A stretch of DNA of 64,000 nt, taken from NCBI GenBank assembly GCA_038227635.1, contig JBBRPT010000006.1, positions 1 to 64,000 on the forward strand, in the 5' to 3' direction. The stretch is from Leptolyngbyales cyanobacterium (GTDB lineage Bacteria; Cyanobacteriota; Cyanobacteriia; Leptolyngbyales; Leptolyngbyaceae). The position numbers and the translations under genes are program-made. The notes beneath the pieces are model-generated. The model saw nothing but the letters and a program-made list of their open reading frames with translations. It ran no database searches and was not told the DNA's origin. Below are positions 1 through 64,000 of the stretch, in pieces; positions within the stretch are counted from its first letter, which is position 1; every line of letters starts with the position of its first letter.

Positions 1-100
1 GGGCGCGAGTCAGTTCTCGAACCGTTCGGATGCCTTGATTGCAGATTCGCTCCAACCACTGGCGCTCAGGCTTGGTTAGTGTAATTTCAACTCGCTTCAT
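1..100 (-). CDS. IS630-family transposase, N-terminal HTH fragment (5' partial; gene runs off the window start)
   Basis: The reverse complement of 1-100 translates to MKRVEITLTKPERQWLERICNQGIRTVRELTRA. This is a typical IS630/Tc1 OrfA helix-turn-helix N-terminus. It is truncated by the window edge. Confidence 0.4.
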   Translation of the reverse strand, partial: MKRVEITLTKPERQWLERICNQGIRTVRELTRA

Positions 101-195
101 TCCTCTTTATATGTTGCATTACTTTTGTCTCAGTATACTAGTATCTAAATGTCTTGTTGGTTGAGACACCCTTTACAGCGTACCAACCAGCATCG

Positions 196-1551
196 TTAAA
201 CCTCAACAGTCATCTTTGGTTCAGCAGCGACTCGCGTATTCTCTTCTCCAGGTTGCTGTCCTACTGCATCTCGGAGAGTAATCAGTCGAGCACCTCGATT
301 GCGAGTGAAATAATTCCACCCCCACTGAATCATCACAATCAGCTTGTTATCAAACTCGATCAAGTAGTAAATGTGAGCCACCACCCAAACAAACCAGGCA
401 ATGATTCCAGAAAAGCGGATAAACCCTAGATCAACAACTGCCGCATTTTGCCCAATCACTGCTAAGCTGCCCACCTCAAAATAAGAGAAAGCAGGCAGCA
501 CCTTTTCTTTAAAGCGCTTTTGGATCAGTTTTGCAACATATTCACCCTGCTGCATCGCTACTGGAGCCACTCCCGGTAAAGGCTTGTCAGTTTGGTGAGC
601 AAAGTGGGCTAAATCGCCAATCACAAAAATATTGGGATGGTTTGGCACACTTAAATTGGGTTCGACGATAACGCGCCCCGATCGATCCAGACTTGCTCCA
701 GTCTTTTTCGCCAACACCTCGCCCATGGCAGACGCTTTCACCCCAGCCGCCCAAAGAATCGTTCGAGACGGAATCTGCTCGACTCCGGTTTCACGCTCGA
801 TCGTGACGACATAATCTGCAATGTTGGTGACTTTCGTTTTAGTTTGCACTGTCACGCCGCGGGCGGTCAGCGTTTCTTCTGCTTTTGCAGACAGGTCAGG
901 CGAGTAAGGAGGCAGAACTCGATCGAGTCCTTCAAGCAGCAAAATTTGAGTCTCAGTCGTGTCGATGCTGCGGAAGTCTTCTTTGAGCGTCTTATATGCC
1001 AGTTCGGCGATCGCACCAGCCAACTCAACTCCAGTCGGACCGCCACCCACAATTACAAATGTCAACCAGGCTTTGCGCTTTTCGGGGTCTGTTTCCTTTT
1101 CGGCAGCTTCAAACGCCAAAAAGATGCGCCGACGCATTTCTAAAGCATCTTCGACAGTTTTTAACCCCGGTGCGTTGTCTTTCCAGTGCTCGTTGCCGAA
1201 ATAGTGATGGCTCACTCCTGTTGCTACGATCAGCGTGTCGTAGGGCAATTCTTGCTCTCGCAGCGTCACAACTTGGCGATCGGGGTCAATATCTGCAACC
1301 TCCTCCATCAACACGCTCGTATTTTTGCTGCGACTGAGAATTGAGCGCAACGGCGAGGAAATATCTGCTGGAGAGAGTGTCCCGGTTGCGACTTGATAGA
1401 GAAGGGGCTGAAACAGATGAAAATTGCGTTTGTCAACGAGGGTAACATCGACAGGAGCGTGGCGTAAGGCTTTTGCAGCATAGAGTCCACCAAATCCACC
1501 GCCAATGATTACGACCCGATGCTTAGGTGACTGTTCAGTTGAGTTATCCAT
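196..1551 (-). CDS. Type II NADH dehydrogenase (NDH-2), FAD-dependent pyridine nucleotide-disulfide oxidoreductase
   Basis: 451 aa. N-terminal Rossmann motif VVIIGGGFGGLYAA and a second dinucleotide motif VIVGGGPTGVE. The overall NDH-2 architecture is present. Confidence 0.88.
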   Translation of the reverse strand: MDNSTEQSPKHRVVIIGGGFGGLYAAKALRHAPVDVTLVDKRNFHLFQPLLYQVATGTLSPADISSPLRSILSRSKNTSVLMEEVADIDPDRQVVTLREQELPYDTLIVATGVSHHYFGNEHWKDNAPGLKTVEDALEMRRRIFLAFEAAEKETDPEKRKAWLTFVIVGGGPTGVELAGAIAELAYKTLKEDFRSIDTTETQILLLEGLDRVLPPYSPDLSAKAEETLTARGVTVQTKTKVTNIADYVVTIERETGVEQIPSRTILWAAGVKASAMGEVLAKKTGASLDRSGRVIVEPNLSVPNHPNIFVIGDLAHFAHQTDKPLPGVAPVAMQQGEYVAKLIQKRFKEKVLPAFSYFEVGSLAVIGQNAAVVDLGFIRFSGIIAWFVWVVAHIYYLIEFDNKLIVMIQWGWNYFTRNRGARLITLRDAVGQQPGEENTRVAAEPKMTVEV

Positions 1552-1906
1552 TAGTTATCTATGAAAGATGCTGAGCTGAGTGAGGGAATGGATCGAGATG
1601 AGCAGAAACCGATCGACAGGAGCCATTGACTAACCATACTTATTCCTACTAGTTTAGTCAGCCTTATCAGGGATCTAGTAGCTCTCGTTACGGGGATCAA
1701 AGAATTTCTTAGAAAATCTCGATCGCTAGACTTACATCAGTCATTTCTTGACTTATTGATGTTGAAATAATCATCGTGAAGGACGTGCCAGCGCAAAATA
1801 GTGTCTGCTTTAAACAATCTCTACGGAGGAATTTGATAGGGTTCTAGAGAGATTCAAAGGAATCTTTTGTAGCTCAAGGTTCTCAATCCTCTACCTAGAA
1901 AAAGTT

Positions 1907-2194
1907 ATGCAAAAATATGGCGTTCATCAAGAGGCTCCAACCAATGCTTGGATTATCCAAGTTTGGGTCTCATTCCTGCTTTCAGCCTCGGCAACTACGA
2001 TTGGCATTCTCAATCTTCCTGCAAACGACTGGGTTAAAGGCTATATGGGAATGGGGGTTCTGTTCTCGATCGGTTCAACCTTCAGCTTGGCAAAAACGAC
2101 CCGTGACGTTCATGAGTCAAAACGCCTAGTTTCAAGAGTTGATGAAGCTAAACTCGAAAAAATGCTGACCGAGCATGATCCCTTTAACAAGTAG
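1907..2194 (+). CDS. Small two-helix inner-membrane protein (YiaA/B-like)
   Basis: 95 aa with two hydrophobic helices (WIIQVWVSFLLSASATTIGILNL and GYMGMGVLFSIGSTFSLA) and a charged C-terminal tail. Confidence 0.45.
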   Translation: MQKYGVHQEAPTNAWIIQVWVSFLLSASATTIGILNLPANDWVKGYMGMGVLFSIGSTFSLAKTTRDVHESKRLVSRVDEAKLEKMLTEHDPFNK

Positions 2195-2306
2195 TGTCAG
2201 GAATTGAGCGCATAATCGTGAAGCCAAGAGAACGATCATCCACCGATCTCGTCTGATCCCAGCAATTGACTAGAATGATTCATGATAATTCCGTGATTTT
2301 TTACCT

Positions 2307-4595
2307 GTGCCCTCTCCCCGCATGACTCAGCCGCCCCTTCCGCCCCGCAAATCGCAGACCCTCTTGGGAAGCCTCACCCAAGCGGTGCAAACTCTGACCA
2401 AAATTAACTTCTCAAAGCTGCGGCTTAAGCCCAATGCGAGAGTGCCAGAGTTGTTGCTGCAAGAGGCAGATGCACCCACAGCAGACAAGTTTCCACTATT
2501 GGGCGATCGCTACTTGTTAGGGCGCAGTTCTAAATCCTGCGATATCGTAGTGCGAAATCCGGTGGTGAGTCAGGTGCACCTGTCGTTACATCGGCAGCGA
2601 CGGCACAGGCTCCTAGGGCTTTTGGGGCGAACTCGATTTGAGCTACGAGACGAAAACTCAACCAATGGCGTTTATCGCGGCAAGCGCAGACTCAAGTCAA
2701 CCACGCTCTATGATGGCGATGTGTTATCACTTGGTCCGCCAGAGTTAGCGGCGGCAGTGCGATTGCAATACGTTGATCCCCGCCCCTGGTACGTGCAAGC
2801 GATTCGATATGGGCTGTTTGGGATCAGTGGTGTGACTGCGTTAGCGGTGTTAGCTGTCGGGTTTGAGTGGCAGCGGTTTAGTGTTTATCCACTTCCGGTA
2901 TCGGTTCAAGGTCCGGTTGTGGTGTTTTCTAGAGAAGGGCAAACCCTTCGCACGCCACGCACCCAGACTCACGCCGAGTTGCCTCAGCTTAGAGACTTCT
3001 CACCCTATTTGCCCAGAGCGATTATGGCATCTGAAGACTCTCGCTATTATTGGCATCTTGGTGTAGACCCGATCGGGACGCTCCGCGCCCTAGTCGCTAA
3101 TATTCGGGGCGGTGCGATCCGCGAGGGAGGCAGCACAGTTACTCAGCAGCTGGCTCGAAATCTGCTCAGTGAATATGTCGGTCGTCAAGATTCGGCAGGT
3201 CGCAAGATTCGAGAAGCGATCGTGGCTCTGAAACTCGAAACCGTCTATAGCAAAGAGTTTTTGCTGCGAACGTATCTCAATCGGGTCTATTTAGGTAGTG
3301 GTATTTATGGCTTTGAAGACGCAGCACAGTTCTATTTCGCAAAATCTGCTAAAGAACTAAGCCTTTCAGAAGCCGCCACTCTAGTAGGCATTTTGCCTGC
3401 ACCCAACAGTTTTAACCCTGTACGAAACTATAAAGCCGCGATCGAATATCGCGATCGCGTGATTAGCCGCATGGCAGAGCAGGGTGCAGTCTCTCAAGAA
3501 GAAGCTCAACGCGCCCGTCGATCGCGGATTGACATCAGTCCTAAAGCACGGCAAGAACTGCAAAGCACGATCGCCCCTTACTACTACAGTCAGGTTTTTA
3601 ACGAGTTAGAAGACTTGTTGGGCAAACAGTTGGCTCAAGAAGGCAATTTCATTGTGCGAACCGGACTCGATAGCCAGATGCAGACTAAAGCTGAAACGAG
3701 TCTGCGAAGTGCGATCGCCAATAATGGAGCCAGTGCTGGATATTCTCAGGGATCGCTAGTGACGATCGATGCACCATCGGGCGAGATTCGCTCCATGGTC
3801 GGAGGCTATGATTATGAAGAAAGTGAGTTTAATCGCGCCACTCAGGCACACCGCCAACCCGGTTCGACCTTCAAAATTTTCACTTACACAGCGGCGATCG
3901 CTCAAGGCATTTCACCCAGCACTCCCTATTCTTGTGCCCCGTTAGACTGGAGCGGACAGTATTACGAGGGCTGTCACGCTGGCAGCGGCAGTCTGGATAT
4001 GTATAGCGGACTAGCCCGATCGGAGAATGTGATCGCGCTGAGAATTGCTCAAGAAGTTGGGTTGGGAAAGCTAGTCGAGACGGCTCAAAAGATGGGCATT
4101 CAATCAAAGTTGAACCCAGTGCCGGGGCTGGTTTTAGGACAAAGCGAAGTCACTCCTTTAGAGATGACAGGAGCGTTCTCGGTGCTGGCAAATCGCGGGG
4201 TTCGCACTCGTCCCCACACCATTAGCCGCATTTTAGATAGCAGTGACTGCCCCGATCGTAAAAATCTCGATACCTGTCGAGAGATTTATAACGCCCAGAA
4301 AGATGGGGATCAAAACCAAATTGTCCTTGAGCCAGGAGTAGCAGATACGATGACGGCTCTTCTTCAAGGAGTGGTGCAAAGCGGGACAGGAAGGAGTGCC
4401 TCTCTAGGATTGGGAGAAGCCGGAAAAACAGGAACCACAAACGACAACGTTGATTTATGGTTTATCGGTTATGTGCCTAGTCGATCATTGGTGACAGGCG
4501 TTTGGCTAGGCAATGATAACAATGCTCCTACAGGTGGAAATAGCGGACAAGCGGCTCAGCTTTGGGGCGATTATATGAAACAGATTGTGCGCTGA
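2307..4595 (+). CDS. Class A penicillin-binding protein (transglycosylase + transpeptidase) with an N-terminal FHA domain
   Basis: 762 aa. The N-terminus is FHA-like (LLGRSSKSCDIVVRNPVVSQVHLSL...NSTNGVYRGKRRL). It carries a TM helix, GT51 motifs (EDSRYYWHLGVDP, GGSTVTQQLARN) and a transpeptidase domain (STFKIF). Confidence 0.85.
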   Translation: MPSPRMTQPPLPPRKSQTLLGSLTQAVQTLTKINFSKLRLKPNARVPELLLQEADAPTADKFPLLGDRYLLGRSSKSCDIVVRNPVVSQVHLSLHRQRRHRLLGLLGRTRFELRDENSTNGVYRGKRRLKSTTLYDGDVLSLGPPELAAAVRLQYVDPRPWYVQAIRYGLFGISGVTALAVLAVGFEWQRFSVYPLPVSVQGPVVVFSREGQTLRTPRTQTHAELPQLRDFSPYLPRAIMASEDSRYYWHLGVDPIGTLRALVANIRGGAIREGGSTVTQQLARNLLSEYVGRQDSAGRKIREAIVALKLETVYSKEFLLRTYLNRVYLGSGIYGFEDAAQFYFAKSAKELSLSEAATLVGILPAPNSFNPVRNYKAAIEYRDRVISRMAEQGAVSQEEAQRARRSRIDISPKARQELQSTIAPYYYSQVFNELEDLLGKQLAQEGNFIVRTGLDSQMQTKAETSLRSAIANNGASAGYSQGSLVTIDAPSGEIRSMVGGYDYEESEFNRATQAHRQPGSTFKIFTYTAAIAQGISPSTPYSCAPLDWSGQYYEGCHAGSGSLDMYSGLARSENVIALRIAQEVGLGKLVETAQKMGIQSKLNPVPGLVLGQSEVTPLEMTGAFSVLANRGVRTRPHTISRILDSSDCPDRKNLDTCREIYNAQKDGDQNQIVLEPGVADTMTALLQGVVQSGTGRSASLGLGEAGKTGTTNDNVDLWFIGYVPSRSLVTGVWLGNDNNAPTGGNSGQAAQLWGDYMKQIVR

Positions 4596-4694
4596 TCAGC
4601 TCCCTTTCAAGATCAGATTTCCCTGACTTTATCCAATCGATTCACCCGAAAAAGTGATGTCTTTTCGTTAAGTTACCTCTATCTGAAAGTTAGT

Positions 4695-4802
4695 AACGCG
4701 ATGTGCGACTTTCCTAAAACACCCGCAAAGACTGCCCTCACCCAACCCCTCTCCTGTGGGAGAAGGGTTGGGGGTGAGGGTAAATTAATTGCACATCGCG
4801 TT
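4695..4802. repeat. MITE-like TIR-bounded repeat, copy 1 (internally deleted, inverted relative to copies 2 and 3)
   Basis: Terminal inverted repeats AACGCGATGTGC / GCACATCGCGTT. The internal hairpin is CCCTCTCCTGTGGGAGAAGGG. Sequence homology to the 8577 and 13565 copies on the opposite strand. Confidence 0.8.
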
Positions 4803-5163
4803 TAGTAGAGCGATGATTAAAGACGAACCTGAGGGTCATCACAAATAATACTTTGGGCGTTTTTTTGGACGGTTCACAAAAGTTAAAGAACTGACAGCGT
4901 CAAACTTGAGCTATTTTTCCAAAGTTGGCTCCTCACCTGCGTTAGGAAAAAGAGTCTACCCACAGCAAGGTAAGGGTTTAAGCTTTAGAATCTGCTCAAA
5001 TTTCAGCTAAAGTATTGTTATTAATATACTTAGCTGAGACGCACTGATAAATAACTGATGTTAACGTCTGTCTTGGGATAGATTGTGGAAAAACTTTCTA
5101 AAATCTTTAATAAATGCATAGCATCAACCGAGCAAACTGTCGTTTTTAGAAAACCAAAAGGTT

Positions 5164-5526
5164 ATGAATTATTGGGTGCAGATATCACAAATAAATTCAA
5201 TTCAGGCGCTGAGAGCAGCAGAGCAGGCTTCTCGGTCTACTGTCCCTTTCTCTAGACTGATTCCCCCTGAGCGAGTCGGCTTAGATGGAGACTATGATCA
5301 CAGTGGGTTATCAAAACGAGTGATGTCCGCTTTCCAAGAGCAGTTTGAAGTCAGTGAAATTGCTCAACTGCAAGTACTGCAACGAGGCAGAGTAATCATT
5401 TTTTTAGGTAGAGTTTCCAACTCGCAACTGTTAACTCGTCTAATCAATGTTGCGCTAGAAGTTCACGGTGCATCAACCGTAGAAACTCACGGTGTAATGG
5501 TTTTAGATGAAATGAAAATCAGCTAA
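5164..5526 (+). CDS. Hypothetical protein
   Basis: 120-aa ORF in a clear intergenic gap. No motif recognised. Confidence 0.35.
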   Translation: MNYWVQISQINSIQALRAAEQASRSTVPFSRLIPPERVGLDGDYDHSGLSKRVMSAFQEQFEVSEIAQLQVLQRGRVIIFLGRVSNSQLLTRLINVALEVHGASTVETHGVMVLDEMKIS

Positions 5527-6011
5527 ACAATCTGACATTTAATACCATAGCTTTCTAACAAATTGCATGTCTCGTGATCGGTAATGTTGGTGTCGCTGAG
5601 TTCGAGGCTATAGAAATTTACGACATCGGCATCAAAGTAAGGTCCTGCGTGCCAGGTGTCTACTCCTAACTTAATGAAGCAGTTGCCGGGGATACGAAAC
5701 GCTTTCAAACTTTCTAAATCAGGATGATCGTTTGCCCCGATCGCTACTGCCATCAGCCATTCTTTTCCCTCAAGAGAGCCTAGACATTGAGTGCATTGTC
5801 GATGACGAGTGATGTGATGAAACATGCGACCTCGATCGTGCAATCGCATGATATAAAATCGAGGAATACCATTTTGAAGCTGTAGTTGAGCGTCGTGCTG
5901 ATCATAGGCTTTGCCGTCATCTGAAGCGCTGATTAATTGACCATACCGCTGGAATCCTTCAGGGGTAATCAGATCTGCTTGAAGCGATTGCAGGGAGTAA
6001 GTATCCGTCAT
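5523..6011 (-). CDS. Ureidoglycolate lyase-like cupin (AllA family)
   Basis: 162 aa. The C-terminal half (FRIPGNCFIKLGVDTWHAGPYF...SDTNITDHETCNL) resembles AllA (GVNYHRNVWHHP...GGSDNCDVESIP). Confidence 0.45.
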   Translation of the reverse strand: MTDTYSLQSLQADLITPEGFQRYGQLISASDDGKAYDQHDAQLQLQNGIPRFYIMRLHDRGRMFHHITRHRQCTQCLGSLEGKEWLMAVAIGANDHPDLESLKAFRIPGNCFIKLGVDTWHAGPYFDADVVNFYSLELSDTNITDHETCNLLESYGIKCQIV

Positions 6012-6095
6012 CAGAACCCGTCTCTAGGAAGACGTTGCTACAGCACCTTCTTTGTAGCATTGTTGGTGCTTCATGCGTCTAAAAGGACAGGTTTT

Positions 6096-6449
6096 ATGGC
6101 TAGCGTTCGTTCAGTTTTTAATCATCTTCGTCAAATCGTTGTTTCTACCTTGTTAATGGGTCTGCTGCTTTTCGCGATCGCCCCGGCAGCTCAAGCTGAG
6201 TATGCACCCGGTGCGCCTGAAAATCCTAGTGAAAAGCAAAAAACTCTCTACGAAGGCAAGCGCAATGTCGTCAACAGTCCAGGTGAACCTGCAAAAGCCA
6301 ATCTATCGACAAACGCTAATACATCGAGTGCATCAAGTCGAACTTCAGAGACAGTAAAGGCTAATGGTCAAGATCAGGCTGAAACTGCGATCGACAAATT
6401 GGTCAATAGAGTAGAAGCTACCTTTGACAACTTTAAGCAGCAGGATTAA
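6096..6449 (+). CDS. Small secreted low-complexity protein
   Basis: The ATG at 6096 gives MASVRSVFNHLRQIVVSTLLMGLLLFAIAPAAQA, a signal peptide with an AQA cleavage site, followed by S/T/N-rich sequence. The longer ORF in the track would overlap the upstream gene. Confidence 0.45.
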   Translation: MASVRSVFNHLRQIVVSTLLMGLLLFAIAPAAQAEYAPGAPENPSEKQKTLYEGKRNVVNSPGEPAKANLSTNANTSSASSRTSETVKANGQDQAETAIDKLVNRVEATFDNFKQQD

Positions 6450-7099
6450 TGATGGACAGGGTGCTGACCGTAGAACGGAAGCACTTCTGACCAGTCGGAA
6501 CGGTGGTCTTGTTGCCATTGCAGGTGAGCAAGTTTAAGACTCGTAGTGACTTGCTCACCTTGCTCAGCTTTTGCCTCAATTAATTGGTAGGGCGTGTCCC
6601 AAGTTGAAAGAATCTGCTGCCACGCCTCATAGATGAGCACGGCATCCGGTAAAAGAGCGGTCAACCCAACTGAAGAATTTTGATAAATGGCAGCATATAG
6701 CTCTCCGCGCTGGGCGGGCATTTGAACAGCGATCGTGCCTTCATGCTCAGAGTGAGCGATCGCCGCCAAGCTTGACACCCCAAATAACGGAATCTGCAAT
6801 TGCTGCGCTAAAGTTCTCGCGGTTACGACTCCGATTCGCGTTCCGGTGAAGCCTCCAGGTCCGGTGGCGACAGCGATAAACGCCAGATCCGCCCAGGATT
6901 GAGGCTTTAAAAAATCGGATAGCGATGAGTGAAGATGGGTTGACAAATCGCGTCCTAATTTCCAGACTTGGTGGCGATCGTCGCCTGCAAAGTTATCGAT
7001 CGCTAAGCCTAAATCAGGACTGCTGGTGTGAAGGGCGATTCCGTAGGTTGATTCGAGATTCGACAATGGAGTTATTAACCTGACCGATTTGCCATTCAT
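6446..7099 (-). CDS. tsaB: tRNA threonylcarbamoyladenosine biosynthesis protein TsaB (YeaZ)
   Basis: 217 aa. Has the LAIDN...AFIAVATGPGGFTGTRIGVVTARTLAQQL...LFGVSSLAAIA signature of the inactive Kae1/TsaD paralog. Confidence 0.85.
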   Translation of the reverse strand: MNGKSVRLITPLSNLESTYGIALHTSSPDLGLAIDNFAGDDRHQVWKLGRDLSTHLHSSLSDFLKPQSWADLAFIAVATGPGGFTGTRIGVVTARTLAQQLQIPLFGVSSLAAIAHSEHEGTIAVQMPAQRGELYAAIYQNSSVGLTALLPDAVLIYEAWQQILSTWDTPYQLIEAKAEQGEQVTTSLKLAHLQWQQDHRSDWSEVLPFYGQHPVHH

Positions 7100-7152
7100 T
7101 ATCTCATTAGAGCTGTCATTATTAGATGTTGCAATCTACGTTGTCAATTCTC

Positions 7153-8544
7153 TCAATTTGAGAAAGTGGCTTCTTTGATTTCACCCGACTTCCCAAACAC
7201 TAGATCGGGTGTTTGATTAGATGAAACCATTAACGATCCTGCATCTTGTGCCTGTAGAGTAATTTGCTGGTTCGCGCTCCAAGTTCGGCAATTTCCTTGA
7301 GGCAAGATACCTTGAAACACTTGGATTCCGTCTACTGTAATGGAAATTTGGGTTTGATTAATCATCAAAATTGAGATCTGAACAGGCGAGTGAGGGATTG
7401 CGACCCTGGCAGGTTGAGCCGAGGGTTTGACAAACTGTTTGAGCGTGCGAGACGGGGGAGCGATCGATCGAGACACACTCATCATAAAGACTGGCAGACT
7501 CAACACAATCAGCGCTGCTGGAAATGACCAATTACTAATTCTTAGCGATTGATGTGAAGCAGATCGCGTCGCCGACTTTGATGTGGATCTCAATGAGAGT
7601 ATGGGTGGCTGAGCATCAAAAGCGATCGTCGGAGTCCCTAAATTTTTAGCACTGTGCCAATGAGCGACACTTGGCGGAGACAAATCGACGAGGACTGACT
7701 CTGCCGATCGATAGCGTCGATTGGTCGCACTTTCTAAGAGTTTGTCCAAAACAGTTGCGAGGGCATTGCTGACGGGAGTGGTCACATAATCGCGCCAAAT
7801 CCACCGCCCTTCGGTGCCGTCAAACAAGTCAAACGGCGACATTTGCGTCAGGAGATGAATGCACGTCACGCCCAAACTATAGAGATCGCTCGAAAATAAT
7901 GCCTTGCCGCGAATCTGCTCTGGAGCCGTATATTCTGCGCTCCCGATCATCGTTCCTGTTTTGAGCAACGCCGTCCCAGTCGCAAATTTAGCAGCACCTA
8001 AATCGACCAAAACAAGGGTTCGATCGTCAGAGCGACGAATGATATTGGCAGGTTTTATATCGCGATGAATGACGTGATGAGCATGAATAAACTGCAAGAT
8101 GGGAAGCAGATTTCGTAACAGTTGACAAATCTGATCTTCAGTAAACGCGCCGCTCTGTGATTCTTTCTCTAACGTCTCTCCATCAATCCATTCTTGAATT
8201 AGATATTGCTGGCGATCGTGTTCTAAATAAGCCAGCAGCGTCGGAATTTGAGGGTGATGCCCTAACTGTTCTAACCGATGGGCTTCTTGCTGAAATAGCT
8301 GAGAGGCTGGTTTGAACAAAGTCGGATCTTGCTGTTGCGGAAAAAACTGTTTAACCACGCAGCGAGGTTTGAGAACCTCTGCCTCATTCACGGCAAGAAA
8401 CGTTCTACCAAACCCACCTTGAGCGATCGGACTCAACGCCAAGTATTGATTTTGCAGCCGCAACGTCGAGCCGCAGCAATGGCAAGCTTCAGCCCCATCA
8501 GAATTTTGCGGTTTGGCACAGGTGAAGTTTAGGCAATAACTCAT
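7153..8544 (-). CDS. Ser/Thr protein kinase with N-terminal Cys4 zinc ribbon and a C-terminal domain of unknown function
   Basis: N-terminal CAKP...CHCCGS, then kinase motifs GGFGRTFLA, HRDIKPANII, DLGAAK and SAEYTAPE. Confidence 0.85.
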   Translation of the reverse strand: MSYCLNFTCAKPQNSDGAEACHCCGSTLRLQNQYLALSPIAQGGFGRTFLAVNEAEVLKPRCVVKQFFPQQQDPTLFKPASQLFQQEAHRLEQLGHHPQIPTLLAYLEHDRQQYLIQEWIDGETLEKESQSGAFTEDQICQLLRNLLPILQFIHAHHVIHRDIKPANIIRRSDDRTLVLVDLGAAKFATGTALLKTGTMIGSAEYTAPEQIRGKALFSSDLYSLGVTCIHLLTQMSPFDLFDGTEGRWIWRDYVTTPVSNALATVLDKLLESATNRRYRSAESVLVDLSPPSVAHWHSAKNLGTPTIAFDAQPPILSLRSTSKSATRSASHQSLRISNWSFPAALIVLSLPVFMMSVSRSIAPPSRTLKQFVKPSAQPARVAIPHSPVQISILMINQTQISITVDGIQVFQGILPQGNCRTWSANQQITLQAQDAGSLMVSSNQTPDLVFGKSGEIKEATFSN

Positions 8545-8576
8545 GGCAGCACCCGAAAGTTAAGAAGACGGGATGT

Positions 8577-8720
8577 AACGCGATGTGCAACTAATTTGCC
8601 CTCACCCCCAACCCCTCTCCTGCGGGAGAGGGGCGCTAGAAATCTTGTTCCCTTTCCTGCGGGAGAGGGCTAGGGTGAGGGCAGTCTTTGCGGGTGTTTT
8701 AGGAAAGTCGCACATCGCAT
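8577..8720. repeat. MITE-like TIR-bounded repeat, copy 2 (full length)
   Basis: TIR AACGCGATGTGC...GCACATCGC. Two internal hairpins (CCCTCTCCTGCGGGAGAGGG and CCTTTCCTGCGGGAGAGGGC). About 90% identical to the copy at 13565-13693. Confidence 0.85.
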
Positions 8721-9033
8721 GGATGTATCTAGATTCGTTTGGTGCGATCGCAATCCGTAGAGTTTGACGATCGACGCTCCGTTTCATCGTTTGCAGACAA
8801 GCTTTAGGCGGTTGAATGCAAGCGGCTTATGGGAATGGCACCGATCGATTGATCTAAAGATTACTCATATCAAGTTTTGCCTCATTAGAATAACTCACCT
8901 TGCTTCACTACCTACTCCTTACTTTCAAGCTCCTGTTCTCCGAATAAATCCTAGCCGCATAACCGTGAACTCAGGCAGCAAACAATCTTTGGCTCCTAAC
9001 TAACGATTAGTGACCGCCCGTTGCAGCGCATGA

Positions 9034-9597
9034 TTAGACATTGGGGTCATTGTCAGGATTGAGTTCCAACGTCATCAAGTGCTCATCGTAGAACTGTCCA
9101 TCTCGCGAAAATGTCTCCTGCTCAGTGCCGTAGATGCCGAAGCCGAGCGATTGATACAGGCGGATTGCTGCCACTTGTTGAGTCACGACGGTGAGGTTGA
9201 CTCTTCGGATGCCTGACGTGTTCGCTGCCCGACTCAACGCCTGTCGGACGATCGCTCTTCCGCAACCGCTGCGACGAAACGGAGGCATAACATAAAGTCC
9301 CCCAATATAAGCCCGGTGTTTCTCATTTTGAGCGGAATAGCGAGACAGCCGAACGATGCCGACGAGATGCTCATCCTGAAACGCTCCGAAGAAGCAACGG
9401 TCATCACTTTCCGCGAGTCTTGTGGCGGTCTCAGACAGGTTCGGTTCGTCTTCTGGAAGTGACCCAAACGCGGGCGGCTGTTCGTGAAGGGCACACAAAC
9501 GCACGACATGATATGCCTCTGCGTCGGCAGGAGCGAGTATGCGCACACTAAACGGCATAGTGCTGCGCTGAGGCTTGATGATTTGGTGATCGTCCAT
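9034..9597 (-). CDS. GNAT family N-acetyltransferase
   Basis: 187 aa with an acetyl-CoA binding motif (RRSGCGRAIVRQALSRA) and a GNAT fold pattern. Confidence 0.8.
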   Translation of the reverse strand: MDDHQIIKPQRSTMPFSVRILAPADAEAYHVVRLCALHEQPPAFGSLPEDEPNLSETATRLAESDDRCFFGAFQDEHLVGIVRLSRYSAQNEKHRAYIGGLYVMPPFRRSGCGRAIVRQALSRAANTSGIRRVNLTVVTQQVAAIRLYQSLGFGIYGTEQETFSRDGQFYDEHLMTLELNPDNDPNV

Positions 9598-9620
9598 AGA
9601 AAAAATGCAGCAATGCCTGA

Positions 9621-9911
9621 CTACTCTTTTTGCTGTTTTTCGATCGTCGCTTGTCTAAACCCCAGCACGACCAGAATATTAGAAAGGGTCAAAAACGATT
9701 CTGCACTGCCATGCAGCCAGTCTACGTTAGCTAGCTGATCGTGATAAGCCACCTGTGCATAAATGCCTGCGGGGATCGTAACGGCAACAAATACTAGGGT
9801 CATATAAAAGCCGATCAGCGCCAAACGAGGCGTAGCTTTAGAGCGAGTTAGAAACCACAAAAACGCAAGATAGGGAAATAGCGAAAGTCCAAATAGGGTT
9901 TCTTTAGTCAT
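9621..9911 (-). CDS. Small integral membrane protein (conserved cyanobacterial; DUF2499/DUF3593-type pair member)
   Basis: 96 aa with 3 predicted TM helices. It overlaps the upstream gene by 8 nt, which indicates translational coupling. Confidence 0.5.
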   Translation of the reverse strand: MTKETLFGLSLFPYLAFLWFLTRSKATPRLALIGFYMTLVFVAVTIPAGIYAQVAYHDQLANVDWLHGSAESFLTLSNILVVLGFRQATIEKQQKE

Positions 9912-10242
9912 GATTGATCGGGTCTTGATAACCGGATTTTTGAGGCAGATTTTTAGACGATCGCCAAATCCACCAGCCCGCGATCGCTAACGTGCAATTT
10001 CCCACGACCGTCATCGCGGCTTGCACAGTCACGACCCACTCTAACGAGACGGGATTGTCGAAAAAATGCCAGGTGCAGGCACACATCGCGCTAACCAACG
10101 CAGGCAACATTCCCAGTGAGAGCGATCGCCATGCCAAATTTCCACTGACTTCGGCATAGCGCCAAATCAGCCAGATTGCCGCAATCCATTCAATGACGCT
10201 AGAAACATGAATCACCCAGGTCGGGATTGATAGAACGTGCAT
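9904..10242 (-). CDS. Small integral membrane protein (partner of 9621-9911)
   Basis: 112 aa, Trp-rich TM helices, co-oriented with 9621-9911. Confidence 0.5.
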   Translation of the reverse strand: MHVLSIPTWVIHVSSVIEWIAAIWLIWRYAEVSGNLAWRSLSLGMLPALVSAMCACTWHFFDNPVSLEWVVTVQAAMTVVGNCTLAIAGWWIWRSSKNLPQKSGYQDPINHD

Positions 10243-10384
10243 AAAGATTTGAGAGTTGAGGGGAGACGGGTCGCGATCGCTCGTCTTAAGATTTGAGGGG
10301 CAAGGGAATAAAATCGCGTTCTTAACAGTTTAGGGTGAGTTGTTCCGACACGCTTGCTTTGATTCAAAACTCAAACGTCTAACT

Positions 10385-11443
10385 ATGAATAAGCGTCGAG
10401 CGGTGTTGTGTGGCTATTACGGGATGGGAAACGGGGGCGACGAGGCGCTGCTGGCTTCTCTGCTGCAAATGTTGCCACCTCAAATCGAGCCTTTAGTCCT
10501 GTCGGGCAACCCTCAACAGACTCGTGATCGCTACAAGGTCGAAAGCTGCGATCGTAAGTCCTTAACCTCTGTTATTCAAGCACTACGAACGTCGGATATT
10601 TTTATTTGGGGCGGCGGTAGTTTAATGCAGGATGCAACCAGTCCGCTCAGTCCTTTTTATTACAGCGGCTTGATGAAACTCGCCCAACTAATGGGACTGA
10701 CCACGATCGCGTGGGCGCAGGGTATTGGTCCTTTAAATCAGTTATTGACTCGATCGCTGACAAAACAAGTCTTAAAGCACTGTGCCGGAGTGAGTGTGCG
10801 CGATCGCGGCTCTGCGTCGTTGCTTCACGATTGGGGCATCTCGTCGATGCTGGCACCCGACCCGGTTTGGGCAATGGAGTCAGAAGCGGTACCAGGCTTG
10901 TGGGATTTGCCTGCACCTAGAGTTGCTGTGAATTTGAGATCACATCCGCTATTAACGCCCGATCGATTGACCAGTCTGACTCGCGCCCTGATTGATTTTC
11001 AAAAAGCGACGCAGGTGTGTTTATTGCTCTTGCCCTTCCAAGCCAGTCAAGATTTAGCGATCGCCCAAGCCATTCAGCCTCAGCTTCCAGGGGTGAGCAA
11101 AATTCTCAGGCTCGAAAACCCCCAGGAACTAAAAGGCGTGTTTCGTGGGGTAGAAATGGCGATCGCGATGCGGTTACATGGACTGATTATGGCGGCGGCT
11201 GAGGGGTGTCGCTGCTGTGCGTTGAGCTATGACCCCAAAGTGAGCCGATTGATGGATGAGCTAGAAATTCCCGGATGGGAGTTGGCAGACCTGCCGTCAA
11301 ACCCAGATCAGATTAGTCAAACCTGGCTAGAGATTTATGCAAACGGCGATGCCCTCTCAGACGACCAGATTCATTCCCTGGTCGATCGCGCCTTGATGCA
11401 CCAAGCGTTGTTAGATGAAATCTTAACTAAACCTAAAAACTAA
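10385..11443 (+). CDS. csaB: Polysaccharide pyruvyl transferase CsaB
   Basis: Has the CGYYGMGNGGDEALL N-terminal motif of the CsaB/pyruvyl transferase family. The start was moved to the ATG at 10385 (MNKRRAVLCGYYG). Confidence 0.78.
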   Translation: MNKRRAVLCGYYGMGNGGDEALLASLLQMLPPQIEPLVLSGNPQQTRDRYKVESCDRKSLTSVIQALRTSDIFIWGGGSLMQDATSPLSPFYYSGLMKLAQLMGLTTIAWAQGIGPLNQLLTRSLTKQVLKHCAGVSVRDRGSASLLHDWGISSMLAPDPVWAMESEAVPGLWDLPAPRVAVNLRSHPLLTPDRLTSLTRALIDFQKATQVCLLLLPFQASQDLAIAQAIQPQLPGVSKILRLENPQELKGVFRGVEMAIAMRLHGLIMAAAEGCRCCALSYDPKVSRLMDELEIPGWELADLPSNPDQISQTWLEIYANGDALSDDQIHSLVDRALMHQALLDEILTKPKN

Positions 11444-11678
11444 AATATTCTTTGCGCTTGCGTCTAGGAACCCAACCTTCTGTGGTAAAAGAGTGTTTTA
11501 TAGAGCGTGAGCCAATGTCCTTTTGAGTGCCATCGGAATTACAGAAATTTTAGACAGATGGTTCAATTCTTAGAAACTGTCGGTATAACTAAGTCTGGAG
11601 AACTCAAGCCATTGAGTTGAGTCTTCACCTGCCAGCCAAACCACGATCGTAAGGGTTCTTTTTTCTAGGGTAAAAGTG

Positions 11679-13313
11679 ATGAGTGAAGCCGAAAATTCAA
11701 ACAACAATCCCAGCTTGTTTGAGTCTGTTCCCCCGTCTGAGACAGCCGAGCTAGACTCGCTTGCAGAAGAATGGACAACGATCGATTTTCCCAACGCGCT
11801 ACCCGTTGACGCGATTCCTCACGAAACTCCTGCGATCCCCGATCACGCTGAGCTGGTGAAATCCCTGAGCGATCGTATTCAACAACTAGAGCAACAAAAT
11901 CAAGATATTTGCCGCCAGAAAGACGATTTGATCCAGGTGTTAGAGAAACAAGATCAGGAATTTCACGCCCAAATCGCCAACCTCAATAAAGCGCTGCAAC
12001 AAACTCGCAATATGCTGCGACTAGAGCGACGAAACTGGGAGTCACAATCGAGCCAAATCAAACGGCGATCGCACGAGCAAACTGCTCACATTGCCCAACA
12101 AACCCAAGAATTAACAGCAACTCAAGAACAGGTCGTGAAGCTGTTTCGAGAGATAGAGCAATCTCAGCAAATCGCTCAGAGACAGCAAATCTTAGTCGAG
12201 ACGCTGACCCACCAGCTAGAAGCCAGCCAAGAACAAGTCGCCCTGCTAGAGCGAGAATGTGCGCTAACTCAGCAGCGCTACACCGACCAGACGCAACTCG
12301 TCCATCAAACCGAAAACGCCTGTAAAGATTTGCGATCGCGTCTCCTGCGCCAACAGCGCTACACCATGCAGTTTAAGACGGCTTTAGAGAAGTGTCTCGA
12401 TGTCCCTGCTGCTAAATCGGCTGACAGTCTAGATGACTTAACGCTCAACCCCTTAGCAGAGCCTCTCAGACAGGATATAACCCGTCACTCCTCTGATTTG
12501 TTAGCGCCCAAAGCCCAACCTGTCCAACCTTGGTCAGCCCAACCCGAATTTCTAGAACTCAACACGCTAGAAGATTCTCAGTCAGTCTACATTCCGTCTC
12601 CTTGGGATGAAGAACCCGCCTTTAGTGAGACGGATGATTTAATCATTTATCAGGACATTGATGATGCACCTGTAGCGGCGATCGCAGAAGAGTCATTTGA
12701 GATGCCTGTCATGGATGTGCCTAAAATCGAGCCGCCTGTGGTGAGTTACACAATTCAGCGATCGACCGTCTCAGAATCCGAAGCATCGCTTTCTCCCGAA
12801 ATTCAATTATTTACGCCCAGTGACTCGCTTTTAGTGGACGACGCTCAACCAGAGGAATTAACCCTCATTGACCCAGCCTCACCTGCAGTCGAGTTCGATT
12901 TAGAACAAAAATTCGAGGAGGCTCTGCAATCATTCGAGGAGTCTAAGGCTAACTCGTTCATCTGCGCGGCTGATTTTGCAGATTCACTTCAAGATGACCA
13001 GGAAATTTTGAACGAGATTCATGCGATCGAGGAGTCTACCAATCCAGAGCAGAAGATTGATGCGATTGATGCTGCCCTGCCTCAAGCAGACGAAATCGAG
13101 CTAACGCCATCTGAGTCGGCGCAATCTTCATCGCCTTTTGTGACCCTACGATCGCAGGCGGATAATGACTCTGATCAAGAAGAGGTGACAGAGGACGAAT
13201 TGCCTCTTGTTACAAGTGGGCTGTCTCCGATCGTTTATCCGCTACGGTCTTCTAAAAAGCTGAAATCTCTTGCTGCTGTTGACTTACCCTCTTTTCCACG
13301 TCGCAGCAAATAA
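11679..13313 (+). CDS. Acidic coiled-coil protein, unknown function
   Basis: About 544 aa, Glu/Gln-rich with heptad-like regions (residues about 60-230) and an acidic disordered C-terminal half. Confidence 0.55.
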   Translation: MSEAENSNNNPSLFESVPPSETAELDSLAEEWTTIDFPNALPVDAIPHETPAIPDHAELVKSLSDRIQQLEQQNQDICRQKDDLIQVLEKQDQEFHAQIANLNKALQQTRNMLRLERRNWESQSSQIKRRSHEQTAHIAQQTQELTATQEQVVKLFREIEQSQQIAQRQQILVETLTHQLEASQEQVALLERECALTQQRYTDQTQLVHQTENACKDLRSRLLRQQRYTMQFKTALEKCLDVPAAKSADSLDDLTLNPLAEPLRQDITRHSSDLLAPKAQPVQPWSAQPEFLELNTLEDSQSVYIPSPWDEEPAFSETDDLIIYQDIDDAPVAAIAEESFEMPVMDVPKIEPPVVSYTIQRSTVSESEASLSPEIQLFTPSDSLLVDDAQPEELTLIDPASPAVEFDLEQKFEEALQSFEESKANSFICAADFADSLQDDQEILNEIHAIEESTNPEQKIDAIDAALPQADEIELTPSESAQSSSPFVTLRSQADNDSDQEEVTEDELPLVTSGLSPIVYPLRSSKKLKSLAAVDLPSFPRRSK

Positions 13314-13564
13314 ACAGAAGTCTGCCCCAAGAAAACTGTCTGATTAGTTAGACTATTGGGCTGACGATTCAAATAATTCGATGAGCGCGATCGTAATCGT
13401 AGACTTCATCGCCAAAATCTTGCTTGAATGTCACATATTCAGCACTCTGGCACAACTTGCCCGATCGCTCCATAATTTAGAGAATGTTTGAGACGTAATT
13501 ATTCGTCGCATTCACTTGCCCTGTTGCAGCGAAGAAGACATCAAATACTTCTCAGACATACTCC

Positions 13565-13693
13565 ACGCGATGTGCAACTCATTTGCCCTCTCCCGCAGGA
13601 GAGGGGCGCTAGAAATCTTGTTCCCTCTCCTATGGGAGAGGGCTAGGGTGAGGACAGTCTTTGCGGGTGTTTCAGGAAAGTCGCACATCGCGT
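13565..13693. repeat. MITE-like TIR-bounded repeat, copy 3 (full length)
   Basis: TIR ACGCGATGTGC...GCACATCGCGT, with the same internal hairpins as copy 2. Confidence 0.85.
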
Positions 13694-13738
13694 TACTCTT
13701 AAACAGTTTATTGGTTGCCCTGTGAGGAGGAACGATCT

Positions 13739-15358
13739 ATGACAAGTTTGCTAGAGTCTCCCCAATTATCAGAATCGACTGCTCAACGATCGCCCTACGT
13801 GCCCCAAAATCAGCGTCGAGTTTTGTGTGTGTTTCCCCAATACAGCCGATCGTTTGGGACGTTTCATCATGCCTATTCATTAATGCAGAATGTGCGGGCG
13901 TTTATGCCGCCTCAGGGGTTGTTGATAGTAGCAGCCTATTTGCCGAAAGAGTGGGAAGTGCGATTTGTTGATGAAAATGTCAAATCAGCAACGTCTGCGG
14001 ATTACAAGTGGGCAGATGTAGTGATTGCGAGCGGAATGCACATTCAGCGATCGCAGATTAATCACATTAATCATCTAGCTCATCAAGCCGGAAAAGTGAC
14101 GATCGTGGGCGGTCCTTCAGTGTCGGGTTGTCCTGACTATTATCCTGACTTTGATATTTTGCATTTGGGTGAGTTGGGTGATGCCACCGATCGCATGATC
14201 GAACATTTGGATCGGAGTGTCGATCGTCCCGCTCAACAAGTTCGGTTTGAGACTCAAGAACGGTTGCCTCTGAGCGAGTTTCCGACTCCCGCCTACCAGC
14301 ATTTGGATCTAAATCGCTACTTTCTGACGAACATTCAGTTTTCGAGCGGTTGCCCTTATCACTGTGAGTTTTGTGATATTCCTGAACTCTATGGCAACAA
14401 CCCTCGCATGAAAACGCCCGAACAGGTGCTGCGTGAATTAGACGCGATGTTAGAGCAAGGCAATCCGGGGGCGGTTTATTTTGTCGATGATAACTTCGTA
14501 GGCAATCGTCGGGCCGTGAGTGAGCTATTACCGCATCTGATCGCGTGGCAAAAACAAAACGGTTATTCGGTGCAGTTTGCCTGTGAAGCAACGCTCAATC
14601 TTGCTCAGAGTCCAAAGCTGTTAGAAATGATGCGAGAAGCGTATTTTTGCACCGTTTTTTGTGGCATCGAAACGCCTGAGCCGGAGGCACTTCGAGCCAT
14701 GTCAAAAGATCAAAATTTGAGTCTGCCGATTTTGGATGCGATCGCCACTCTCAATCGCTATGGCATGGAAGTTGTATCGGGCATCATTTTGGGATTAGAC
14801 ACCGACACTCCAGAAACGGGCGATCGGATTCTAGAATTCGTCCGTCAGTCTCAGATCCCAATGCTGACGATCAACTTATTGTATGCGTTGCCTAAGACTC
14901 CACTCTGGCGCAGATTAGAAGCCGAAGGGAGACTGATCTTAGACTCCGATCGAGAATCAAACGTAGACTTCTTGATGCCCTACGACGACGTAATGGAGAT
15001 GTGGTATCGCTGCATCACCACTGCTTATGAACCAGAGTTTTTATTTGAACGCTTTGCCTATCAGTGTGAGCACACTTACCCCAATCGCATCAAAGTGCCC
15101 AACAGTCCGGCGCGCACCTCTCCTGCCAACATTCGCAAAGGCTTGACGATGTTAGCCAAAATTCTGCTCAAAGTTGGGGTCTTTAGTCACTACCGCAAAA
15201 CCTTTTGGGCAATGGCAAAACCTGCCTTGAAAAAACAACAAATCGAACAGGTTATTCACGTCGGTTTGGTGAGTCACCACTTGATTCAATTTACGCAGGA
15301 GTGTATGAAAGGAAAGGAATCAGCATCGTTTTATTCGCAAAAACTTAAGGGGAAATAA
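13739..15358 (+). CDS. B12-binding radical SAM protein (class B rSAM, DUF4070-type C-terminus)
   Basis: N-terminal B12-binding fold (VLCVFPQY...GLLIVAAYLP...VVIASGM). The radical SAM cluster motif is CPYHCEFC. An AGGAGG SD lies 8 nt upstream of the ATG at 13739. Confidence 0.85.
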   Translation: MTSLLESPQLSESTAQRSPYVPQNQRRVLCVFPQYSRSFGTFHHAYSLMQNVRAFMPPQGLLIVAAYLPKEWEVRFVDENVKSATSADYKWADVVIASGMHIQRSQINHINHLAHQAGKVTIVGGPSVSGCPDYYPDFDILHLGELGDATDRMIEHLDRSVDRPAQQVRFETQERLPLSEFPTPAYQHLDLNRYFLTNIQFSSGCPYHCEFCDIPELYGNNPRMKTPEQVLRELDAMLEQGNPGAVYFVDDNFVGNRRAVSELLPHLIAWQKQNGYSVQFACEATLNLAQSPKLLEMMREAYFCTVFCGIETPEPEALRAMSKDQNLSLPILDAIATLNRYGMEVVSGIILGLDTDTPETGDRILEFVRQSQIPMLTINLLYALPKTPLWRRLEAEGRLILDSDRESNVDFLMPYDDVMEMWYRCITTAYEPEFLFERFAYQCEHTYPNRIKVPNSPARTSPANIRKGLTMLAKILLKVGVFSHYRKTFWAMAKPALKKQQIEQVIHVGLVSHHLIQFTQECMKGKESASFYSQKLKGK

Positions 15359-16318
15359 ATGACTACGAGGCAGGATCAGGTGACGAGTTTCTCGATCGTG
15401 CTAGAAACCGAGAATCTAGCCAACGCTGACATCAAAGGATTGATTGACGCGATCGCGGCTCTTGCTCAGCAATCTCTGCCTCCGACTGCCGCCAATGAAG
15501 TGCTGCTCATTGATAGTGGTGACACGCCGCCTGATTTATTGGCGCAGCTCTGCCATCAATATCCGTGGATTAACGTGCATCACGCGCCTGTGAGCACTCG
15601 CTACTACAAAGCCAAAATGCTGGGTGCAGAACTCGCAACCGGAGCGATCGTCGTCTACTACGACTGTGATTGTGTCTATGAATTCGACTGGCTACAAACG
15701 ATGTTGTCCAGCTTCACACGATCTGACATTCAGCTTGTGGCAGGAGAAACGACAACTCGCAGCGTTGGCATCTACGGTACTGCAATGGCATTGGTCTATA
15801 TTTTTCCGCAATATTCTGGACGAGAAAACCTGACTCCGGTTAATCAATACTTTTTGAATAATGTGGCGTTTCGGCGTGAGTTTTTGCTTCAGCATCCAAT
15901 CCCGTTTGAGTTGCCCCTTTATCGAGGTCACTGTGCCATCCACGCTCAAGAGTTGCGCCAGCAAGGATACACGATTTGGAGTCAGCCCAAAGCCAGAGCA
16001 ACTCACGCCCCGCCTAATGGATTGTCCCATTTCTTTTGGCGATTTTTGCTGATCGGACACGATTATTATTGGCAAAAAAAGCTGCTCAAAGGAACCGTTT
16101 CGGGCGATCCTACGATGTCAGGCATGACGGGAAAAATGCAGGTGTTTGGCGATCGAGTCGGCAAGATGATTGCCAATAATCCGCGTCATGTGATCTTTTT
16201 TCCGTTGGCGATGCCGATCGCGATCGCGTCAGCAATCCTAATTTATAGTGGCTATCTGATCACTTCCTTCAGTCCGCACTATCTTTTGAAGACCTATGAC
16301 AGGATTTTAGGTGAATAA
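15359..16318 (+). CDS. Glycosyltransferase family 2-like protein with C-terminal membrane segment
   Basis: The ATG at 15359 immediately follows the TAA at 15356-15358 of the rSAM gene. GT-A-like N-terminus (FSIVLET..., acidic DCD motif in VVYYDCDCVYEF). Confidence 0.55.
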   Translation: MTTRQDQVTSFSIVLETENLANADIKGLIDAIAALAQQSLPPTAANEVLLIDSGDTPPDLLAQLCHQYPWINVHHAPVSTRYYKAKMLGAELATGAIVVYYDCDCVYEFDWLQTMLSSFTRSDIQLVAGETTTRSVGIYGTAMALVYIFPQYSGRENLTPVNQYFLNNVAFRREFLLQHPIPFELPLYRGHCAIHAQELRQQGYTIWSQPKARATHAPPNGLSHFFWRFLLIGHDYYWQKKLLKGTVSGDPTMSGMTGKMQVFGDRVGKMIANNPRHVIFFPLAMPIAIASAILIYSGYLITSFSPHYLLKTYDRILGE

Positions 16319-16338
16319 CCAATCTGCTTCTGTTCATG

Positions 16339-17046
16339 TCAGTTTGACAAGTGCGATTTGCTGCATGTCCCTATCCTCTGGCAAGCTGAATAAATCAACA
16401 GCGTTTTGTATTGATCAATTTGCTTGATTTTTCCAGCAGACTCAAAGGACTGAACGATCGGTCTCGCTTGGTTCCAATCCAATGAGCCTGTGTAAAATAA
16501 CAGCTTGCCGTCGGGGTTGAGTTTGTTTAAGAATAGCTGCAATAAAGATTCGTCAGTTTGGTAAGTTGAAGCGGCATTTTCAGGCATGTAAAACTCACAC
16601 AAGTGGAACAGCGTCACCAGGTCAAACGTAGGTAATATAGTTTCAGTCAGGGTATAAATATCTGCAAACAGAACTTTGTAATGTTTAGCCAGAGCGCTAT
16701 CGTTGAGCACTCGTTGAACGTATGCACGATGCTCAAGAGCCGATGCTGTGATACCTAGAATTTCATTAGGTTGAGCAAATTTCTGATTTTCTAGACCGAC
16801 CGTGTGATGGGCACCTGTCCCAAAGTGAAAGATGGTTTTGTTTTCAGTCTGCGATTGCTTCAAATAGTCAATCAGCTCAAGATCACAGGGACAGCGATCG
16901 CGATCGAGTGCCCAATAAGAAGCTTTTTGATAATAGGAAAGCCCCAAAGCGTGAGGCTGTACGGGTCGCCTACCTCGAATCGTGTTGATCAACTTTTTCA
17001 ACGTAGACTTCTGGGTGAGACGCTTGAGGTTTATCATAGCCATCAT
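16339..17046 (-). CDS. Putative class I SAM-dependent methyltransferase
   Basis: 235 aa. Has a motif-I-like IFHFGTGAHHTVGLE and a downstream acidic motif VLFADIYTL. Confidence 0.45.
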   Translation of the reverse strand: MMAMINLKRLTQKSTLKKLINTIRGRRPVQPHALGLSYYQKASYWALDRDRCPCDLELIDYLKQSQTENKTIFHFGTGAHHTVGLENQKFAQPNEILGITASALEHRAYVQRVLNDSALAKHYKVLFADIYTLTETILPTFDLVTLFHLCEFYMPENAASTYQTDESLLQLFLNKLNPDGKLLFYTGSLDWNQARPIVQSFESAGKIKQIDQYKTLLIYSACQRIGTCSKSHLSN

Positions 17047-17420
17047 TCACTCTGTATGTAGATTGACAATCAGTCCACAGCAATCTGCCTTGAGGTGTGA
17101 AGCTCTCCTCCCTCCAGATTAAAGAGCATCACATTTGGCTCCTTTGAGCTTAAATGACCAGAATTGGAAGATGGCATCGCTTACAACCCGTTGAGAATTG
17201 CGGTGTCACAGTAAAGATATGAAATAGAGATCAATCGAGTCAAGACTTCTAGAGTACCTTTCTCAAGAACTGTCTAAAAAGTGCCGAATCAGAAGCAACG
17301 GTCAAATCTGACTCTACTTGGGTTCAGTCCTTTGAGCAGAATTCGCTCCGTTATTGTCAGCCAAAAGAATATGCAGAACCGCGTCACTTTGGCTGATGGG
17401 ATTTGCACCGTGAGGCAAGT

Positions 17421-17687
17421 TCATTGATTGACGACGCTACAAACGTCGATCGTGCCTCCGTGCAGTTTGACCAACTCTTGCACCGACACTCCGATTCCTG
17501 AGCTTTCATCACTGCGTCCTTTGGCTCCTGCAACGCGATGAAACCGCTTAAACAACTGTGGCAACTCGCTGGCTAGAATTCCAGTCTCAGTATCTTCAAC
17601 ACTAAGAACAATCTGGCGATCGATTTCTTTTAACGTAACGGTGAACCAGCCTTTTAATGTAAACCTAAATGCATTTGAGAATATGCT
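17421..17687 (-). pseudogene. Histidine kinase remnant (HATPase_c domain only, no start codon, no HisKA)
   Basis: The minus-strand frame reads SNAFRFTLKGWFTVTLKEIDRQIVLSVEDTETGILASELPQLFKRFHRVAGAKGRSDESSGIGVSVQELVKLHGGTIDV then stop. N, G1 and G2 boxes are present, preceded by an in-frame TGA, with no Met. Confidence 0.6.
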
Positions 17688-18289
17688 ACAAGATCAGTAG
17701 GTTCAAAACAAAGAGAAGATACTGATTTGATGCGTCAGTCTTCGTTGTTGTTCGTAGTAGTGTGAAATGAAGCTTCACATTGCGCTCAATTGACTAGACA
17801 AGTCGCTGTTTCTGCACTAACTCTCAAGAAACACTCTCAATCAGCCCCGTTCGATCGGGTCGTTTTTGGCTCAGTCCCGCCCGTAATTGAAAATCGCGGT
17901 CTAACGGTGCGAAGTCCACTAAAGGGACTGAAAGAGGGTTTGAGGTATTCAGTCCGTTGCAACGGACTTCGCAAGGCTAGCTCGGAATTCCATTCACGGG
18001 AGGGACGAAAACGCAGCAAAGCTGGTGCAAGATTCAAGCTAACTCAAGCTCTAGGAGGTGCCATCTCAATCGATCGTTGAGCCATTTAGCAACACCCGAC
18101 TTGCAGCGAGGGGAGAGGCGATCGCGCCGCCATTGTTTGAACTTCTAGCCGATCGAGAAAAATCTGTCTCTACACGGGCGATTTTCACCAAATTTCTTGA
18201 CTATTTTTGATTCAATTGCCTAAATTACAGCTATTCTGTGGCATAGTTTTCAAACCCTGATGACTGTCTGACTGTGTGATGCCAAATTT

Positions 18290-18871
18290 ATGACTTCTAA
18301 CGTGAATCCTCAATCTTCTGCGCGAACTGCAAAAACATCTGGGCAACCCGTGCCGTCTGTGAGTGCTTATTCGCCATCTGTGCCGATTTCTCTCTATCGC
18401 GAAGTGACTGCCGAACTTCAGACTTCACGGGCAACCGTGGAGGCACTCAAAGCGCAAAACCAGCAGTTAGCTAAACAAAACAACTATCTGCGCCAAGAGG
18501 TTGAGAAAGCTGCCTTGACGACTCTGCATCTCCGTCAAGTGGTGAGCAATTTGCCTCCGGTTAACATGGAGTTGCCTCAAACTCCTCGTGTAGAGGTGAT
18601 GCCTGAGCTAGAAGCTAGATTTGCACCTCCAGCAGCACCGCGTCCTCAGGTGCCCAAACACTCTCAGGTCGAGTCAACTGAGTCTCCCTTTTTGTCAGAT
18701 GATTTGGTCTTTGAGCAAGAGAGTCAGCCTCGTCGCAAAATTCAGTCTGACAAACGCCCGACTGAGTTAAATGGCTGGTGGTTGGGCGTTATTATCGTCA
18801 TGATTGTGGTTACGGCTTTTGGCACAGGCTTTTTAATTGTGCGTCCTCTATTGCCGTCTGCAAATAAATAG
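18290..18871 (+). CDS. Hypothetical protein with coiled-coil segment and C-terminal TM anchor
   Basis: 193 aa. Heptad-like region ALKAQNQQLAKQNNYLRQEVEKA. C-terminal hydrophobic helix WWLGVIIVMIVVTAFGTGFLIV. Confidence 0.5.
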   Translation: MTSNVNPQSSARTAKTSGQPVPSVSAYSPSVPISLYREVTAELQTSRATVEALKAQNQQLAKQNNYLRQEVEKAALTTLHLRQVVSNLPPVNMELPQTPRVEVMPELEARFAPPAAPRPQVPKHSQVESTESPFLSDDLVFEQESQPRRKIQSDKRPTELNGWWLGVIIVMIVVTAFGTGFLIVRPLLPSANK

Positions 18872-19020
18872 AGAATTTTGGGAGCGAGCGACGCTACAAA
18901 TCTTGACAAAATAGCCGCTAGATTGGGCGGTTGTGCAATAGTTTGTCAAGAAAAGTTGGGAGCGATCGTGCGAAACTCTATGAGGGTTAAGTGCACAAGG
19001 CATGACTTCAGTGCAAAATG

Positions 19021-19034
19021 GTAGTCGTCGTTAC
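19021..19034 (+). promoter_or_regulatory. Candidate NtcA binding site (GTAN8TAC) upstream of glnB
   Basis: GTAgtcgtcgtTAC lies 75-88 nt upstream of the glnB start. No clean TAN3T -10 is found at the canonical spacing, so this is weak. Confidence 0.25.
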
Positions 19035-19060
19035 AAACCCTTTCTTAGTAACGGTGATAG

Positions 19061-19447
<387 letters not shown>

Positions 19448-19509
19448 CGAGTGTTCCAAAGATTCCTTAGAAGTAACTCTTTATAATTCACCTTTCCAGA
19501 CTTAATCAG

Positions 19510-19537
19510 GCAACTCCAATGGGGGTTGCTTTTTTTT
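19510..19537 (+). terminator. Rho-independent terminator downstream of glnB
   Basis: 8-bp GC-rich stem GCAACTCC / GGGGTTGC, 4-nt loop, followed by T8. Confidence 0.65.
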
Positions 19538-19651
19538 GCGAGACACGACCCACGATCGCTCTTGGTGTGTGAGACTCCGATCGCTTCTGTTGAGTGAGAC
19601 AGACTATCGGTTGAGCCGATCGAGGGCATTCAACCTCAGACGATCGACAGC

Positions 19652-21127
19652 TTACTCGCCTATCAACGCCCGGAAGCGATCGTCGTTGCGAATGCGATCG
19701 AAAGCCGAGTCGGTTTTCGCCATCTCCTGATAATCGGAATCAAGGGTGATGGCTTGTTGTAGGGTTTCGATGGCTAAATCAATCTCTTCCTGCAAACCGT
19801 AACAGTGGGCTTTGCCGTAGTGGGCACGTGCAGAGTCAGGCTGAATTTGCAACGCTCGATCATAGCTCTGAAGTGCTTCGTCATAGCGCCCCAGGTACGT
19901 CAGCACAAATCCTCTGTATACCCAGGCTGTGTGATAGTCCGGTTTGATCGCCACGGCTTTGTCACAGCTTTGGATCGCCTCCTCATAGCGCCCTAAGGCA
20001 GACAGCGCCAAGCCACGGCTGTTCCATGCTGCGTGATAGTCCGGTTTGATCTCCACGGCTCGGTTATAGCTTTGAACCGCCTCCTCATAGCGCCCTAAGG
20101 CAGACAGCGCACCGCCGCGTTTGTACCAGGCTGAGCGATCGTCCGGTTTGATGTCTAAGGCTTTGTCATAGCTTTGAACCGCCTCCTCCTTGCGTCCCAA
20201 GGCAGACAGTGCCAAGCCACGGTTGTACCAAGCTGCGTGATAATCCGATTTGATCTCCACGGCTTTGTCATAGCTTTGAACTGCCTCCTCCTTGCGTCCT
20301 AAGTCAGACAGCGCATTGCCGCGGTTGTGCCAAGCTGCGTAAAAGTCTGGTTTGAGGTCGAGTACCTTCTCCCAACTGGTAAGAGAATCTTCATAGTCCT
20401 GTTCGGCAGCGAACAGTAAGCCGAGTTTAAATAGGAGGTCACACTTACGGCTCTCAGAGCCAGAGTCCATCTCTTGCAACATTGCTCTGAGGGTGAGGAT
20501 TTTTTCTACCCGATCCTGGGGCATCAGTTTTAGGTATTGGTTATAACCGCCGTCTGCTAAAAAACGATCGGCTTCTTCGGCGACCTCCTTAGAGTCACGG
20601 GGAAAGCGGAACAAGCCAGAGCGCCAGTCTAGAAAATCTGCGGCTCGTTGAATAAAATAATCCACCACAAACGGAGGCACCAGAAACACAAACCGAGCCG
20701 GGAAGTCATTCCGCAGATGTTCTCGCTGCTGGTTCAGGTGGTTCAAAAGCTTAGGCACACCCTTCCAACTGTAGTTATAAATCTCTCCACTACTCCACCC
20801 GCTCAGGCGTTTCACGTCTTCATAGGCATAGAGAGAGGCTTCTAACCCATCTAACACCAGCACATCAAAGGGTTGCTGCTGCCAGATATCGGCAATCTGG
20901 TCATAGAGCGTGACGACTTCCCCCTCAAGGTGCAATTCCTGAATATACTGCTGCGGCAAATCGTGAGGTAAGCTTGCAGCGATCGCCTCCCCCTGGCTCT
21001 TAGAGCATTGGACAAAAAACAGCCCAAATCCCTGCTTGCGCTGCAACGCCCGCTGCAAGGCTTGATAGACCTCTTCCCCGGTCTCTGGGGGTAACTCATC
21101 GTCCCAGTCAAATGAGCTTGCTGTCAT
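19652..21127 (-). CDS. TPR-repeat protein (about 7 TPRs) with novel ~230-aa N-terminal domain
   Basis: Seven 34-aa repeats (AWHNRGNALSDLGRKEEAVQSYDKAVEIKSDYH-type). Its ATG overlaps the stop of the upstream ATPase gene (ATGA). Confidence 0.8.
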   Translation of the reverse strand: MTASSFDWDDELPPETGEEVYQALQRALQRKQGFGLFFVQCSKSQGEAIAASLPHDLPQQYIQELHLEGEVVTLYDQIADIWQQQPFDVLVLDGLEASLYAYEDVKRLSGWSSGEIYNYSWKGVPKLLNHLNQQREHLRNDFPARFVFLVPPFVVDYFIQRAADFLDWRSGLFRFPRDSKEVAEEADRFLADGGYNQYLKLMPQDRVEKILTLRAMLQEMDSGSESRKCDLLFKLGLLFAAEQDYEDSLTSWEKVLDLKPDFYAAWHNRGNALSDLGRKEEAVQSYDKAVEIKSDYHAAWYNRGLALSALGRKEEAVQSYDKALDIKPDDRSAWYKRGGALSALGRYEEAVQSYNRAVEIKPDYHAAWNSRGLALSALGRYEEAIQSCDKAVAIKPDYHTAWVYRGFVLTYLGRYDEALQSYDRALQIQPDSARAHYGKAHCYGLQEEIDLAIETLQQAITLDSDYQEMAKTDSAFDRIRNDDRFRALIGE

Positions 21128-22446
21128 GGCTTCAGTTTAGCGAGTTCATCCTGAAACCGTTGAATTTTGTAGATCAAAGGATGCACATCATACCAGATGC
21201 GAATCTCTCCCTCGTGATCGAGACATCGATATTCTAGAATGCAGCGACGTTGCAGCAGACTGCGATGCTCATTGTCATTGGGAATTTCTCGGCGGCGGTG
21301 GCTAACCAGAGCGAGTCGCTCCCACTCCGGCTCCTCTACCGCCCGGTGATAGACCGCCCGCAGTTCCGTGATCGCCCGTTGCACCGATTTTGCTGAGATG
21401 GGGAATTGATCCGTCCGGTTGATTGAGTCTTGCATCATCTGCATCAACTCCCGAATGTGACCTCCACAGGCAATGCACAGCCGCTCTAGCGTTTCGCGAC
21501 TGTCAAACACCTGAGTCTCTAGATCCAAGTCTGAGGCATGGGGCTGCACCCGCAGTTGAATCGCTTCTCGCAATTTTTCCAGTCCTTGAGCGTAAGCGTC
21601 GCCGTTCTGCTGCTGCACCATCACCATTGGCAGCACCTGAGTAGTGCCATAGATCGTCTGCACCTCATTTGCCCAGCGAGAATAAACCAGCGCGATCGGC
21701 ACCGTGTAGATCATGTGGCAATCCAGCCCCTTTAATTGCTCACTGCGATCGAGAAAAATCTCCTCATGATTGCTGCGCCCATTGTCTCGGAAGTCGATCG
21801 GAATCCGATCCAGGTTATCGACAATCATCGCCAGCTTGGTTTTGCCGTTAGGGAGATGCTGACGGGCATCGGCAATAAACTCGTTTAGGGCAGTCAGCAG
21901 CGTAATGGTGTGCGGATTCACCTTCTCGCGAATCTTGGCGCGCTGAGTCGGTTCGGCACGAATGCTAGCCGTGAGCTTGGTAAACACCGACAGAGATGAC
22001 TCCACGCTGGCTTTTTCTAAAGAAACATCCATCAGCGCCAGCTCTTTGAGTTCCTGCCCTCGATCGCGCAGCCAGTTCTGAATAGGCGCGGCATTGGCAG
22101 ACCGAATATCTTTTAGAAAGCGCCGAGTACACGCCAGCAAGATATCAATATATTCCACGTTCTGCGGATCGATATCTTCCTCATCTGCCTCAAAATAGAC
22201 CACAAAGAAGCCGTTCTCTTCCAGGCTTTTTTGCAATCGCCGCAGTTCTGTAGACTTGCCACTGCCCCGATGCCCCGTATAAAGCTGATAGGTGCTCTGA
22301 TCTGAGTTGCGAATCCGTTTACCCACATCATCCACAATGTTTTCATCGCCCCGCACCTCTCGGCAATCGACATACTGCGGGTCGTCTGCTGGCAACGGGC
22401 GAGACGGGTCAAACGAGTTGTAGATTCTGGCTAAGCGATCGCTCAT
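21124..22446 (-). CDS. P-loop NTPase (STAND/AAA-like) of unknown function, coupled to the TPR protein
   Basis: Walker A is GHRGSGKST and Walker B-like is LAMIVDNLD. 440 aa. 4-nt overlap with the downstream TPR gene. Confidence 0.6.
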   Translation of the reverse strand: MSDRLARIYNSFDPSRPLPADDPQYVDCREVRGDENIVDDVGKRIRNSDQSTYQLYTGHRGSGKSTELRRLQKSLEENGFFVVYFEADEEDIDPQNVEYIDILLACTRRFLKDIRSANAAPIQNWLRDRGQELKELALMDVSLEKASVESSLSVFTKLTASIRAEPTQRAKIREKVNPHTITLLTALNEFIADARQHLPNGKTKLAMIVDNLDRIPIDFRDNGRSNHEEIFLDRSEQLKGLDCHMIYTVPIALVYSRWANEVQTIYGTTQVLPMVMVQQQNGDAYAQGLEKLREAIQLRVQPHASDLDLETQVFDSRETLERLCIACGGHIRELMQMMQDSINRTDQFPISAKSVQRAITELRAVYHRAVEEPEWERLALVSHRRREIPNDNEHRSLLQRRCILEYRCLDHEGEIRIWYDVHPLIYKIQRFQDELAKLKP

Positions 22447-22584
22447 GGTGAATTCACGTCGGGTTGGAGTTTATTGTAAACCAACACAGAAGGGAAGCAT
22501 CCGTGCGATCGTCTCCTCAAATGGGCACTCTCAAGCCAACACTCAAACGATGTAACTGCCTACATTTCAGCGTAAGCAAACGAG

Positions 22585-23103
22585 TTGCAGTCACCCGAGG
22601 AACCTTCCCACAGGAACTTTCACCCCATGTCATACCAAAACATCTCCGCCAAGCTCTCGCCCACCGATCTTGCAGACATCAAAGCTGCCCTGGCGACGAT
22701 CGAAGCCAAACTGCCCTTTCTGGTTAATCTCACCGTTGAAGAACGCCGCAAACTGTTCAAGATGGGCAACAAAAGCCTCTCCTTTGTCAGCAATAGCCTC
22801 ACGGCTGCCCAGTCTAACCCCGGCATTTTGCCAGCCAGTTTCGACCTAGCCGAATTCGATCGTGACTACCAGCTTGCTGCCTCCTTAACCGAGGTACACC
22901 TGAGACTGCAACAACTCACCGAAAAAGTAGACGACACCCTAGTCGCAGTCAGCAGCGAAGCCATGAACAGCAGCCTCACCGTCTATGAATATGTGAAGAC
23001 TGCTGCCAAAAAGACCCCCGGACTGAAGACGATCTCCGACCAGTTGGGCGAACGCTTCAAAACGCTCCGCCAAAAAGCCTCCAAAGAATCATCTGCCTCC
23101 TGA
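22585..23103 (+). CDS. Hypothetical protein
   Basis: 172-aa ORF. The likely start is the internal ATG at 22627 (MSYQNISAKL). No motif recognised. Confidence 0.4.
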   Translation: MQSPEEPSHRNFHPMSYQNISAKLSPTDLADIKAALATIEAKLPFLVNLTVEERRKLFKMGNKSLSFVSNSLTAAQSNPGILPASFDLAEFDRDYQLAASLTEVHLRLQQLTEKVDDTLVAVSSEAMNSSLTVYEYVKTAAKKTPGLKTISDQLGERFKTLRQKASKESSAS

Positions 23104-23160
23104 CTGCCATATTTCCTCGCTGACTAGCCAGCAGAACTCATCAGCGAGGTCTACATCTTC

Positions 23161-23394
23161 TCTCACGAGTCTTTGCATCTCATCGACGAGTCTTTGCGCC
23201 TCGCTCACGAGTCTTTGCATCTCACTCACGAGTTTTTGCACCTCATCGACGAGACTTTGTAACTCGCTCACGAGTCTTTGCACTCCGCTTATTAGTCTGA
23301 GATTGTCTCCCGCGAGTCTCTGCGCTTCTTTTACAAGTCTTTTAGTTTCTCTTACGAGTCTTTGAATTTCTCCTACGAGTTTCTGTGAGTGTCA
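23161..23394. repeat. Tandem 21-bp repeat array (about 11 units, consensus CTCACGAGTCTTTGCATCTCA)
   Basis: Units at 23161, 23182, 23203, 23224, 23245 and 23266, then degenerate units to 23394. The minus strand encodes heptads (RLVSEMQ) within a 64-aa ORF at 23089..23283. Confidence 0.8.
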
Positions 23395-23443
23395 CGCGAT
23401 GTAAAACTTCAGAAAGGAGGACTTAAAGAATTCGCACATCGCG
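23394..23443. repeat. MITE-like repeat, copy 4 (minimal 50-bp form: TIRs only)
   Basis: ACGCGATGT ... ACATCGCGT are the same terminal inverted repeats as copies 1-3, with only 32 bp between them. Confidence 0.6.
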
Positions 23444-23584
23444 TTAGCTTGTTAGACGGGAAGCCTCACGTCCATAACGGTCTTCCGTTTGGCGTGAGAT
23501 GAAAGGCGCGTTGATTGCGGTGCGATATCTGCCAATGTTTGACGAGAAAGGTTATCAGCACCGTAATCAACTATCTCTCAGAAC

Positions 23585-23995
23585 TCACGACGGAGAGTCT
23601 TGATCTTCAATGTATTTCTTCAGCGCCGATACGGTCACGCCTCCACACGATGCGATGAAATATGAACCGTTCCACAAAACATCTTTGTGATAGAACTCAT
23701 CAACTCTACTTTCAAATTCAGACCGTAGCCTACGACTGGTTACGGTTTTGACGTTATTAACTAACTTGCTGAGTTCTACCCCTGGATGGTACTGAAACAG
23801 CAGGTGAACATGGTTCTCTTCACCATTGAATTCAATCACCTTGCAATCCCATTTCTCTAGTAAATCCTCAAAGATTTCGTGCATCCGGTCTAACATCTCT
23901 TGGGTAAAAAGCTTTCTACGATCCTTTGTCGTCAGCACCAAATGAGCCTTTAAGTCAGATACAGAGCGACCCCTAGAAACAAAATCATTTTTCAT
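23585..23995 (-). CDS. tnpA: IS200/IS605 transposase TnpA (Y1 HuH)
   Basis: HuH motif HVHLLFQYHP, catalytic Tyr region KTVTSRRLRSEF. About 136 aa from MKNDF. Confidence 0.85.
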   Translation of the reverse strand: MKNDFVSRGRSVSDLKAHLVLTTKDRRKLFTQEMLDRMHEIFEDLLEKWDCKVIEFNGEENHVHLLFQYHPGVELSKLVNNVKTVTSRRLRSEFESRVDEFYHKDVLWNGSYFIASCGGVTVSALKKYIEDQDSPS

Positions 23996-24054
23996 CTGAA
24001 ATCTTTCAATCACTTGGTGTATACTTAAACAGTAACACCAATTACACCGCTTCA

Positions 24055-25287
24055 ATGAAAACCGCTTACCAGTATCGCTTACGCCCGACTCCTAGCCAAA
24101 TTACCCAACTGGGTGAATAGTTGGAATTGCTGCGTAGACAATACAACTACCGATTGGGTGAGCGGTTCCGTTGGTCTGAGGAAAACCGTTGCGATATCAA
24201 CGCTTGCCCGTTAATCTGCTATCTAGCAGAGTTGAAAGACAATCCTGACTTCTATTCCCAGAAACGAGATTTGGTCAACTCCAAAGCGCTGTTTCCTGAG
24301 TACAAAGCGATTCACTCGCAAGTGCTTCAAGATTGCGTCGCGCGGGTTAAGAAGACGTTTGAGCGCTGGTTAAAAGGAGACTGCAACGGCAAGAGGTCAG
24401 GCAAGCCACGCTTTAAGGGGATGGGTCGATATCGCTCGTTCACGTTTCCGCAGGTAAAGCAGGATTGCATCTCAGGAAAGTTCATAAAGTTCCCTGTGAT
24501 TGGCAAAGTAACCCTGATTCAGCATCGTCCTTTGCCGGATGGCTTCAAAATCAAAACCGTGTCTATCACTCAAAAAGTGGATGGCTGGTATTTGGTGCTG
24601 AGTCTTGAGGATGTTTCTATCCCCGCTCTCAGTCCTGATCTTCCAACAATGGAAAATACCATCGGGATTGATATGGGCTTGAAGTTTTTTCTAGTGGACG
24701 ATTCAGGCAAAGAGGTTGTGATTCCTCAGTACTACCGCAAATCAGAGAAGCGACTAAAGCAGGTACAGAAATCACTCTCTCGCCAAAAGAAAGGCTCAAA
24801 CCGGCGCAAAAAAGCGGTGAAGCGAGTCGCTAAAGTTCATCTGAAAGCAGCCAATCAACGTAAAGACTTCCACTACAAAACGGTTCTAAAGCTCTTACAG
24901 CAAGGGAAGCACGTTGCTCATGAGAAGCTGAACATCAAAGGGCTTGCCAGAAAGAGGATGGCAAAATCGATCAATGATGCTGGATGGGGTCAATTCCTGA
25001 CAATTCTTGAGATCAAGGCTGAAAGAGCCGGATATCTTGCAATTCCAGTGAATCCAAACGGTACGAGTCAAAACTGTTCTGGTTGCGGGGTTAAAGTTCC
25101 TAAAGAGATTCAAGATCGATGGCATTCTTGCCCGTCTTGTGGCTGTAAACTTGACCGCGACCACAATGCAGCCATCAATATCAAACACAGAGCGGTAGGG
25201 CATTCCGTTCTTAAAGCTCAGGTAACGTCCGATGCAATAGCAGGAGTCACTGAGAAGCCTACGCTGTACTGTACTCAGTCAGCGTAG
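24055..25287 (+). CDS. tnpB: TnpB (RuvC-like, zinc finger), interrupted by an in-frame amber stop at codon 22
   Basis: MKTAYQYRLRPTPSQITQLGE then TAG (24118-24120) then LELLRRQYNYRL. C-terminal CSGCG...CPSCGCKLDRDHNAAINI zinc finger and RuvC motifs. Confidence 0.8.
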
Positions 25288-25343
25288 GAGTATGTCACGA
25301 TAGTAGTTATAGGAGCCTTCTATCTCTACACAAGGCTAAACTC

Positions 25344-27341
25344 ATGAAAAAACCGATCAGGCTTCGTCAGCTTTTGCCCATGATTCTCTCTTTGCTAGCA
25401 GTTGCAACCACAGCTAGAGCGATCGCTGCAAGTCCTGCTTCAACGACTTCTCAATCGCCCGACCAGTCAGTGCAAGTACAAGATGTGCAGTTGATGCAGA
25501 TTCCAGGACTAAGTTTTCCAGTCTGGATTTATCCAGTGGGCGGTGTAATTCTGCTGCTGATCTTTTTACCAAAAATCGGCTGGATTGCCGGACTGATTGT
25601 GATTGGTGAGCGAGAAGTGGGTGTTGTGACCAAAAAATTCTCATCGAAAAGTCTGCCGCCTAATCGACTGATTGCTACCAATGGTGAAGCCGGACTACAA
25701 GCCGATACTCTGCCTCCTGGCTGGCACTTTGGTTATTTTCCCTGGCAATATAATGTCAGCCATACGTCTGTGATTACGATTCCTCAAGGCGAGATTGGGC
25801 TATTAGTGGCAAACGATGGCGCAACCACCCCGCCCGATCGCATTCTGGGCAGAGTCGTAGACTGCGACAACTACCAGGATGCCCGCAAGTTCTTCGCTAA
25901 TGGAGGTGAGAAAGGACGACAGCTTGCCATTTTGACATCGGGAACCTACCGGATCAACACGGCTTTATTTGAAGTGATCACGGCAGCGAATGCAGCCCAA
26001 CATGAGATGCAGCCCAACCAACTGCGTATCTATACGATCGCGCCAGACAGCGTGGGTGTGGTGACTGCGCTGGATGGTGCTCCGATCGATGCAGGTGAGA
26101 TTGCCGGACCGATTATCGCTGACCACGACAACTTTCAGAGAGCCGATCGCTTTGTGCAAGACGGAGGACGACGTGGGCTGCAAGAGCAAGTCATGCTGTC
26201 TGGTTCGTGGAATTTGAATCCGTGGTTTGTGCAGACTGAACAGGTGCCGATGACTCAGGTGCCGATCGGCTATGTCGGGGTCGTGATTTCATTTGTGGGA
26301 AAGTCGCATCAAGATGTCAGCGGCGATGCCTTTACCCACGGCAATTTGGTGAACAAAGGCGATAAGGGGGTGTGGGTTGAGCCACTCTATCCGGGTAAGC
26401 ATCCGCTCAACACCCAGATTATGAAGGTGGAACCCGTGCCGACCACCAACATTGTTTTGAACTTCACCAGCCGCTTTAGTGGAGAACACGGCTACGATTC
26501 TAAACTGATTGCGCTGAAGCTGCTGTCGTTTGACGGCTTTGAGTTTGAGCTAGAGGTGTTTCAGATTATTCATGTCGGTGCAGCCGATGCGCCTAAAGTC
26601 ATCTCGCGGTTAGGTTCTATGCAAAACTTGGTCGATCATGTGCTGCGTCCGATCGTGGGCAACTACTTCCGCAACTCTGCACAAGAATATACGATTCTAG
26701 ACTTCCTCACTGCTCGGAGTGAACGGCAAGCCGAAGCCGCAGAATATGTGCGGCAGGCACTCCGCGCTTATGATGTGCAAGCGGTAGATACGCTGATCGG
26801 ACTGATTACGCCGCCCCCCGAACTGATGCAAACCCTCACTGATCGTAAGATTGCCGAGGAGCAACAAAAAACCTATGATGTGCAGCGCGTCGCTCAAACT
26901 CAACGGCAAGAATTGGTGCGAGAAACAGCGTTGGCAAACATTCAAGACCAGATCATCACCGCTCAAGAAGGCGTAACGATCGCTCAACTGCAAGCGTCTG
27001 CGGCAGTCAAACAGGCGAACGGAGAAGCCGAAGCGATTCGCGTCACGGGGCAAGCCAAAGCCGATGCTTATCAGGCGGGGGTGAGTTCTCTAGGGGCACA
27101 GGCTTACACAGCACTGCAACTGATGCAGGTGATTGGCGATCGCAATGTGCGGGTGGTTCCTGATGTCTCGGTGAGCGGCAGCAACAGTTCTGGCTTGTTG
27201 GATGGTTTGATGAGTATGATGCTGTGGAATCAATCGAGTGGTAACTCCATGACGACGATTCCCACTAGCAACGGCAAAGTAGAGTTGGGCGATCCAGTGA
27301 CGGCGATCGTACCTCCGTCAGAGCATGACTCCAGTCTCTGA
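25344..27341 (+). CDS. SPFH/band-7 (flotillin-like) membrane protein
   Basis: Signal/anchor N-terminus, SPFH core, and a C-terminal flotillin-type coiled coil (AEEQQKTYDVQRVAQTQRQELVRETALANIQ...). Confidence 0.7.
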   Translation: MKKPIRLRQLLPMILSLLAVATTARAIAASPASTTSQSPDQSVQVQDVQLMQIPGLSFPVWIYPVGGVILLLIFLPKIGWIAGLIVIGEREVGVVTKKFSSKSLPPNRLIATNGEAGLQADTLPPGWHFGYFPWQYNVSHTSVITIPQGEIGLLVANDGATTPPDRILGRVVDCDNYQDARKFFANGGEKGRQLAILTSGTYRINTALFEVITAANAAQHEMQPNQLRIYTIAPDSVGVVTALDGAPIDAGEIAGPIIADHDNFQRADRFVQDGGRRGLQEQVMLSGSWNLNPWFVQTEQVPMTQVPIGYVGVVISFVGKSHQDVSGDAFTHGNLVNKGDKGVWVEPLYPGKHPLNTQIMKVEPVPTTNIVLNFTSRFSGEHGYDSKLIALKLLSFDGFEFELEVFQIIHVGAADAPKVISRLGSMQNLVDHVLRPIVGNYFRNSAQEYTILDFLTARSERQAEAAEYVRQALRAYDVQAVDTLIGLITPPPELMQTLTDRKIAEEQQKTYDVQRVAQTQRQELVRETALANIQDQIITAQEGVTIAQLQASAAVKQANGEAEAIRVTGQAKADAYQAGVSSLGAQAYTALQLMQVIGDRNVRVVPDVSVSGSNSSGLLDGLMSMMLWNQSSGNSMTTIPTSNGKVELGDPVTAIVPPSEHDSSL

Positions 27342-29193
27342 TTACTACTGCTTTAATCCCAGTTGTTCAGCGCCTAATCACCTGACACCAAACTGTCAGC
27401 AGTGTGGGGCGCTGCTGCAACTGGAATGCTACTATGCCATCAAGCGATTGGGGCAGGGGAAATTTAGCCGCACCTTTTTGGCAATTCGCTCTACGGACTC
27501 TGAAGGAAACAAGTCAGCCGACACAACCCAGTATGTGATTCAACAATGCTGGGGCGATCGCGTCAATGCAACTTTGTTCGCCAAACTGCAAGAAATCGGA
27601 CAGCATCCCCAACTGCCGACGGTGGTAGATTACTTTGAGCACGATGGCATTCATTTTTTGATACAGAACTATATTGCTGGCGAAAGGTTAGATAGGACGA
27701 TCGCCAACAAAGGACAACTCACTCCAACGCAGGTATGGCAAGTTTTAGAATCTGTATTGCTGATTCTGCATTGGATTCATGCTCACGGGGTAATTCATCG
27801 CGACCTCAAACCCGAAAATATTATTTACGCCAAGTCGGAATTCAGATTGGTGGGTATTGCGATTTTCAGCGCTGATTCTCTACAATCCGCGATCGGCAGC
27901 GCCGAGTATGCCGCACCGGAACAACTCCGAGGCGAAGCGGTATTTGCTAGTGATCTCTATAGTTTGGGGGTTATCTGCATTCACCTGTTAACGGGTGTGC
28001 AGCCGTTTCACCTGTTTGACGCGACTGAAAATCGCTGGACGTGGCGCACCTACTGGCTACCCGATCAGACATCCCCTGAGAAGTATCCAGATCGCTTGGC
28101 TCAGATTCTCGATCGCTTAATCGACCCTAACCTCGATCGACGATTTGCATCGGCGGCGGCAGCGATCGCAGCGATCGAGCAGATTCGAGGCAAAAAAATC
28201 GCGATTTCGACCCCCGCACCCCTGATCACTTGGCAAAATACGGCGACGTTGATCGGGCACGAAGGACTGTTTGCCAGCGTCACAGGTGTTGCCATCTCGC
28301 CCGATCATCACTACATTGCCAGCGCCAGCGAAGATAAAACCGTGCGGTTGTGGAATCTGGACACAGGCAAACAAATTCTGGTGCTGCGAGGACATAGCCA
28401 ATTTGTGCAAGCCGTAGCATTTCATCCGCAGCAGTCAAATTGGTTAATCAGTGCAGGGCGCGATCGTCAGATCAAATTTTGGGATTGGACAACTCAGCAG
28501 CAACTCCGCACCCTTATAGGACACACCCAGCACATTCACGCGATCGCCTTCAGCCCTGATGGAACCTTAATTGCCAGTGGCAGTGCCGACAAGACTCTGA
28601 AGTTGTGGACTCTAGATGGTGAAATCATCTCTACTTTTCTAGGGCATCGCTTAGCCGTGAACGCGGTTGCATTCCACCCGATCGCGCCTCTCATCGCCAG
28701 CGCTAGTGCAGACACTACGATTCGTCTTTGGCATCTCGACGGTGAACTCGATTGCACATTGACAGGACATACTCAGGCAGTAAGAGCGATCACATTTAGC
28801 CCCACAGGTCAGCTTCTTGCCAGTGGCGGTGAAGACAAAACCATTCGCCTTTGGGATGTTGCCTCTGGTCAGTGTTGTCGCGTTTTACCAGGACATTCTT
28901 GGTCGATTTCTTCTCTAGTGTTTGCCACAGACCACACCTTGATCAGTGGGAGTTGGGACAAAACCCTCAAGGTGTGGCAGTTGAACACAGGCAAGGAAAT
29001 TGCGAGATTGGTGGGACACACTGATTCGATCTCTAGCTTGGCACTGCAACTCAGTGAACCGATGAACCACAGAGCGACCATCCACTCGCTAGAAAATGCC
29101 GTCTTGATAAGCGGGAGTCGAGATAAAACAATTAAACGCTGGCAGTTTTTTCAGGACGTGTCTTCAATTGAGCCAAACCACGAAAGTACCTAG
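27325..29193 (+). CDS. Ser/Thr protein kinase with N-terminal Cys4 zinc ribbon and C-terminal WD40 beta-propeller
   Basis: CFNPSC...CQQCG, then HRDLKPENII and SAEYAAPE. At least 7 WD40 repeats (GH...WD/W). Its start overlaps the flotillin gene by 17 nt. Confidence 0.85.
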   Translation: MTPVSDYYCFNPSCSAPNHLTPNCQQCGALLQLECYYAIKRLGQGKFSRTFLAIRSTDSEGNKSADTTQYVIQQCWGDRVNATLFAKLQEIGQHPQLPTVVDYFEHDGIHFLIQNYIAGERLDRTIANKGQLTPTQVWQVLESVLLILHWIHAHGVIHRDLKPENIIYAKSEFRLVGIAIFSADSLQSAIGSAEYAAPEQLRGEAVFASDLYSLGVICIHLLTGVQPFHLFDATENRWTWRTYWLPDQTSPEKYPDRLAQILDRLIDPNLDRRFASAAAAIAAIEQIRGKKIAISTPAPLITWQNTATLIGHEGLFASVTGVAISPDHHYIASASEDKTVRLWNLDTGKQILVLRGHSQFVQAVAFHPQQSNWLISAGRDRQIKFWDWTTQQQLRTLIGHTQHIHAIAFSPDGTLIASGSADKTLKLWTLDGEIISTFLGHRLAVNAVAFHPIAPLIASASADTTIRLWHLDGELDCTLTGHTQAVRAITFSPTGQLLASGGEDKTIRLWDVASGQCCRVLPGHSWSISSLVFATDHTLISGSWDKTLKVWQLNTGKEIARLVGHTDSISSLALQLSEPMNHRATIHSLENAVLISGSRDKTIKRWQFFQDVSSIEPNHEST

Positions 29194-29293
29194 ACCGATC
29201 GCACCAAGAAAATTAGCAGTCGAATCGTTGCCAGACCCGATCGACACCGAGGGGGCATAGCCAATCACCAGCACACAACCAGCCAAACGCCAA

Positions 29294-29977
29294 TTACAGC
29301 AATAAATCCGACGCAATAAGCTTCTTTTGAATGGCAATAACGGTAGCTTGTGTGCGATCGTGCACATTCAACTTCTGCAACACGGCATGGACATGCACCC
29401 TCACCGTGCTAGGAGACAGGTAGAGCATGGTCGCGATTTCTTGATTTGTTTTTCCCGCCGCAACTAACGCTAAAACTTCTTGCTCACGGCGGGTTAATGG
29501 ACTGATTGAGGGATAGTCAGCTTGAGTTAAATCGGAATGAATGGAACTGTTTTCAAGGGCAGCCCGAATTTCTGTCGTTGCAGTTTGATCCCACCAAGAC
29601 GCTCCGGCAACGATCGAGCGAATGGCTAAAAACAAGGTTTCTGAAGCAACTCCCTTGAGGCAATAGCCCTGTGCCCCAGCTGAAATCAGACGCATAATCA
29701 GAGACGTTTCTGAGCGAGAAGTCAGAACCAGAACGGGTAGATTATGATGTTGCTGTTTGATTTGGCGACAGGCTTCTATCCCCCCAATTCCAGGAAGTCC
29801 AACATCAAGCAGTACAATGTCTAAGAGTTGAGACTTCGCTAATTCAATTCCGGTTTCACCATCTTCTGTTTCTGCAACCACCTCAAATCCGGGTTCTTGC
29901 TGTAATCGCATTCGCAGACCCAAGCGGAACAGCTCATCGTCTTCAACTAGTAGAATTCGTAGAGGATTTGCAGGCAT
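29294..29977 (-). CDS. Two-component response regulator, NarL/FixJ (LuxR HTH) family
   Basis: REC domain (LLVEDDELFRLGL...DIVLLDVGLPGIGG) with a C-terminal LuxR HTH (LTRREQEVLALVAAGKTNQEIA). Start is at MPANPL. Confidence 0.85.
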   Translation of the reverse strand: MPANPLRILLVEDDELFRLGLRMRLQQEPGFEVVAETEDGETGIELAKSQLLDIVLLDVGLPGIGGIEACRQIKQQHHNLPVLVLTSRSETSLIMRLISAGAQGYCLKGVASETLFLAIRSIVAGASWWDQTATTEIRAALENSSIHSDLTQADYPSISPLTRREQEVLALVAAGKTNQEIATMLYLSPSTVRVHVHAVLQKLNVHDRTQATVIAIQKKLIASDLLL

Positions 29978-29988
29978 GTTGTGTTCAG

Positions 29989-31095
29989 TCAGAGCGACTG
30001 GTGTAGGAAGGCGGGAACCCGGAACCCAAAAATCGCTCCTGTCGGCAAACGTTTCTCTGCCCAAATTGTACCTCCATGTGCTTCGATAATTTGACGAGTG
30101 AGATAAAGTCCTAATCCAGAGCCTTTCGCTTGGCGATCGCTGTTTCCTTGATAAAACCTTTCAAACAAGTGCGGCAGTTCCTGATCGGTGATGCCTGCTC
30201 CAGAGTCAAGAATTTTTACAATGTGGTGGTCCGAGTGTGGCTGTAGCTCAATTTCAACTTTGCTTCCACGCGGCGAGTGATTTATGGCATTGGTGAGTAA
30301 GTTTGCGAAGACTCGGTGGAGTTGAAAAGCATCACCATTGACCCACAAAAACTGGCAAAAATCTGACTCACCAAAGTTGAGAGAAATATGAACTCGTCGT
30401 GACAACGCCAGCGACGTTAACGTAACTGCGGCTTCCTCTGCAATATTCGTCAAATCGACAGGCGCGGTCTGAAGCGCTAACCCTTGAGTGTCGTTGCGAT
30501 AAACATCTAACAAGGTTTCTACAAACTGCAAGCTCGTTTTATGACTTCGTGCCATCATCGCTAACACCTGCTGTTGAGCAGGTAGCAACGTCCCAAAATC
30601 CTCCTTTTGGAATGCTTTTATAGTTTCGATCGCGCCCAGTAATGGTGTCTTTAAATCGTGTGTCAGAGTCGAAGCAAAATCTTCTCGGAGATTTGCTAAT
30701 TGCTCTTGTGACTGAAGTTTAATTTGCTGCTGAGAAATTGCTTCTTCATAGCGACGATTTCGATCGCTTAATACGTCTGTGATCACGAGTGCCAAGATCG
30801 CAATCAATCGACTGGCAATAGTTGAAGCGCGAATTTCATAACTGCCCGGAAACCAGAGGTTGAGCAAAGTCAAAGCCGCCGCCGCAATCGTGATTTTTAA
30901 TGCAGTTGCTCGACTTAGACGCGAATTTGCCAGCAGAATAGGACCAATATAAAGGTAGCCAAAGACGTAATCAGAGGGCGTTAAGAACTCCAAAATTAGC
31001 ACGATCGCAAACAATCCAGCGATGAGCCAAAAGATGCTCAATCGCGAATCTCTGCGAGGTGCAATCATTTTGAAACGAAATTGCTGAGGCAACAT
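29989..31095 (-). CDS. Membrane-bound sensor histidine kinase
   Basis: 4 N-terminal TM helices. H-box LTHDLKTPL. N, G1 and G2 boxes (NLLTNAINHS, DSGAGI, GSGLGLYL). 12 nt upstream of the RR. Confidence 0.85.
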   Translation of the reverse strand: MLPQQFRFKMIAPRRDSRLSIFWLIAGLFAIVLILEFLTPSDYVFGYLYIGPILLANSRLSRATALKITIAAAALTLLNLWFPGSYEIRASTIASRLIAILALVITDVLSDRNRRYEEAISQQQIKLQSQEQLANLREDFASTLTHDLKTPLLGAIETIKAFQKEDFGTLLPAQQQVLAMMARSHKTSLQFVETLLDVYRNDTQGLALQTAPVDLTNIAEEAAVTLTSLALSRRVHISLNFGESDFCQFLWVNGDAFQLHRVFANLLTNAINHSPRGSKVEIELQPHSDHHIVKILDSGAGITDQELPHLFERFYQGNSDRQAKGSGLGLYLTRQIIEAHGGTIWAEKRLPTGAIFGFRVPAFLHQSL

Positions 31096-31180
31096 CTAAA
31101 AGCTGTAACCAGTTATTTGGTCAACCCGTTAATTAAAGTTGAAAAAGTCGATAAAAGTCCACCTGATTTTAAGAATAAAC

Positions 31181-31295
31181 GCGTGTTTAGACCGTGTTTA
31201 GATTAGAAATATGCCGTCAGATATAGAGCCTTCTAAACGAGTTTAGTCTCCCCTAGTTGTAGATATAGTTCACTTGACTAAAAACCTTCTAAACA
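31181..31295. promoter_or_regulatory. Cluster of five GTTTAGA / TCTAAAC heptamer repeats in the divergent HK-RR / kdp intergenic region (candidate operator)
   Basis: GTTTAGA at 31185 and 31196. TCTAAAC at 31232 and 31288. GTTTAG at 31241. Both direct and inverted arrangements are present. Confidence 0.3.
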
Positions 31296-31561
31296 GGCAC
31301 TTTTTCTGTATCGACGTTGGAAAAATAGCAGATGATAGATTCTGAGTAGAGTTGAATTTGTATCGACCTTGTCTATGTGCCTGATATTCTGACTGATTTT
31401 GACATTGAGTTGATGCTCTACCTTAGTGTGGCAATTCAGTATCAAACCGGTTCATCTGAAGCTTAGCGCTCGTGTTTACCCCAGAGGTCTTCTTACTTTT
31501 TCAGTTGACTCATTCAACTTGATCCTTCACCTAATCTCTCGTGTCAGGAGTTTTTTCATCC

Positions 31562-33301
31562 ATGTTAGAAGGATGGATTCAAATTGCATTAACGCTACTG
31601 ATTGTGATAGCAATTACTCCCTTCCTGGGAGGGTATATGGCTCGTGTCTACCTGGGAGAAAGAACGCTACTTGATCCGGTTCTCAATCCTGTCGAGCGAA
31701 TTCTTTTCAAACTGAGCGGTGTGCAAACCCGTGAAAACATGACTGGTTGGCAGTATATCAAAGCAGTGCTGTATAGCAATCTTGTGATGGCGCTGCTGCT
31801 GACCTTCATTTTGTTGAGCCAGAGGTGGTTACCCTTCAATCCAACGGCTCTCAGTACGCCAACTTGGGACACTATTCTGCATACGGTTATCTCTTTTATC
31901 ACCAACACCAATCAGCAACACTATTCTGGCGAAACTACCTACGGCTACTTTGCTCAATTTGCTGGATTGGGCTATATGTTTTTTGTCTCAGCCGCCACTG
32001 GGTTGGCAGTGGGAATTGCCTTTATTCGGGGATTGACGGGTAGACCCCTCGGCAACTTCTACGTCGATCTAACGCAATCGATCACGCGAATTTTATTGCC
32101 GATCGGGATCATTGGTACGATTATTTTTATTGCAGGTGGTGTGCCCGAAACGCTTGCTGGTCCGACTATTGTGCCAACGCTTGAAAATTCGGCGATCAGT
32201 CAGGCGATCGCCCGCGGTCCGGTAGCCCACTTTGAGATTTTGAAACAGATCGGTGAAAACGGCGGCGGTTTCTTTGCAGTTAACTCCGCTCATCCATTTG
32301 AGAATCCGAGTCCGTTTACTAACTTGATTCAGACTGTAGGAATGGTGATGATTCCCTCATCATTTATCTACACCTATGGCGTGATTGCTAACAATCGCAA
32401 ACAAGCCTGGTTAGTGTATGGCATGGTGTTGACGGTTTCGATCGTGTTCATCATATTCAACGGCATCAGCGAATATACCGGCAACCCTGCGGTGAATGCG
32501 CTGCTAGGCGGTCAGGCACCCAATTTAGAAGGGAAAGAAGTCCGGTTTGGCTGGGCACAATCTGCTTTATTCTCTGTGATCACGACGGGCACTATGACGG
32601 GTGCAGTCAATAGCTTTCATGATTCGTTCATGCCCACAGGCGGATTCGTCATGATGTCAAATATGTTCCTGCAAATCATTTGGGGCGGGCAAGGAACAGG
32701 AACGGCTTACTTATTTGCCTATCTGATTTTAGCGGTGTTTGTGACGGGTTTGATGGTCGGACGCACTCCCGAATTTTTGGGGCGCAAGATTGAAAAGCGT
32801 GAGGTCGTGCTGGCGAGCTTTTTGATCTTGCTGGTTCACCCGATCGCGATTCTGATTCCAGGCGCGATCGCCATGTCACTGCCCAGCGCACCCGATGGAG
32901 TAACGGCTCAAGGCTTCTACAATGGCATCACCAATCCTAGTTTTCACGGGTTAACTCAGGTTCTCTATGAATATGCCTCAGCCGCCGCTAACAATGGATC
33001 TGGCTTTGGAGGACTCTTAACCAGTCAACCTGCTCCGTCAGCCTTGTGGTGGAATTTGAGCGCTTCATTTAGTCTGCTCATGGGGCGCTATGTGCCGATC
33101 GTCGCTCTACTGCTGTTAGCTGATAGTATGTCGCGCAAGCAGCCTGTGCCAATGACGAGTGGAACGCTCCGTACCGATACGGGGCTGTTCACAGGCATCA
33201 CAGCAGGCGTAATTTTGATTATGGGTGCGCTGACGTTCTTCCCGGTGTTGGCACTCGGTCCGATCGCCGAAGCCTTTCAGATCGCCAAGGGCATTGGGTA
33301 A
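31562..33301 (+). CDS. kdpA: Potassium-transporting ATPase subunit KdpA
   Basis: KdpA N-terminus [33 protein letters not shown]. 10-TM channel-like subunit. AGGAG sits 12 nt upstream of the ATG at 31562. Confidence 0.9.
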
Positions 33302-33337
33302 CTCAGCCTTGAGATTGGGTATCCAGCCAGCTATATT

Positions 33338-35470
33338 TTGTCCTTTTGCCTACAGACGACAGACTCCGAATTTATGCAAACTCCACAAGATTCAGATTCC
33401 CTTCGGTCTTCCCGTGGCGGTGCACGCGACTCTCGCAGACACACTCCCAAAGCCAATATGAGCGGGTTATATCAGAGAGCCATTCGCGAAGCGTTTGTCA
33501 AACTCGACCCCCGCACTGAGGTTAAAAACCCAGTCATGTTCGTGGTTTGGGTAGGAACGATCGTGACCTTTTTCGTGACGCTTGACCCAAACTTGTTTGG
33601 CACTGTGCAGGCTGATCCCGGTCAACAACGACTGCTCAACGGGTTAATTACGTTCATTTTGTTTTTTACACTCGTCTTTGCCAACTTTGCCGAAGCCGTT
33701 GCCGAAGGGCGAGGTAAAGCCCAAGCCGATGCTCTCCGTTCAACTCGATCGGACACGATCGCCCACAAACTTTTACCTAACGGCTCGATTCAAGAAGTCA
33801 GCTCGACTGAGCTGCGACGCGGCGATCAGGTGAAGGTGGTAGCGGGCGATATGATTCCTGCCGATGGCGAGGTGATCAAAGGGATTGCCTCTGTCGATGA
33901 GTCTGCGATTACCGGAGAATCGGCTCCAGTTCTCAAGCAGCCGGGTACAGATATTATGAGTTCGGTGACTGGGGGAACGCGCATCCTCTCGGATGAGTTA
34001 ATTCTCAATGTCACGTCCGATCCGGGTCAAGGGTTTATCGACCGGATGATTGCTTTAGTTGAAGGCGCAGAACGAGTCAAAACCCCAAACGAAATCGCTT
34101 TGACGGTGCTGCTAACCGTTCTGACGCTGGTGTTTTTGATCGTGGTTGCAACCGTTTCGCCTTTGGCAAACTATGTGAGTGCACCGACGACGATCGCCAT
34201 TCTTATTTCCCTATTAGTCGCGTTAATTCCCACGACGATCGGCGGGTTATTAAGCGCGATCGGGATTGCCGGAATGGATCGGGTGGCGCAGTTCAATGTC
34301 ATTGCTACATCGGGTCGTGCTGTGGAGGCTTGTGGAGACATTAGCACCCTTGTTCTCGACAAAACCGGAACAATTACACTAGGCAACCGATTAGCAGATG
34401 AGTTCATTCCGGTTGATGGTCACACGGTTGAAGAAGTCGCCCAAATTGCTCTCGCTGCGAGTGTGTTTGATGAAACGCCCGAAGGGAAGTCGATCGTGAT
34501 TCTAGCCGAACGCAACAGTGCCAACATAGACTTTAATACCGACGATGCCAGTGGAGTCGAATTTACAGCCAGAACGCGCATGAGCGGAACGGACTTACCG
34601 CATGGCAAGGAAGTGCGTAAAGGTGCAGTGGATGCTGTTAAAGGCTTTGTGCGATCGCGCGGCGGAACGGTTTCGGCTCAGGTAGACGACGCTTACGAGC
34701 GGGTGTCTCGTTTAGGTGGAACTCCACTCGCAGTCTGCCAAGGTAGCGAAATCTATGGGGTAATCTATCTCAAAGACATTGTGAAAGCAGGTCTGCGCGA
34801 ACGGTTTGATCAACTCCGCCGCATGGGTGTAAAAACGATCATGCTCACAGGCGACAACCGCATTACTGCTTCGGTGATTGCTGAAGAAGCCGGAGTCGAT
34901 GACTTCATTGCCGAGGCGACTCCTGAAGACAAAATCGATGTGATTCGCCGAGAACAATCGGAAGGCAAACTGGTTGCCATGACCGGAGACGGAACCAACG
35001 ATGCGCCTGCTCTCGCTCAAGCAAACGTCGGCGTGGCAATGAACTCTGGTACTCAAGCCGCTAAAGAAGCCGCCAACATGGTGGATTTGGATTCTGACCC
35101 GACGAAACTGATTGACCTGGTGACGATCGGCAAGCAGCTTCTCATCACTCGCGGGGCATTGACAACGTTCTCGATCGCGAACGACATTGCAAAATACTTT
35201 GCGATCATTCCGACCATCTTCGCAGCAGCAGGGATTGGTTCTCTCAACATCATGGGCTTAAAGAGTCCACAGTCAGCGATCATTTCAGCGTTGATTTATA
35301 ATGCGCTGATCATTCCCGCTCTAATTCCATTGGCACTAAAGGGAGTGCAGTTCCGTCCGCTCACGGCAAATCAACTGCTGCGTCGTAATATCTTGATTTA
35401 TGGCATGGGTGGAGTGATTGCCCCCTTTATCGCAATCAAGATTATTGATGTGTTGATTCCACTCTCTTAG
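33338..35470 (+). CDS. kdpB: Potassium-transporting P-type ATPase subunit KdpB
   Basis: [10 protein letters not shown] phosphorylation motif, [15 protein letters not shown], and collinear similarity to E. coli KdpB. The start may be an internal ATG ([13 protein letters not shown]). Confidence 0.92.
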
Positions 35471-35517
35471 GCGTTAATCGATCGATTCATCAAGCTAATC
35501 TCTAAGATATAATCTCT

Positions 35518-35799
35518 ATGAAACGATTTCAGGTTCGACTCCCTGTTTTATCCGCTCAAGTCTCAACTCAAGTGATTGAAGACATGACCGAAATCTGGTC
35601 TGAGTGGCGCAGACAAAAGCTTCCTCTCTACCTATTTTTGGGGCTGTGTTTCAACCTCGTCCTCGCCCCTGCTGTCTTTGCGGCAACGGGTGGAGAGATG
35701 TCTCGCAGCCAAACCTATTGGCTATCAGCCCTCGGTTTAGTCACGATCGCCCTCGCAATTTATCTGTTTTTTGTCATGTTTGTACCGGAGAAGTTCTAA
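35518..35799 (+). CDS. Small membrane protein of the kdp operon (KdpG-like with KdpF-like C-terminus)
   Basis: 93 aa. Two TM helices. The C-terminus LAIYLFFVMFVPEKF resembles the KdpF ending (...LVYALINAEAF). Located between kdpB and kdpC, as in cyanobacterial kdpABGCD. Confidence 0.55.
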   Translation: MKRFQVRLPVLSAQVSTQVIEDMTEIWSEWRRQKLPLYLFLGLCFNLVLAPAVFAATGGEMSRSQTYWLSALGLVTIALAIYLFFVMFVPEKF

Positions 35800-36437
35800 T
35801 GAGTTTTGCACGCGAGGCTAGTAGAGCCGTTCGATCGACGCTGGTGCTTTGGGTTTTGACCGCGATTCTCTATCCCTTGGCAATGATTGCGTTTGGACAG
35901 ATTGTTTTTCCGTTTCAGGCAAACGGCAGCATGATCAAGAACGCTCAAGGTCAAGAAGTGGGTTCTGCGCTAATTGGTCAACCATTTACATCCGGTCGCT
36001 ATTTCAACAGTCGCCCCAGTACAACCAGCTATAGCACTGCCGATCCTAAGAAAGATGATGCTGGAGTGCTTAAAACAGGCGTATCGGGGGCGAGCAACTT
36101 AGCGCCCAGTAACCCTGCACTGCTCGATCGGATGAGAGGAAAGAGCGATCCTGATTCAACCAAGGCGATCGAGGGTGACATTCCTCGGTTGCAGAAGGCA
36201 GGAGTCAAGCCAACAGCGGATCTAGTTTATACATCTGGATCGAGTCTTGACCCTCACATCACGCCCGAAGCGGCGATCGCCCAATTAGCGAGAGTTGCCA
36301 GAGCACGAAATCTTCAACCCAATCAGTTAGAAAGTCTAATTGCTCAAAATACAGACGGTCGCTTTTTGGGCATTTTTGGTGAACCGGGGGTGAACGTGTT
36401 AAAGCTCAATCTGGCTTTAGATGGGCTGAAGAGTTAA
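35799..36437 (+). CDS. kdpC: Potassium-transporting ATPase subunit KdpC
   Basis: The ATG overlaps the TAA of the upstream gene. N-terminal TM then a periplasmic domain. Typical KdpC size (212 aa). Confidence 0.82.
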   Translation: MSFAREASRAVRSTLVLWVLTAILYPLAMIAFGQIVFPFQANGSMIKNAQGQEVGSALIGQPFTSGRYFNSRPSTTSYSTADPKKDDAGVLKTGVSGASNLAPSNPALLDRMRGKSDPDSTKAIEGDIPRLQKAGVKPTADLVYTSGSSLDPHITPEAAIAQLARVARARNLQPNQLESLIAQNTDGRFLGIFGEPGVNVLKLNLALDGLKS

Positions 36438-36515
36438 CGATCGGTCATGGCACAATCGTTGGAGACGTTCTACCGAAACGTCTCTACGGGGTTGGGTAAA
36501 TTCAATGTCGATTAA

Positions 36516-37667
36516 TTGGTACTGCTGAACCATCGATCTATGCAAAATCTATCTAATTCTTCCCCCGATCGTACTTACATTCGTCCCGCTCGCCGTGGGA
36601 AGCACAAAGCGTTTATTGGGATGTCTCCGGGTGTGGGCAAAACCTACAAAATGCTGGAAGAGGGGCATCGTCTTAAAAAAGAAGGGACGGATGTTGTGAT
36701 TGGGCTACTAGAAACGCACAATCGACAGGAGACGATCGCCAAAGCCGTCGGGTTAGAGCAAGTGCCGCGCCAAAAAATCACCTGGTTAGACGTGACGCTC
36801 ACTGAAATGGATACGGATGCGATTATTGCCCGTCAGCCCCAGCTTGTCTTAGTCGATGAATTGGCTCACACCAATGTTCCTGGCTCTGAGCGAGAAAAAC
36901 GCTATCAGGATGTCGAAGTGATCTTAGCCGCCGGAATTGATGTCTTTTCGACGGTCAACATTCAGCATTTGGAAAGCTTAAATGATCTGGTAGCGCGGAT
37001 TACTGGAGTGGTCGTGCGAGAACGAATTCCTGATCGCTTACTCGATGAAGCCGATGAAGTCGTCGTCGTCGATGTCACCCCCGAAACGCTGGAGGAACGC
37101 CTCAGAGACGGCAAAATCTATGCACCCGAAAAAGTAGATCAATCTCTACAAAACTTCTTCCAACGGCGTAATCTGATTGCCCTGCGAGAGCTTGCACTCA
37201 GAGAGATCGCAGATAACGTCGAAGAAGATGCCATTGGTAATAGCAATAACTCCAGTGCCACACCTTACTGCAACGTTCACGAGCGAGTGTTAGTGTGTGT
37301 CTCGACTTACCCCAACGCCATCCAGCTTGTCAGGCGAGGTGCTCGAATAGCAGGGTATATGCACGCCCCTCTCTACTGTCTATTTGTGAATGATCCCGAT
37401 CGCTTTTTGAATAAAGCAGAAAGCTTGCATATCGAAACCTGTGAACGGCTCTGTGAAGAATTTGGAGGGCAGTTTATTCGAGCTTCAGAGCAGCAAAAAG
37501 CAAGAGCAATCTCAGAGGTTGCTAAAGAATATCGAATTACGCAAATTGTGATTGGCGAAAGTCAGCGATCTCTTTGGAAGACTGTGCTGCGCGGCTCATT
37601 GACTCAACAACTGCTGAAGGCACTTACAAATATTGATGTGCATATCATCGCGACTGAAAAACCGTAA
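36516..37667 (+). CDS. kdpD: Truncated KdpD (N-terminal KdpD sensor domain + Usp domain, no kinase domain)
   Basis: SPGVGKTYKMLEEGHRLKKEGTDVVIG (KdpD N-terminal P-loop-like motif). Usp-like C-terminus. No HisKA/HATPase. The start may be the ATG at 36540. Confidence 0.85.
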   Translation: MVLLNHRSMQNLSNSSPDRTYIRPARRGKHKAFIGMSPGVGKTYKMLEEGHRLKKEGTDVVIGLLETHNRQETIAKAVGLEQVPRQKITWLDVTLTEMDTDAIIARQPQLVLVDELAHTNVPGSEREKRYQDVEVILAAGIDVFSTVNIQHLESLNDLVARITGVVVRERIPDRLLDEADEVVVVDVTPETLEERLRDGKIYAPEKVDQSLQNFFQRRNLIALRELALREIADNVEEDAIGNSNNSSATPYCNVHERVLVCVSTYPNAIQLVRRGARIAGYMHAPLYCLFVNDPDRFLNKAESLHIETCERLCEEFGGQFIRASEQQKARAISEVAKEYRITQIVIGESQRSLWKTVLRGSLTQQLLKALTNIDVHIIATEKP

Positions 37668-37849
37668 TAGGAACATCAAGACACCGATCACAATCGTCAA
37701 TTAGCCCTTTAGATCGTTTGCTCATCGCCTTTTGGAGAAACGGTAACTAACCCTCCGTGAACGGCTATATTCCTGGGTACCCGCAATCTAGGAATTGGCT
37801 TGGTTAGATGTGGGCACTCTTAGCCGTCTCTTTTATTTTCCACATCTAA

Positions 37850-38272
37850 CATCGTCTCATACTGTCGATTACCCATTGCGCGATCGCGACGGCTGGTACT
37901 TCCCTAATTCTCAGAACCGCCGACCCTTGGCAATCTGTCTCGCAATGGTGGGTTCTCGTGGGTTCTCAGATTCCCGATATCGACACCTCGACCAGCACGA
38001 TCGAGAAAATCTTCTTCCCAGTCTCATCAGGGATCGAGATCCGCTATCCTTACCGCACCATCACTCACAGCCTATTCGCAACGATAGGAGTCGCGGTGTT
38101 GAGTGGGCTAATCGGAGTCTCGACCGGAAATCTCTCAACTTGGGTAGCGCTGCCACTAGGTCATTTATTGACCTGGTTTAGCGACTGTTTCACCAAACAA
38201 GGCATGATGTTGTTTTACCTTGGAGCTTCGCGAATCGAATCGCTCCTCCTTCATCTCAAAGAACTTGTTTGA
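37850..38272 (+). CDS. Membrane-bound metal-dependent hydrolase, YdjM/DUF457 family (start unresolved; possible frameshift)
   Basis: The frame open from 37850 reads HRLILSITHCAIA...QWWVLVGSQIPDIDT...RTITHSLF, which aligns to YdjM (HLLFSIACAVFA...DWWHIVPS..LPDIDH...GFTHSLL). The only nearby ATG (37795) is in another frame. Confidence 0.5.
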   Translation, partial: HRLILSITHCAIATAGTSLILRTADPWQSVSQWWVLVGSQIPDIDTSTSTIEKIFFPVSSGIEIRYPYRTITHSLFATIGVAVLSGLIGVSTGNLSTWVALPLGHLLTWFSDCFTKQGMMLFYLGASRIESLLLHLKELV

Positions 38273-38332
38273 GTCACTGAAGCCGCCCAAGATTTACGTG
38301 CTTGACCACAGCTAGGAGGGAGAATATCGGGT

Positions 38333-38692
38333 ATGAATTGTTCTGACATCTTTGATTCCTACCGAACTGGAATGGCAGCTTACGAACAGCTTCGCTGCGC
38401 CAAAGGCGTGCGTTGCCACCCACCAACGATTCGATCTCAATGGTCAGCATTCCAGACAGAACTGGAGGAGTTCATCACTGAGCCGAGTTTTGAGGAAGCC
38501 TGGGACGTTTTGCACTCCTTTAGTCGGCTGGTCTGGAAACTGACCGGGATTCCACTTCAATGGCTGGCTTATCCGACTATGAGGAAGCATGGAGAGCGAT
38601 TTGCAGAAACAGGTTGTATCCGCAGTCGCCGCAACTGTGAGGGGCAGTGCTGTTTTCAAGCTGAAGATTTGCAGGGGCGAGTAGGAAACTAG
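38333..38692 (+). CDS. Hypothetical protein
   Basis: 119-aa ORF with an RBS-like GGAGGGAG upstream. No motif recognised. Confidence 0.35.
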   Translation: MNCSDIFDSYRTGMAAYEQLRCAKGVRCHPPTIRSQWSAFQTELEEFITEPSFEEAWDVLHSFSRLVWKLTGIPLQWLAYPTMRKHGERFAETGCIRSRRNCEGQCCFQAEDLQGRVGN

Positions 38693-38879
38693 ATGAGGAT
38701 GAGTGATGGATGATAGCCGATGTGCATTGACGACAGAGGGAAATCGCTCCTTCATACCCACTACTATTGAAACCGAGATTCTGTAATTACACTTTAACGA
38801 TTTACTGAGATGAACATTTATTAGGTTGAGCCAACGATAGGCTAAGGAACAACCGTTTGTACATCAGGGAAAGCCCTTT

Positions 38880-40166
38880 ATGACTCGATTTGGCATCTTA
38901 TGCCCGTCGGCGATCGGACATCTCAACCCCATGTGTACGCTTGGGCGAGAACTGCAACGTCGTGGACATTCAGTAATCTTATTCGGGGTACCGGATCTTC
39001 AGACCAAGATCGTCCAAACCGGAATCGAGTTTTGCATTCTTGGCGAGGCAGAATTCCCGAAGGGAACGTTAGCAACGATTTATCAACGGCTGGGCGAACT
39101 GAGTGGCTTTGCTGGCTTCAGCTTTACGATGCGTTGGATTCAGAACGAGGCACAGATGCTGTTTGATGAAGCCCCAGATGCCATTCAAGCAGCGGCGGTA
39201 GAAGCCTTGATCATTGATCAAACCTCCCTCGCGGGTGGCACCATTGCCGATCGTCTGAACCTTCCATCTATCACCGTCTGTAATGCGTTGTTGATTAATC
39301 GGGAAGCCGGAGTTCCCCCATTTTTTACGGACTGGGGCTATCGCTCATCTGGGTGGGCACTGCTTCGCAATCAACTCAGCAACACGTTTTTAGAAGTGAT
39401 GACCCAATCTGCACGGGCGCTGATTTGGCGACAGCGGCAGCAATGGCACCTCTCTCCCTACACTGGTGATAATGACTTCTTTTCCCCGCTCGCCCAGATT
39501 TGCCAACTTCCAGCAGCGTTTGATTTTCCCCGCAAGCGTTTAGTCCCTTGGTTTCACTACACAGGTCCGCTGCAAGATCCGTCTGGGGTAGAGCCGATCT
39601 CGTTTCCCGACTTCCCTTTTCCATTTGACCAACTAACGAATCAACGGTTAATCTACGCCTCGCTCGGCACCCTGCAAAATCGTAAACCCGAAATTTTTCA
39701 GACGATCGCTGCCGCTTGTGTCGGAGTGGATGCTCAACTCGTGGTTTCTTTGGGTAATCCAAATGCTCAGGTAAACGAGTTGCCGCTGCTTGGGTCTCCT
39801 CTCGTTGTCCCTTATGCCCCTCATCAACAACTGATTCAACGTGCCAGCCTGGTCATCACGCACGCAGGTATGAATACAACTTTAGGCGCTTTAAGCAGTG
39901 GGGTTCCACTCGTTGCGATTCCAATTACCAATGAACAGCCTGCGATTGCAGCTCGGTTAGTTCGTACCGGATCTGGTGCAATGTTATCGCTGTCAAATTT
40001 AAGTGTCACGAGGTTACACACAACGATTCAGCGTGTGTTAATGGAAGATAGCTATAAACAAAATGCAACTCGATTGCAGTCGGCGATCTCGCAATCAGGT
40101 GGCGTTTGCCGTGCTGCACAGATCATCGAACAGGCAATTTTGACCGGGATGCCTGTTCTGTATTGA
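38880..40166 (+). CDS. UDP-glycosyltransferase, GT1 family (MGT/UGT-like)
   Basis: N-terminal GILCPSAIGHLNPMCTLGRELQRRGH. C-terminal PSPG-like HAGMNTTLGALSSGVPLVAIPITNEQ. Confidence 0.8.
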   Translation: MTRFGILCPSAIGHLNPMCTLGRELQRRGHSVILFGVPDLQTKIVQTGIEFCILGEAEFPKGTLATIYQRLGELSGFAGFSFTMRWIQNEAQMLFDEAPDAIQAAAVEALIIDQTSLAGGTIADRLNLPSITVCNALLINREAGVPPFFTDWGYRSSGWALLRNQLSNTFLEVMTQSARALIWRQRQQWHLSPYTGDNDFFSPLAQICQLPAAFDFPRKRLVPWFHYTGPLQDPSGVEPISFPDFPFPFDQLTNQRLIYASLGTLQNRKPEIFQTIAAACVGVDAQLVVSLGNPNAQVNELPLLGSPLVVPYAPHQQLIQRASLVITHAGMNTTLGALSSGVPLVAIPITNEQPAIAARLVRTGSGAMLSLSNLSVTRLHTTIQRVLMEDSYKQNATRLQSAISQSGGVCRAAQIIEQAILTGMPVLY

Positions 40167-40276
40167 TATGAGGCGATCGCTCTACTTCTTTTCATCAATG
40201 CTGTTGGGCATGAGAATGGATGCTGATCCGTTCCCCATGCACCAAACCGGTAGTGTCCTAGACGTGTTGTTGCAGT

Positions 40277-40528
40277 TCAAATCGTCAGACTAAACGCTAC
40301 TCGATTGATGAATAATCCAATCACCACATCGGGCATCACGACCGACTTGGAAAAACAAATCGTTTTGCGAGCCATAGCGCTTCGCTCCGTCAAAGGCGTG
40401 CGCTTAATTCGCGTTCGCAACGTTAAGTGCTTTCGCTCAATCTTCTGAGTGTTGCGCTTTCCAACTGTATGGAACATGGGAGCGATCTGCCGTTCATAAG
40501 CACCCCACCCATCGCTGTAGAACTGCAT
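40277..40528 (-). pseudogene. IS1-family transposase (InsB) C-terminal remnant
   Basis: SDGWGAYE...GKRNTQKIERKHLTLRTRIKR...RKTICFSKSVVMPDVVIG matches InsB TDGWQAY...GKRYTQRIERHNLNLRQ...SFSKSVELHDKVIG. Confidence 0.65.
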
Positions 40529-40557
40529 AATCCAAAAGTAACAACATATCTAGAACA

Positions 40558-41340
40558 TTGCCGAGTGACCCGACCGAAGACGCAGCAACGCCCAATCCGT
40601 GGGTGCGAGTGCTCAACGGCAAACGAGGACTCCACATCGTCGTGCTCTACCTGATCCTGGGTTCGTGGCAGGTGCCCTGGAGTTTCTGTATCTGGCATGG
40701 CAAGGGCACTGCGAGTCCCCCTCAACTCGCCTGTAAACTCCTGGCTCATGTGCCCAAGACCCTCACGAAACGGTTTACGGTCATTGTTCTGGCAGATACC
40801 GAGTTGGGCACCGTGGAGTTTCTCACAGCCGTGCGAAAACGGCACTGGCGAGCGGTCGTTGGAATGCGCTGCACTCGTCTGATGGACACGGGCAAGCCCC
40901 TCAAGTCGCTTTACCGTCGTGGAACCCGAGAACAACAGGTACGACTCGTAGGTATGGAGATGCCGTTGACCGTCTCCTGGTTTTGGCTCAAACGCAGCGA
41001 GGGCAAGCGAGAACTGCGGTTTGTCGTCCCCACCCCCTATTCTGGCAGGGCTAATTTAAGGTCGAGAAAGAAAATCTATACCCTTTATCTTGCGTCGAGG
41101 CATTATTTGATGCTGAACGAAGACTCAAGCCTGTGGATTTTATCTGGTGACAACTAATCAGCCCTGCCTACTCTGGGGTCTACCTCGTGCGGTTAGGACG
41201 ACAACGGTGAACCATTGAGGGCTTCTTCAAAACCAGCAAACATCGCTTTGGCTAGCATAGCTTTGGACAGAAGACTCGGTTGGGCATCTATCGCTGGTTG
41301 ATTCTCTCCCTCATTGCTTACCTGCTTGCCCATTGGGTCT
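40558..41340 (+). pseudogene. IS4/IS701-like DDE transposase remnant (stop and frameshift interrupted)
   Basis: IVLADTELGTVEFLTAVRKRHWRAVVGMR. Downstream, in another frame, is IEGFFKTSKHRFG(stop)HSFGQKTRLGIYRWLILSLIAYLLAHW, a typical DDE_Tnp_1 C-terminus. Confidence 0.5.
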
Positions 41341-41912
41341 CTCGAACCTTCCCAAACTGAGCACCGCTGGATTGGGGGAAGTCAGTGCCCAAGCGATTGC
41401 AGAACTCTTGCCTCAAGTCCTATGGATCAAGCTATTGCATCAGATTCAAAAGTACCGGAAACTTGCGGATGATCTAGGGTTTGAAATCCTCGTCAAGCCC
41501 CTCCTCTTACCTTATTGAGACTGGTGCAAGATGTGAGTCAACACATATGCCTGTGAATAACCTACTGATAAGTTGGTTTGAAAGATTGTTGAAGTCACGG
41601 CAATATAAGCTATTGTCACCTTGAGTGGAACCTGCTGAATGATGCTGCCGACGTTTGGCAGAGGTGCATCTTTTGTGGTCAAATAGCGATCGCATTACAC
41701 AGAGTTTGATTCAGAGCTGGTGCCGCTTAGAGCAACCGTGAGCACTGATTAGCCCGGGAGTACCATACTCTGCAAAGCGGGATGGGAATTCAGTTTTAGG
41801 TCAGTCCCTAGACTATCAAAGACAGTGGATTTCGCCCAACATTCAAGCTTTAATTCTGACACTTTCAAACCCGCAACCAGTTGAATGCGATTGGCACAGA
41901 TCGTTCGTCACT

Positions 41913-42668
41913 CTAAAAAGCGTTGGACACAACCGATTGTTCAACCTTCGATACCAACCGCAGCAAATTTTCCCCTAGAACTAGGGTTTCTTTTACCGGA
42001 GATAATCCAAGCAATCGAATTTTTTGGAGTTCAAGGGCAGGATGTAACCAAGGACCATCAGTGCCAAACAATACTTTGTGAGCACCTCCTCTTTGGACTG
42101 CTTGTGCTAAGTAATCAAACCGACGTACACCGGATGTATCGGTATAAACATTAGGAAAGCGAACAATTTGATCAATTACACGGATATGAGCCGTCCAGTC
42201 GTCTGCAAAGCTTCCTAAGTGAGGAATAATAAAGTTCACGTCAGGATATTGAGCTGCCAGCAAATCAATAATTTCAGTCTTGCCAGCGGGGTCATAAAGC
42301 AGCGGTAACCGAAACCTTTGAGCAACCTCGCAAAGTTCACGAGTGGCGGGGGCATCCAGTCGATGGGCTTTGATTCCGCAAAATCCCCATTGAATTACGG
42401 CTTGTTTAACGATCGTATGAACCCGTCCGCGATCGCGCTGAGCATGAACAAAGGCAAATCCCAAAAAACGCCCTGGATATCTGGCAATAATCCGAGCGGT
42501 ATTGGCATTCGCCTGAGCGTAATCGCTATGAAACGGAGCAAAGATCACAGTTTTATAAATGCCCACCGCTTGTGCCCGTTTCAAATACGTTGCGATCGGT
42601 GCATCGGTATCCCAAGGACCGGTTAACAAGTCGCCTTTTCCAGCATGGCAATGGCAATCGATAATCAT
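41913..42668 (-). CDS. Amidohydrolase-2 family (TIM-barrel metal-dependent hydrolase)
   Basis: N-terminal IIDCHCHAG metal-binding motif. 251 aa. 4-nt overlap with the upstream M20 gene. Confidence 0.72.
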   Translation of the reverse strand: MIIDCHCHAGKGDLLTGPWDTDAPIATYLKRAQAVGIYKTVIFAPFHSDYAQANANTARIIARYPGRFLGFAFVHAQRDRGRVHTIVKQAVIQWGFCGIKAHRLDAPATRELCEVAQRFRLPLLYDPAGKTEIIDLLAAQYPDVNFIIPHLGSFADDWTAHIRVIDQIVRFPNVYTDTSGVRRFDYLAQAVQRGGAHKVLFGTDGPWLHPALELQKIRLLGLSPVKETLVLGENLLRLVSKVEQSVVSNAF

Positions 42669-44074
42669 TGTGTATACTCCGCAAAGAAGCGAATTACAGT
42701 CTCAATACCGTGAAAGAAGTTCGGTAAACTCATCTTTTCGTTGGGAGCGTGAATATCATCATCCGGTAATCCGAATCCCAGCAGCACGATCGGCACTTGC
42801 AGCCGTCGATGGAGGTGTTCGACTAGGGGAATTGAGCCGCCGCTGCGAGTGAACACAGGGGGAATGCCCCAAGTTTGCTCAACCGCTCGAATGGCAGCCT
42901 GCATCACTGCACTCTTTTGAGGCAACAAAACCGGACGCGATCTGCCCGTAATTTTTAAGCGGCTACGGATTGCGGGATGACTCAAGGATTTCAGATGGTG
43001 TTCCAGCAGTTGGGCAATTTCGGTGGGTTCTTGATCCGGAACCAGTCGCAGACTCAATCGAGCAATTCCTCGACTGGGAATGACCGATTTCGCACCTGCG
43101 CCTGTGTAACCACCCGCTAATCCATTAATCGTCAAGGCTGGGCGACTGGTCATGCGCTCAAACAAGTCGTAGCCAGGTTCACCCCAGCCCAAGGGCACAT
43201 CAAGGTCAGCTAAGATTTGCTGGTTGCGTTTACAGGCGCAGCGAAGTTGTTGTCGTTCTGTTGGTTGGAGGTCTCGAACCTGCTGATAGAAACCAGGAAT
43301 CGCCACTTTTCCGGTGCGATCGTGCAGTCCTGCAATCATTTCGCTCAAGGCTTGCAGGGGATTCAGCACGGCTCCTCCATATCGCCCAGAGTGCAGATCG
43401 TGCTTGGGTCCGCGCACTTCTAGTTCACAGTTGAGATTGCCGCGCAGTCCATAGATGATTGAGGGTCTGCCGCGTCCTAGCATCTCGGTGTCAGAGACCA
43501 AGACCGCATTAGCTTGAAGTCGTTGCACTTGTCGATCGAGAAACGCAGCTAAGTTCGGACTATTGATTTCCTCTTCCCCTTCTAGCCACACTTTGACATT
43601 GATCGGCAAGGTTCCAGTTGTTCGCAAGTAGCTCTCGATCGCTTTTAAGTGGATAAATAACTGTCCTTTGTCGTCGCTGGCTCCACGAGCAAACAAGCTG
43701 TCTCCCACTATGGTCGCTTTGAACGGATGCGATCGCCATTCATCGATTGGATCAACAAGCTGTACATCATAATGCCCATATAGCAATAACGTTGGCTTTC
43801 CGGTTGCCATTAACCAATCTGCATAGACACTGGGTGCGCCGCCATTCACGCTTGGAATCACTTGAACACGATGCAGACCAATTTCTGCTAAGTGTTGCGC
43901 TAACCACTGGGCACAGGCTTTGATGTCTTTTCGGTGCTGAGGAAGTGCAGAAATAGTAGGGAAAGCGATCAGTTCAGACAGTTGGGAGAGCCAGCGCGAT
44001 CGCATTTCTGGTTGCTGGCTGTAGAGCAGGGGTGCAATTGCTGCTGGTGAAGAGACAAGCATCGCTTTCGCCAA
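42665..44074 (-). CDS. M20 family metallopeptidase (dipeptidase / ArgE-DapE-like)
   Basis: LLLYGHYDVQ...GASDDKGQ motifs. 469 aa. Confidence 0.85.
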   Translation of the reverse strand: MAKAMLVSSPAAIAPLLYSQQPEMRSRWLSQLSELIAFPTISALPQHRKDIKACAQWLAQHLAEIGLHRVQVIPSVNGGAPSVYADWLMATGKPTLLLYGHYDVQLVDPIDEWRSHPFKATIVGDSLFARGASDDKGQLFIHLKAIESYLRTTGTLPINVKVWLEGEEEINSPNLAAFLDRQVQRLQANAVLVSDTEMLGRGRPSIIYGLRGNLNCELEVRGPKHDLHSGRYGGAVLNPLQALSEMIAGLHDRTGKVAIPGFYQQVRDLQPTERQQLRCACKRNQQILADLDVPLGWGEPGYDLFERMTSRPALTINGLAGGYTGAGAKSVIPSRGIARLSLRLVPDQEPTEIAQLLEHHLKSLSHPAIRSRLKITGRSRPVLLPQKSAVMQAAIRAVEQTWGIPPVFTRSGGSIPLVEHLHRRLQVPIVLLGFGLPDDDIHAPNEKMSLPNFFHGIETVIRFFAEYTQ

Positions 44075-44137
44075 GAGTTAACTTTACTGTGAACAATCAC
44101 TGTTATGTCAATCGTCTACTCGGAATTGTCGAGATCA

Positions 44138-45265
44138 TTAAAGAGGTCGATCTAGATTTGGATAGTCTCGATCAAGGTTCCAATCGCACTGACCCCGGTA
44201 ACAACCTGTGCCAACAGCGATTAGCATCCGCCGGTGCTGTCGTTCCTCTTTCAGCTTGTTCCCCGCCCGATTTGCAGCTTCATTGGCGATCGCAATTAAC
44301 TTCTCCTGCTCAGAGGACAATCCTCGGATTCGAGCCATAAACGCCTGCTCTTTTTTACGACCCAAACCATCGCCTGTATGAACATCAAAGATCATCGACA
44401 GCCCCCGAATCGTTCGTAATCCGAGTCGTCGAGTGATGGCTACGCAGGTTGTGATTCTGCCGCTCACGTCTTCTATTTGCAGACGACAGTAATCTGGATC
44501 GGAACACAGGCGAAGTAAGGTACTACTCCAGCGAAAACAAAGCTTTTCAGCACTTGCTTGTCGCACTGCATCCCTAGGTGGCAAAGCAATCAGGTTCTTC
44601 AACTTCTCGGTATCTGCTCCGAAGAACTCTCGTAACCGCCCAGTTTGACGCTCAAATTTTGTGAGCATTGCTTGTAGAGTCCCAGCCGCTAGATTCCACT
44701 GAATCATGCCCATCGAGATGCCATCGACCTCAGACACCCGACACCCAAACTCTCTGTTGTTTTCAAACCGAGTGGTAATTCTCAAAGCAATCAACTCAGC
44801 TTCGCTTAGTTTCGTTGGAGGCAGACACGCTACTTGCCCACCAACATTACAACTCCGTTTACGCTTGCGGGAGCGCTCTGCAATAAAATTGGCAGCATCT
44901 CTCACTTGTCCAGTTCTCTGTAAGTCACCCACCGGAGGCGGCAAAACCCTTGTGATAACAACTTTACGAGCGTAATCAATCCGAGGTATATTCACCATTG
45001 ACAAGAATGGAGTACGATTTGTCCACAAAGCATCGAGTGTTTGAGGTGCTAAACCATCGAGCACACGCAGCATTTCGTACATATTCAAGCCATTCAAGTT
45101 GAGATAAGCACTTCTCCAATCACTGACTCGTACAGCACTCTCAAAAGCTCGACGAACTGAGCTAGGTGTATATTCAAACTCTAGTAGTTTCCATTCTGCT
45201 TCTAATGGTTGATCGCGATATCTAACTGAAACGGGTTCAAATAGCCATTGTGTGGTTCGACTCAT
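44138..45265 (-). CDS. Uncharacterised protein G of the minus-strand block; N-terminal motif MSRTTQWLFEPVS
   Basis: About 375 aa from the ATG at 45265. No confident domain; the FGCRVSEVDGISMGMIQW segment suggests a possible glycoside-hydrolase/lysozyme-like region. Confidence 0.5.
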   Translation of the reverse strand: MSRTTQWLFEPVSVRYRDQPLEAEWKLLEFEYTPSSVRRAFESAVRVSDWRSAYLNLNGLNMYEMLRVLDGLAPQTLDALWTNRTPFLSMVNIPRIDYARKVVITRVLPPPVGDLQRTGQVRDAANFIAERSRKRKRSCNVGGQVACLPPTKLSEAELIALRITTRFENNREFGCRVSEVDGISMGMIQWNLAAGTLQAMLTKFERQTGRLREFFGADTEKLKNLIALPPRDAVRQASAEKLCFRWSSTLLRLCSDPDYCRLQIEDVSGRITTCVAITRRLGLRTIRGLSMIFDVHTGDGLGRKKEQAFMARIRGLSSEQEKLIAIANEAANRAGNKLKEERQHRRMLIAVGTGCYRGQCDWNLDRDYPNLDRPL

Positions 45266-45293
45266 GGTTTTATTAGCTCGAAAATAGAATAAT

Positions 45294-46178
45294 TCACAGC
45301 GATCTAGAAGCAATGATCGTGAATAAGGCATTAAAGAGCCTGTTCAAAGTGTCGCGGTTCTTGAGAGATTGTTCTGTTAAATCGCCCCCCTTTGCCCGGC
45401 GAGCGAACTCTAACAGAAAGCGCCGAGTGACTTGATCGAACTCGCCAGTTTCTGAAATGCTTGCTCCTAATAGACTGTTCAGCGATTCTTGAACAAAGAC
45501 TAGTGTTGATTTTTGCAGCGGATTTCGAGGTCGTCCCCGATTCATGTCACAGTGAAAATGATCGCGGTGATCGGAGCGGTGATAGTCGATCACAGTAGTA
45601 AAAGAGAGCCTGAGACAGGCATTCATGCGGCGCAAGATTGCTCTTTCTGCCGGATTGCGGAAGTTATGAACGATCGTTTCTCGATTGGAGCTAGAAGAGA
45701 TGCCCGATTGTTGCCAGCGCAGCCCAGCAATGTCGATCGCATCGCCAAAAGAATGATTGCTCAATGTGTCTGTGTTACTGATACATCGACATAGATAAGA
45801 GCCGAGGGTTAGAATCGCTTCGATCGGTAAGCCAAATTGAGTCATATTGTTAACAAAGGTACTCAACGCTGTTTCAACTGATGGAATAAACCGCTGCGTT
45901 CTAGGGCGCAATCGCTTGCTTACCACAATCAAGGGTGTGCTTGGATCTTTCCGAACTGCATCTACATACTCAAAAGGGATACCATTTACGGCTTGGACAC
46001 ACAGCAAATTTGGAATAGCTGGACAAACTTTAGGCGTTTTACAGCGTAGCTTTGTTGTGCTGGCAGCTTCAGAACAAGTGCGACGGGCTGAAGTCGGAAC
46101 TAGCTCCCATTCAGTTTCGCCAAGCCACCCATCGGTTCGAGTCGGTATTTCAAACTGCAAAGGATTTTGCTGCCTCAT
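45294..46178 (-). CDS. Peptidase M15-like (LAS zinc D,D/L,D-peptidase) protein H; N-terminal MRQQNPLQFEIP
   Basis: SNHSFGDAIDI matches the M15 SxHxxGxAxD zinc-binding motif. DHRDHFHCD matches the second His motif. The ATG overlaps the TGA of upstream gene F (ATGA). Confidence 0.6.
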   Translation of the reverse strand: MRQQNPLQFEIPTRTDGWLGETEWELVPTSARRTCSEAASTTKLRCKTPKVCPAIPNLLCVQAVNGIPFEYVDAVRKDPSTPLIVVSKRLRPRTQRFIPSVETALSTFVNNMTQFGLPIEAILTLGSYLCRCISNTDTLSNHSFGDAIDIAGLRWQQSGISSSSNRETIVHNFRNPAERAILRRMNACLRLSFTTVIDYHRSDHRDHFHCDMNRGRPRNPLQKSTLVFVQESLNSLLGASISETGEFDQVTRRFLLEFARRAKGGDLTEQSLKNRDTLNRLFNALFTIIASRSL

Positions 46179-47125
46179 CGGGTCACCTCTGTTGAGTTCT
46201 TCAGAAATGGAGTCGCTTTGATACGGGTTTCCCAATAAGTAATCGGGACTCTGTTGTGATCGCCTGTTGTTGATCGATTTACCGAGACGTTAGAGAGTTT
46301 TTGCCGCTTTGCATATATTTGTAAACTGGTTGCCAGAGGTGCAGTTTGACTGTTGGCAATGTAGTAAATGAAGAGATTACTGGTGGGATTCCGCTTTGCC
46401 CAACTTCCCCAGCCCGTATCATCTCCAGTGTTATACGTACAATCAAATCCCCAGCATTCACGGATTTTGCTTGCATAAGTAGCTTTAGAAAGCGCGATCG
46501 TTCTCATCGGTAAACCGCCCCCTGAATGACAGGCAAGAATCAGATTACCAAGGCTGAGCGGTTGATCAAACTGCATGGAAGGCGCGTAATACGTCCGAAT
46601 TGCTGCTAACACCTGATCAATGTAAGCATCGAAGCCACTGGCTTGAGTGAGATTGCCGGATTCCGATCGCGACCCTAAAGTTGGAGCGACGAGAATAGCA
46701 TTTTTACTGCTGGCATTGACTCCTTCTCGAAATGCAAAGAACGGATAGAACTGTCGATTCCAATATTGGTCGATCGTCAAGTTCGTTGGATAGTAGCCAG
46801 GAGCCGGAGATCGACCGCGCTGAACTGGAGTGCGATGATGACCCTGGAGGTAGAGAATCAGATCGACCTGAGGTGTAAACCGATAGTTAGCAGGCAGAAA
46901 AACCCCGGTCATGGGTTGCGGACAGACTTTAGTGCGATCGCGCTTTGTGCTACATCCAAGATTGATGTTGAGATAGAGAGTTGAGAAGAGGGGTTGAGAT
47001 TCTGACCGAATCAAGGATGGAGCAGCTTGAGTCGGAGATTCAAATAGCCCATTCTGCTCAAAGTTTAGATAAGAAGTCGGGCTGCGTGAAGGAGCCTCGA
47101 ACATCCACTGAGTTGAACGATTCAT
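46175..47125 (-). CDS. Putative alpha/beta-hydrolase-like protein F; N-terminal MNRSTQWMFEAPS
   Basis: ILACHSGGG is a nucleophile-elbow-like Sm-x-S-x-Sm. GGAG sits 9 nt upstream of the start. Confidence 0.5.
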   Translation of the reverse strand: MNRSTQWMFEAPSRSPTSYLNFEQNGLFESPTQAAPSLIRSESQPLFSTLYLNINLGCSTKRDRTKVCPQPMTGVFLPANYRFTPQVDLILYLQGHHRTPVQRGRSPAPGYYPTNLTIDQYWNRQFYPFFAFREGVNASSKNAILVAPTLGSRSESGNLTQASGFDAYIDQVLAAIRTYYAPSMQFDQPLSLGNLILACHSGGGLPMRTIALSKATYASKIRECWGFDCTYNTGDDTGWGSWAKRNPTSNLFIYYIANSQTAPLATSLQIYAKRQKLSNVSVNRSTTGDHNRVPITYWETRIKATPFLKNSTEVTR

Positions 47126-47154
47126 ACAGTACTCCTAGCGAGGATAGATGAGTT

Positions 47155-48048
47155 CTATCTCATGACATTTGGGGCAGGCATCATCCCGTTCGATCGTGCA
47201 AATACCGGATCGGGTCGTGTTCCACGAGGAGGAGGACCTGGCTGGTAAATATTGCGCGGGGGTGGAGTGGGACGGCTGATCCGCATTCCTTCTTCGCTGG
47301 AGATCCATTCTTCAGAGTATTCGGCGATGCGGTAGAGCAACGCTTCAAAGTCAGTGCGGTTCTTCTTGAGGACGAAGGGTTCGGCTAACCAACGGATGAT
47401 TTCTCGTCCAGCAACCGCCATCCGGTTCATCGTACTGGCGTGAACGGATTGACCAAAGTATTGCCACAAAACTAGTTCAATCATTTCCCAGGCATTAGCA
47501 GCCCCAAACTGGGCGCGAACATCGGGAGCATCTAGAACCTTAAAGGCTTCCGCTAATGCTTGACTGGTTTCTACCCGCAGCACATTGATATAGCCGTAAG
47601 AAGAGTTCTTCAAGTTGTTGCGTAAATCGAGTCCGGTTCGACGGACGATCGCCATGGAACCAAAGGTCGGATCAGTGGCATTTTGGCGAATCACTTCGCT
47701 AATTCGTTTGTCGCGCCAGAACTTTGCGGTTTCGCTGATAAAGTGAGTGAAAAGTCCATGAAACTCTGGATTGGCACGAGCGCCCGGTCCCGGATCGCGC
47801 CCATAGCCTAAGACCCGCGTATAGGCCCGACGGCGATCGCCCTGTTGGTAGCGCAAAAGGTTGTGCTTATCAAAGCGGTAGAGTCCGTAAGCCCCTTCGC
47901 CGCTGGAAATTCGCAAGGTTCCGGCTCGGAATAGCTCTTGCAACTTGTGCATCACTTTAAACACACCCAAAAATTCATGGATAGCGATGTAGTAGAGGTC
48001 GCCTGCCGCAAGGATGCGATCGCTGGTCACCGTATCGTCGTAATCCAC
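47155..48048 (-). CDS. Uncharacterised protein E (GTG start; probably the 3' part of a frameshifted longer gene)
   Basis: The frame stays open upstream to 48120 without an ATG (..GGLADLIGLGNTAPTNLGATQVSSGIVDYDD). ORF 48117..48311 ends in a G5 run where one extra G would fuse the two frames. Confidence 0.5.
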   Translation of the reverse strand: MDYDDTVTSDRILAAGDLYYIAIHEFLGVFKVMHKLQELFRAGTLRISSGEGAYGLYRFDKHNLLRYQQGDRRRAYTRVLGYGRDPGPGARANPEFHGLFTHFISETAKFWRDKRISEVIRQNATDPTFGSMAIVRRTGLDLRNNLKNSSYGYINVLRVETSQALAEAFKVLDAPDVRAQFGAANAWEMIELVLWQYFGQSVHASTMNRMAVAGREIIRWLAEPFVLKKNRTDFEALLYRIAEYSEEWISSEEGMRISRPTPPPRNIYQPGPPPRGTRPDPVFARSNGMMPAPNVMR

Positions 48049-48116
48049 AATGCCGCTGGAAACCTGGGTTGCTCCTAAATTGGTGGGTGCCGTGTTGCCT
48101 AACCCGATCAGGTCGG

Positions 48117-48311
48117 CTAGTCCCCCATCCGGCGGAACGCCTTTGCCATTTGGGCTTCATCAAATTTGCGAACCTGATCATCCACCGTTCGGTTCAGCAC
48201 TTCTGCCAATTGAGGATTGGCAACCAACTCTGGACCCAGTTGTTCAATGGTGTTTTGCAGGAGCGCAGCAATACGATCGTTGCGCTGGTCGTAATCTCTG
48301 GTGTTCGGCAT
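48117..48311 (-). CDS. Small ORF E-prime (64 aa), likely the N-terminal part of protein E separated by a homopolymer frameshift
   Basis: MPNTRDYDQRNDRIAALLQ...AFRRMGD, followed by a stop within GGGGGAC TAG. Confidence 0.4.
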   Translation of the reverse strand: MPNTRDYDQRNDRIAALLQNTIEQLGPELVANPQLAEVLNRTVDDQVRKFDEAQMAKAFRRMGD

Positions 48312-48424
48312 ACGTTTGTTCCTATTCCTGATCTAAATATCTCTGAGTGCTGCTGAGGGAAGGGCATCGCGATCGCCAACCGGATCACCATGCGAAGCCT
48401 TAATTGTTTCGGTTCACGATTGCT

Positions 48425-49954
48425 CTAACTCTCCCCAGGTGGACTAGTCGGGGGAACCGTGCTACCCACTCCCAGATCTGCCAGTGTATCGAGTTGGAAG
48501 AGCAACTCACTCAAGGTTTGCTGCACCCGCTCAAAAGACAGCACTCTGTCTAGCAGTAAGCCCTTGGAGGGGTCGCTTTTAAGGGTGGACAAGACAATCC
48601 CAATCACCCAGAACAAGGTATCTGCCTGGTCGGTGACAAAATCTAAGCCAAACTGACCTGAAGCGGACAAGATAGATGGCGCTTCCAGGGTGGCAAACCG
48701 CTCAACCCACTCGTTGAAATCATTGACGGTGATGTCCGGTAGCAGCAAGCTAAACGTGGTGGGACTGGAGAACAACGACAGGCTGATGTCGATCGCGTTG
48801 GGAGAGTTGATCGCGTTGGAAGGGTTAGGTCTCGTCCGAGGAGATCCTAAGATCGAGAACAGTGCGGTATCCGATCGCCGCTCGCTGGCAGTAAATCCGA
48901 TCGAATCCATTGCCGCCATCAGGCTAGTATTGCTATCTGAAATCACGGGCAACATGATGTAAGACCGCGACAGCCGCTCACTATAGCGCCCTGTTACGTT
49001 TGTCTCCACGTCATTGGTTACAGCGAACTGCTCAAAAATTGTTCTTAATGTACCTGCATAGTTTTTCAGTAACTCAAAGCCTGCAACTTGTGTTTCGTCT
49101 GACAGTGTGACTGGGAAAACCTCTGTGCCGTTTCTTTGCCCTCGGAATCCACCCCGATCGACCAACCGTGCTTGTTCGCCCAATTGAATAATCGAACCAT
49201 CTAGCGTGTTGAGATACGTTTCCACCCGTTCTCGACGGGGTTCATCAATGCGTCCAAATTCATCAACTAAAGTGTTGATTTGCGATCGAATCAACGCCCG
49301 TAATGCTTCCACCGCATCAATATCCGCTATGGGATCAAAGGGTTGCAGTGCCTCCAAAACCCGCAGGGCATCTGCCGCAATAATGCTTGTCTGACGATAG
49401 AGATTTGCCTGTTCCACAGACAACTGACCCACGCCACTGCTATTCGGTGGTGCTGACCTGTAACCGGCGGCTGCATCATTGCCGAGACTGTCAGGTGAAT
49501 AGTAGCCGTTGCCCACGGTGGAGTAATTGCCGCTTCCGTTCAGGGAAACGATACTGCGAGTGGGCGTCATCATCACTTTGCCATGAGCATCCGTTGGGAA
49601 AGCACTGTTCAAGGCATTAACAAATCCATCATATCCGCGTCCCGGTGTTCGCCCTAAAACCTGAGTCAGCGCCCGTTCTACCTGCTGAGTTAAGGCATTT
49701 GCGTTTCCACTGGCACTAGAGCGAGAGGAGCCATTGTCGTAGATGGTCGGTTCATTGCCTGCCGATCGTCCTAAGATTTGGGCAATTTGAGCCAACTGCT
49801 TGGGAATGGCTTCTGTAAGCTGTGGCTGTAAAAAAAGGCTGTTCAGGAGAACCTGACGCATTTCTTGCAATTGGTCTCTTTGTCGTAGATTCTGAAGCTG
49901 CCCATCGTTGAGCACCTCACCGTTGATCAGCGTTCCGAAAACTGGAAAAGCCAT
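48425..49954 (-). CDS. Uncharacterised protein D (509 aa)
   Basis: Long ORF co-oriented within the block. Gly/Ser/Asn-rich central region. No motif recognised. Confidence 0.55.
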   Translation of the reverse strand: MAFPVFGTLINGEVLNDGQLQNLRQRDQLQEMRQVLLNSLFLQPQLTEAIPKQLAQIAQILGRSAGNEPTIYDNGSSRSSASGNANALTQQVERALTQVLGRTPGRGYDGFVNALNSAFPTDAHGKVMMTPTRSIVSLNGSGNYSTVGNGYYSPDSLGNDAAAGYRSAPPNSSGVGQLSVEQANLYRQTSIIAADALRVLEALQPFDPIADIDAVEALRALIRSQINTLVDEFGRIDEPRRERVETYLNTLDGSIIQLGEQARLVDRGGFRGQRNGTEVFPVTLSDETQVAGFELLKNYAGTLRTIFEQFAVTNDVETNVTGRYSERLSRSYIMLPVISDSNTSLMAAMDSIGFTASERRSDTALFSILGSPRTRPNPSNAINSPNAIDISLSLFSSPTTFSLLLPDITVNDFNEWVERFATLEAPSILSASGQFGLDFVTDQADTLFWVIGIVLSTLKSDPSKGLLLDRVLSFERVQQTLSELLFQLDTLADLGVGSTVPPTSPPGES

Positions 49955-49993
49955 TGTTACTAACCTCTGCTGATGTATAGAGTCATCGTTCTG

Positions 49994-51364
49994 TTACCGC
50001 CTGCCGAGAATGCGGTAGAAATTATCGGTAATGGTTTGAGGAGTGGCAAGTTGGCGATCGAGGGCAAACCTCGCCGCACTGATCATAAAACGGACGGGAA
50101 TGGTACCGGGATCTTGTCCGGCGGCAAGTCGCTGTCCTGCCAATTCCACCATCGCCATTTGCTGAGGTCCGAAGGGGATTGCCTGGGCCAGAGACTTGTT
50201 GCCAAACTGACGATACGGTTGAAAAACCATCGTATCTACGACCATTTCGGCAGCCGGATAAAAGGTTTTCATGAAATCAGGGGGAATGTCGTTGGGCGTG
50301 ACTCTGGGATAGAGCCGTTGCCAGATCCGCGTCAGATCCGCCGCCATTTTGTCAAACCCCATGCGGCGCAGCAAAATCAGGTTGATCAGCGTTCGCAGAT
50401 AGGGCGTGGGATGGACGGACATGCCGCTAAATTGAACCGTGCTGGCGGGCGATCGCCCCACCACATCCATCAACGATTCCACCGCAGCCGGACCACCCAA
50501 AACCAGAGCAAACATATCTGCCATGGTTTCTTTGTGCCAGCGTGCCCAGACCTGGGCGACCTGGGCAGGAAATTTACCTTCGGTGGTCAGGCGTTGATAG
50601 AGGCGGGCAGGGATTTCTTCCCACAATCCCAAATCTGCCTGAAGATTATGCGACACCTCATGCAGAATGCTAGAGAGTGCCCAGACATTATCTAATCGAT
50701 GTTGCGGCAACATGATCAGCGGAAACGGATTGGGATTGCGTCGCAGACGCATAATCGGCACCCCCCGACGAAAGGTTGCCGGACTAAAGCCACTGTTGGC
50801 ATAGCTAAACGGCAGCAAACTGGGCGTGGGTTGAGCCGTTCCCAGACCTACGTAGAGGTCTTCATAGCAATTGGCACAGATGCGATCGACCGATCGTAAG
50901 CGTTCGCCAAAATTAGAGAGCCGCTGGATGAATAAATCGAAGTAAAAATCCCAAATGCCTTCGACATAAAGCACCTGGCTGCCCACCTTCTGCTTGCGCT
51001 CTAACAACACTTGCAGGCGGCTGGTGGTGGGTTCTCGGCGGGCAGCGGCAGCGGCAGCTTCCACCCAGCGAGACATTTCGACTAATTGACTGCGGAATTG
51101 GTCAATGAATCGATTCACCGCTTCAATATGTGCCTCGCTTGGAGCCGCCACCCCGCTGCCAAACTCATCATTACGAAAAGGACGCAGCGATTTGGCATGG
51201 CGGGTAAGGTTAATCGACTGAATATTCAGCCAGTTATCCAGCAGGAGCCGTTCACTGGCGGTGGTTGCTCCTTTCATCACCGTTGCAGTCGCTTGCGCTG
51301 GGGCAGCAACTTTAGAATCTGAAGGCGAGTGTTGAGGCGGGGCAGAAGAGTTTGCCATGATCAC
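49994..51364 (-). CDS. Uncharacterised protein C with HExxH zinc-metallopeptidase-like motif
   Basis: ILHEVSHNLQADLGLWEE: HExxH with a downstream Glu. 456 aa. Confidence 0.55.
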   Translation of the reverse strand: MIMANSSAPPQHSPSDSKVAAPAQATATVMKGATTASERLLLDNWLNIQSINLTRHAKSLRPFRNDEFGSGVAAPSEAHIEAVNRFIDQFRSQLVEMSRWVEAAAAAARREPTTSRLQVLLERKQKVGSQVLYVEGIWDFYFDLFIQRLSNFGERLRSVDRICANCYEDLYVGLGTAQPTPSLLPFSYANSGFSPATFRRGVPIMRLRRNPNPFPLIMLPQHRLDNVWALSSILHEVSHNLQADLGLWEEIPARLYQRLTTEGKFPAQVAQVWARWHKETMADMFALVLGGPAAVESLMDVVGRSPASTVQFSGMSVHPTPYLRTLINLILLRRMGFDKMAADLTRIWQRLYPRVTPNDIPPDFMKTFYPAAEMVVDTMVFQPYRQFGNKSLAQAIPFGPQQMAMVELAGQRLAAGQDPGTIPVRFMISAARFALDRQLATPQTITDNFYRILGRR

Positions 51365-51422
51365 GGCTTCCTGGGGGTCAAAGATTCGTGGCGTTTAGAA
51401 CGCATAGAACGCAGAACAGGGG

Positions 51423-52583
51423 TTAGCGACCTGCCGCAGCACGGCGGCTGGCACACGCCGGACACTGACCATTTCTAGTGGCGGTGGCACGGCGGGGGTT
51501 GGGAGGTGCCGTGCGTTGACGCAGAACGGCATTCCGCACGATCGCCCGTTGCACCAGTTGGGGATTGCTCAACACACGCTGGCTAGCGGCTGCCATTGCC
51601 TTGACTGCCAGAGGACCTGTGATCGGCTGACCGGATTTAGAAGCCGCTTTCAGCGTGGCGATCGTCCGTCGTTGAATGGTGGGTACGGTTCGCAGCAGTT
51701 GCCGCCCGATCGGACCTTGTTGGCGTAACGTCTTCACAAGTTGACTATTTGCCTGTGCCAAAATTGGCATCACCGGACGCAGTGCCCGTCGTCCGCCCAT
51801 AATCGTAATCGTGATCGGCAAGGCTGCGCCCAGGGTAGATTCTGCTTCGGCTTCGGTAGCGGCTTCTGCCGATTGCGCTGCTAGAAATTCGGTCAGTGCC
51901 GCTTCATGGGCGACTTCTGTATTTCCAACTTCGGCTTCCGATTCATTGGTGCCAAAGAATTCTGACTCCATCTGTCCCGCTTCCATTTCCCCTTCTTGAA
52001 CCAGGGCACTGGTGAGTTTGGCGGCAAGGGGTCCTGCGATCGGACCAATGCCCGGAATCAAGGCAGCGAGTTTACCCGCTACGATCGGAGCAAATCGCTT
52101 TGCTAGAGGAGCCGCTACTTTTGCAATCTTACCAATGCCTCGTTTGACCGCACGAAACGCTTTCTTGAAGAAATACTCACCCTCATCTTCGGGATTGGAG
52201 TAAGGATTACTGTAGTGGGCTGCTTCGTGGCTGGTTTCCCATTCATCCTCAAACTCAGGATTGGAGTAAGGATTGGAGTAAGGATTGCTGTAGTGGGCTG
52301 CTTCGTGGCTGGTTTCCCATTCATCCTCAAGCTCAGGATTGCTGTAGTGGGCTGCTTCGTGGCTGGTTTCCCATTCATCCTCAAGCTCAGGATTGCTGTA
52401 AGGATTGCTGTAATGGGCAGCTTCATGGCTGGTTTCCCATTCATCCTCAAACTCAGGATTGCTGTAGTGGGCAGCTTCGTTTTCCCATTCATCCTCAAAC
52501 TCAGGATTGCTGTAAGGATTGCTGTAATGAGCTGCTTCATGGGAAGCAGGAGCCTCAAACATTGCTTGATGTTGCGTTACCAT
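51423..52583 (-). CDS. Acidic tandem-repeat protein B (paralog of A); N-terminal MVTQHQAMFEAPAS
   Basis: Six repeats of EAAHYSNP(YSNP)nE[FL]EDEWETSH. Then a cationic stretch FFKKAFRAVKRGIGKIAKVAAPLAKRFAPIVAGKLAALIPGIGPIAG. Then an Arg-rich C-terminal domain. Confidence 0.6.
   Translation of the reverse strand: MVTQHQAMFEAPASHEAAHYSNPYSNPEFEDEWENEAAHYSNPEFEDEWETSHEAAHYSNPYSNPELEDEWETSHEAAHYSNPELEDEWETSHEAAHYSNPYSNPYSNPEFEDEWETSHEAAHYSNPYSNPEDEGEYFFKKAFRAVKRGIGKIAKVAAPLAKRFAPIVAGKLAALIPGIGPIAGPLAAKLTSALVQEGEMEAGQMESEFFGTNESEAEVGNTEVAHEAALTEFLAAQSAEAATEAEAESTLGAALPITITIMGGRRALRPVMPILAQANSQLVKTLRQQGPIGRQLLRTVPTIQRRTIATLKAASKSGQPITGPLAVKAMAAASQRVLSNPQLVQRAIVRNAVLRQRTAPPNPRRATATRNGQCPACASRRAAAGR
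52190..52560. repeat. Tandem 51-66-bp coding repeats inside gene B
   Basis: Repeated CTCAGGATTGCTGTA(AGGATTGCTGTA)GTGGGCTGCTTCGTGGCTGGTTTCCCATTCATCCTCAA units. ORFs 52115..52558(-) and 52215..52589(+) are off-frame readings of these repeats. Confidence 0.85.
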
Positions 52584-52664
52584 TCGTAAAACTCTCCTTG
52601 TGAATTAGGGTGGGAGTACGTGTCAAGGGTTGAACCCCGATCGGGGCATTCCTGCTGCTTCAGG

Positions 52665-53555
52665 TCAAGCGGCAGCAACGGCTCGTTGTCGGATCACCGC
52701 GTTGCGAATCATTGCCTGCCTGACCATTTGGGCGTTCCCAAAAACGCGGGCAGCATGAGCCGCTATGACTCGTCGAACCAGCGTTGCCGTGATCGAACGA
52801 CCCAATCGCGGTGCCGCTCGTAAACTTGCGATCGTTCGCCGTAGAATCGTGGGAATCAGTCGGAGTAAGCGTCGCCCTGCCGTACCGCGTCGATGCAGTA
52901 AATGGACTAAATGGGCAGTTGCGGCAATCAACACAGGCATCAGCGATCGCAGCCGTCGTCTGCCCCCCGCACTCCGCACTGCGATCGGAACCACCGTGCC
53001 AATTAAAGCCGATGCTTCACTGGGATTGCGACTGTGGCTCGCTTCTGCCGCCAATACCTCGGTCAAAGCAGCTTCTTGAGCGGCTTCTGAATCACTCGCT
53101 TCGGCTTCTGCTGCATAAAGACCAAAGAATTCTGCTTCCAGATACTCTGTTTCCAGATCACCTTCTTGAAGCAAAATGCTGATGAATCTGCGCGCCATCG
53201 GAGTTGAAACTAACCCCGATCGAGGAGTCGCTCCAAGCAGCGTTCGGGCGACGATCGGAGCTAGATGTTGGGCAAACGGTGCAGTTACTCTCGCAACTTG
53301 CCGAATGCCTTGAAGGGCTTGTCTAAAGGAAAACTCTGCTTCCCACTCACTTGCCATTTCGGTATGAGGGTAATGCGAAGCTTCCTGGGTTTCCCATTCG
53401 TATTCGTCCCCCCGATAGGAGTAAGGTCGAGAATCGTGAGTTGTTCTGAACATCTCCCATTCATCGGGTCGTTGCGGATGAGAATAGTGAGTTGCTTCAA
53501 ACAGGTTATTGCTATTACCTAGTCCTTTTCCATTAGTATTCGCGTATCCACTCAT
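52665..53555 (-). CDS. Acidic-repeat protein A (paralog of B), first gene of the block
   Basis: N-terminal degenerate HYS.P...DEWE repeats (…NNLFEATHYSHPQRPDEWEMF…). Shares conserved APFAQHLAPIVA, LQEGD...EAEFFG and Arg-rich C-terminal domain with B. Confidence 0.55.
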   Translation of the reverse strand: MSGYANTNGKGLGNSNNLFEATHYSHPQRPDEWEMFRTTHDSRPYSYRGDEYEWETQEASHYPHTEMASEWEAEFSFRQALQGIRQVARVTAPFAQHLAPIVARTLLGATPRSGLVSTPMARRFISILLQEGDLETEYLEAEFFGLYAAEAEASDSEAAQEAALTEVLAAEASHSRNPSEASALIGTVVPIAVRSAGGRRRLRSLMPVLIAATAHLVHLLHRRGTAGRRLLRLIPTILRRTIASLRAAPRLGRSITATLVRRVIAAHAARVFGNAQMVRQAMIRNAVIRQRAVAAA

Positions 53556-53759
53556 TAGAGTGTTCTCCCAGCATAGGCGGTTGAACTAATATGACGTTCG
53601 TCTTATATATAACAGGTGTCACTTCTAGAGTTACAGTCCCTTTCTCAAGGGTCGCTAATGGTTGGTAGCACAAACGAGCGTCACTCATTTAGGGGGCTTG
53701 GTCTAACTCAACCCCTCCATGCCATTGCATTCGGATCGAGCACGGGCGGCATCCCAGTC

Positions 53760-54300
53760 CCTCTGAAGCAGTGCTCGATAGTCAAAGTGTGAAAAGTGCT
53801 GCCGGGGTTCAGGATGCGGTGGGTTTTAATGGGGCAAGGTGATCAAAGGACGCAAGCGATTTGCCACCGTCGATACTTTAGGCTTGGTCTTGCGCGTGTT
53901 GGTAACAGCCGCCCGTGCTGGGGAATGCGAAGGCAGCAAACAAGTGCTCCAATGAGTCCAGCAACGGGGCAAAGCGGGGTCTCGCCTACATACGATTTGG
54001 GTAGACGGCGGCTTTGACGGCAGTCCCTTCATGCAGTGGGTCATCACGGTCTGTCGGTGGATGGTGCAGGTAGTGCTGCAACCAGAGCAGACTAAAGGGT
54101 TCGTCTTGCTCAAAAAGCGCTGGGTCGTTGAGCGCACAGCCCTGGAGGCGGGTTTCCCTCCGTAGGAGACTGTGTAGAGCGGACTTTTAGTTGATGCACT
54201 GTCGTCGCTTGGTGCACGACTACGAATTGCTGCTAGAAACGTCTGAGACGTTGATCTATCTGGCAATGATTCGGATTATGGTTCGGCGCTTGGCGTAAAT
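53760..54300 (+). pseudogene. IS5-family-like (DDE_Tnp_1) transposase C-terminal remnant, frameshifted
   Basis: IWVDGGFDGSPFMQWVITVCRWMVQVVLQPEQTKGFVLLKKRWVVERT, then in another frame DYELLLETSETLIYLAMIRIMVRRLA(stop). The N-terminal half is absent; truncation is at the edge of the block. Confidence 0.55.
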
Positions 54301-54754
54301 TTTGACCGCTCTATACTTTAAAGCCCCCTCTAACCCAATGGGGCGATTTTCTTTCAGTACCAAGTTTCCCAGTATATACTTAATTAGCGTTGCTCTAAGC
54401 AATCGGTAGCCCGGTTGAAAAATCACACTTTAATCTCTCAGGACTTAACGTCAGAGCGTTGCTGAGCGATGCTATGGATTCGCCCCTCAACCCTATTCTG
54501 GAGGACTTCTGGACTTTCAAAGTTCCCCAGAATGGGGGATTTATAGGGCTTCCAAGAGTGCGGCGACTCAACAACTCATATCTGCATCCAGCAACGCCAA
54601 CGTCAGTTCAAACTGTTACTGTTCATTTCAAAATACTCGAAAGGTCTATCAGTATTTGCATTACCCATCGCGCTGCTCGCTTCATTAAAGTCTTTACGGT
54701 TCTCTTCTAACTCGCTCTCGAAGCATCGCGTTCTAGCTGCTTAAGGAGATACAA

Positions 54755-55168
54755 ATGGATGCTAATAATGACGAAAATCTGAGTTCAGATCCTCAAAATT
54801 TTCTGTCTTTAGACCAAGAAATTTTGCTGAACTGTTTAGTGAAAAAGGTTTCTCAAGCTGAACCTTTGAAACGTCTTCAAGCGGCTGAAGAAACGGTTAA
54901 CGAAATCATAATCGAATCTGACATTGATGGAACGCATTATTATCTTGTTCGGTGTACACCAAAGTCTGCTCTCCAAGTTAATTTGAGTCCGCGTGAGTTT
55001 GCGATCGCTCGCCTAGTTGCTCAAGGGTTTCCAAACAAATGTGTTGGTAATCAGCTCAACATTAGCCCTTGGACTGTTGCGACTCATGTCCGTCGTATTT
55101 TTGCTAAGCTAAGCGTCAATTCAAGGACGGCAATGGTATCAAAGCTGATGGAAGCAGGTTTGTTGTAG
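54755..55168 (+). CDS. LuxR-family HTH transcriptional regulator (no receiver domain)
   Basis: C-terminal LSPREFAIARLVAQGFPNKCVGNQLNISPWTVATHVRRIFAKL. Confidence 0.7.
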   Translation: MDANNDENLSSDPQNFLSLDQEILLNCLVKKVSQAEPLKRLQAAEETVNEIIIESDIDGTHYYLVRCTPKSALQVNLSPREFAIARLVAQGFPNKCVGNQLNISPWTVATHVRRIFAKLSVNSRTAMVSKLMEAGLL

Positions 55169-55361
55169 AAACGAAAGTGTCAGAATTAAAGCTTGGCTAT
55201 TGGGCGAAATTCACTGTCTCTGATAGTCTAGGGACTCACCTAAAACTGAATCCCCATCCCGCTTTGATGAACTGTCTCCATTGTAATTCATCGCTCACCA
55301 CTCAACTGAAACGCACCACCAGTCTCAGCCATAGCGGTTCTCAGTCTAGTCATCGATTTAG

Positions 55362-55907
<546 letters not shown>

Positions 55908-56120
55908 GCGCCCGCTTTCGCCCACTCAACTTCAAACCCCTTCATCTGAGGACACCTAAACGCCTTATAGGGAAATCTTTTTGGGCGAAACCGTAACTTT
56001 CTGTTCAAATGCGCCCGCTAGTCCAAATTGAGCCTCCCCACCCTATCATTTTTGCGACAGAACCCTATACCTTAGGGTTGTGCAAAGAACCCCTTTCTCG
56101 CGCAAATCTTCGAGAACCCA

Positions 56121-57254
56121 TCACAGCAAAGATTGGAGTTGCTGGAGGTCTGCCAATGCAGCTACTAATGCAGTTTGACGGATCTCTGAAGAGAGTTCAG
56201 GATGCTTCACAACATAGGAAATCTGGGTCTGTAACTGATCTAACCCTATTCTGAGGTCGGGCATTTCGTCCTTATGGACAGGACAGAATGCCGCAGGTAG
56301 GTGAGTATCGTGATCAATAGAGGTTGCCAACACTTGCTCAATGTTTAGCCCCAACTGCTGAAGGGTTCGCTGAAGGGTTTCGATCACGCCATGCATCTCG
56401 ATCGGATCAAACACGCGCAAAATGCTGGTCTGAGTAACAATCCCTAAGTTTTGCCCCCAGTTCCAAGACACTACTAATCGTCGCACTTGGCGGTCTGCCA
56501 TCACTTGGTGAGCCGTCCAAAGAGAGTCTTCAGGACTCAGCACAAATAGCGGCGTACTCATCACCGTTTGAGCGAGAGTTTTGCGAACATCCAATCCAAG
56601 TGCCTGAAAATGAACGATATCCCGTTCGGTGACAATGCCAACAGGCTGTTGAACCAAATCGTCTGGGTTTGACGGTTCAACAATGACGATACAGCTAATT
56701 TGATGCGTCGCCATCAATTCAGTTAATTGCACAATAGGCGTGTTGGGTCGTGCCACAATCACCTGTTTGGTCATGACCTCGGCAACTCGTCGGATTTTGA
56801 GGAGGTTTGTGGGTCGCAGAATGTGGCGAATGCTCTCGATCGAGACGACTCCAATCAAACGCTGCTGATCATTGGCGATCACCAAATGACGAATGCGATG
56901 GCGACGAAACAGAAACAATGCCGCAAAGATATCGTGTAATGCCTGTTCAGACATTGAGAGCACGGGATGGTGCATTACCTCACAAATTTTTGTAGTGTGA
57001 AGGTCAGTGCCAACAGCAGTCAACTGCACCAAGTCGCGCTCGGTAAAAATGCCCTGTAGTGTTTCGCCCTGCATGACTAATACACAACTCGATCGCGCAC
57101 CATGAAGAGGATCAGTGCGGTAAATCTGTGCCGTTTCATTCATCAAACTCACTACGTCCACCAAGCAGGCATCGGGGGAGACGATTAGGGGATGACGATC
57201 GATCGCTTCAGCGAGAGGAGGAGTGCCTACTGAATAGTCGAAACCCACGGTCAT
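56121..57254 (-). CDS. CBS-domain protein (two CBS pairs)
   Basis: Four CBS-like segments, for example VSPDACLVDVVSLM and VMTKQVIVARPNTPIVQLTELM. 377 aa. Confidence 0.75.
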   Translation of the reverse strand: MTVGFDYSVGTPPLAEAIDRHPLIVSPDACLVDVVSLMNETAQIYRTDPLHGARSSCVLVMQGETLQGIFTERDLVQLTAVGTDLHTTKICEVMHHPVLSMSEQALHDIFAALFLFRRHRIRHLVIANDQQRLIGVVSIESIRHILRPTNLLKIRRVAEVMTKQVIVARPNTPIVQLTELMATHQISCIVIVEPSNPDDLVQQPVGIVTERDIVHFQALGLDVRKTLAQTVMSTPLFVLSPEDSLWTAHQVMADRQVRRLVVSWNWGQNLGIVTQTSILRVFDPIEMHGVIETLQRTLQQLGLNIEQVLATSIDHDTHLPAAFCPVHKDEMPDLRIGLDQLQTQISYVVKHPELSSEIRQTALVAALADLQQLQSLL

Positions 57255-57358
57255 AAAATCTGATCTAACTTAATGGATAATGAGTCAAAGATACAAGCCT
57301 TCAGAATAAAATTTCTGCTCCATCCACCACTGAACTGGGTGTTAAGGATTAAAACTTT

Positions 57359-57772
57359 CTAAACTTTTGGAGTGGACAAATCTGTCTGAGGAGGTGATTC
57401 TAACCCTTTGAGTCTGGGAGTGCGTCCATAGAGGCGATCGAGCACCCGTTTGATCGAGATGCGCTGCCATTGCTGTCCACGCTTGGTGCTGTAGCCCTGC
57501 CGATTTAGCCAGTCTGCCACTTGCTGAAGCGACTTGCCTGACTTGTGATGACGGCGGATTAAATCAATGATCTGCTGCTCGGTGGGGTCTTCGATTAGTT
57601 CACCGTCGAGCGATCGCTGCCCAAACGCAGGTGAGCCATAGCCGACATAGCCTCCCTGAGCCGCTTTCTCTTTGCGCCCTTGCTCTAATCGTTCCCACAC
57701 CTCACGATCTTGAAAATTTTCGCCCATGTGTTTGTGCTGTAGGTCACCTGACTCTAAGCATATCTCTACCAA
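57359..57772 (-). CDS. Recombinase-domain fragment (large serine recombinase family remnant)
   Basis: GGYVGYGSPAFGQR...QQIIDLIRRHHKSGKSLQQVADWLNRQGYSTKRGQQWQRISIKRVLDR resembles the 'recombinase' domain. No catalytic N-terminal domain is present. Confidence 0.45.
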   Translation of the reverse strand: MVEICLESGDLQHKHMGENFQDREVWERLEQGRKEKAAQGGYVGYGSPAFGQRSLDGELIEDPTEQQIIDLIRRHHKSGKSLQQVADWLNRQGYSTKRGQQWQRISIKRVLDRLYGRTPRLKGLESPPQTDLSTPKV

Positions 57773-57793
57773 GCGATCGTGAAGCGTTTGCTG

Positions 57794-58315
57794 TTAATGA
57801 ACAAAAGTCTTGAGGAGGGATTTAGCTCGATCGATGTCCTGTGAGGTTCCTTCCACAATCAGCAAAACACGGCCGCTAGAAATCTGCTGACTGTAGGCTT
57901 TGGCTTGCTCTGAGGTCAGCCCTAAACCAATAAGTGCGCCCGTCAATCCACCCGCAGCCGTGCCAATCCCGCCGCTTAGTAGGACAAAGGCGATCGCAGA
58001 CGATAGCACCAGCGAACCCACGCCCGGCAGGGCAATCAACCCAGCGCCTAACAACAACCCAGTTACGCCGCCTGCAAGATTGCCGATTAAGAGTCCTTTC
58101 TTGAGTCCTGTTGCGGTGCCTGTCACTGCTCCATAAGCATCAGCAGGGAGTTTAGGGAACGTTGGGTAATTCTCGTCTAGTCCGTGACCCAGTAAGAAAA
58201 TCTGCGCGATCGACAAGCCCGACAGAACGAGGTGGTCGAACGCTTGTCCTGCCGCTTCACGACTAGAAAACGTTTTGATCACCTGTCTATGCTGGGTTAG
58301 AACAGTGTTTAACAT
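57794..58315 (-). CDS. Glycine-zipper general-stress-type membrane protein (DUF1269-like)
   Basis: N-terminal YflT-like segment (VIKTFSSREAAGQAFDHLVLSG). GxxxG-rich TM region (GLLLGAGLIALPGVGS...GGIGTAAGGLTGALIGLGL). Confidence 0.5.
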   Translation of the reverse strand: MLNTVLTQHRQVIKTFSSREAAGQAFDHLVLSGLSIAQIFLLGHGLDENYPTFPKLPADAYGAVTGTATGLKKGLLIGNLAGGVTGLLLGAGLIALPGVGSLVLSSAIAFVLLSGGIGTAAGGLTGALIGLGLTSEQAKAYSQQISSGRVLLIVEGTSQDIDRAKSLLKTFVH

Positions 58316-58498
58316 TAGCTGATTCTTAGAAATTAGGTTTATTCTGTATTTTTCACTACCATTTTACCTATTTCTTTAACAAAAAAAGGGCAATTTGGTA
58401 AGTGTCAGAAAATTTTGACAAAAAAACGATCGCAGGTCAGGAGTAGCTAACCCACGATCGTACCAAAACAGAAAACCCTAATTTTGGCGGTTTGATGT

Positions 58499-58822
58499 CT
58501 ACCGCCGAGGCGCATACATGATGACTAAAACGCCTAGAAGTGCCAGCCATGCCCCCAACCAGTCGTATTTATCGGGTGCAGTTTTCTCGACAACCCAGCC
58601 CCACAGCAGCGACAGTACGATAAATACGCCGCCGTAGGCTGCGTAGGCACGGCTAAAACTAGCGGGTTGCAGCGTTGGCAGCACGCCATAAATGGCGAGA
58701 ACAATGACTCCAATCAGGGCAAGCCAAGGGCTTTTCCCTTCGCGTAGCCACAGCCAGAATAGATAGCCGCCGCCAATCTCGCAGAATCCAGCCAGCACAA
58801 AAAAGAAGAGGGATTGAACCAT
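58499..58822 (-). CDS. YnfA/UPF0060 family small membrane protein
   Basis: 107 aa, 4 TM helices, [19 protein letters not shown] motif. Confidence 0.72.
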
Positions 58823-58824
58823 TT

Positions 58825-59220
58825 CTAAGGGCGTTGCTCACTGAGGGTAGCGGGTTCCTCGATCGTCAAGGCGGCTTCGTTTTCCTCGCTTGTCCGAATG
58901 CGAATCGCTCTGCTCACCGGAATCACGAACAATTTACCATCGCCAACGGTGTCTGTTCTTGCCGTTTTGACGATGGTATCGACTACGGCATCGGTGAGAT
59001 CGTCATTTACAACCATTTCAATTCTGATTTTGGGCACGAAATCAACAGTGAAGGGTTTACCTTCCATGTTCAGCAGTCCGAGAAAAGCCAATGGACGACC
59101 TTTTTGCCGCCCAAAGCCTTTTGCGCCTGTGACAGTCATGCCCTGAATTCCGAGTTTGACTAAAGCTTCCTTTACGGCATCCAGTTTATTGGGCTGGATA
59201 ATGGCAAGAATTAAATTCAT
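58825..59220 (-). CDS. P-II-like signal transduction protein with extended T-loop
   Basis: P-II fold signatures ([48 protein letters not shown]). The T-loop is about 8 residues longer than in GlnB. About 25-residue C-terminal extension. Confidence 0.78.
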
Positions 59221-59280
59221 GATTACTGATAGCAATGGACAGATAGTTGAGGGTCGATGCAAGAGTGTGCTGAACTCTAA

Positions 59281-60843
59281 TTAATGTTTAGACGCATCTA
59301 CACGATCGCGCAAAGAATGACTCAAGTCAGCAGGCAAAAACAGAGGTTTACCTTTGAGCAAGCTGTCACCCACCAGATAAGCAAACCCAGCGACAAAGAA
59401 GGCGATCGAAATTCCGATCGCAGTCATTGAGTTAGTTTTTGCGCTTCCGGCTCCAGTCAGTCCATAGTAAAAGATGCCGCATACCATAAACAGATTTGCA
59501 CCTAAGCCTAATACGGGAATGGCGATCGTTTGAATTGGATTATGCTCTTCGTCTAGCAAGTGTTTTAGCGTTGCGATCAACGTCACCCCGCAGGTAATGC
59601 CGTAGAGCATAAACGTGCCGATGTTAGAGACGAGTGTGACGATCGTGACATTATCGACGCTCTGCACCGCATAAGCCCCAATCAAAGCTGACAGACCCGT
59701 CAGAAAGTAGATGCCGATGTGGGGCGTGTTGTAGCGACCATGCAAAAATCCAAACACGGCTGGCAATTCGCGATCACTGCCCATTGCATAACTAATCCGA
59801 ACCCCGGTTGACAGCGCCGAAAGTGCCGTCCCAACTAGCGCCATCACGACGGTGCTGGCGATCGTAATTTGCAACAGAAAGCCGTTACCGAACAATAAAG
59901 AGTCACCCAAAATCCTGGCAATATCCCCAATCGGCGCACCCGACGAGAATGCGGCGGCAAATCCAGTGACGGTCTTGCCATCTACGATCGCAGTATATTG
60001 ATCGCCAACGAAAAAGTTTGCAGCGAAATACTCAAAAAAGTAGCAGACACAGGCTTGAATGAACAGTGACAGAATTACACCTCTGGGAATATCCCGTCGA
60101 GGATTGACTGCCTCTCCTGCCATTGCCGTTGCAGATTCAAAACCAACGACTAGAAGAATGGCGATCGTGGCTTGATAAATCAACCCCAGCAAATCGTGAG
60201 GAATCACAACGCTAACTGCATTGGTGTGTTCATAGTTAACGTTGGGATGACCCAACCGATACAGAATCATCAACAACCCTAAAAACACCAGAGAAGTAAT
60301 TTGAACAATGTTGATGATAATATTGACGAGCGTAGATCCCGTTACGCCTATCATTGCGATGCTGCCTACTAGCCCTGCAAAGACAAAACAAATTAAGACT
60401 TTACTAAACCAGTCGGAGGCAAACCCAGGATTAAACAGTTGCCCAATGTAAGCGACCAACGTTCCCATAAAGCTAATCATGATACCGGGATATACCCAGT
60501 AGTAGAGGTGCGCTGCCCAACCCGTGACAAATTTTGCCAGACGAGCTAACCGAAAATGCTTATGCTCTTCTTTAGCTAAAATGGCTGCTTCGGCGTAATA
60601 GTAAGAACTACCCGCACCCGCCTCAGGATAAGCTTTGGAGAGTGTGGCATAGCAACTTGCTGTGAGTAGAGCAATGCAGGTTGCGAGAGCGATCGCTGCC
60701 CACATATTTTTGGCAGAGTCGGGAGGAGCTTGTAGTTGGTAGGTTGTCCACAAAAAAGCGCCTGGTGCAATCAACGCCATTGCGTTAATCGTAATCCCTA
60801 CCAATCCGAGCGTAGGTTTCAGTTCACTATTTGACTGAGCCAT
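59281..60843 (-). CDS. APC-superfamily permease (amino acid/polyamine-type transporter), 12 TM
   Basis: About 520 aa from MAQSNS. TM1 motif GLVGITINAMALIAPGAF. APC-like topology. Confidence 0.65.
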   Translation of the reverse strand: MAQSNSELKPTLGLVGITINAMALIAPGAFLWTTYQLQAPPDSAKNMWAAIALATCIALLTASCYATLSKAYPEAGAGSSYYYAEAAILAKEEHKHFRLARLAKFVTGWAAHLYYWVYPGIMISFMGTLVAYIGQLFNPGFASDWFSKVLICFVFAGLVGSIAMIGVTGSTLVNIIINIVQITSLVFLGLLMILYRLGHPNVNYEHTNAVSVVIPHDLLGLIYQATIAILLVVGFESATAMAGEAVNPRRDIPRGVILSLFIQACVCYFFEYFAANFFVGDQYTAIVDGKTVTGFAAAFSSGAPIGDIARILGDSLLFGNGFLLQITIASTVVMALVGTALSALSTGVRISYAMGSDRELPAVFGFLHGRYNTPHIGIYFLTGLSALIGAYAVQSVDNVTIVTLVSNIGTFMLYGITCGVTLIATLKHLLDEEHNPIQTIAIPVLGLGANLFMVCGIFYYGLTGAGSAKTNSMTAIGISIAFFVAGFAYLVGDSLLKGKPLFLPADLSHSLRDRVDASKH

Positions 60844-61252
60844 TATGTTGTTACATCCCTCGGTATTGCGACCACTATTCTCAATGGCAGAGACTAATAG
60901 ATCTGTATTCCACAACACAAATATTTGCTCGGTCTACTGTACAAATTTCGTGAAACTATTGCCACCTATAGACTTAGCAGTGACGTCAATTTCGCTCCAG
61001 ACATTTTCTACCTGCTGTCTCTAGAGTGTTTTGCACAGGTTTTTTGTTTTTTATCCTGCACTGTAGTCTCTGATACAAATGTTTTGATTCCCTATTCTTA
61101 CTATTAAGCTGAAACGGACAACCTTTGGTGAGATTTAGACTTGACTCTAGAAGACCTCTGCTGGCTCTAATTGTTACATCCGTCGAAGAGGTTTTCGAGT
61201 TAGGGTTCTGTATGATTTGTATCACAGTCATTTCAGTCACCGGAGAACAACT

Positions 61253-62212
61253 ATGGAATCCGACCTTGTGAATGGAGAGGTTTCTGCAGCTACGATCGCA
61301 GAACTCCTCACTTCAGAATCCGCCAATCTGACCACAAAGAAAAAAAAGAAGAAAGGTAAGAAACACAAAAAAGCCAAACTCTCCTCTACTCCGCCACCCA
61401 TGACTTATTTACCCGCTTCTGAGCAGGAAAGCAGGTCTAAGTTCTCCAGCAAAGACTACGAGAAAGAACTCGCCCGACTGCAAGTAGAACTGGTGAAAAT
61501 GCAGTATTGGGCAAAACATACAGGCACCCGAATTGTCATCTTGTTTGAAGGTCGCGATGCCGCCGGGAAAGGCGGCACGATTAAGCGGATTACGGAGCCG
61601 TTAAATCCGCGCGGCTGTCGAGTCGTCGCTTTGGGAACCCCGAGCGATCGTGAAAAAACTGAATGGTACTTTCAGCGCTATGTGCCTCATCTACCAGCAG
61701 CAGGCGAAATTGTCTGCTTCGACCGCAGTTGGTATAACCGCGCTGGGGTCGAGCATGTGATGGGGTTTTGCACCGATGAACAGTATCAGGAATTTATGCA
61801 AACCTGCCCCGAATTTGAGCGAATGCTGGTTAGGTCTGGCATCATTTTGCTGAAGTATTGGTTTTCTGTCAGCGATGACGAGCAAGAGCGGCGGTTTCAA
61901 TCCCGCACGATCGATCCCGCCCGTCGTTGGAAACTCAGCCCGATGGATTTGGAGTCACGCGATCGCTGGGTGGAATATTCCAAAGCCAAGGACACGATGC
62001 TTTCTCACACCAATATTCCTGAAGCACCCTGGTTTACCGTTGAAGCCGACGACAAAAAACGCGCTCGCCTCAACTGCATCCGTCACTTTCTCAGCAAGAT
62101 TCCCTATGTGGATATGACTCCAGAACCGCTAGAACTGCCGCCGCGAAAGTCTGCTCATGATTATGTGCGACCCCCGCGCAACGAACAGTTCTTCGTCCCA
62201 CAAGTCTATTGA
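61253..62212 (+). CDS. ppk2: Polyphosphate kinase 2 (PPK2) with Lys-rich N-terminal extension
   Basis: Walker A FEGRDAAGKGGTIKRI. PPK2 lid and YW motifs (FDRSWYNRAGVE, LKYWFSVSDDEQ). GGAGAA sits 7 nt upstream of the ATG at 61253. Confidence 0.88.
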   Translation: MESDLVNGEVSAATIAELLTSESANLTTKKKKKKGKKHKKAKLSSTPPPMTYLPASEQESRSKFSSKDYEKELARLQVELVKMQYWAKHTGTRIVILFEGRDAAGKGGTIKRITEPLNPRGCRVVALGTPSDREKTEWYFQRYVPHLPAAGEIVCFDRSWYNRAGVEHVMGFCTDEQYQEFMQTCPEFERMLVRSGIILLKYWFSVSDDEQERRFQSRTIDPARRWKLSPMDLESRDRWVEYSKAKDTMLSHTNIPEAPWFTVEADDKKRARLNCIRHFLSKIPYVDMTPEPLELPPRKSAHDYVRPPRNEQFFVPQVY

Positions 62213-62290
62213 TGGCGAGTAAGAGCAACCGTTCTCATCGCGCCCATTTTTGATTTCATCGCTAATTTCATCTCCAAAGGAACGACAACT

Positions 62291-64000
62291 ATGAGTGGTA
62301 ATGAACTTCGTTTTCAGGCAATTTGTCAGATCACCGATCGTGAAAAGCTTCCTCCCAAAACGCCCAGCCGTCTAGAGGAACTCTGGGCAACCGACGTATT
62401 TACCCTGGGCAAAATGCAGGCTTGTTTGCCCAAAGATGTCTTCAAGTCGATCAAGAACACTATTCAGACGGGTGGAAAGCTGGATGTGTCTGTTGCCGGA
62501 ACCGTTGCCGCAGCGATGAAAGACTGGGCGATTTCTAAGGGCGCACTGTATTACGCTCACGTCTTCTACCCGATGACCAACATCACCGCCGAAAAGCACG
62601 ATGGCTTTATCTCGGTGCAAAGTGACGGCTCGGCGATGACCGAGTTCGCTGGCAAAGTGCTGGTGCAAGGCGAGCCGGATGGGTCATCGTTTCCCAATGG
62701 CGGCATTCGCTCTACGTTTGAAGCGCGGGGCTACACCGCGTGGGATGTCACCAGTCCTGCCTATGTGATGGAAACCGATAACGGGGTGACGTTGTGCATT
62801 CCCACGGTGTTCATTTCTTGGACCGGGGAAGCACTAGACAAAAAAACGCCCTTGCTGCGATCGAATGCGGCGATGAGCAAAGCGGCAACCCGACTACTCA
62901 AACTGTTGGGACATTCAGACGTGGCGACCGTCAATTCTAGCTGTGGTGCCGAGCAAGAATATTTCTTAGTCGATGCCCATTTTGCCCACAGCCGCCCGGA
63001 TATCTTGTTGACAGGCAGAACCTTGTTTGGGCGACCTGCTGCCAAAGGGCAACAGTTTGATGATCACTATTTTGGTGCGATTCCAGAGCGCGTTCAGGTC
63101 TTCATGCAAGATGTGGAAGAGCGGATGTATCGACTGGGGATTCCGGCAAAAACTCGGCATAACGAAGTGGCTCCTGGTCAGTTTGAGCTTGCTCCATTTT
63201 TTGAAGCGGCAAACGTGGCGAGTGACCACCAGCAGATGACGATGACCATTCTCAAGAACACGGCTAAGAAACATGGCTTCGTCTGCCTATTGCACGAAAA
63301 GCCGTTTGCAGGCATCAACGGGTCTGGGAAGCACGTCAACTGGTCGGTGGGCAATGCGACTCAAGGCAATCTGCTCGATCCGGGTGATACTCCCCACACC
63401 AATCTGCAATTTTTGCTGTTTTGCGGAGCGGTGATTCGTGGAGTTCACAAATATGGACCTTTGCTGCGAGCCGTGGTTGCGACTGCAAGTAACGATCATC
63501 GACTCGGTGCCAATGAAGCCCCGCCTGCAATCATCTCAGTCTATCTGGGCAGCCAGCTCGAAGATGTGTTTGAGCAAATTAAGCAGGGAGAGGTGAAAAG
63601 CTCGGCTCACGCGGGTGTGATGAGTTTGGGTGTGCTGACCTTGCCAGAGTTTCCTAAAGATCCAGGCGATCGCAACCGCACTTCACCCTTTGCTTTCACG
63701 GGCAACCGCTTTGAATTCCGGGCAGTTGGGTCGAATCAATCGGTTTCTGGTCCGCTGGTCGCAATGAACACGATTTTGACCGATTCGCTGACCTGGGTGG
63801 CTGACGAGTTAGAAGCTGAACTGGCAAAAGGGCTGTCGTTAGAAGATGCTGCCTTTACCGTGCTGAAAGAAGTCATGGAGGATCACAGCGCTGTTGTCTT
63901 TGGTGGCAATGGTTACTCCGAAGCGTGGCACAAAATGGCAGTTGAGGAACGCGGGCTGTTGAACCTACCCACGACCGCAGACGCGTTGCCCATTTTGAAA
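62291..64000 (+). CDS. glnN: Glutamine synthetase type III (GlnN), 3' partial at window end
   Basis: The ATG at 62291 opens a frame that runs to the window end. GSIII-specific regions include [10 protein letters not shown] and [15 protein letters not shown]. Confidence 0.88.

Follow-up and report, generated by a model that had tools for sequence, protein, structure and literature searches.

A gene cassette conserved in at least seven bacterial phyla carries N-terminally tagged wall hydrolases in some of them and points to an undescribed way of handling such enzymes

The window analysed here is the whole 64,000-nt stretch of a Leptolyngbyales contig. Its positions 41913–53555 carry, on the minus strand, ten co-oriented genes that are separated by gaps of 28–113 nt or joined by ATGA stop/start overlaps at 42665–42668 (M20/Amidohydro_2) and 46175–46178 (F/H). 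The first-pass annotation had correctly described the co-oriented block, its gap sizes and the exact positions of both overlaps, but had counted eleven genes, two of which are the halves of a single gene, E. The genes of the block and the regulator gene upstream of it are as follows.

52665–53555, minus strand: A, shorter paralogue of B with a degenerate tag (NLFEAT)
51423–52583, minus strand: B, the universal tagged client, with the N-terminal tag ...AMFEAPASHEA
49994–51364, minus strand: C, candidate gluzincin-type metallopeptidase (HEVSH...E)
48425–49954, minus strand: D, all-helical bundle with one β-hairpin (387–404)
47155–48311, minus strand: E, hallmark protein, 385 aa when intact, split here by a 1-nt deletion
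46175–47125, minus strand: F, tagged client (MNRSTQWMFEAP) with a second, degenerate tag copy; putative Ser-Asp-His hydrolase (LACHSGGG)
45294–46178, minus strand: H, tagged client with a degenerate tag (MRQQNPLQFEIP); LAS-type (M15/Extensin-like_C) peptidoglycan peptidase
44138–45265, minus strand: P3, tagged client (MSRTTQWLFEPV); C-terminal domain without assigned function
42665–44074, minus strand: M20A dipeptidase/carboxypeptidase, core component
41913–42668, minus strand: Amidohydro_2 metal-dependent hydrolase (Pfam PF04909, E = 2.2e-17), core component
54755–55168, plus strand: divergent LuxR/GerE-family regulator (Pfam GerE, E = 2.5e-16)

Gene E appears in the window as two ORFs of 64 aa (48117–48311) and 297 aa (47155–48048), which are separated by the loss of one A from the A-run at 48149–48151. 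A public contig that is otherwise 100% identical (L004) reads AAAA at this run and encodes an intact E, and all E homologues are single ORFs. Thus, the two ORFs constitute one gene.

The proteins A, B, C, D and E have no match in Pfam, NCBIfam, PHROGs, PADLOC or PDB sequences. A and B form one family with 55 members in 37 loci. Following its tag, B exhibits approximately seven acidic-aromatic repeats (NPEFEDEWE), a basic helix and a small-xxx-small (glycine-zipper) segment, and its C-terminal part comprises an acidic helix and an Arg-rich domain with charges of +23/-0, so that the charge blocks run in the order -35/+8/-13/+23. This architecture, including a conserved GMIPGVGAIAGPLAGKL segment, is retained in all phyla, as is the start …(L/M)FEAPA.HEA. 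Family members are 330–430 aa long and their C-terminal 200 aa are conserved; the repeat sequence differs between phyla (NPEFEDEWE, GEYEYEGS, HEAQEWEWE). A contains a small number of (D/E)-W-E motifs and a basic C-terminal domain rich in Arg, and is devoid of the glycine zipper. The best hydrophobic segment of B, rich in Gly, Ala and Pro, has a KD19 of 1.57, below the usual transmembrane threshold, and no protein of the block contains a hydrophobic 19-mer above KD 1.6.

Translation of C probably begins at the ATG at 51358. The HEVSH sequence singled out in the first-pass annotation is a conserved HExxH motif that is followed by a downstream glutamate, the putative third zinc ligand: His235, Glu236, His239 and Glu279 are invariant in 27 homologues, and the identity within the family is 48–82% across 27 loci. 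D contains a disordered insert rich in Ser, Gly, Asn and Tyr (129–175), and some of its homologues carry a C-terminal Ig-like Big_1 domain. E comprises an N-terminal helical hairpin, a linker, an all-α domain of ~250 aa and a Pro-rich tail. The family comprises 810 clusters at 50% identity, and distant relatives in some cases carry Ig-like domains (Big_2, PKD). Across seven phyla the identity of E is 52–90%, with conservation spread over the whole domain, and family comparison revealed no conserved catalytic set. Neither fold nor sequence similarity was seen between D or E and the capsid, encapsulin, sheath or tube proteins of PHROGs, the PDB and BFVD, a comparison in which the AF2 model of E has a pLDDT of only 37 and the fold of D is uninformative.

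The two genes at the 3′ end of the block had already been recognised as an M20 peptidase and an amidohydrolase, and profile searches agree. The M20 protein, for which the ATG at 44062 is the probable start, scores 516 bits against NCBIfam PRK08201 (cutoff 441), matches PF01546 and the dimerisation domain PF07687, and has Sso-CP2, DUG1 and CNDP2 as its nearest PDB sequences. In loci that contain no clients its gene lies directly 3′ of E. The Amidohydro_2 gene is translationally coupled to it through the ATGA overlap and directly follows it in loci of Cyanobacteria, Chloroflexota, Actinomycetota, Acidobacteriota and Pseudomonadota; the only traces seen in Eremiobacterota are degraded or overlapping fragments. 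C, which had been regarded as a possible effector, belongs to the core rather than to the effectors, as do the two terminal peptidases.

The block recurs elsewhere. The order (LuxR regulator)–A/B–C–D–E–[0–6 variable genes]–M20 dipeptidase–Amidohydro_2, in which a further gene may stand between C and D (A/B-C-(X)-D-E-[clients]-M20-Amidohydro_2), is found in ~40 loci from Cyanobacteria, Melainabacteria, Chloroflexota, Eremiobacterota, Actinomycetota, Acidobacteriota and a Paraburkholderia megaplasmid. Because the same order occurs in ~40 independent loci of seven phyla, the arrangement is far beyond chance, and the neighbourhood comparison proposed in the first-pass annotation returned a syntenic gene set. 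The distribution is patchy, with plasmid copies and insertion sequence (IS) debris at a border; the cassette flanks are chromosomal housekeeping genes, and IMG/VR contains neither E nor C. The genes of the block form an uncharacterised, functionally linked unit, and the block is a full copy of a conserved cassette that has spread horizontally, occurs in at least seven bacterial phyla and is previously undescribed, no description having been found in the literature that could be searched. The first-pass statement that it has no recognisable parent system holds with respect to databases, but the block itself is the conserved system. No cassette protein is an ATPase or a transmembrane protein, and none of A, B, C, D, E, F, H and P3 matches a PADLOC anti-phage defence model.

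Likewise, no regulator lies inside the block, as had been stated, but a LuxR/GerE-family gene is located 1.2 kb upstream, separated from the block by IS and resolvase debris. Its product is 76% identical to the regulator that occupies the same divergent position in a Phormidesmis locus (L027), and regulators of this family flank the cassette in 19 loci; other flanking regulators are of the SARP/BTAD type. The gene in the window is the probable cassette regulator, as judged from family and position.

The variable genes, which in this locus are F, H and P3, code for proteins that hydrolyse or bind peptidoglycan, and the three proteins share a 12-residue N-terminal tag with core protein B. The consensus of the client tag is M-(N/K)-(R/T)-Q-x-Q-W-L-F-E-A-P, often followed by W/F/Y-acidic motifs. 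It is present on 40 of the 68 ORFs of at least 100 aa that lie between E and M20/Amidohydro_2, vs. one of 440 background ORFs, and its register is fixed, with the Met exactly six residues before the Trp in 38 of 41 clients. By the same register, the true start of P3 is probably at 45265. A scan of metagenomic DNA for the tag alone retrieved ~11 genuine N-terminal tags, and on all four contigs of sufficient length the tag adjoins C/D/E or M20/Amidohydro_2. Clients carry neither signal peptides nor hydrophobic N-termini. Their number varies from 0 to 6 per locus, one locus having clients disrupted by an IS and a frameshift, and the domains encountered across loci are LAS/M15, GH25, SLT, VanY, M74, M23, Amidase_2, CHAP/DUF2272, OmpA-like and PG_binding_1. 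No immunity gene or immunity-sized ORF adjoins the clients; in the window, gaps of at most 113 nt and 4-nt overlaps leave no room for one.

Both hydrolase signatures previously read from the clients were confirmed. The CHSGG sequence of F, a possible nucleophile elbow of an α/β-hydrolase, contains Ser201, which is invariant in an alignment of eight homologues together with Asp228 and His290, in the order appropriate for a catalytic triad; F matches no Pfam or PDB profile, and a homologue from a Ktedonobacteraceae locus is fused to Peptidase_M23. In H, the zinc motifs SNHSFGDAIDI and HFHCD are accompanied by a match to Extensin-like_C (PF06904, E = 4.9e-13, 50.1 bits, cutoff 25.4) and a weak match to M15_4 (PF13539, E = 0.003). 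The C-terminal domain of P3 is fused in homologues to PG_binding_1 or DUF2272/CHAP, and P3 matches PHROG_30036, a family of unknown function (E = 1.6e-8). Comparison with the SLT domain of another client (L014) led us to reject the identification of the P3 domain with it.

The tagged hydrolases are always positioned between E and M20, while the loci of Eremiobacterota, Actinomycetota, Acidobacteriota and Paraburkholderia contain the core without any wall hydrolase. Thus, the wall hydrolases are add-on clients rather than the essence of the system, and since four lineages lack such clients, wall lysis cannot be the ancestral output. These results bear on both interpretations offered in the first-pass annotation. 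The proposal of an effector arsenal delivered by machinery encoded elsewhere is apt insofar as F, H and P3 form a variable, peptidoglycan-directed arsenal, but delivery by machinery located elsewhere is unsupported because the hydrolases bear the tag of B and are always inside the cassette, to which the tag scan also returns. The alternative proposal, an undescribed system for peptidoglycan or peptide remodelling, comes closer, yet the core exists without wall hydrolases.

The common tag points to an undescribed way of handling or releasing wall-degrading enzymes. Our tentative reading, which we hold with less than even confidence, is that the tag marks clients for the core, that C processes them, and that processed B lets them reach the wall without Sec. 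The LuxR-type regulator would turn the operon on, and tagged clients, namely B everywhere and in addition peptidoglycan hydrolases in cyanobacteria and Ktedonobacteria, would be synthesised in the cytoplasm with neither Sec nor Tat signals; D and E, as non-enzymatic components of the core, would hold or recognise them. The zincin C would then cut off the tag and the acidic pro-region. Freed from the neutralising -35 acidic N-terminus, the basic amphipathic and glycine-zipper segment of B would enter the cytoplasmic membrane, and the wall hydrolases would reach the peptidoglycan, a logic resembling that of holin plus endolysin with unrelated parts. The cytosolic M20 dipeptidase and Amidohydro_2 would break down wall peptides or the acidic peptides set free in this way. 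The output may be regulated wall lysis, either of the producer, with self-lysis and release of contents, or of neighbours. Each of these functional roles is inferred; what is observed is the synteny, the tag with its fixed register, the domains of the clients, and the lack of signal peptides, transmembrane segments, ATPase and immunity genes. Pore formation by B is something that we infer purely from such features, and the KD19 of 1.57, below the transmembrane threshold, argues against it. Nor does this proposal convincingly account for the roles of the strictly conserved M20/Amidohydro_2 pair, and the Ig-like domains that occur in some homologues of D and in distant relatives of E are a hint that D and E themselves may be extracellular, in which case a released complex fits better than a cytoplasmic holding scaffold.

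Such a complex, or a particle serving interbacterial antagonism, would have D, E and B as its carrier and the tag as its loading signal, would exit by lysis or in vesicles, and would deliver the hydrolases to competitors. The extreme conservation of E over the whole domain, with no catalytic set, is what is expected of a self-assembling structural protein; the Big_1, Big_2 and PKD domains agree with this explanation, as do the clients, which follow polymorphic-toxin logic in combining one N-terminus with many wall-degrading C-terminal domains. Nevertheless, it is unlikely, since no immunity genes occupy the short gaps beside the clients, no likeness to capsid, encapsulin, sheath or tube proteins was seen in PHROGs, the PDB or BFVD, the cassette is absent from IMG/VR, and minimal cassettes carry no hydrolase cargo. 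That F, H and P3, and possibly C, are effectors of a T6SS, eCIS or tailocin encoded elsewhere in the genome is very improbable. Many T6SS and eCIS effectors are likewise leaderless wall hydrolases, and contractile injection systems are known in cyanobacteria (PMC8894136), but the tag is common to core B in all phyla, including the client-free ones, the clients are always inside the cassette and have no immunity genes, and neither the window nor the Pfam-annotated flanks at two loci (L001, L002) contain a T6SS, eCIS or tailocin gene (sheath, tube, baseplate, VgrG).

Two further explanations involve the terminal hydrolases. In a peptide-product pathway, the tandem repeats of B would serve as a multi-copy precursor, from which cleavage by C and trimming by M20 and Amidohydro_2 would yield a small acidic peptide such as a signal or a metal binder. 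The three hydrolases of the core are compatible with this pathway, as are the flanking regulators, which are either LuxR-type or of the SARP/BTAD type typical of metabolite clusters. It is improbable given that the repeats of B are not conserved between phyla whereas the C-terminal 200 aa are, that modifying enzymes and exporters are missing, and that the tagged wall hydrolases and the highly conserved D and E are left unexplained. A housekeeping operon for peptidoglycan remodelling or recycling, with the hydrolases as wall-trimming enzymes and with M20 and Amidohydro_2 as recyclers of the peptides, would suit the wall-hydrolase domains and the peptide-salvage capacity of a cytosolic M20A dipeptidase. 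However, the patchy distribution with plasmid copies and IS debris, the variation from 0 to 6 clients with one disrupted set, the hydrolases without export signals, and five core proteins unrelated to any wall-metabolism family in Pfam or NCBIfam make this quite improbable; AmpG, AmpD, NagZ, LdcA and Mpl were not seen in the loci.

To our knowledge, little is known about how leaderless wall-degrading enzymes exit the cytoplasm other than by phage lysis, and cyanobacterial exoproteomes consist mostly of proteins without signal peptides. The cassette offers a testable handle, comprising a 12-residue tag, a few conserved partners of the tagged proteins and loci that form a natural series, from none to six clients. 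Should export, loading or activation be directed by the tag, it would define a new route of trafficking or lysis in ecologically important soil and crust bacteria. The proposed handling of tagged clients would also assign a role to five 'hypothetical' protein families with thousands of sequences, provide a portable protein-release tag for cyanobacteria, and be relevant to how filamentous bacteria undergo programmed lysis, engage in kin conflict or compete.

Among known systems, polymorphic toxins likewise combine one conserved N-terminal trafficking element with alternative C-terminal enzymatic domains (PMC3482391), and the client genes, arrayed beside the system, similarly vary in number and kind between strains. 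In contrast, the cassette tag has only 12 residues at a fixed distance from Met1, cognate downstream immunity genes are lacking, the clients are almost all wall-directed, and none of the trafficking modes catalogued by Zhang et al. 2012 (T2SS, T5SS, T6SS, T7SS, PVC, TcdB/TcaC, PrsW, MuF) is seen among the Pfam domains of the cassette or its flanks. The cassette also differs from T6SS, eCIS and tailocins, with no VgrG/PAAR, DUF4157 or effector N-domain in the 64-kb window or the annotated L001 and L002 flanks; from T7SS, which rely on an FtsK/EssC-type ATPase and WXG100 substrates, with no ATPase domain in its proteins (Pfam, NCBIfam); and from peptidoglycan recycling operons, as Pfam and NCBIfam recognise only M20A and Amidohydro_2 and the other core proteins are orphans. 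Cathelicidin- and defensin-type precursors with an anionic propiece and glycine-zipper toxins resemble B in the acidic N-terminal part, basic amphipathic parts and zipper, and a candidate protease gene, C, lies beside B; this likeness is one of sequence features, with no sequence relationship, and B is a protein of 330–430 aa with its own conserved 200-aa region.

Phage-type holin–endolysin lysis cassettes, like the type 10 secretion logic derived from them, also place leaderless muralytic enzymes beside a potential membrane-breaching protein, need no immunity genes and reach the wall without Sec or Tat. The adjoining muralytic enzyme without an export signal is H in the window and GH25, SLT, Amidase_2, M23 or VanY in homologous loci. 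Unlike those cassettes, the block contains no small holin with 1–3 TM helices (maximum KD19 1.57, protein B), no PHROG lysis families and no phage or prophage context (IMG/VR, flanks), and has instead five large core proteins, an N-terminal tag, and M20 and Amidohydro_2.

A further likeness is to a second uncharacterised cluster type, seen in Burkholderia stabilis (L048), a metagenome contig (L049) and a Tolypothrix sp. PCC 7712 plasmid (L051). It differs in having an S8 serine protease in place of the zincin, an E-like protein of 600–740 aa, sometimes with PKD or Big_2, together with a second E-like paralogue, and a sigma-54 activator and DUF3467, and in having no homologues of A/B, C, D, M20 or Amidohydro_2 and no visible FEAP tag. 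Nonetheless, it shares the all-α E-like domain (hmmsearch E = 1e-21 to 1e-32) and the adjoining protease, along with functionally unassigned helical proteins and proteins of the PG-amidase or PG-binding kind. This pairing of a protease with PG-directed proteins counts in favour of our tentative reading. It is conceivable, at somewhat short of an even chance, that the cassette is the first recognised member of an ATPase-less, Sec-independent class that is defined by an E-superfamily protein and spread by horizontal transfer through at least seven phyla, in which N-terminal tags are handled and a dedicated protease gates the release or activation of wall hydrolases and membrane-active B, and that the clusters with the S8 protease represent its sister class.

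The minus strand of the window carries, between 41913 and 53555, a block of co-oriented, densely packed ORFs, which are listed below in transcription order and followed by the features at the border of the block.

52665-53555, minus strand: A, first in transcription order
51423-52583, minus strand: B, second
49994-51364, minus strand: C, third
48425-49954, minus strand: D, fourth
47155-48311, minus strand: E, fifth
46175-47125, minus strand: F, sixth
45294-46178, minus strand: H, seventh
44138-45265, minus strand: P3, eighth
42665-44074, minus strand: M20 peptidase, ninth
41913-42668, minus strand: Amidohydro_2 hydrolase, tenth
about 53826-54266 and 54031-54165: DDE transposase-like fragment
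54755-55168, plus strand: LuxR/GerE regulator, 76% identical to the Phormidesmis regulator
55371-55556 and 55771-55908: N- and C-terminal fragments of a serine recombinase/resolvase

The gaps of 28-113 nt between block genes are as reported in the first-pass annotation, and the two ATGA overlaps that it described lie exactly at 42665-42668 and 46175-46178. The eleventh gene that it counted is an artefact, as ORFs 48117-48311 (64 aa) and 47155-48048 (297 aa) are the two halves of E, split in the window by a 1-nt deletion in the A-run at 48149-48151 (AAA, versus AAAA in L004). The public Logan contig L004, which matches the window at 100% identity where the two were compared, has E intact at 385 aa, and E is a single ORF in all homologues. 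The missing base reflects either a homopolymer error in sequencing or a recent mutation that inactivated the gene. Two other long ORFs, one overlapping B out of frame and arising from the repeats (52115-52558, minus strand), the other antisense to C (49973-50695, plus strand), lack support from homologues and are almost certainly spurious. A promoter and terminator scan gave counts equal to those of shuffled controls and was therefore uninformative, and scans for Rfam families and tRNAs detected none in the window.

A scan with the E alignment, limited to a single genome for each species, yielded 42 loci, distributed among Cyanobacteria, Melainabacteria/Vampirovibrio, Chloroflexota (Ktedonobacteraceae, Roseiflexaceae, Thermomicrobiales), Eremiobacterota, Actinomycetota (Trebonia, one Mycobacterium MAG, Solirubrobacterales) and Acidobacteriota, and a tblastn search of plasmids added a locus on a Paraburkholderia megaplasmid. 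E and C are absent from IMG/VR. Gene order, derived from BLAST/HMM mapping of the window proteins on the loci and from clustering of all locus ORFs, is uniform: regulator, A and/or B, C, an optional gene X, D, E, zero to six variable genes, M20 and Amidohydro_2. The first-pass annotation had raised the question of synteny, and the order of the block proves to be kept across loci from several phyla. M20 and Amidohydro_2 directly follow E in the Actinomycetota, Acidobacteriota and Paraburkholderia loci, and M20 follows E in the Eremiobacterota loci, where no intact Amidohydro_2 was seen. Because M20 and Amidohydro_2 adjoin E in loci that lack the variable genes (hereafter clients), these two genes belong to the core and F, H and P3 are inserts. 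Identity across phyla is 48-82% for C and 52-90% for E, an unusual degree of constraint. The product of X, located between C and D, is helical, variable, poorly conserved and 180-300 aa long; it is present in L006, L013, L018, L020-L026, L030, L044, L046 and L050, loci in which D is more divergent (24-45% identity to the window D). The cassette of the window is of the subtype without X.

The clients share an N-terminal tag (tag peptide MNRQSQWLFEAP). The consensus from 41 ORFs downstream of E is M-(N/K)-(R/T/K)-Q-(S/N/T)-Q-W-L-F-E-A-P, with the Met exactly six residues ahead of the Trp in 38 of them. In the window, F begins with MNRSTQWMFEAP, P3 with MSRTTQWLFEPV and H with the degenerate version MRQQNPLQFEIP. 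The start of B is related, reading M-A-x-Q-x-(E/Q)-A-(L/M)-F-E-A-P-A-x-H-E-A in cyanobacteria and …(L/I/M)FEAPA.HEA in Chloroflexota, Eremiobacterota, Actinomycetota and Melainabacteria. The tag occurs in 40 of the 68 ORFs of at least 100 aa located between E and M20/Amidohydro_2, and in one of the 440 other ORFs of the same loci. Conversely, when metagenome contigs were scanned for back-translated QWLFEAP alone, most matches were due to chance and about eleven had the full N-terminal context; all four full-context tags with enough flanking sequence adjoin C/D/E or M20/Amidohydro_2. The link between tag and cassette is reciprocal. No genuine tag was found in IMG/VR viral contigs, the four pattern matches being chance occurrences outside ORFs. 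The tags of the window genes are conserved as protein and not at the DNA level, which identifies the tag as a protein signal and rules out a recombination site.

The architecture of B is the same in all phyla. The tag is followed by a highly acidic aromatic repeat region, of which the repeated sequence differs by lineage (NPEFEDEWE, GEYEYEGS, HEAQEWEWE), a (D/E)xFF boundary, a basic amphipathic helix leading into a conserved small-xxx-small segment (GMIPGVGAIAGPLAGKL), an acidic helix and an Arg-rich C-terminal domain. The net charges of the blocks of the window B are -35, +8, -13 and +23. A (D/E)-(W/F/Y)-(D/E) motif is repeated up to eight times in B, and about half of the clients carry one to three such motifs after the tag.

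Pfam analysis of 20 clients from loci other than the window identified GH25 muramidase with PG_binding_1, SLT with PG_binding_1, VanY, Peptidase_M74, Amidase_2, DUF2272/CHAP, OmpA-like, beta-lactamase-like and DUF4056 domains, as well as a Peptidase_M23 domain fused to an F-like domain. Together with H (LAS), the predicted activities of the clients span the glycan, amide and peptide bonds of peptidoglycan. Clients are decaying in one cyanobacterial genome (L002, 12745-17460), where one is frameshifted into 587-aa and 105-aa pieces and another is broken after 53 aa by an insertion sequence (DDE_3); this decay suggests that clients are dispensable and turn over. The window proteins show neither a signal peptide nor a hydrophobic stretch of 19 residues that passes the usual threshold for a transmembrane segment, Pfam and NCBIfam detect no ATPase domain in the cassette proteins, and the block leaves no space for immunity genes.

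Of the block proteins, just three have a Pfam or NCBIfam assignment: Amidohydro_2, M20 and H. M20 is an M20A dipeptidase (PRK08201, 516 bits versus an NCBIfam cutoff of 441) whose nearest PDB sequences are Sso-CP2, DUG1 and CNDP2, and H matches Extensin-like_C (E = 4.9e-13) and, weakly, M15_4 in Pfam. Pfam, NCBIfam, PHROGs and PADLOC give no credible match for A, B, C, D, E or F, and the sole match of P3 is a PHROG without known function. Nothing credible emerged when profiles of C, D, E and F, and P3 by phmmer, were searched against all PDB sequences. F, a putative hydrolase, contains an invariant Ser-Asp-His set. In relatives, the P3 domain is fused to PG_binding_1 or CHAP-like domains; equivalence of the P3 C-terminal domain to the SLT domain of locus L014 was not supported by BLASTP. 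The AF2 model of D, of moderate confidence (pLDDT 77), is all-helical plus one β-hairpin, and its only matches in PDB and BFVD are generic helix bundles. For E, a model built from 44 homologues failed at a pLDDT of 37, the alignment being too shallow (at least 75% identity). The 261 D homologues are all cyanobacterial and all annotated 'hypothetical', and five of them (P0005, P0010, P0019, P0020, P0023) are about 700 aa long with a C-terminal Big_1 Ig-like domain. E has 2842 matches, the best 120 of which are all at least 75% identical.

More distant relatives of E were found among 1.8 billion representative proteins, an HMM search of which returned 810 E-like clusters. One distant branch comprises proteins of 550-740 aa, of which some carry PKD or Big_2 domains. 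The Big_1 domains of D homologues and the PKD/Big_2 domains of these E relatives hint at a possible location of D and E on the cell surface or outside the cell. Members of the branch reside in a different conserved cluster, seen in Burkholderia stabilis (L048), a metagenome contig (L049) and a Tolypothrix sp. PCC 7712 plasmid (L051), that encodes a sigma-54 activator, DUF3467, an S8 protease, the E-like protein and a second E-like paralogue, a giant Amidase_2/Peptidase_C70 protein or a peptidoglycan-binding protein, and three to four paralogous helical proteins. HMMs of A/B, C, D, M20 and Amidohydro_2 had no match among the proteins of this Burkholderia-type cluster. As the E profile alone crosses between them, two unrelated-looking clusters share an E-like protein, a protease and wall-directed proteins.

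The cyanobacterial regulator is a LuxR/GerE protein, which is replaced by a SARP/BTAD protein in some Chloroflexota and Eremiobacterota loci and in one Mycobacterium MAG. Transposase and resolvase fragments occur between the regulator and A in the window, with mobile-element debris extending over 53800-55900, between the cassette and the LuxR gene and also just past the latter. Such debris is consistent with the cassette being an island. Elsewhere in the window, an AAA_16/STAND-like NTPase (21124-22446, minus strand) adjoins a TPR-rich protein (19652-21127, minus strand), a pair (19652-22446) resembling the NTP-dependent conflict systems of multicellular bacteria. A 545-aa ORF without Pfam match (11676-13313, plus strand) lies directly 5' of a B12-binding radical SAM/DUF4070 gene (13715-15358). 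A class A penicillin-binding protein with transglycosylase and transpeptidase domains and an N-terminal FHA domain (2307-4595, plus strand) has Ser/Thr kinases nearby, at 7153-8544 and, with WD40 repeats, at 27325-29193.

What the loci display directly is synteny, a tag in fixed register, wall-directed clients and no standard component for export, energy or immunity. It is established that enzymes acting on peptidoglycan have to pass the cytoplasmic membrane, and Sec/Tat is unusable for the clients. In the route considered most likely, the tag would mark clients for the cassette core, C would process the tagged clients, and B, relieved of its acidic part, would breach the membrane and give the hydrolases access to the wall, with M20 and Amidohydro_2 clearing the released peptides. 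The main rival explanation, that a released D/E/B complex carries the hydrolases to other cells, draws on the Ig-like domains of some D and E relatives and on the extreme conservation of E; against it speak the missing immunity genes and the lack of any similarity to capsids or tubes. Neither release of a complex nor breach of the membrane accounts well for the role of the cassette in phyla that lack hydrolase clients or for how strictly M20 and Amidohydro_2 are conserved.

In the literature open to full-text search, neither the tag nor the cassette nor the E family was found described. A term search of the text of the polymorphic-toxin survey (Zhang et al. 2012, PMC3482391) returned none of the three, nor were they seen in the outline of an exoproteome preprint. 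The first-pass annotation had judged the block unlike wall-recycling cassettes, a view that stands, as the block does not qualify as a wall-recycling operon. Although the action proposed for the cassette, which would be gated by a protease, resembles that of a holin-endolysin pair, the cassette does not qualify as a member of the holin-endolysin family, the polymorphic toxin systems, T6SS/eCIS or T7SS, and, judged on the present evidence, its core machinery fits no known type of system.

What the first reader, a model, noticed from the sequence alone, without database searches (positions are those of the whole stretch)
45220..52583. Shared N-terminal peptide motif TQW[ML]FE[AP] on at least five different proteins of the block
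The N-termini are MNRSTQWMFEAPS (F, 47125), MSRTTQWLFEPVS (G, 45265), MRQQNPLQFEIPT (H, 46178) and MVTQHQAMFEAPAS (B, 52583). Protein A has a degenerate NNLFEATHYS near its N-terminus. Downstream of the motif the proteins are unrelated: an M15 peptidase, a hydrolase, a repeat protein and unknowns. The DNA encoding the motif differs by synonymous changes (F atgaatcgttcaactcagtggatgttcgag versus G atgagtcgaaccacacaatggctatttgaa). Conservation is therefore at the peptide level. None of these proteins has a Sec or Tat signal. A common extreme-N-terminal tag on heterogeneous enzymes is the hallmark of a cargo or secretion recognition signal, as seen for eCIS/T6SS cargo or encapsulin leaders. It could also be a shared processing or assembly leader.
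Basis: seen in the sequence. Interest (0 to 1): 0.8.

Follow-up and report, generated by a model that had tools for sequence, protein, structure and literature searches.

The report
Shared leader tag on wall-lysing enzymes
A short peptide (M-x4-Q-W-L-F-E-A-P) starts almost every cell-wall-degrading enzyme encoded inside one conserved, so far undescribed gene cluster found in cyanobacteria and at least two other lineages. It therefore looks like an address label linking unrelated lytic enzymes to an unknown protein machinery.

Summary
F, G, H and B start with M-x4-[QP][WLA][LMQ]FE[API]P, and A has a degenerate copy. Orthologues keep the motif, and all six Leu and all four Pro codons are used, so selection acts on the peptide. 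A scan of 185,579 species genomes for ATG-N12-QWLFEAP gave 14 genuine loci. Every one lies in the same operon: A/B, C (HExxH), [X], D, E, 0-6 tagged genes, M20 dipeptidase, Amidohydro_2. In 80 metagenome loci found through E, the motif with a start codon at most 10 residues upstream occurs 75 times in the cluster. It occurs in 0 of 1,238 other ORFs. Tagged proteins are mainly peptidoglycan hydrolases of every bond class, plus one lipase. None has a Sec or Tat signal. The tag is the first half of an acidic leader (LFEAP ... E-W/F-E). That leader is one copy of the repeat unit of the A/B proteins. Core proteins A-E match nothing in Pfam, NCBIfam, PADLOC or PDB sequences, apart from one weak hit of B to a PHROG of unknown function. 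A model of D has no specific structural relative. The best reading is a module-specific client tag used for docking and probably cleavage. The machinery and the biological purpose remain unknown, and no paper in the searched library describes it.

The parts
52665..53555 (-). A: 296-aa paralogue of B. It has an acidic N-terminus with a degenerate tag (LFEAT at 53490-53504) and EWE motifs, then a basic C-terminal domain.
   Evidence: A-type orthologues carry the same degenerate 'xFE[AS][AT]HY.NPE' about 15 residues in.
51423..52583 (-). B: 386 aa. The tag MVTQHQAMFEAP (52548-52583) is followed by 5-6 tandem units (HEAAHYSNPYSNPE-FEDEWE). Next come a Lys-rich amphipathic/Gly-Pro hydrophobic stretch and an Arg-rich C-terminal domain.
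   Evidence: B orthologues lie upstream of C in most loci.
49994..51364 (-). C: 456-aa protein with invariant HEVxH plus downstream invariant E279/D283 (gluzincin-like). It is the candidate leader peptidase.
   Evidence: Alignment. No Pfam, NCBIfam or PDB match. It is also present in the distant soil clusters L002 and L004.
48425..49954 (-). D: 509-aa core protein and the most variable core member (24-79% identity).
   Evidence: AlphaFold model: pLDDT 72.9, long-helix bundle with a beta-hairpin at 387-404. No specific structural relative.
47155..48311 (-). E: the most conserved core protein. It is normally about 385 aa and is split here into 64-aa and 297-aa ORFs by a 1-nt indel in an A-run near 48160.
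   Evidence: P0511, from an independent read assembly, is the intact 385-aa version and is identical elsewhere. 57-93% identity across phyla.
46175..47125 (-). F: 316-aa tagged enzyme with a putative serine-hydrolase domain (CHSGGG). The tag is at 47090-47125 and a second copy (LFESP) at 47033-47047.
   Evidence: Homologues are fused to PG_binding_1/3, VanY, DUF2272 and OmpA domains.
45294..46178 (-). H: 294-aa tagged enzyme of the Extensin-like_C / Peptidase_M15_4 type. The tag MRQQNPLQFEIP is at 46143-46178 and TEWE follows 10 residues after it (residues 23-26). Its ATG overlaps the F stop codon (ATGA).
44138..45265 (-). G: 375-aa tagged protein. The tag MSRTTQWLFEPV is at 45230-45265, followed by EAEWKLLEFEY. 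Its C-terminal part matches phrog_30036. Homologues are fused to DUF2272 or CHAP.
42665..44074 (-). M20 dipeptidase, an untagged and conserved end-piece of the operon.
   Evidence: Pfam M20 plus M20_dimer. NCBIfam dipeptidase NF006053, 516 bits against a cut-off of 441. Syntenic in most loci.
41913..42668 (-). Amidohydro_2 protein, untagged. It overlaps the M20 stop by 4 nt and is the conserved last gene of the operon.
54755..55168 (+). Divergent LuxR-family (GerE) regulator. It is a possible local regulator, but membership of the cluster is not established.

Best explanation
The motif is the first half of an acidic leader of roughly 35-45 residues: M-x4-(Q)(W)-[LM]-F-E-A-P, then often x2-HE-A-x-HYxNPY, then E-W/F-E near residue 34. 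This leader marks a protein as a client of a conserved, undescribed module: A/B, C, [X], D, E, ..., M20 dipeptidase, Amidohydro_2.

Shown:
- The leader occurs only on genes inside this operon.
- It sits on the module's own A/B proteins and on nearly every enzyme gene inserted between E and the M20 gene.
- It is one copy of the unit that A/B carry in tandem.
- The tagged enzymes are a near-complete peptidoglycan-demolition set, and none has an export signal.

Inferred:
- The leader is a short linear docking motif bound by a core protein. E is the best candidate, because only E (and less so C) is conserved across phyla to the degree the motif is.
- The HExxH protein C probably removes it.
- Wall hydrolases made in the cytoplasm would then be gathered with the multivalent, membrane-active-looking A/B proteins, kept latent, and released or activated together.
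For: - Orthologue conservation of the tag.
- All 14 genuine hits of the genome-wide DNA scan are in the cluster. They include the only two hits in the complete Stenomitos chromosome and the only two hits in a 2.45-Mb Phormidesmis contig.
- 75 tagged ORFs inside the cluster against 0 of 1,238 outside it.
- 59 of 76 ORFs between E and M20/Amh are tagged, and about 7 more carry variants.
- Peptide-level selection.
- Tagged-protein census: PG_binding_1, VanY, M74, Amidase_2, CHAP, GH25, M15_4, M23, DUF2272, Extensin_C, Muramidase, SLT, LCAT lipase.
- No TM segment and no signal-like N-terminus in any of the 11 cluster proteins in the window.
- The second motif [DE][WF][DE] is 18-fold enriched in residues 13-80, with a median position of 34.
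- The A/B repeats and the cargo leaders share the unit FEAP..HEAxHYSNPY..EWE.
- E is 57-93% identical across lineages, against 24-79% for D.
- C has an invariant HExxH plus E/D.
Against: - No binding, cleavage, export or assembly has been observed.
- The E model failed (pLDDT 42.6), so no binding site can be named.
- The cluster encodes no recognisable ATPase, membrane channel or shell protein, so I cannot say how the enzymes reach the cell wall.
- Core-only clusters, including the Paraburkholderia one, lack hydrolases. There the A-like proteins have EWE repeats but no LFEAP. LFEAP is therefore not essential to the module.
- The roles of the M20 dipeptidase and the Amidohydro_2 protein are unexplained.
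Confidence: 0.55

Rival explanations
1. Self-lysis or programmed-death cassette. A/B would be holin- or antimicrobial-peptide-like membrane breakers, and the tagged enzymes would be endolysin-like and wait in the cytoplasm. The shared leader would be mainly an inhibitory propeptide. The HExxH protein C would cut all of them at once on a signal such as phage infection, differentiation or starvation, giving synchronous lysis. In this reading the leader is not a docking label.
For: - The enzymes lack export signals, as canonical phage endolysins do.
- B has a Lys-rich amphipathic segment followed by a Gly/Pro-rich hydrophobic segment, flanked by acidic regions.
- The leader is acidic while the mature parts are basic: net charge -1.5 against +2.6 per 60 aa.
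- No immunity-like genes lie between the enzyme genes.
- A protease-like gene is invariably present.
- Regulators are adjacent: LuxR here, sigma-54 and an activator in L002 and L004.
Against: - No PADLOC match, and the cluster is not on viral contigs.
- No hydropathy window in A or B reaches the usual TM threshold; the maximum is 1.57.
- A plain propeptide does not explain why A/B carry 5-7 tandem copies of the unit, nor the need for D, E, X, M20 and Amh.
- An inhibitory role for a 12-residue disordered N-terminus on about 15 different folds is hard to picture.
Confidence: 0.25
2. True secretion signal for a transporter encoded elsewhere in the genome, or an unrecognised one formed by D, E and X. 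The tagged hydrolases, and A/B as helper, would be exported to attack the walls of other bacteria in competition or predation. The M20 and Amh proteins would consume the released peptides.
For: - The cargo repertoire resembles antibacterial effector sets: amidases, muramidases, endopeptidases and a lipase.
- Many cargoes carry peptidoglycan-binding domains.
- Some D and E relatives carry Ig-like Big_1 or PKD domains, which are typical of extracellular proteins or particle surfaces.
Against: - No membrane, ATPase or secretin component lies in or next to the cluster, either in the window or in the loci whose flanking genes were inspected.
- There are no cognate immunity genes, which interbacterial effectors normally have.
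- The motif also occurs internally, as the second copy in F and as the repeats in A/B. That fits a binding motif better than an N-terminal translocation signal.
Confidence: 0.15
3. Artefact or a nucleic-acid feature. The similarity would come from mis-called starts, recent duplication of a 5' gene segment, or a conserved RNA or DNA element such as a translation-initiation region.
For: The genes are adjacent, and 5' segments could have been copied by recombination.
Against: - All six Leu codons, all four Pro codons and both Gln and Glu codons are used at 28 distinct QWLFEAP sites.
- The motif is kept in orthologues across phyla.
- The Met-to-Phe distance is fixed.
- 0 of 1,238 control ORFs carry it.
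Confidence: 0.01

Closest known systems
Capsid targeting sequence (CTS) of phage T4 internal proteins
   Same: Both are tags at the extreme N-terminus of about 10 residues. Both sit on a highly diverse set of otherwise unrelated proteins. The T4 tag docks them to an assembly core and is then cut off (PMC3012670; PMC9026906). In T4, processing depends on residues 8 and 10. Here residues 8 and 10 are the near-invariant L and E (M-K-T-Q-x-Q-W-L8-F9-E10).
   Different: No capsid, portal or gp21-type prohead protease is detectable. The cluster is not on viral contigs. The candidate protease is an HExxH protein. The cargo is wall hydrolases rather than anti-restriction proteins. The similarity in form may be convergent.
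Encapsulin cargo-loading peptides and microcompartment encapsulation peptides
   Same: A short conserved peptide sits at one terminus of diverse enzymes that are encoded next to a conserved core gene. The tag is separated from the enzyme by a disordered linker.
   Different: No HK97-fold or BMC shell family is detected. E is predicted all-helical, though at low confidence. Lytic enzymes are not known encapsulin cargo.
N-terminal packing signals of eCIS/PVC payloads and T6SS effector markers (MIX and similar)
   Same: A shared N-terminal region on heterogeneous toxins that cluster with their apparatus.
   Different: No sheath, tube, baseplate, VgrG or PAAR family was found in the cluster, or among the families listed for the window. 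There are no immunity genes. This motif is far shorter and sharper.
Cellulosome dockerin-cohesin system
   Same: Many different polymer-degrading hydrolases each carry one common module that docks them into a multi-enzyme complex.
   Different: Here the common module is a linear motif of about 12-45 residues, not a folded domain. The repeat-bearing protein (A/B) carries repeated tags, not repeated receptors. All components lack signal peptides.
Phage holin-endolysin cassettes and protease-activated bacterial gasdermins
   Same: Signal-less wall hydrolases are co-encoded with a possibly membrane-active protein and a protease-like gene.
   Different: There are up to six hydrolases per cluster. 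A and B have no TM helices. There is no PADLOC or PHROG lysis-family match. Neither of those systems has a shared N-terminal tag.

Membership tests
Sec (type I/II) signal peptide | A positively charged n-region followed by a hydrophobic h-region of 7-15 residues within the first ~30 residues | tested here: not met
   No 19-residue Kyte-Doolittle window exceeds 1.6 in any cluster protein. The N-termini are polar and acidic.
Tat signal peptide | An S/T-R-R-x-F-L-K twin-arginine motif before a hydrophobic stretch | tested here: not met
   No RR motif or h-region in the first 40 residues of A, B, F, G or H.
eCIS / T6SS cargo | Co-located sheath, tube, baseplate, spike and AAA+ genes | tested here: not met
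   Pfam, NCBIfam and PHROG scans of the nine proteins A-G gave only Extensin-like_C/M15 for H, a PHROG of unknown function for G and a weak one for B. The other window ORFs are housekeeping genes; for these only the top 25 Pfam families were listed.
Encapsulin cargo | An adjacent HK97-fold shell protein | tested here: inconclusive
   No Pfam or PHROG capsid or encapsulin match. The D model is a helical bundle. The E model was too poor to exclude any fold (pLDDT 42.6), although it was predicted all-helical.
Encapsulin cargo | A conserved terminal loading peptide on the neighbouring enzymes | tested here: met
   The tag is on 59-66 of 76 genes between E and M20/Amh. This is a resemblance in logic only.
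T4-type CTS | A 10-residue N-terminal propeptide ending in (L/I)-x-E that is cleaved by a prohead serine protease inside a prohead | tested here: inconclusive
   The sequence form is met: L8, F9, E10. No gp21-like protease or capsid genes were found. Cleavage cannot be tested with these tools.
Gluzincin metallopeptidase (for protein C) | An HExxH motif plus a downstream Glu as third zinc ligand, conserved across the family | tested here: met
   H235-E236-x-x-H239, E279 and D283 are invariant in 9 sequences, including ones only 21-23% identical. The fold and the activity were not tested, and no Pfam family matches.
Known anti-phage defence systems | A match to a PADLOC model | tested here: not met
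   0 families for all nine proteins.

The most novel reading that the evidence does not exclude
The A/B-C-X-D-E-M20-Amh operon encodes a previously unknown protein machine, such as an assembly, particle or release device. It would have no homology to any known secretion system, contractile system or protein compartment. Its clients would be specified by a transferable N-terminal peptide of about 12 residues, possibly needing the downstream EWE half. The machine would deliver or unleash a whole kit of cell-wall-degrading enzymes across several bacterial phyla.
Probability: 0.35. Interest if true: 0.9.

Novelty: new variant of a known kind. Interest (0 to 1): 0.8.

Why it matters
If the tag is a true client signal, three things follow.

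- It defines a new and widespread way by which bacteria handle lytic enzymes that have no export signal. The cluster occurs in filamentous cyanobacteria, Ktedonobacteria-like and high-GC soil lineages and Paraburkholderia. It contains five conserved protein families of unknown function, and E alone has more than 3,000 sequence clusters.
- It gives a simple sequence rule for finding new cell-wall hydrolases and lipases. About half of the tagged proteins have no Pfam domain.
- It offers a very short portable tag that could be tested for loading foreign proteins, as the T4 CTS and PVC signals have been.

It also makes the function of the core directly testable, because the clients are now known.

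Tried and rejected
- Pfam, NCBIfam and PADLOC scans of A-E gave no match, and PHROGs gave only one weak hit of B to a family of unknown function.
- Single-sequence and profile searches of C, D and E against PDB sequences returned only spurious designed helical repeats.
- AlphaFold on E with a 33-sequence MSA at 74-90% identity failed (pLDDT 42.6). The family is too conserved for the 120 listed homologues to be informative.
- I considered a ClyA-type pore-former reading for D because of its beta-hairpin between long helices. I rejected it because the hairpin region is variable and is not hydrophobic in orthologues, and MakA matched only at E = 1.9.
- I tested whether the 712-aa protein of soil cluster L002 is an E relative. 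It is not.
- E is not on IMG/VR viral contigs.
- Three literature searches found nothing on this motif or cluster.
- The weak match PSLFESVPP in the 545-aa coiled-coil protein at 11676-13313 was judged a chance match.
- The 'NTMFESV' N-terminus of some M20 genes was judged not to be a tag. It is confined to one lineage and is absent from the window's M20.
Full report
**1. What is in the window**

The minus strand between 41913 and 53555 carries one tight gene array:

| Gene | Coordinates | Size and features |
|---|---|---|
| A | 52665-53555 | 296 aa |
| B | 51423-52583 | 386 aa |
| C | 49994-51364 | 456 aa, HEVSH |
| D | 48425-49954 | 509 aa |
| 64-aa ORF | 48117-48311 | upstream part of E |
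| E | 47155-48048 | 297 aa as called |
| F | 46175-47125 | 316 aa |
| H | 45294-46178 | 294 aa |
| G | 44138-45265 | 375 aa |
| M20 peptidase | 42665-44074 | |
| Amidohydro_2 protein | 41913-42668 | |

F and H have Shine-Dalgarno-like boxes. The F stop overlaps the H start (ATGA), and the M20 stop overlaps the Amh start.

The 64-aa ORF and E are one gene. An independent read assembly (P0511, 385 aa) is identical on both sides of a single missing A in the run near 48160.

**2. Is the motif more than chance?**

In the window a strict regex matches 5 times against 0.74 expected, and four of the five are the N-termini in question.

Among the 120 listed homologues of F, the cyanobacterial ones nearly all begin M-x4-QWLFEAP. 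Most of these repeat (E)WLFEAP about 25 residues later.

At 28 distinct QWLFEAP-coding sites all six Leu codons and all four Pro codons are used, so selection is on the peptide.

**3. Does it go with a particular machinery?**

I scanned one genome per species (185,579 species) for ATG-N12-CARTGGYTNTTYGARGCNCC. This gave 17 loci. Three are short chance ORFs in non-cyanobacteria, in line with my own estimate of about 4 chance hits from the pattern's degeneracy. Fourteen are genuine: 13 named cyanobacteria and one unnamed bin carrying the same cluster.

Every genuine hit lies in the same operon: A/B, C, (X), D, E, tagged genes, M20, Amidohydro_2. The complete Stenomitos chromosome has two hits, and so does a 2.45-Mb Phormidesmis contig. 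Both hits are in the cluster in each case.

Neighbours that were not selected by the pattern carry the tag too. One locus has six tagged genes in a row.

A metagenome scan with E as bait returned 80 further loci with the same synteny. In them, the motif with a start codon at most 10 residues upstream occurs as follows:

- 52 times just downstream of E
- 23 times upstream of E (the A/B genes)
- 0 times in 1,035 opposite-strand ORFs
- 0 times in 203 distant ORFs

In 55 loci holding both E and M20/Amh, 17 have nothing in between. The other 38 hold 76 ORFs. Of these, 59 are tagged and about 7 more carry variants (LFAAP, LFEAS, LYKAP). The rest are mostly fragments or insertions.

C, D, E and Amh never carry the tag. 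M20 lacks it in the window; the 'NTMFESV' start of M20 in one lineage was judged not to be a tag.

**4. Anatomy of the leader**

The consensus from 35 cyanobacterial cases is M-[KN]-[TRK]-Q-x-Q-W-L-F-E-A-P-x-x-S-E. F9 and E10 are invariant, and P12 is present in 32 of 35. Over 107 non-identical cases the Phe is at residue 9 in 75 and at residue 4 in 12. The residue-4 cases are B-type proteins starting MAMFEAP.

Lineage variants keep the LFEAP core:

- QW-LFEAP in cyanobacteria
- PP/PV/PS-LFEAP in soil contigs whose E is close to a Ktedonobacteraceae protein
- A-LFEAP in a high-GC contig

After the core there is often x2-HE-A-x-HYxNPY, followed by E-W/F-E. [DE][WF][DE] is 18 times denser in residues 13-80 of the enzymes than in the rest of the protein, with a median position of 34.

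B consists of this same unit in tandem: MFEAP-ASHEAAHYSNPYSNPE-FEDEWE-.... The enzyme leader is therefore one copy of the A/B repeat.

The leader is acidic and the mature parts are basic.

**5. What carries the tag**

I scanned 92 tagged proteins against Pfam:

| Pfam family | Members |
|---|---|
| PG_binding_1 | 13 |
| VanY | 7 |
| Peptidase_M74 | 5 |
| Amidase_2 | 4 |
| CHAP | 4 |
| Glyco_hydro_25 | 3 |
| Peptidase_M15_4 | 3 |
| Peptidase_M23 | 3 |
| DUF2272 | 2 |
| Extensin-like_C | 2 |

Single cases were Muramidase, SLT, Phage_lysozyme2, an LCAT-type lipase, OmpA plus DUF4056, and a beta-lactamase-like protein. Many tagged proteins have no match at all.

The F domain (CHSGGG, probably a serine hydrolase) is fused elsewhere to peptidoglycan-binding, VanY, DUF2272 and OmpA domains.

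This is a kit that can cut every bond class of peptidoglycan. None of the 11 cluster proteins in the window has a hydrophobic segment or a signal peptide. I saw no immunity-like genes between the enzyme genes.

**6. The core**

A-E have no Pfam, NCBIfam or PADLOC match, no PHROG match beyond one weak hit of B to a family of unknown function, and no sequence relative in the PDB.

- **C** keeps HExxH, E279 and D283 even in relatives only 21-23% identical, so it is a plausible gluzincin-type peptidase.
- **E** is a large family: 3,174 clusters at 90% identity and 821 representatives at 50%. It is exceptionally conserved, at 78% identity between cyanobacteria and a Ktedonobacteraceae protein. Its model failed.
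- **D** is variable. Its model (pLDDT 72.9) is a long-helix bundle with one beta-hairpin and has only generic bundle matches.
- Some D relatives carry Big_1 domains, and one long E relative carries PKD domains.
- **M20** scores above the NCBIfam cut-off for 'dipeptidase'.
- The cluster is absent from viral contigs.

A Paraburkholderia replicon has the core only: two A-like proteins with EWE repeats but no LFEAP, then C, X, D, E, M20 and Amh.

More distant soil clusters (L002, L004) share C, F-type and H-type enzymes, M20 and Amh. They have other proteins in place of D and E. They sit next to sigma-54 genes, and their enzymes have acidic, aromatic N-termini of the EWE type.

The enzymes are therefore optional add-ons to an older core whose primary clients are A/B.

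**7. Interpretation**

Established:

- The tag is a peptide-level, module-specific N-terminal leader.
- The module's own repeat proteins and a variable set of wall-lytic enzymes share it.

Inferred, with overall confidence 0.55:

- The leader is a docking motif for a core protein. E is the best candidate because its conservation matches that of the motif.
- The HExxH protein C probably removes it.
- The module would thereby gather, hold and jointly release or activate enzymes that otherwise have no route to their substrate.

The closest formal analogue is the 10-residue capsid targeting sequence of T4 internal proteins. That sequence both docks and is cleaved, with processing determined by residues 8 and 10 (PMC9026906). 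Here residues 8 and 10 are the conserved L and E. However, no capsid or gp21-type protease is present, so I claim this as analogy only.

Rivals:

- A self-lysis or programmed-death cassette in which the leader is mainly an inhibitory propeptide (0.25).
- A secretion signal for an unlinked or unrecognised transporter (0.15).
- An artefact or nucleic-acid element (0.01, effectively refuted).

Unexplained:

- The roles of the M20 dipeptidase and the amidohydrolase.
- How the enzymes cross the cytoplasmic membrane.
- What D, E and X are.

**8. Novelty**

Three full-text searches found no description of the motif or the cluster. No curated family covers A-E.

The logic of a shared terminal tag on heterogeneous cargo is known from several systems, so I file this as a new variant of a known kind. 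The machinery itself may be categorically new. I put that at about 0.35.

Noticed in passing
window 48048-48311, near 48160: The gene for the most conserved core protein (E) is split into 64-aa and 297-aa ORFs by a single missing A in the run 'gcccaaa|tggc'. An independent read assembly (P0511, SRR19962015) encodes the intact 385-aa protein and is identical on both sides. This is probably an assembly or sequencing error, or a strain variant, rather than a true pseudogene.
   Followed up: yes
L001 7886-8227 (same as L011 4222-4629), Stenomitos frigidus: A 113-aa basic protein inside the cluster ends with ...KLWLFEVPF*. This puts a tag-like motif at the C-terminus instead of the N-terminus. It may be a remnant of a decayed tagged gene or a different use of the motif.
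   Followed up: no
L001 7092-7811: The annotated start of the Stenomitos Amidase_2 gene (MPATTAPD...) skips an in-frame upstream ATG. That ATG gives MKLQHQWLFEVP..., so public annotations sometimes miss the leader.
   Followed up: partly
window 11676-13313 (+): A 545-aa acidic coiled-coil protein begins MMSEAENSNNNPSLFESVPP. This weakly resembles the tag, but it lies outside the cluster and has the wrong spacing. I judged it a chance match.
   Followed up: partly
window 40277-41157: Overlapping ORFs on both strands just downstream of the cluster look, by eye, like decayed transposase or IS fragments. They could mark a mobility boundary. No family scan was run on them.
   Followed up: no
loci L001, L016, L017, L023, L026, L031-L035, L045 and others, between C and D: Many clusters carry an extra gene X (about 230-320 aa, no Pfam or NCBIfam match) between C and D. 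The window lacks it.
   Followed up: partly
L032-L035, L095, upstream of A/B: The soil (Ktedonobacteria-like) clusters are preceded by a conserved pair of genes. One is about 420 aa (MDS.P..EQ...LLERGL.C..QGR) and the other about 125 aa (SIIVKCWYD...LQVVRTDT). They may be lineage-specific regulators or further components.
   Followed up: no
L031, L032, L051, L095: start of the M20 gene: In one lineage the M20 dipeptidase begins MEASNTMFESVYTT, which loosely resembles the tag (MFESV at residues 7-11). The window's M20 does not have this.
   Followed up: no
P0372 (801 aa) from the representative search: One gene call fuses an E-like region to Amidohydro_2-like and M20-like regions. It is either a frameshift-merged call or a natural fusion. 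If natural, it would tie E functionally to the two hydrolases.
   Followed up: no
window 18000-35500: The rest of the window encodes Ser/Thr kinases with WD40 or TPR repeats, a class A PBP (Transgly plus Transpeptidase) and KdpA/B/C with a KdpD-like protein. These are ordinary chromosomal context, and no secretion or contractile-system family was listed.
   Followed up: partly

Follow-up and report, generated by a model that had tools for sequence, protein, structure and literature searches.

A common N-terminal leader links two block-polyampholyte proteins to wall hydrolases and phospholipases in a bacterial gene cassette

A and B are proteins of 296 and 386 aa encoded side by side on the minus strand of the window, the whole 64-kb stretch of DNA that was analysed. 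Both ORFs lie exactly where a first, sequence-only reading had placed two paralogous proteins. A and B characterise a ten-gene cassette that has not been described before, with the order LuxR-type regulator, A/B, C, D, E, variable slot, M20 dipeptidase and Amidohydro_2. In the window, the following genes belong to this region:

54755..55168, plus strand: LuxR/GerE-type HTH regulator (ORF), divergent from A
52665..53555, minus strand: protein A (ORF, 296 aa), B paralog whose three acidic units are degenerate and whose cationic part is weaker (+7), followed by acidic patch (-12) and Arg-rich domain (+21)
51423..52583, minus strand: protein B (ORF, 386 aa), composed of leader, acidic repeat array, cationic hairpin and acidic/Arg-rich helical domain
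49994..51364, minus strand: C, 456 aa, probably a zinc metallopeptidase; H235-E-V-S-H239 and K278-E279-T-M-A-D283 are invariant
48425..49954, minus strand: D, 509 aa, conserved but fast-evolving (37-57% identity across loci)
47155..48311, minus strand: E, strongly conserved all-alpha protein whose orthologs measure 385 aa; the copy in the window carries a frameshift near 48150
46175..47125, minus strand: F, variable-slot protein of 316 aa with leader tag (MNRSTQWMFEAP...GLFESP), in which no domain was recognised; orthologs in the loci L003 and L008
45294..46178, minus strand: G, M15-type peptidoglycan peptidase of 294 aa (start ATG at 46178) with leader tag (MRQQNPLQFEIP...ETEWE); Extensin-like_C, 4.9e-13, and Peptidase_M15_4
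44138..45265, minus strand: H, 375 aa (start ATG at 45265) with leader tag (MSRTTQWLFEPV...EAEWK), no domain recognised (phrog_30036, function unknown, 1.8e-8)
42665..44074, minus strand: M20 dipeptidase (Peptidase_M20, 2.6e-25; NF006053 dipeptidase, 516 bits)
41913..42668, minus strand: Amidohydro_2 metal-dependent hydrolase, the last cassette gene (PF04909, 2.2e-17), whose start overlaps the M20 gene by 4 bp

The start of G overlaps the stop codon of F (ATGA), and the L008 relative of H carries DUF2272/CHAP. Synteny of A/B, C, D, E, the variable slot, M20 and Amidohydro_2 was found in 14 loci from Cyanobacteria, a Ktedonobacteraceae MAG (Chloroflexota), an Acidobacteriota-type lineage and Paraburkholderia (Burkholderiales). 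A/B always head the cassette, with 0-2 copies of the optional A-type paralogs per locus, and GerE genes adjoin it in most loci. E is the most conserved cassette protein and comprises more than 3000 sequence clusters. M20 is frequently retained (linked in Nostoc, Phormidesmis, Paraburkholderia and the locus L022), and Amidohydro_2 is located at the 3' end of the cassette in loci extending that far. In Paraburkholderia, the slot contains no effector. Cognate immunity genes are mostly absent from the loci. In relatives, the 1.2-kb intergenic region between A and the LuxR-type gene shows no conservation. Neither Rfam nor tRNA scans of the 64-kb window returned a hit, and a promoter/terminator scan was uninformative because its counts equalled those of shuffled sequences. 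A full-text literature search, which included leader and repeat peptide strings, yielded no description of the A/B family or the cassette. A 2020 eLife paper about conflict systems of multicellular prokaryotes contains no mention of the cassette.

The sequence-only reading had named no characterised family with the architecture of A and B, and searches of Pfam, NCBIfam, PHROGs, PADLOC, the PDB and viral collections agree. For A and B, no meaningful match was obtained in Pfam (also at E 10), NCBIfam, PHROGs or PADLOC; ten distant B-family members found nothing meaningful in the family libraries, nor did the B profile among PDB sequences. Likewise, C, D, E, F, H and X found nothing meaningful in Pfam, NCBIfam, PHROGs and PADLOC, the profiles of C, D and E and the single sequences F, G and H nothing meaningful in the PDB by sequence, and PADLOC models gave zero matches for A to H. 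The core proteins A/B, C, D, E and X match no described family or known fold. Within the cluster, family assignments were limited to M20, Amidohydro_2, envelope hydrolases, phospholipases, PG-binding domains and the GerE-type regulator.

B is helical, charged and repetitive, endolysin-type domains are encoded in the same operon, and H matches a PHROG. These features would suit a phage-derived structural protein (scaffold or tape measure) or a prophage lysis module. However, profile scans of IMG/VR found no relative of B or E and tblastn against INPHARED none of E, because of which a phage origin is rejected. Moreover, B has no BFVD fold match at E<=1e-3, its sole PHROG hit, to phrog_2078 of unknown function, is marginal (E 0.003) and has no domain stretch that passes, and no locus contains capsid, portal, terminase or tail genes. 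The scaffold or tape-measure identity considered in the sequence-only reading was thus not borne out by PHROGs, IMG/VR, BFVD or the loci themselves, and a phage derivation, already largely refuted, is very improbable. The idea that E forms an HK97 or encapsulin shell was rejected because its model is all-alpha.

No signal peptide and no transmembrane helix (KD19 window >= 1.6) was found in the cassette proteins. The cationic hairpin of B, with its maximum KD19 of 1.57 at aa 164-182, ranked as the most hydrophobic element among the scanned cassette proteins; aa 284-302 of C (KD19 1.58) are located inside a conserved soluble metallopeptidase-like region. A and B were rejected as holins: They have no KD19 window >= 1.6, are 296 and 386 aa long and match no holin family in Pfam or PHROGs. 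Pfam families of secretion ATPases, channels or ABC transporters as well as C39 peptidases were absent from the examined loci.

The 85 charged residues of B fall into four pure blocks (-36/+11/-15/+23), which correspond to the following regions:

52176..52583, minus strand: N-terminal acidic region, aa 1-136, net -36, free of K/R and with predicted disorder
51996..52175, minus strand: cationic segment, aa 137-196, net +11, no D/E; amphipathic helix, IPGIGPIAGP turn and second helix
51798..51995, minus strand: second acidic region, aa 197-262, net -15, no K/R; motifs EFFG, HEAALTEFLAAQ and EAEAE
51426..51797, minus strand: Arg-rich C-terminal region, aa 263-386, net +23, no D/E; PPNPRR and CPxC at the end

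The cationic stretch, the second acidic patch (EGEMEAGQMESEFFG) and the Arg-rich C-terminus of the sequence-only reading were all recovered. Charge segregation of B far exceeds chance: The sign of charge switches only 3 times compared to a mean of 40.8 and a minimum of 23 in 20,000 shuffles. In A, 12 switches were counted vs. 31.1 in shuffles (0/20,000 reach this value), and the same test on the neighbours C, D, E and M20 gave values indistinguishable from random. A had been described as having degenerate versions of the parts of B, and BLASTP confirms that they are paralogs (45% identity over 282 aa, E 6e-73; three degenerate acidic units in A).

In an AF2 model of B (mean pLDDT 71), aa 1-131 have a pLDDT below 50, whereas the cationic segment forms a helix-turn-helix (135-173 and 181-210) and the second acidic region two helices (223-240 and 244-261, pLDDT 89-97). 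Conservation and fold confidence are highest not in the short cationic peptide, but in a domain of ~135 aa whose acidic helices are followed by Arg-rich ones (pLDDT 95-98). Invariant columns in the second acidic region are E201, E206, F210, G211, E227, A229, L230 and E232. The predicted amphipathicity was confirmed: FFKKAFRAVKRGIGKIAK, the initial 18 aa of the cationic block, has a helical hydrophobic moment of 0.83, equalled by 0/2000 shuffles (family median 0.70). The junction at the start of this block, EGE-YFFKK, is conserved, and its general form, E-x-E-G-E-[YF]-F-F, is nearly invariant.

B has 315 homologs at E<=1e-3, the top 120 with 61-80% identity, and the A/B family comprises 680 clusters at 50% identity. 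The objection that the cationic segment might not be conserved in orthologs fails because the charge pattern is conserved across the family, the cationic amphipathic segment included. Net charge in 84 full-length representatives has a median of -27 for the N-terminal extension and of +7 for the cationic segment (>= +5 in 72/84), and 65/84 contain Small-xxx-G motifs. The C-terminal 100 aa carry a median net charge of +18 family-wide. The gene of one divergent B-like protein stands alone: It is located between holA and rpsT in the vicinity of ybeY and era, with no C, D or E within 10 kb.

This lone gene and the net charge of +23 over 124 aa devoid of acidic residues would be expected if the Arg-rich helical domain bound RNA, DNA or another polyanion (teichoic-acid-like polymers, polyphosphate) with the acidic segments as autoinhibitory mimics. 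Such a role is improbable: A/B are tightly linked to envelope hydrolases in several phyla and share a leader with them (see below), and B has no similarity to known nucleic-acid-binding folds.

The acidic N-terminal region of B is built from tandem repeats:

52192..52527, minus strand: DNA repeat array of B (Tandem Repeats Finder), periods 48-78 bp with a 12-bp YSNP sub-repeat, encoding the acidic units

Six units of 16-26 aa were found, as proposed, five ending with EDEWE and the last with EDEGE. The repeat lengths of 51-66 bp read from the sequence were slightly too narrow, as the real range is 48-78 bp (periods 48, 54, 66 and 78 bp; scores 175-286; match rate 88-100%, 72% in the 66-bp consensus row). 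Length differences among the units mainly reflect the number of YSNP sub-units. Repeat expansion and contraction, also suggested earlier, is seen across species: Each gene has 4-8 units in nine loci and 0-10 (mode 4-5) in 108 homologs, and the units within a gene are homogenised. Between lineages, unit sequences are unrelated (YSNPEFEDEWE, GEGELE, EAGWGE and others) and only their acidity is kept.

Multi-copy, near-identical units, three hydrolases in the operon and several precursor paralogs per locus are reminiscent of a RiPP-like peptide factory. There, the acidic units would be core peptides, excised and trimmed by C, M20 and Amidohydro_2 to yield acidic signals or metal ligands, and the C-terminal domain would be the recognition element. 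We consider this quite improbable, since large enzymes bear the same leader, the units are unrelated between lineages apart from acidity, and no known maturase family, RiPP recognition element or transporter was recognised in the cluster. Set beside RiPP precursors with a conserved recognition region and repeated variable cores, the units of B are repeated and lineage-specific, yet always acidic and common to enzyme leaders.

The N-terminus of B reveals where the repeat unit belongs:

52482..52583, minus strand: leader of B, aa 1-34, MVTQHQAMFEAPASHEAAHYSNPYSNPEFEDEWE, a FEAP box followed by an EWE box

The leader motif QWLFEAP...EWE opens B and nearly every variable-slot gene of the cyanobacterial loci. 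F, G and H carry it, as do variable-slot genes from 11 further loci. A six-frame translation of the 64-kb window contains it only four times, always N-terminally, in B, F, G and H. With an HMM trained on B leaders alone, effector N-termini were detected down to E 4.5e-9, and all cassette genes ranked above the first unrelated ORF. The leader-tagged variable-slot products comprise VanY, Extensin-like_C/M15, GH25 with PG_binding_1, PG_binding_1 with SLT, Amidase_2, DUF2272/CHAP, OmpA-like, PLD and PLA2 proteins. While these effectors carry one or two copies of the EWE box, the repeats of B are multiple copies of this second half of its own leader.

Hence, the sequence-only reading, in which an anionic pro-region masks a cationic segment much as in precursors of membrane-active peptides, is partly supported. 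The charge pattern stands and is conserved family-wide, with the anionic region directly adjoining the cationic amphipathic helix (-36 then +11). The private mask does not: As judged from sequence, the acidic array is not reserved for the cationic segment, its unit being half of a leader common to B, peptidoglycan hydrolases and phospholipases. A signal peptide is absent as well, so that B is not an antimicrobial peptide prepropeptide in the eukaryotic sense; its N-terminus, MVTQHQAMFEAPASHE, is not hydrophobic, and the maximum KD19 is 1.57.

C is encoded by the next gene downstream of B, and its motifs make it a plausible processing peptidase. C orthologs share 73-91% identity with the window copy; H235, E236 and H239 are invariant in 9/9 sequences, as are K278, E279, A282 and D283 in the same alignment. 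HEVSH and E-x-x-[AS]-D are kept in the copies from Chloroflexota, the Acidobacteriota-type lineage and Paraburkholderia (L012, L013 and L018), with RETFAD and REMFSD as variants of the second motif in other phyla. Gluzincin zinc metallopeptidases have a thermolysin-like HExxH...NExxSD motif. C resembles them in having both an HExxH zinc-binding motif (HEVSH) and, 40 residues later, a candidate downstream Glu ligand in an E-x-x-x-D helix (E-T-M-A-D). It differs in a motif spacing that departs from thermolysin and in the lack of any Pfam, NCBIfam or PDB sequence match. No catalogued peptidase family was found for C (nine orthologs against Pfam at E 10, profile against the PDB at E 10).

How might these components act together? 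In our preferred, still tentative reading, A/B would permeabilise the membrane after activation by a protease and thereby open the envelope to the tagged enzymes. The cassette would be an envelope-demolition kit, probably induced via the adjacent LuxR-type regulator. Its payload, i.e. A/B, peptidoglycan hydrolases, peptidoglycan-binding proteins and phospholipases, would be made in the cytoplasm without signal peptide, each protein with an acidic leader. In B, five or six tandem copies of the EWE half would form a disordered arm of -36 that neutralises its own cationic parts. We infer that C removes the leader or the acidic array, with the cut most likely close to the near-invariant EGE-[YF]FF junction. 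This would set free a cationic amphipathic helix and a glycine-zipper-like helix, perhaps also the Arg-rich domain. The hairpin might then insert into the membrane and permeabilise it, and the co-encoded wall- and lipid-degrading enzymes could reach the envelope. The outcome would be either a controlled lysis of the producer or a release or uptake of enzymes directed against neighbours. The scarcity of immunity genes fits self-lysis, not an antibacterial weapon.

Several observations argue against this mechanism. C has no Pfam or PDB match that would mark it as a peptidase. A/B have no classical predicted transmembrane helix (KD19 1.57, below 1.6). The best-folded acidic/Arg-rich domain of B has no clear role in it. 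It gives no account of D, E, X, M20 and Amidohydro_2, despite E being the most conserved of the cassette proteins. Finally, there are the effector-free slot in Paraburkholderia and the lone B-like gene between holA and rpsT.

Alternatively, B could be a non-lytic scaffold, decoy or adaptor. Its leader array might bind a receptor of effector leaders (C, D, E or X), or its Arg-rich domain the acidic leaders of the enzymes, so that tagged enzymes are held, titrated or packaged in an electrostatic complex or condensate. That the repeats copy an EWE box of which effectors carry one or two, that B, a block polyampholyte, has a disordered arm and that the Arg-rich domain is its best-conserved part would all agree with such a role; variable numbers of homogenised units are expected of a valency-tuned module. 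Nevertheless, a scaffold explains neither the route of signal-less peptidoglycan hydrolases to the wall nor the conserved amphipathic, Gly-zipper-like hairpin, and E showed no recognisable fold of a shell or carrier. We regard it as unlikely.

Returning to the permeabiliser model, A/B together with C, D and E may constitute a leader-directed pathway, present in at least four phyla, that unleashes or exports signal-less hydrolases and phospholipases without a known secretion apparatus. A/B would be its protease-armed membrane conduit, and the whole a new programmed-lysis or translocation system; this wider proposal is possible, yet doubtful. FEAP...EWE in Cyanobacteria and E/L/F-rich variants elsewhere would be the pathway's own N-terminal sorting signal.

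The leader links endolysin-type wall hydrolases and phospholipases to two block-polyampholyte proteins, and this common tag suggests an undescribed way of unleashing or exporting cell-wall- and membrane-degrading enzymes. A regulated autolysis device could explain sacrificial cell death in filamentous bacteria, e.g. in cyanobacterial necridia, for whose formation we know of no established molecular mechanism; it could equally explain the lysis-based release of public goods. An export route would represent a new secretion principle, and the leader could serve as a portable tag. The cationic hairpins constitute a large natural library of amphipathic peptides, each with its natural neutralising partner, which is relevant to the engineering of endolysins and antimicrobial peptides.

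Several known systems share individual features with the cassette. As in the T6SS MIX/FIX, T7SS LXG and double-glycine bacteriocin leaders, a short N-terminal motif marks unrelated wall- or lipid-degrading proteins encoded beside a conserved core. In contrast to them, neither genes of a secretion apparatus nor an ATPase, ABC transporter or C39 peptidase occur in the cassette loci, most of which also lack immunity genes, and QWLFEAP...EWE is an unrelated motif. Defensin, cathelicidin and dermaseptin prepropeptides are anionic-propiece precursors of cationic antimicrobial peptides. B resembles them in its anionic region directly before a cationic amphipathic helix, in roughly balanced charges and in a protease presumed to release the active part. 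However, B is bacterial, cytoplasmic and signal-less, its acidic array is a leader common to enzymes, its second acidic/basic pair is a folded domain, and there is no sequence relationship.

Holin-like Cid/Lrg proteins control murein hydrolases. Their systems and holin-endolysin cassettes share with the present one signal-less peptidoglycan hydrolases of endolysin type (GH25, Amidase_2, VanY/M15, CHAP, SLT) beside a small membrane-targeting element that would give access to the wall. By contrast, A/B comprise 300-450 aa, lack a transmembrane helix and holin homology and have acidic arrays and a folded Arg-rich domain. In addition, the cassette components share a leader, an HExxH protein, D, E, M20 and Amidohydro_2 are added, and there is no phage context. 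Bacterial gasdermins have adjacent activating proteases. Their pore-forming fold was not found in A/B, and the likeness is one of logic: an autoinhibited membrane-disrupting protein encoded beside a protease, as proposed here for B and C.

A and B mark a gene cassette that occurs in several phyla: they are its conserved hallmark proteins, carry a leader and have segregated charges. Both ORFs lie exactly at the coordinates of the sequence-only reading:

51423..52583, minus strand: B, 386 aa ORF
52665..53555, minus strand: A, 296 aa ORF

A and B share 45% identity over 282 residues (E 6e-73) and are therefore paralogs. B starts with MVTQHQAMFEAPASHEAAHYSNPYSNPEFEDEWE, and its translation continues with four further EDEWE-ended units and a final EDEGE-ended one. 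The units, 16-26 aa in length, are distinguished mainly by how many YSNP sub-units they contain. Tandem Repeats Finder located a single tandem array (52192-52527) whose periods are 48, 54, 66 and 78 bp (88-100% matches, scores 175 to 286), in addition to a 12-bp sub-repeat. The repeats described earlier are present, but the range proposed for them, 51-66 bp, was slightly too narrow. Charges in B are arranged in four blocks:

aa 1-136: block 1, net -36, no K/R
aa 137-196: block 2, net +11, no D/E
aa 197-262: block 3, net -15, no K/R
aa 263-386: block 4, net +23, no D/E

Along its 85 charged residues, B changes sign 3 times compared to a mean of 40.8 and a minimum of 23 in 20,000 shuffles. For A, 12 changes were counted versus 31 in shuffles, and the cassette proteins C, D, E and M20 (see below) are shuffle-like in this test. 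The first 18 residues of the cationic block of B have a helical hydrophobic moment of 0.83, which was reached by 0 of 2000 shuffles. In an AlphaFold2 model (61-sequence alignment, mean pLDDT 71), the acidic arm (aa 1-131) scores below pLDDT 50 and is predicted to be disordered. An IPGIGPIAGP turn lies between two long helices (135-173 and 181-210), and about aa 223-358 form an all-helical domain (pLDDT 95-98) composed of acidic helices followed by Arg-rich ones. The C-terminus of B (51426-51470) contains PPNPRR and then a single CPxC, an ending found in most cyanobacterial B proteins. CxxC-containing C-terminal tails also occur on the second paralogs of an Acidobacteriota-type locus (L013) and of Paraburkholderia (L018). 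The lone CxxC of B might be an inter-subunit metal binding or modification site.

Using the 250 repeat-free C-terminal residues of B as query, 315 proteins were matched. The best 120 display 61-80% identity and are all named 'hypothetical'. Named sources are the filamentous cyanobacteria Nostoc, Leptolyngbya, Oculatella, Phormidesmis and Alkalinema, with a Phormidesmis MAG as nearest genome (90% protein identity across the best aligned segment). The whole B architecture is kept in all these homologs. A repeat-free B profile retrieved 680 clusters at 50% identity from a 1.8-billion-protein library, 375 of them at E<=1e-10. In distant members, the N-terminal units are wholly different (GEGELE, EDELGE, EAGWGE, FLGGLLKGAGSLLGLGEGEDE and others). 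The order of parts is the same: acidic array, E-(Q/E)-F-F-G junction, cationic segment, second acidic stretch carrying HEALAE(L/M)MAA...EAEA, and Arg-rich domain. Charge was summarised for 84 full-length representatives. Their N-terminal extensions, 98 aa long at the median, carry a median net charge of -27 (-10 or below in 71). For the cationic segment, the medians are +7 for charge (72 of the 84 reach +5 or more) and 0.70 for hydrophobic moment; for the final 100 aligned residues, the median charge is +18. Small-xxx-G motifs occur in the cationic segment of 65 of the 84. Thus, this segment, whose absence from orthologs would have spoken against the earlier reading, is conserved across the family. 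Repeat numbers vary between species (4-8 in nine loci; across 108 homologs 0-10, most often 4-5), and units are homogenised inside each gene, e.g. ATHEATHYSQPYSSPEFEDEWE is present in five identical copies in L004. This reveals ongoing expansion, contraction and concerted evolution, in agreement with the expansion and contraction suggested before.

Unusual ORFs among the database members are P0241 (651 aa), P0242 (526 aa) and P0247 (480 aa), some being tandem fusions of A-type and B-type proteins. In P0247, a 4Fe-4S-ferredoxin-like Cys-rich N-terminal segment precedes the B-type protein. Such ORFs could be genuine fusions or read-throughs in gene calling. P0388 (461 aa, gene 10001-11386 in L015-L017), a divergent B-family member found on at least 23 contigs, carries a long Gly/Lys/Arg-rich insert where the acidic array would stand. 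Its gene stands alone between holA and rpsT, with lptE, phoH, ybeY and era nearby and no C, D or E gene inside 10 kb. This location prompted the idea that the family binds polyanions or nucleic acids, one of the less likely explanations.

Neither A and B nor ten distant B-family members yielded a meaningful match in Pfam (even at E 10), NCBIfam, PHROGs or PADLOC, and a B profile against all PDB sequences returned a single row at E 1.6. Searches of full-text literature, including those by peptide string, found no description of the family or cassette. Neither a signal peptide nor a transmembrane helix is present in A and B, and they show no holin, gasdermin or viral homology; a role as phage structural protein is less likely. 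A RiPP-like peptide factory is less likely, too, and the cassette contains neither maturases nor a secretion apparatus. The A/B feature is real, highly non-random and cross-phylum, and it is outside every described family or system.

The window carries ten genes in head-to-tail order, all on the minus strand, with only short gaps or overlaps between them. Those after A and B are listed here, with the divergent regulator upstream of the ten as last entry:

49994-51364, minus strand: C, HExxH protein
48425-49954, minus strand: D, core cassette protein
47155-48311, minus strand: E, core cassette protein
44138-47125, minus strand: F, G and H, leader-tagged genes of the variable slot
42665-44074, minus strand: M20 dipeptidase
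41913-42668, minus strand: Amidohydro_2 hydrolase
54755-55168, divergent, upstream of the cassette: LuxR/GerE-type regulator

F and G overlap by an ATGA start/stop at 46175-46178, and M20 and Amidohydro_2 by 4 bp at 42665-42668. Both pairs look translationally coupled, which supports one operon from A through the amidohydrolase. In all cyanobacterial loci examined (L001-L011), the order is A/B (1-3 copies), C, optionally X (a small helical protein), D, E, variable slot, usually M20, and Amidohydro_2. It recurs in a Ktedonobacteraceae (Chloroflexota) MAG contig (L012), in L013, whose E groups with a Bryobacteraceae (Acidobacteriota) protein, on a 2.4-Mb replicon of Paraburkholderia sp. PGU19 (L018) and in a distant metagenomic lineage (L022). 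L021, a fragmented contig with actinomycete-like neighbours, also appears to bear the cassette. Transposase genes flank it in L001 and L002. A 61-aa ORF beside the LuxR gene (55371-55556, plus strand) appears truncated and looks similar to the N-terminal part of a serine recombinase or resolvase; it could be left over from a mobile element. Large STAND-type NTPase/WD40 proteins adjoin the cassette in Paraburkholderia (L018, 14616-18605) and Nostoc sp. GT001 (L002, 1-3255). This may reflect a regulatory or conflict-system link or, since such genes abound in these genomes, coincidence.

Nearly every variable-slot gene of the cyanobacterial loci opens with M-x(2-5)-Q-W-L-F-E-A-P (e.g. MNKQTQWLFEAPSVSE, MNRQSQWLFEAPAET, MKTQSQWLFEAPVVS), often followed, within 20-40 residues of this FEAP box, by acidic sequence that closes with an E-W-E-like box. 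In the window, the tagged N-termini are:

F: MNRSTQWMFEAP
G: MRQQNPLQFEIP, true start 46178
H: MSRTTQWLFEPV, true start 45265

B starts with both boxes (QAMFEAP...EFEDEWE). In a six-frame translation of the 64-kb window, the motif occurs only four times, at the N-termini of B, F, G and H. An HMM built from the first unit of B-family proteins alone and run against 228,520 ORF residues matched effector N-termini (PLD protein, 4.5e-9; 144-aa protein, 6.8e-9; F-like protein, 2.2e-7). Window F was weakest at 0.03, and the first unrelated ORF (E >=0.75) ranked below every cassette gene. Based on these motif and HMM matches, the B array is the multi-copy second half of a leader common to B and the payload genes. 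L013 uses another leader, LEYELE / ELEFELE, common to its B-like proteins and a PLA2-like effector that also has a GEAEQFFG junction. The earlier interpretation is partly supported: the charge logic proposed there is borne out and conserved, but the array of acidic units turns out to be a shared leader instead of a private mask. The main rival explanation, B as multivalent scaffold or decoy for a leader reader, is rather improbable. A-type proteins (window 53500-53555; P0268, P0271, P0272, P0276) form a separate subfamily with a conserved N-terminus, M-x-x-[YH]-A-N-G-N-G-[KR]-G, an N-terminal region of much lower acidity (about -1 to -9 net) and a degenerate FEAP box, NLFEAT in window A.

The other leader-bearing cassette members degrade or bind the cell envelope. 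Pfam families comprise VanY (two), Extensin-like_C/Peptidase_M15 (window G), GH25 lysozyme with PG_binding_1, PG_binding_1 with SLT, Amidase_2, DUF2272/CHAP, OmpA-like (three), PLD and phospholipase A2, essentially an endolysin repertoire plus lipases. No tagged protein has a signal peptide. In the scanned cassette proteins, no 19-residue Kyte-Doolittle window reached 1.6 except one in X of L012; the top hydrophobic element outside a conserved soluble core is B aa 164-182, FAPIVAGKLAALIPGIGPI, at 1.57. ATPase, channel or transporter genes were found in no locus examined, and small untagged genes able to encode immunity proteins are mostly absent.

Among cyanobacteria, C is 73-91% identical to the window copy, with invariant H235-E-V-S-H239 and K278-E279-T-M-A-D283 (HEVSH...RETFAD or REMFSD in other phyla), a pattern matching the gluzincin zinc-peptidase signature. 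C has no family-library or PDB match. Window E is frameshifted at 48140-48155: One A is missing from an A-run (CCCAAATGGCAAAGG vs. CAA AAT GGC AAA, QNGK, in orthologs). As a result, the protein of 385 aa is broken into an N-terminal piece of 58 aa and an ORF of 297 aa, the latter identical to a protein recorded at NCBI (P0121). Either a sequencing error in the homopolymer or a genuine mutation inactivating the most conserved cassette gene accounts for this. A distant E-like domain (24-29% identity) resides within 600-aa proteins of a different, larger cluster:

8065-9912: E-like gene, Tolypothrix sp. PCC 7712 plasmid NZ_CP063787.1 (L019)
8272-10077: E-like gene, Burkholderia pyrrocinia pBPJTT (L020)

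This cluster also encodes an S8 serine peptidase, a peptidoglycan-binding protein, several hypothetical proteins and an alpha/beta hydrolase or a 1254-aa N-acetylmuramoyl-L-alanine amidase. The combination of a protease, an E-like protein and wall hydrolases may be the hallmark of a broader superfamily of cassettes.

Since signal-less wall hydrolases made in the cytoplasm would have a membrane to cross and the cationic amphipathic, glycine-zipper-like hairpin of A/B would be the sole membrane-prone element on hand, we tentatively favour A/B as a permeabiliser armed by a protease, with an effect like that of a holin or an AMP. Until removed, the acidic array (-36) would neutralise the hairpin, and perhaps also the Arg-rich domain. 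The adjacent protein C would be the obvious candidate remover, with its cut in or close to the nearly invariant E-x-E-G-E-[YF]-F-F junction. The permeabiliser could then open the way for the tagged enzymes, resulting in regulated self-lysis or enzyme release.

A/B did not pass the defining tests for AMP precursors, holins, gasdermins, effector markers or bacteriocins. In its working, the cassette would be closest to a holin-endolysin or Cid/Lrg-type lysis module. Charges in A/B follow a logic like that of anionic-propiece AMP precursors and protease-activated gasdermins, and effector markers of the MIX or LXG type, like bacteriocin leaders, offer a parallel to the shared N-terminal marker.
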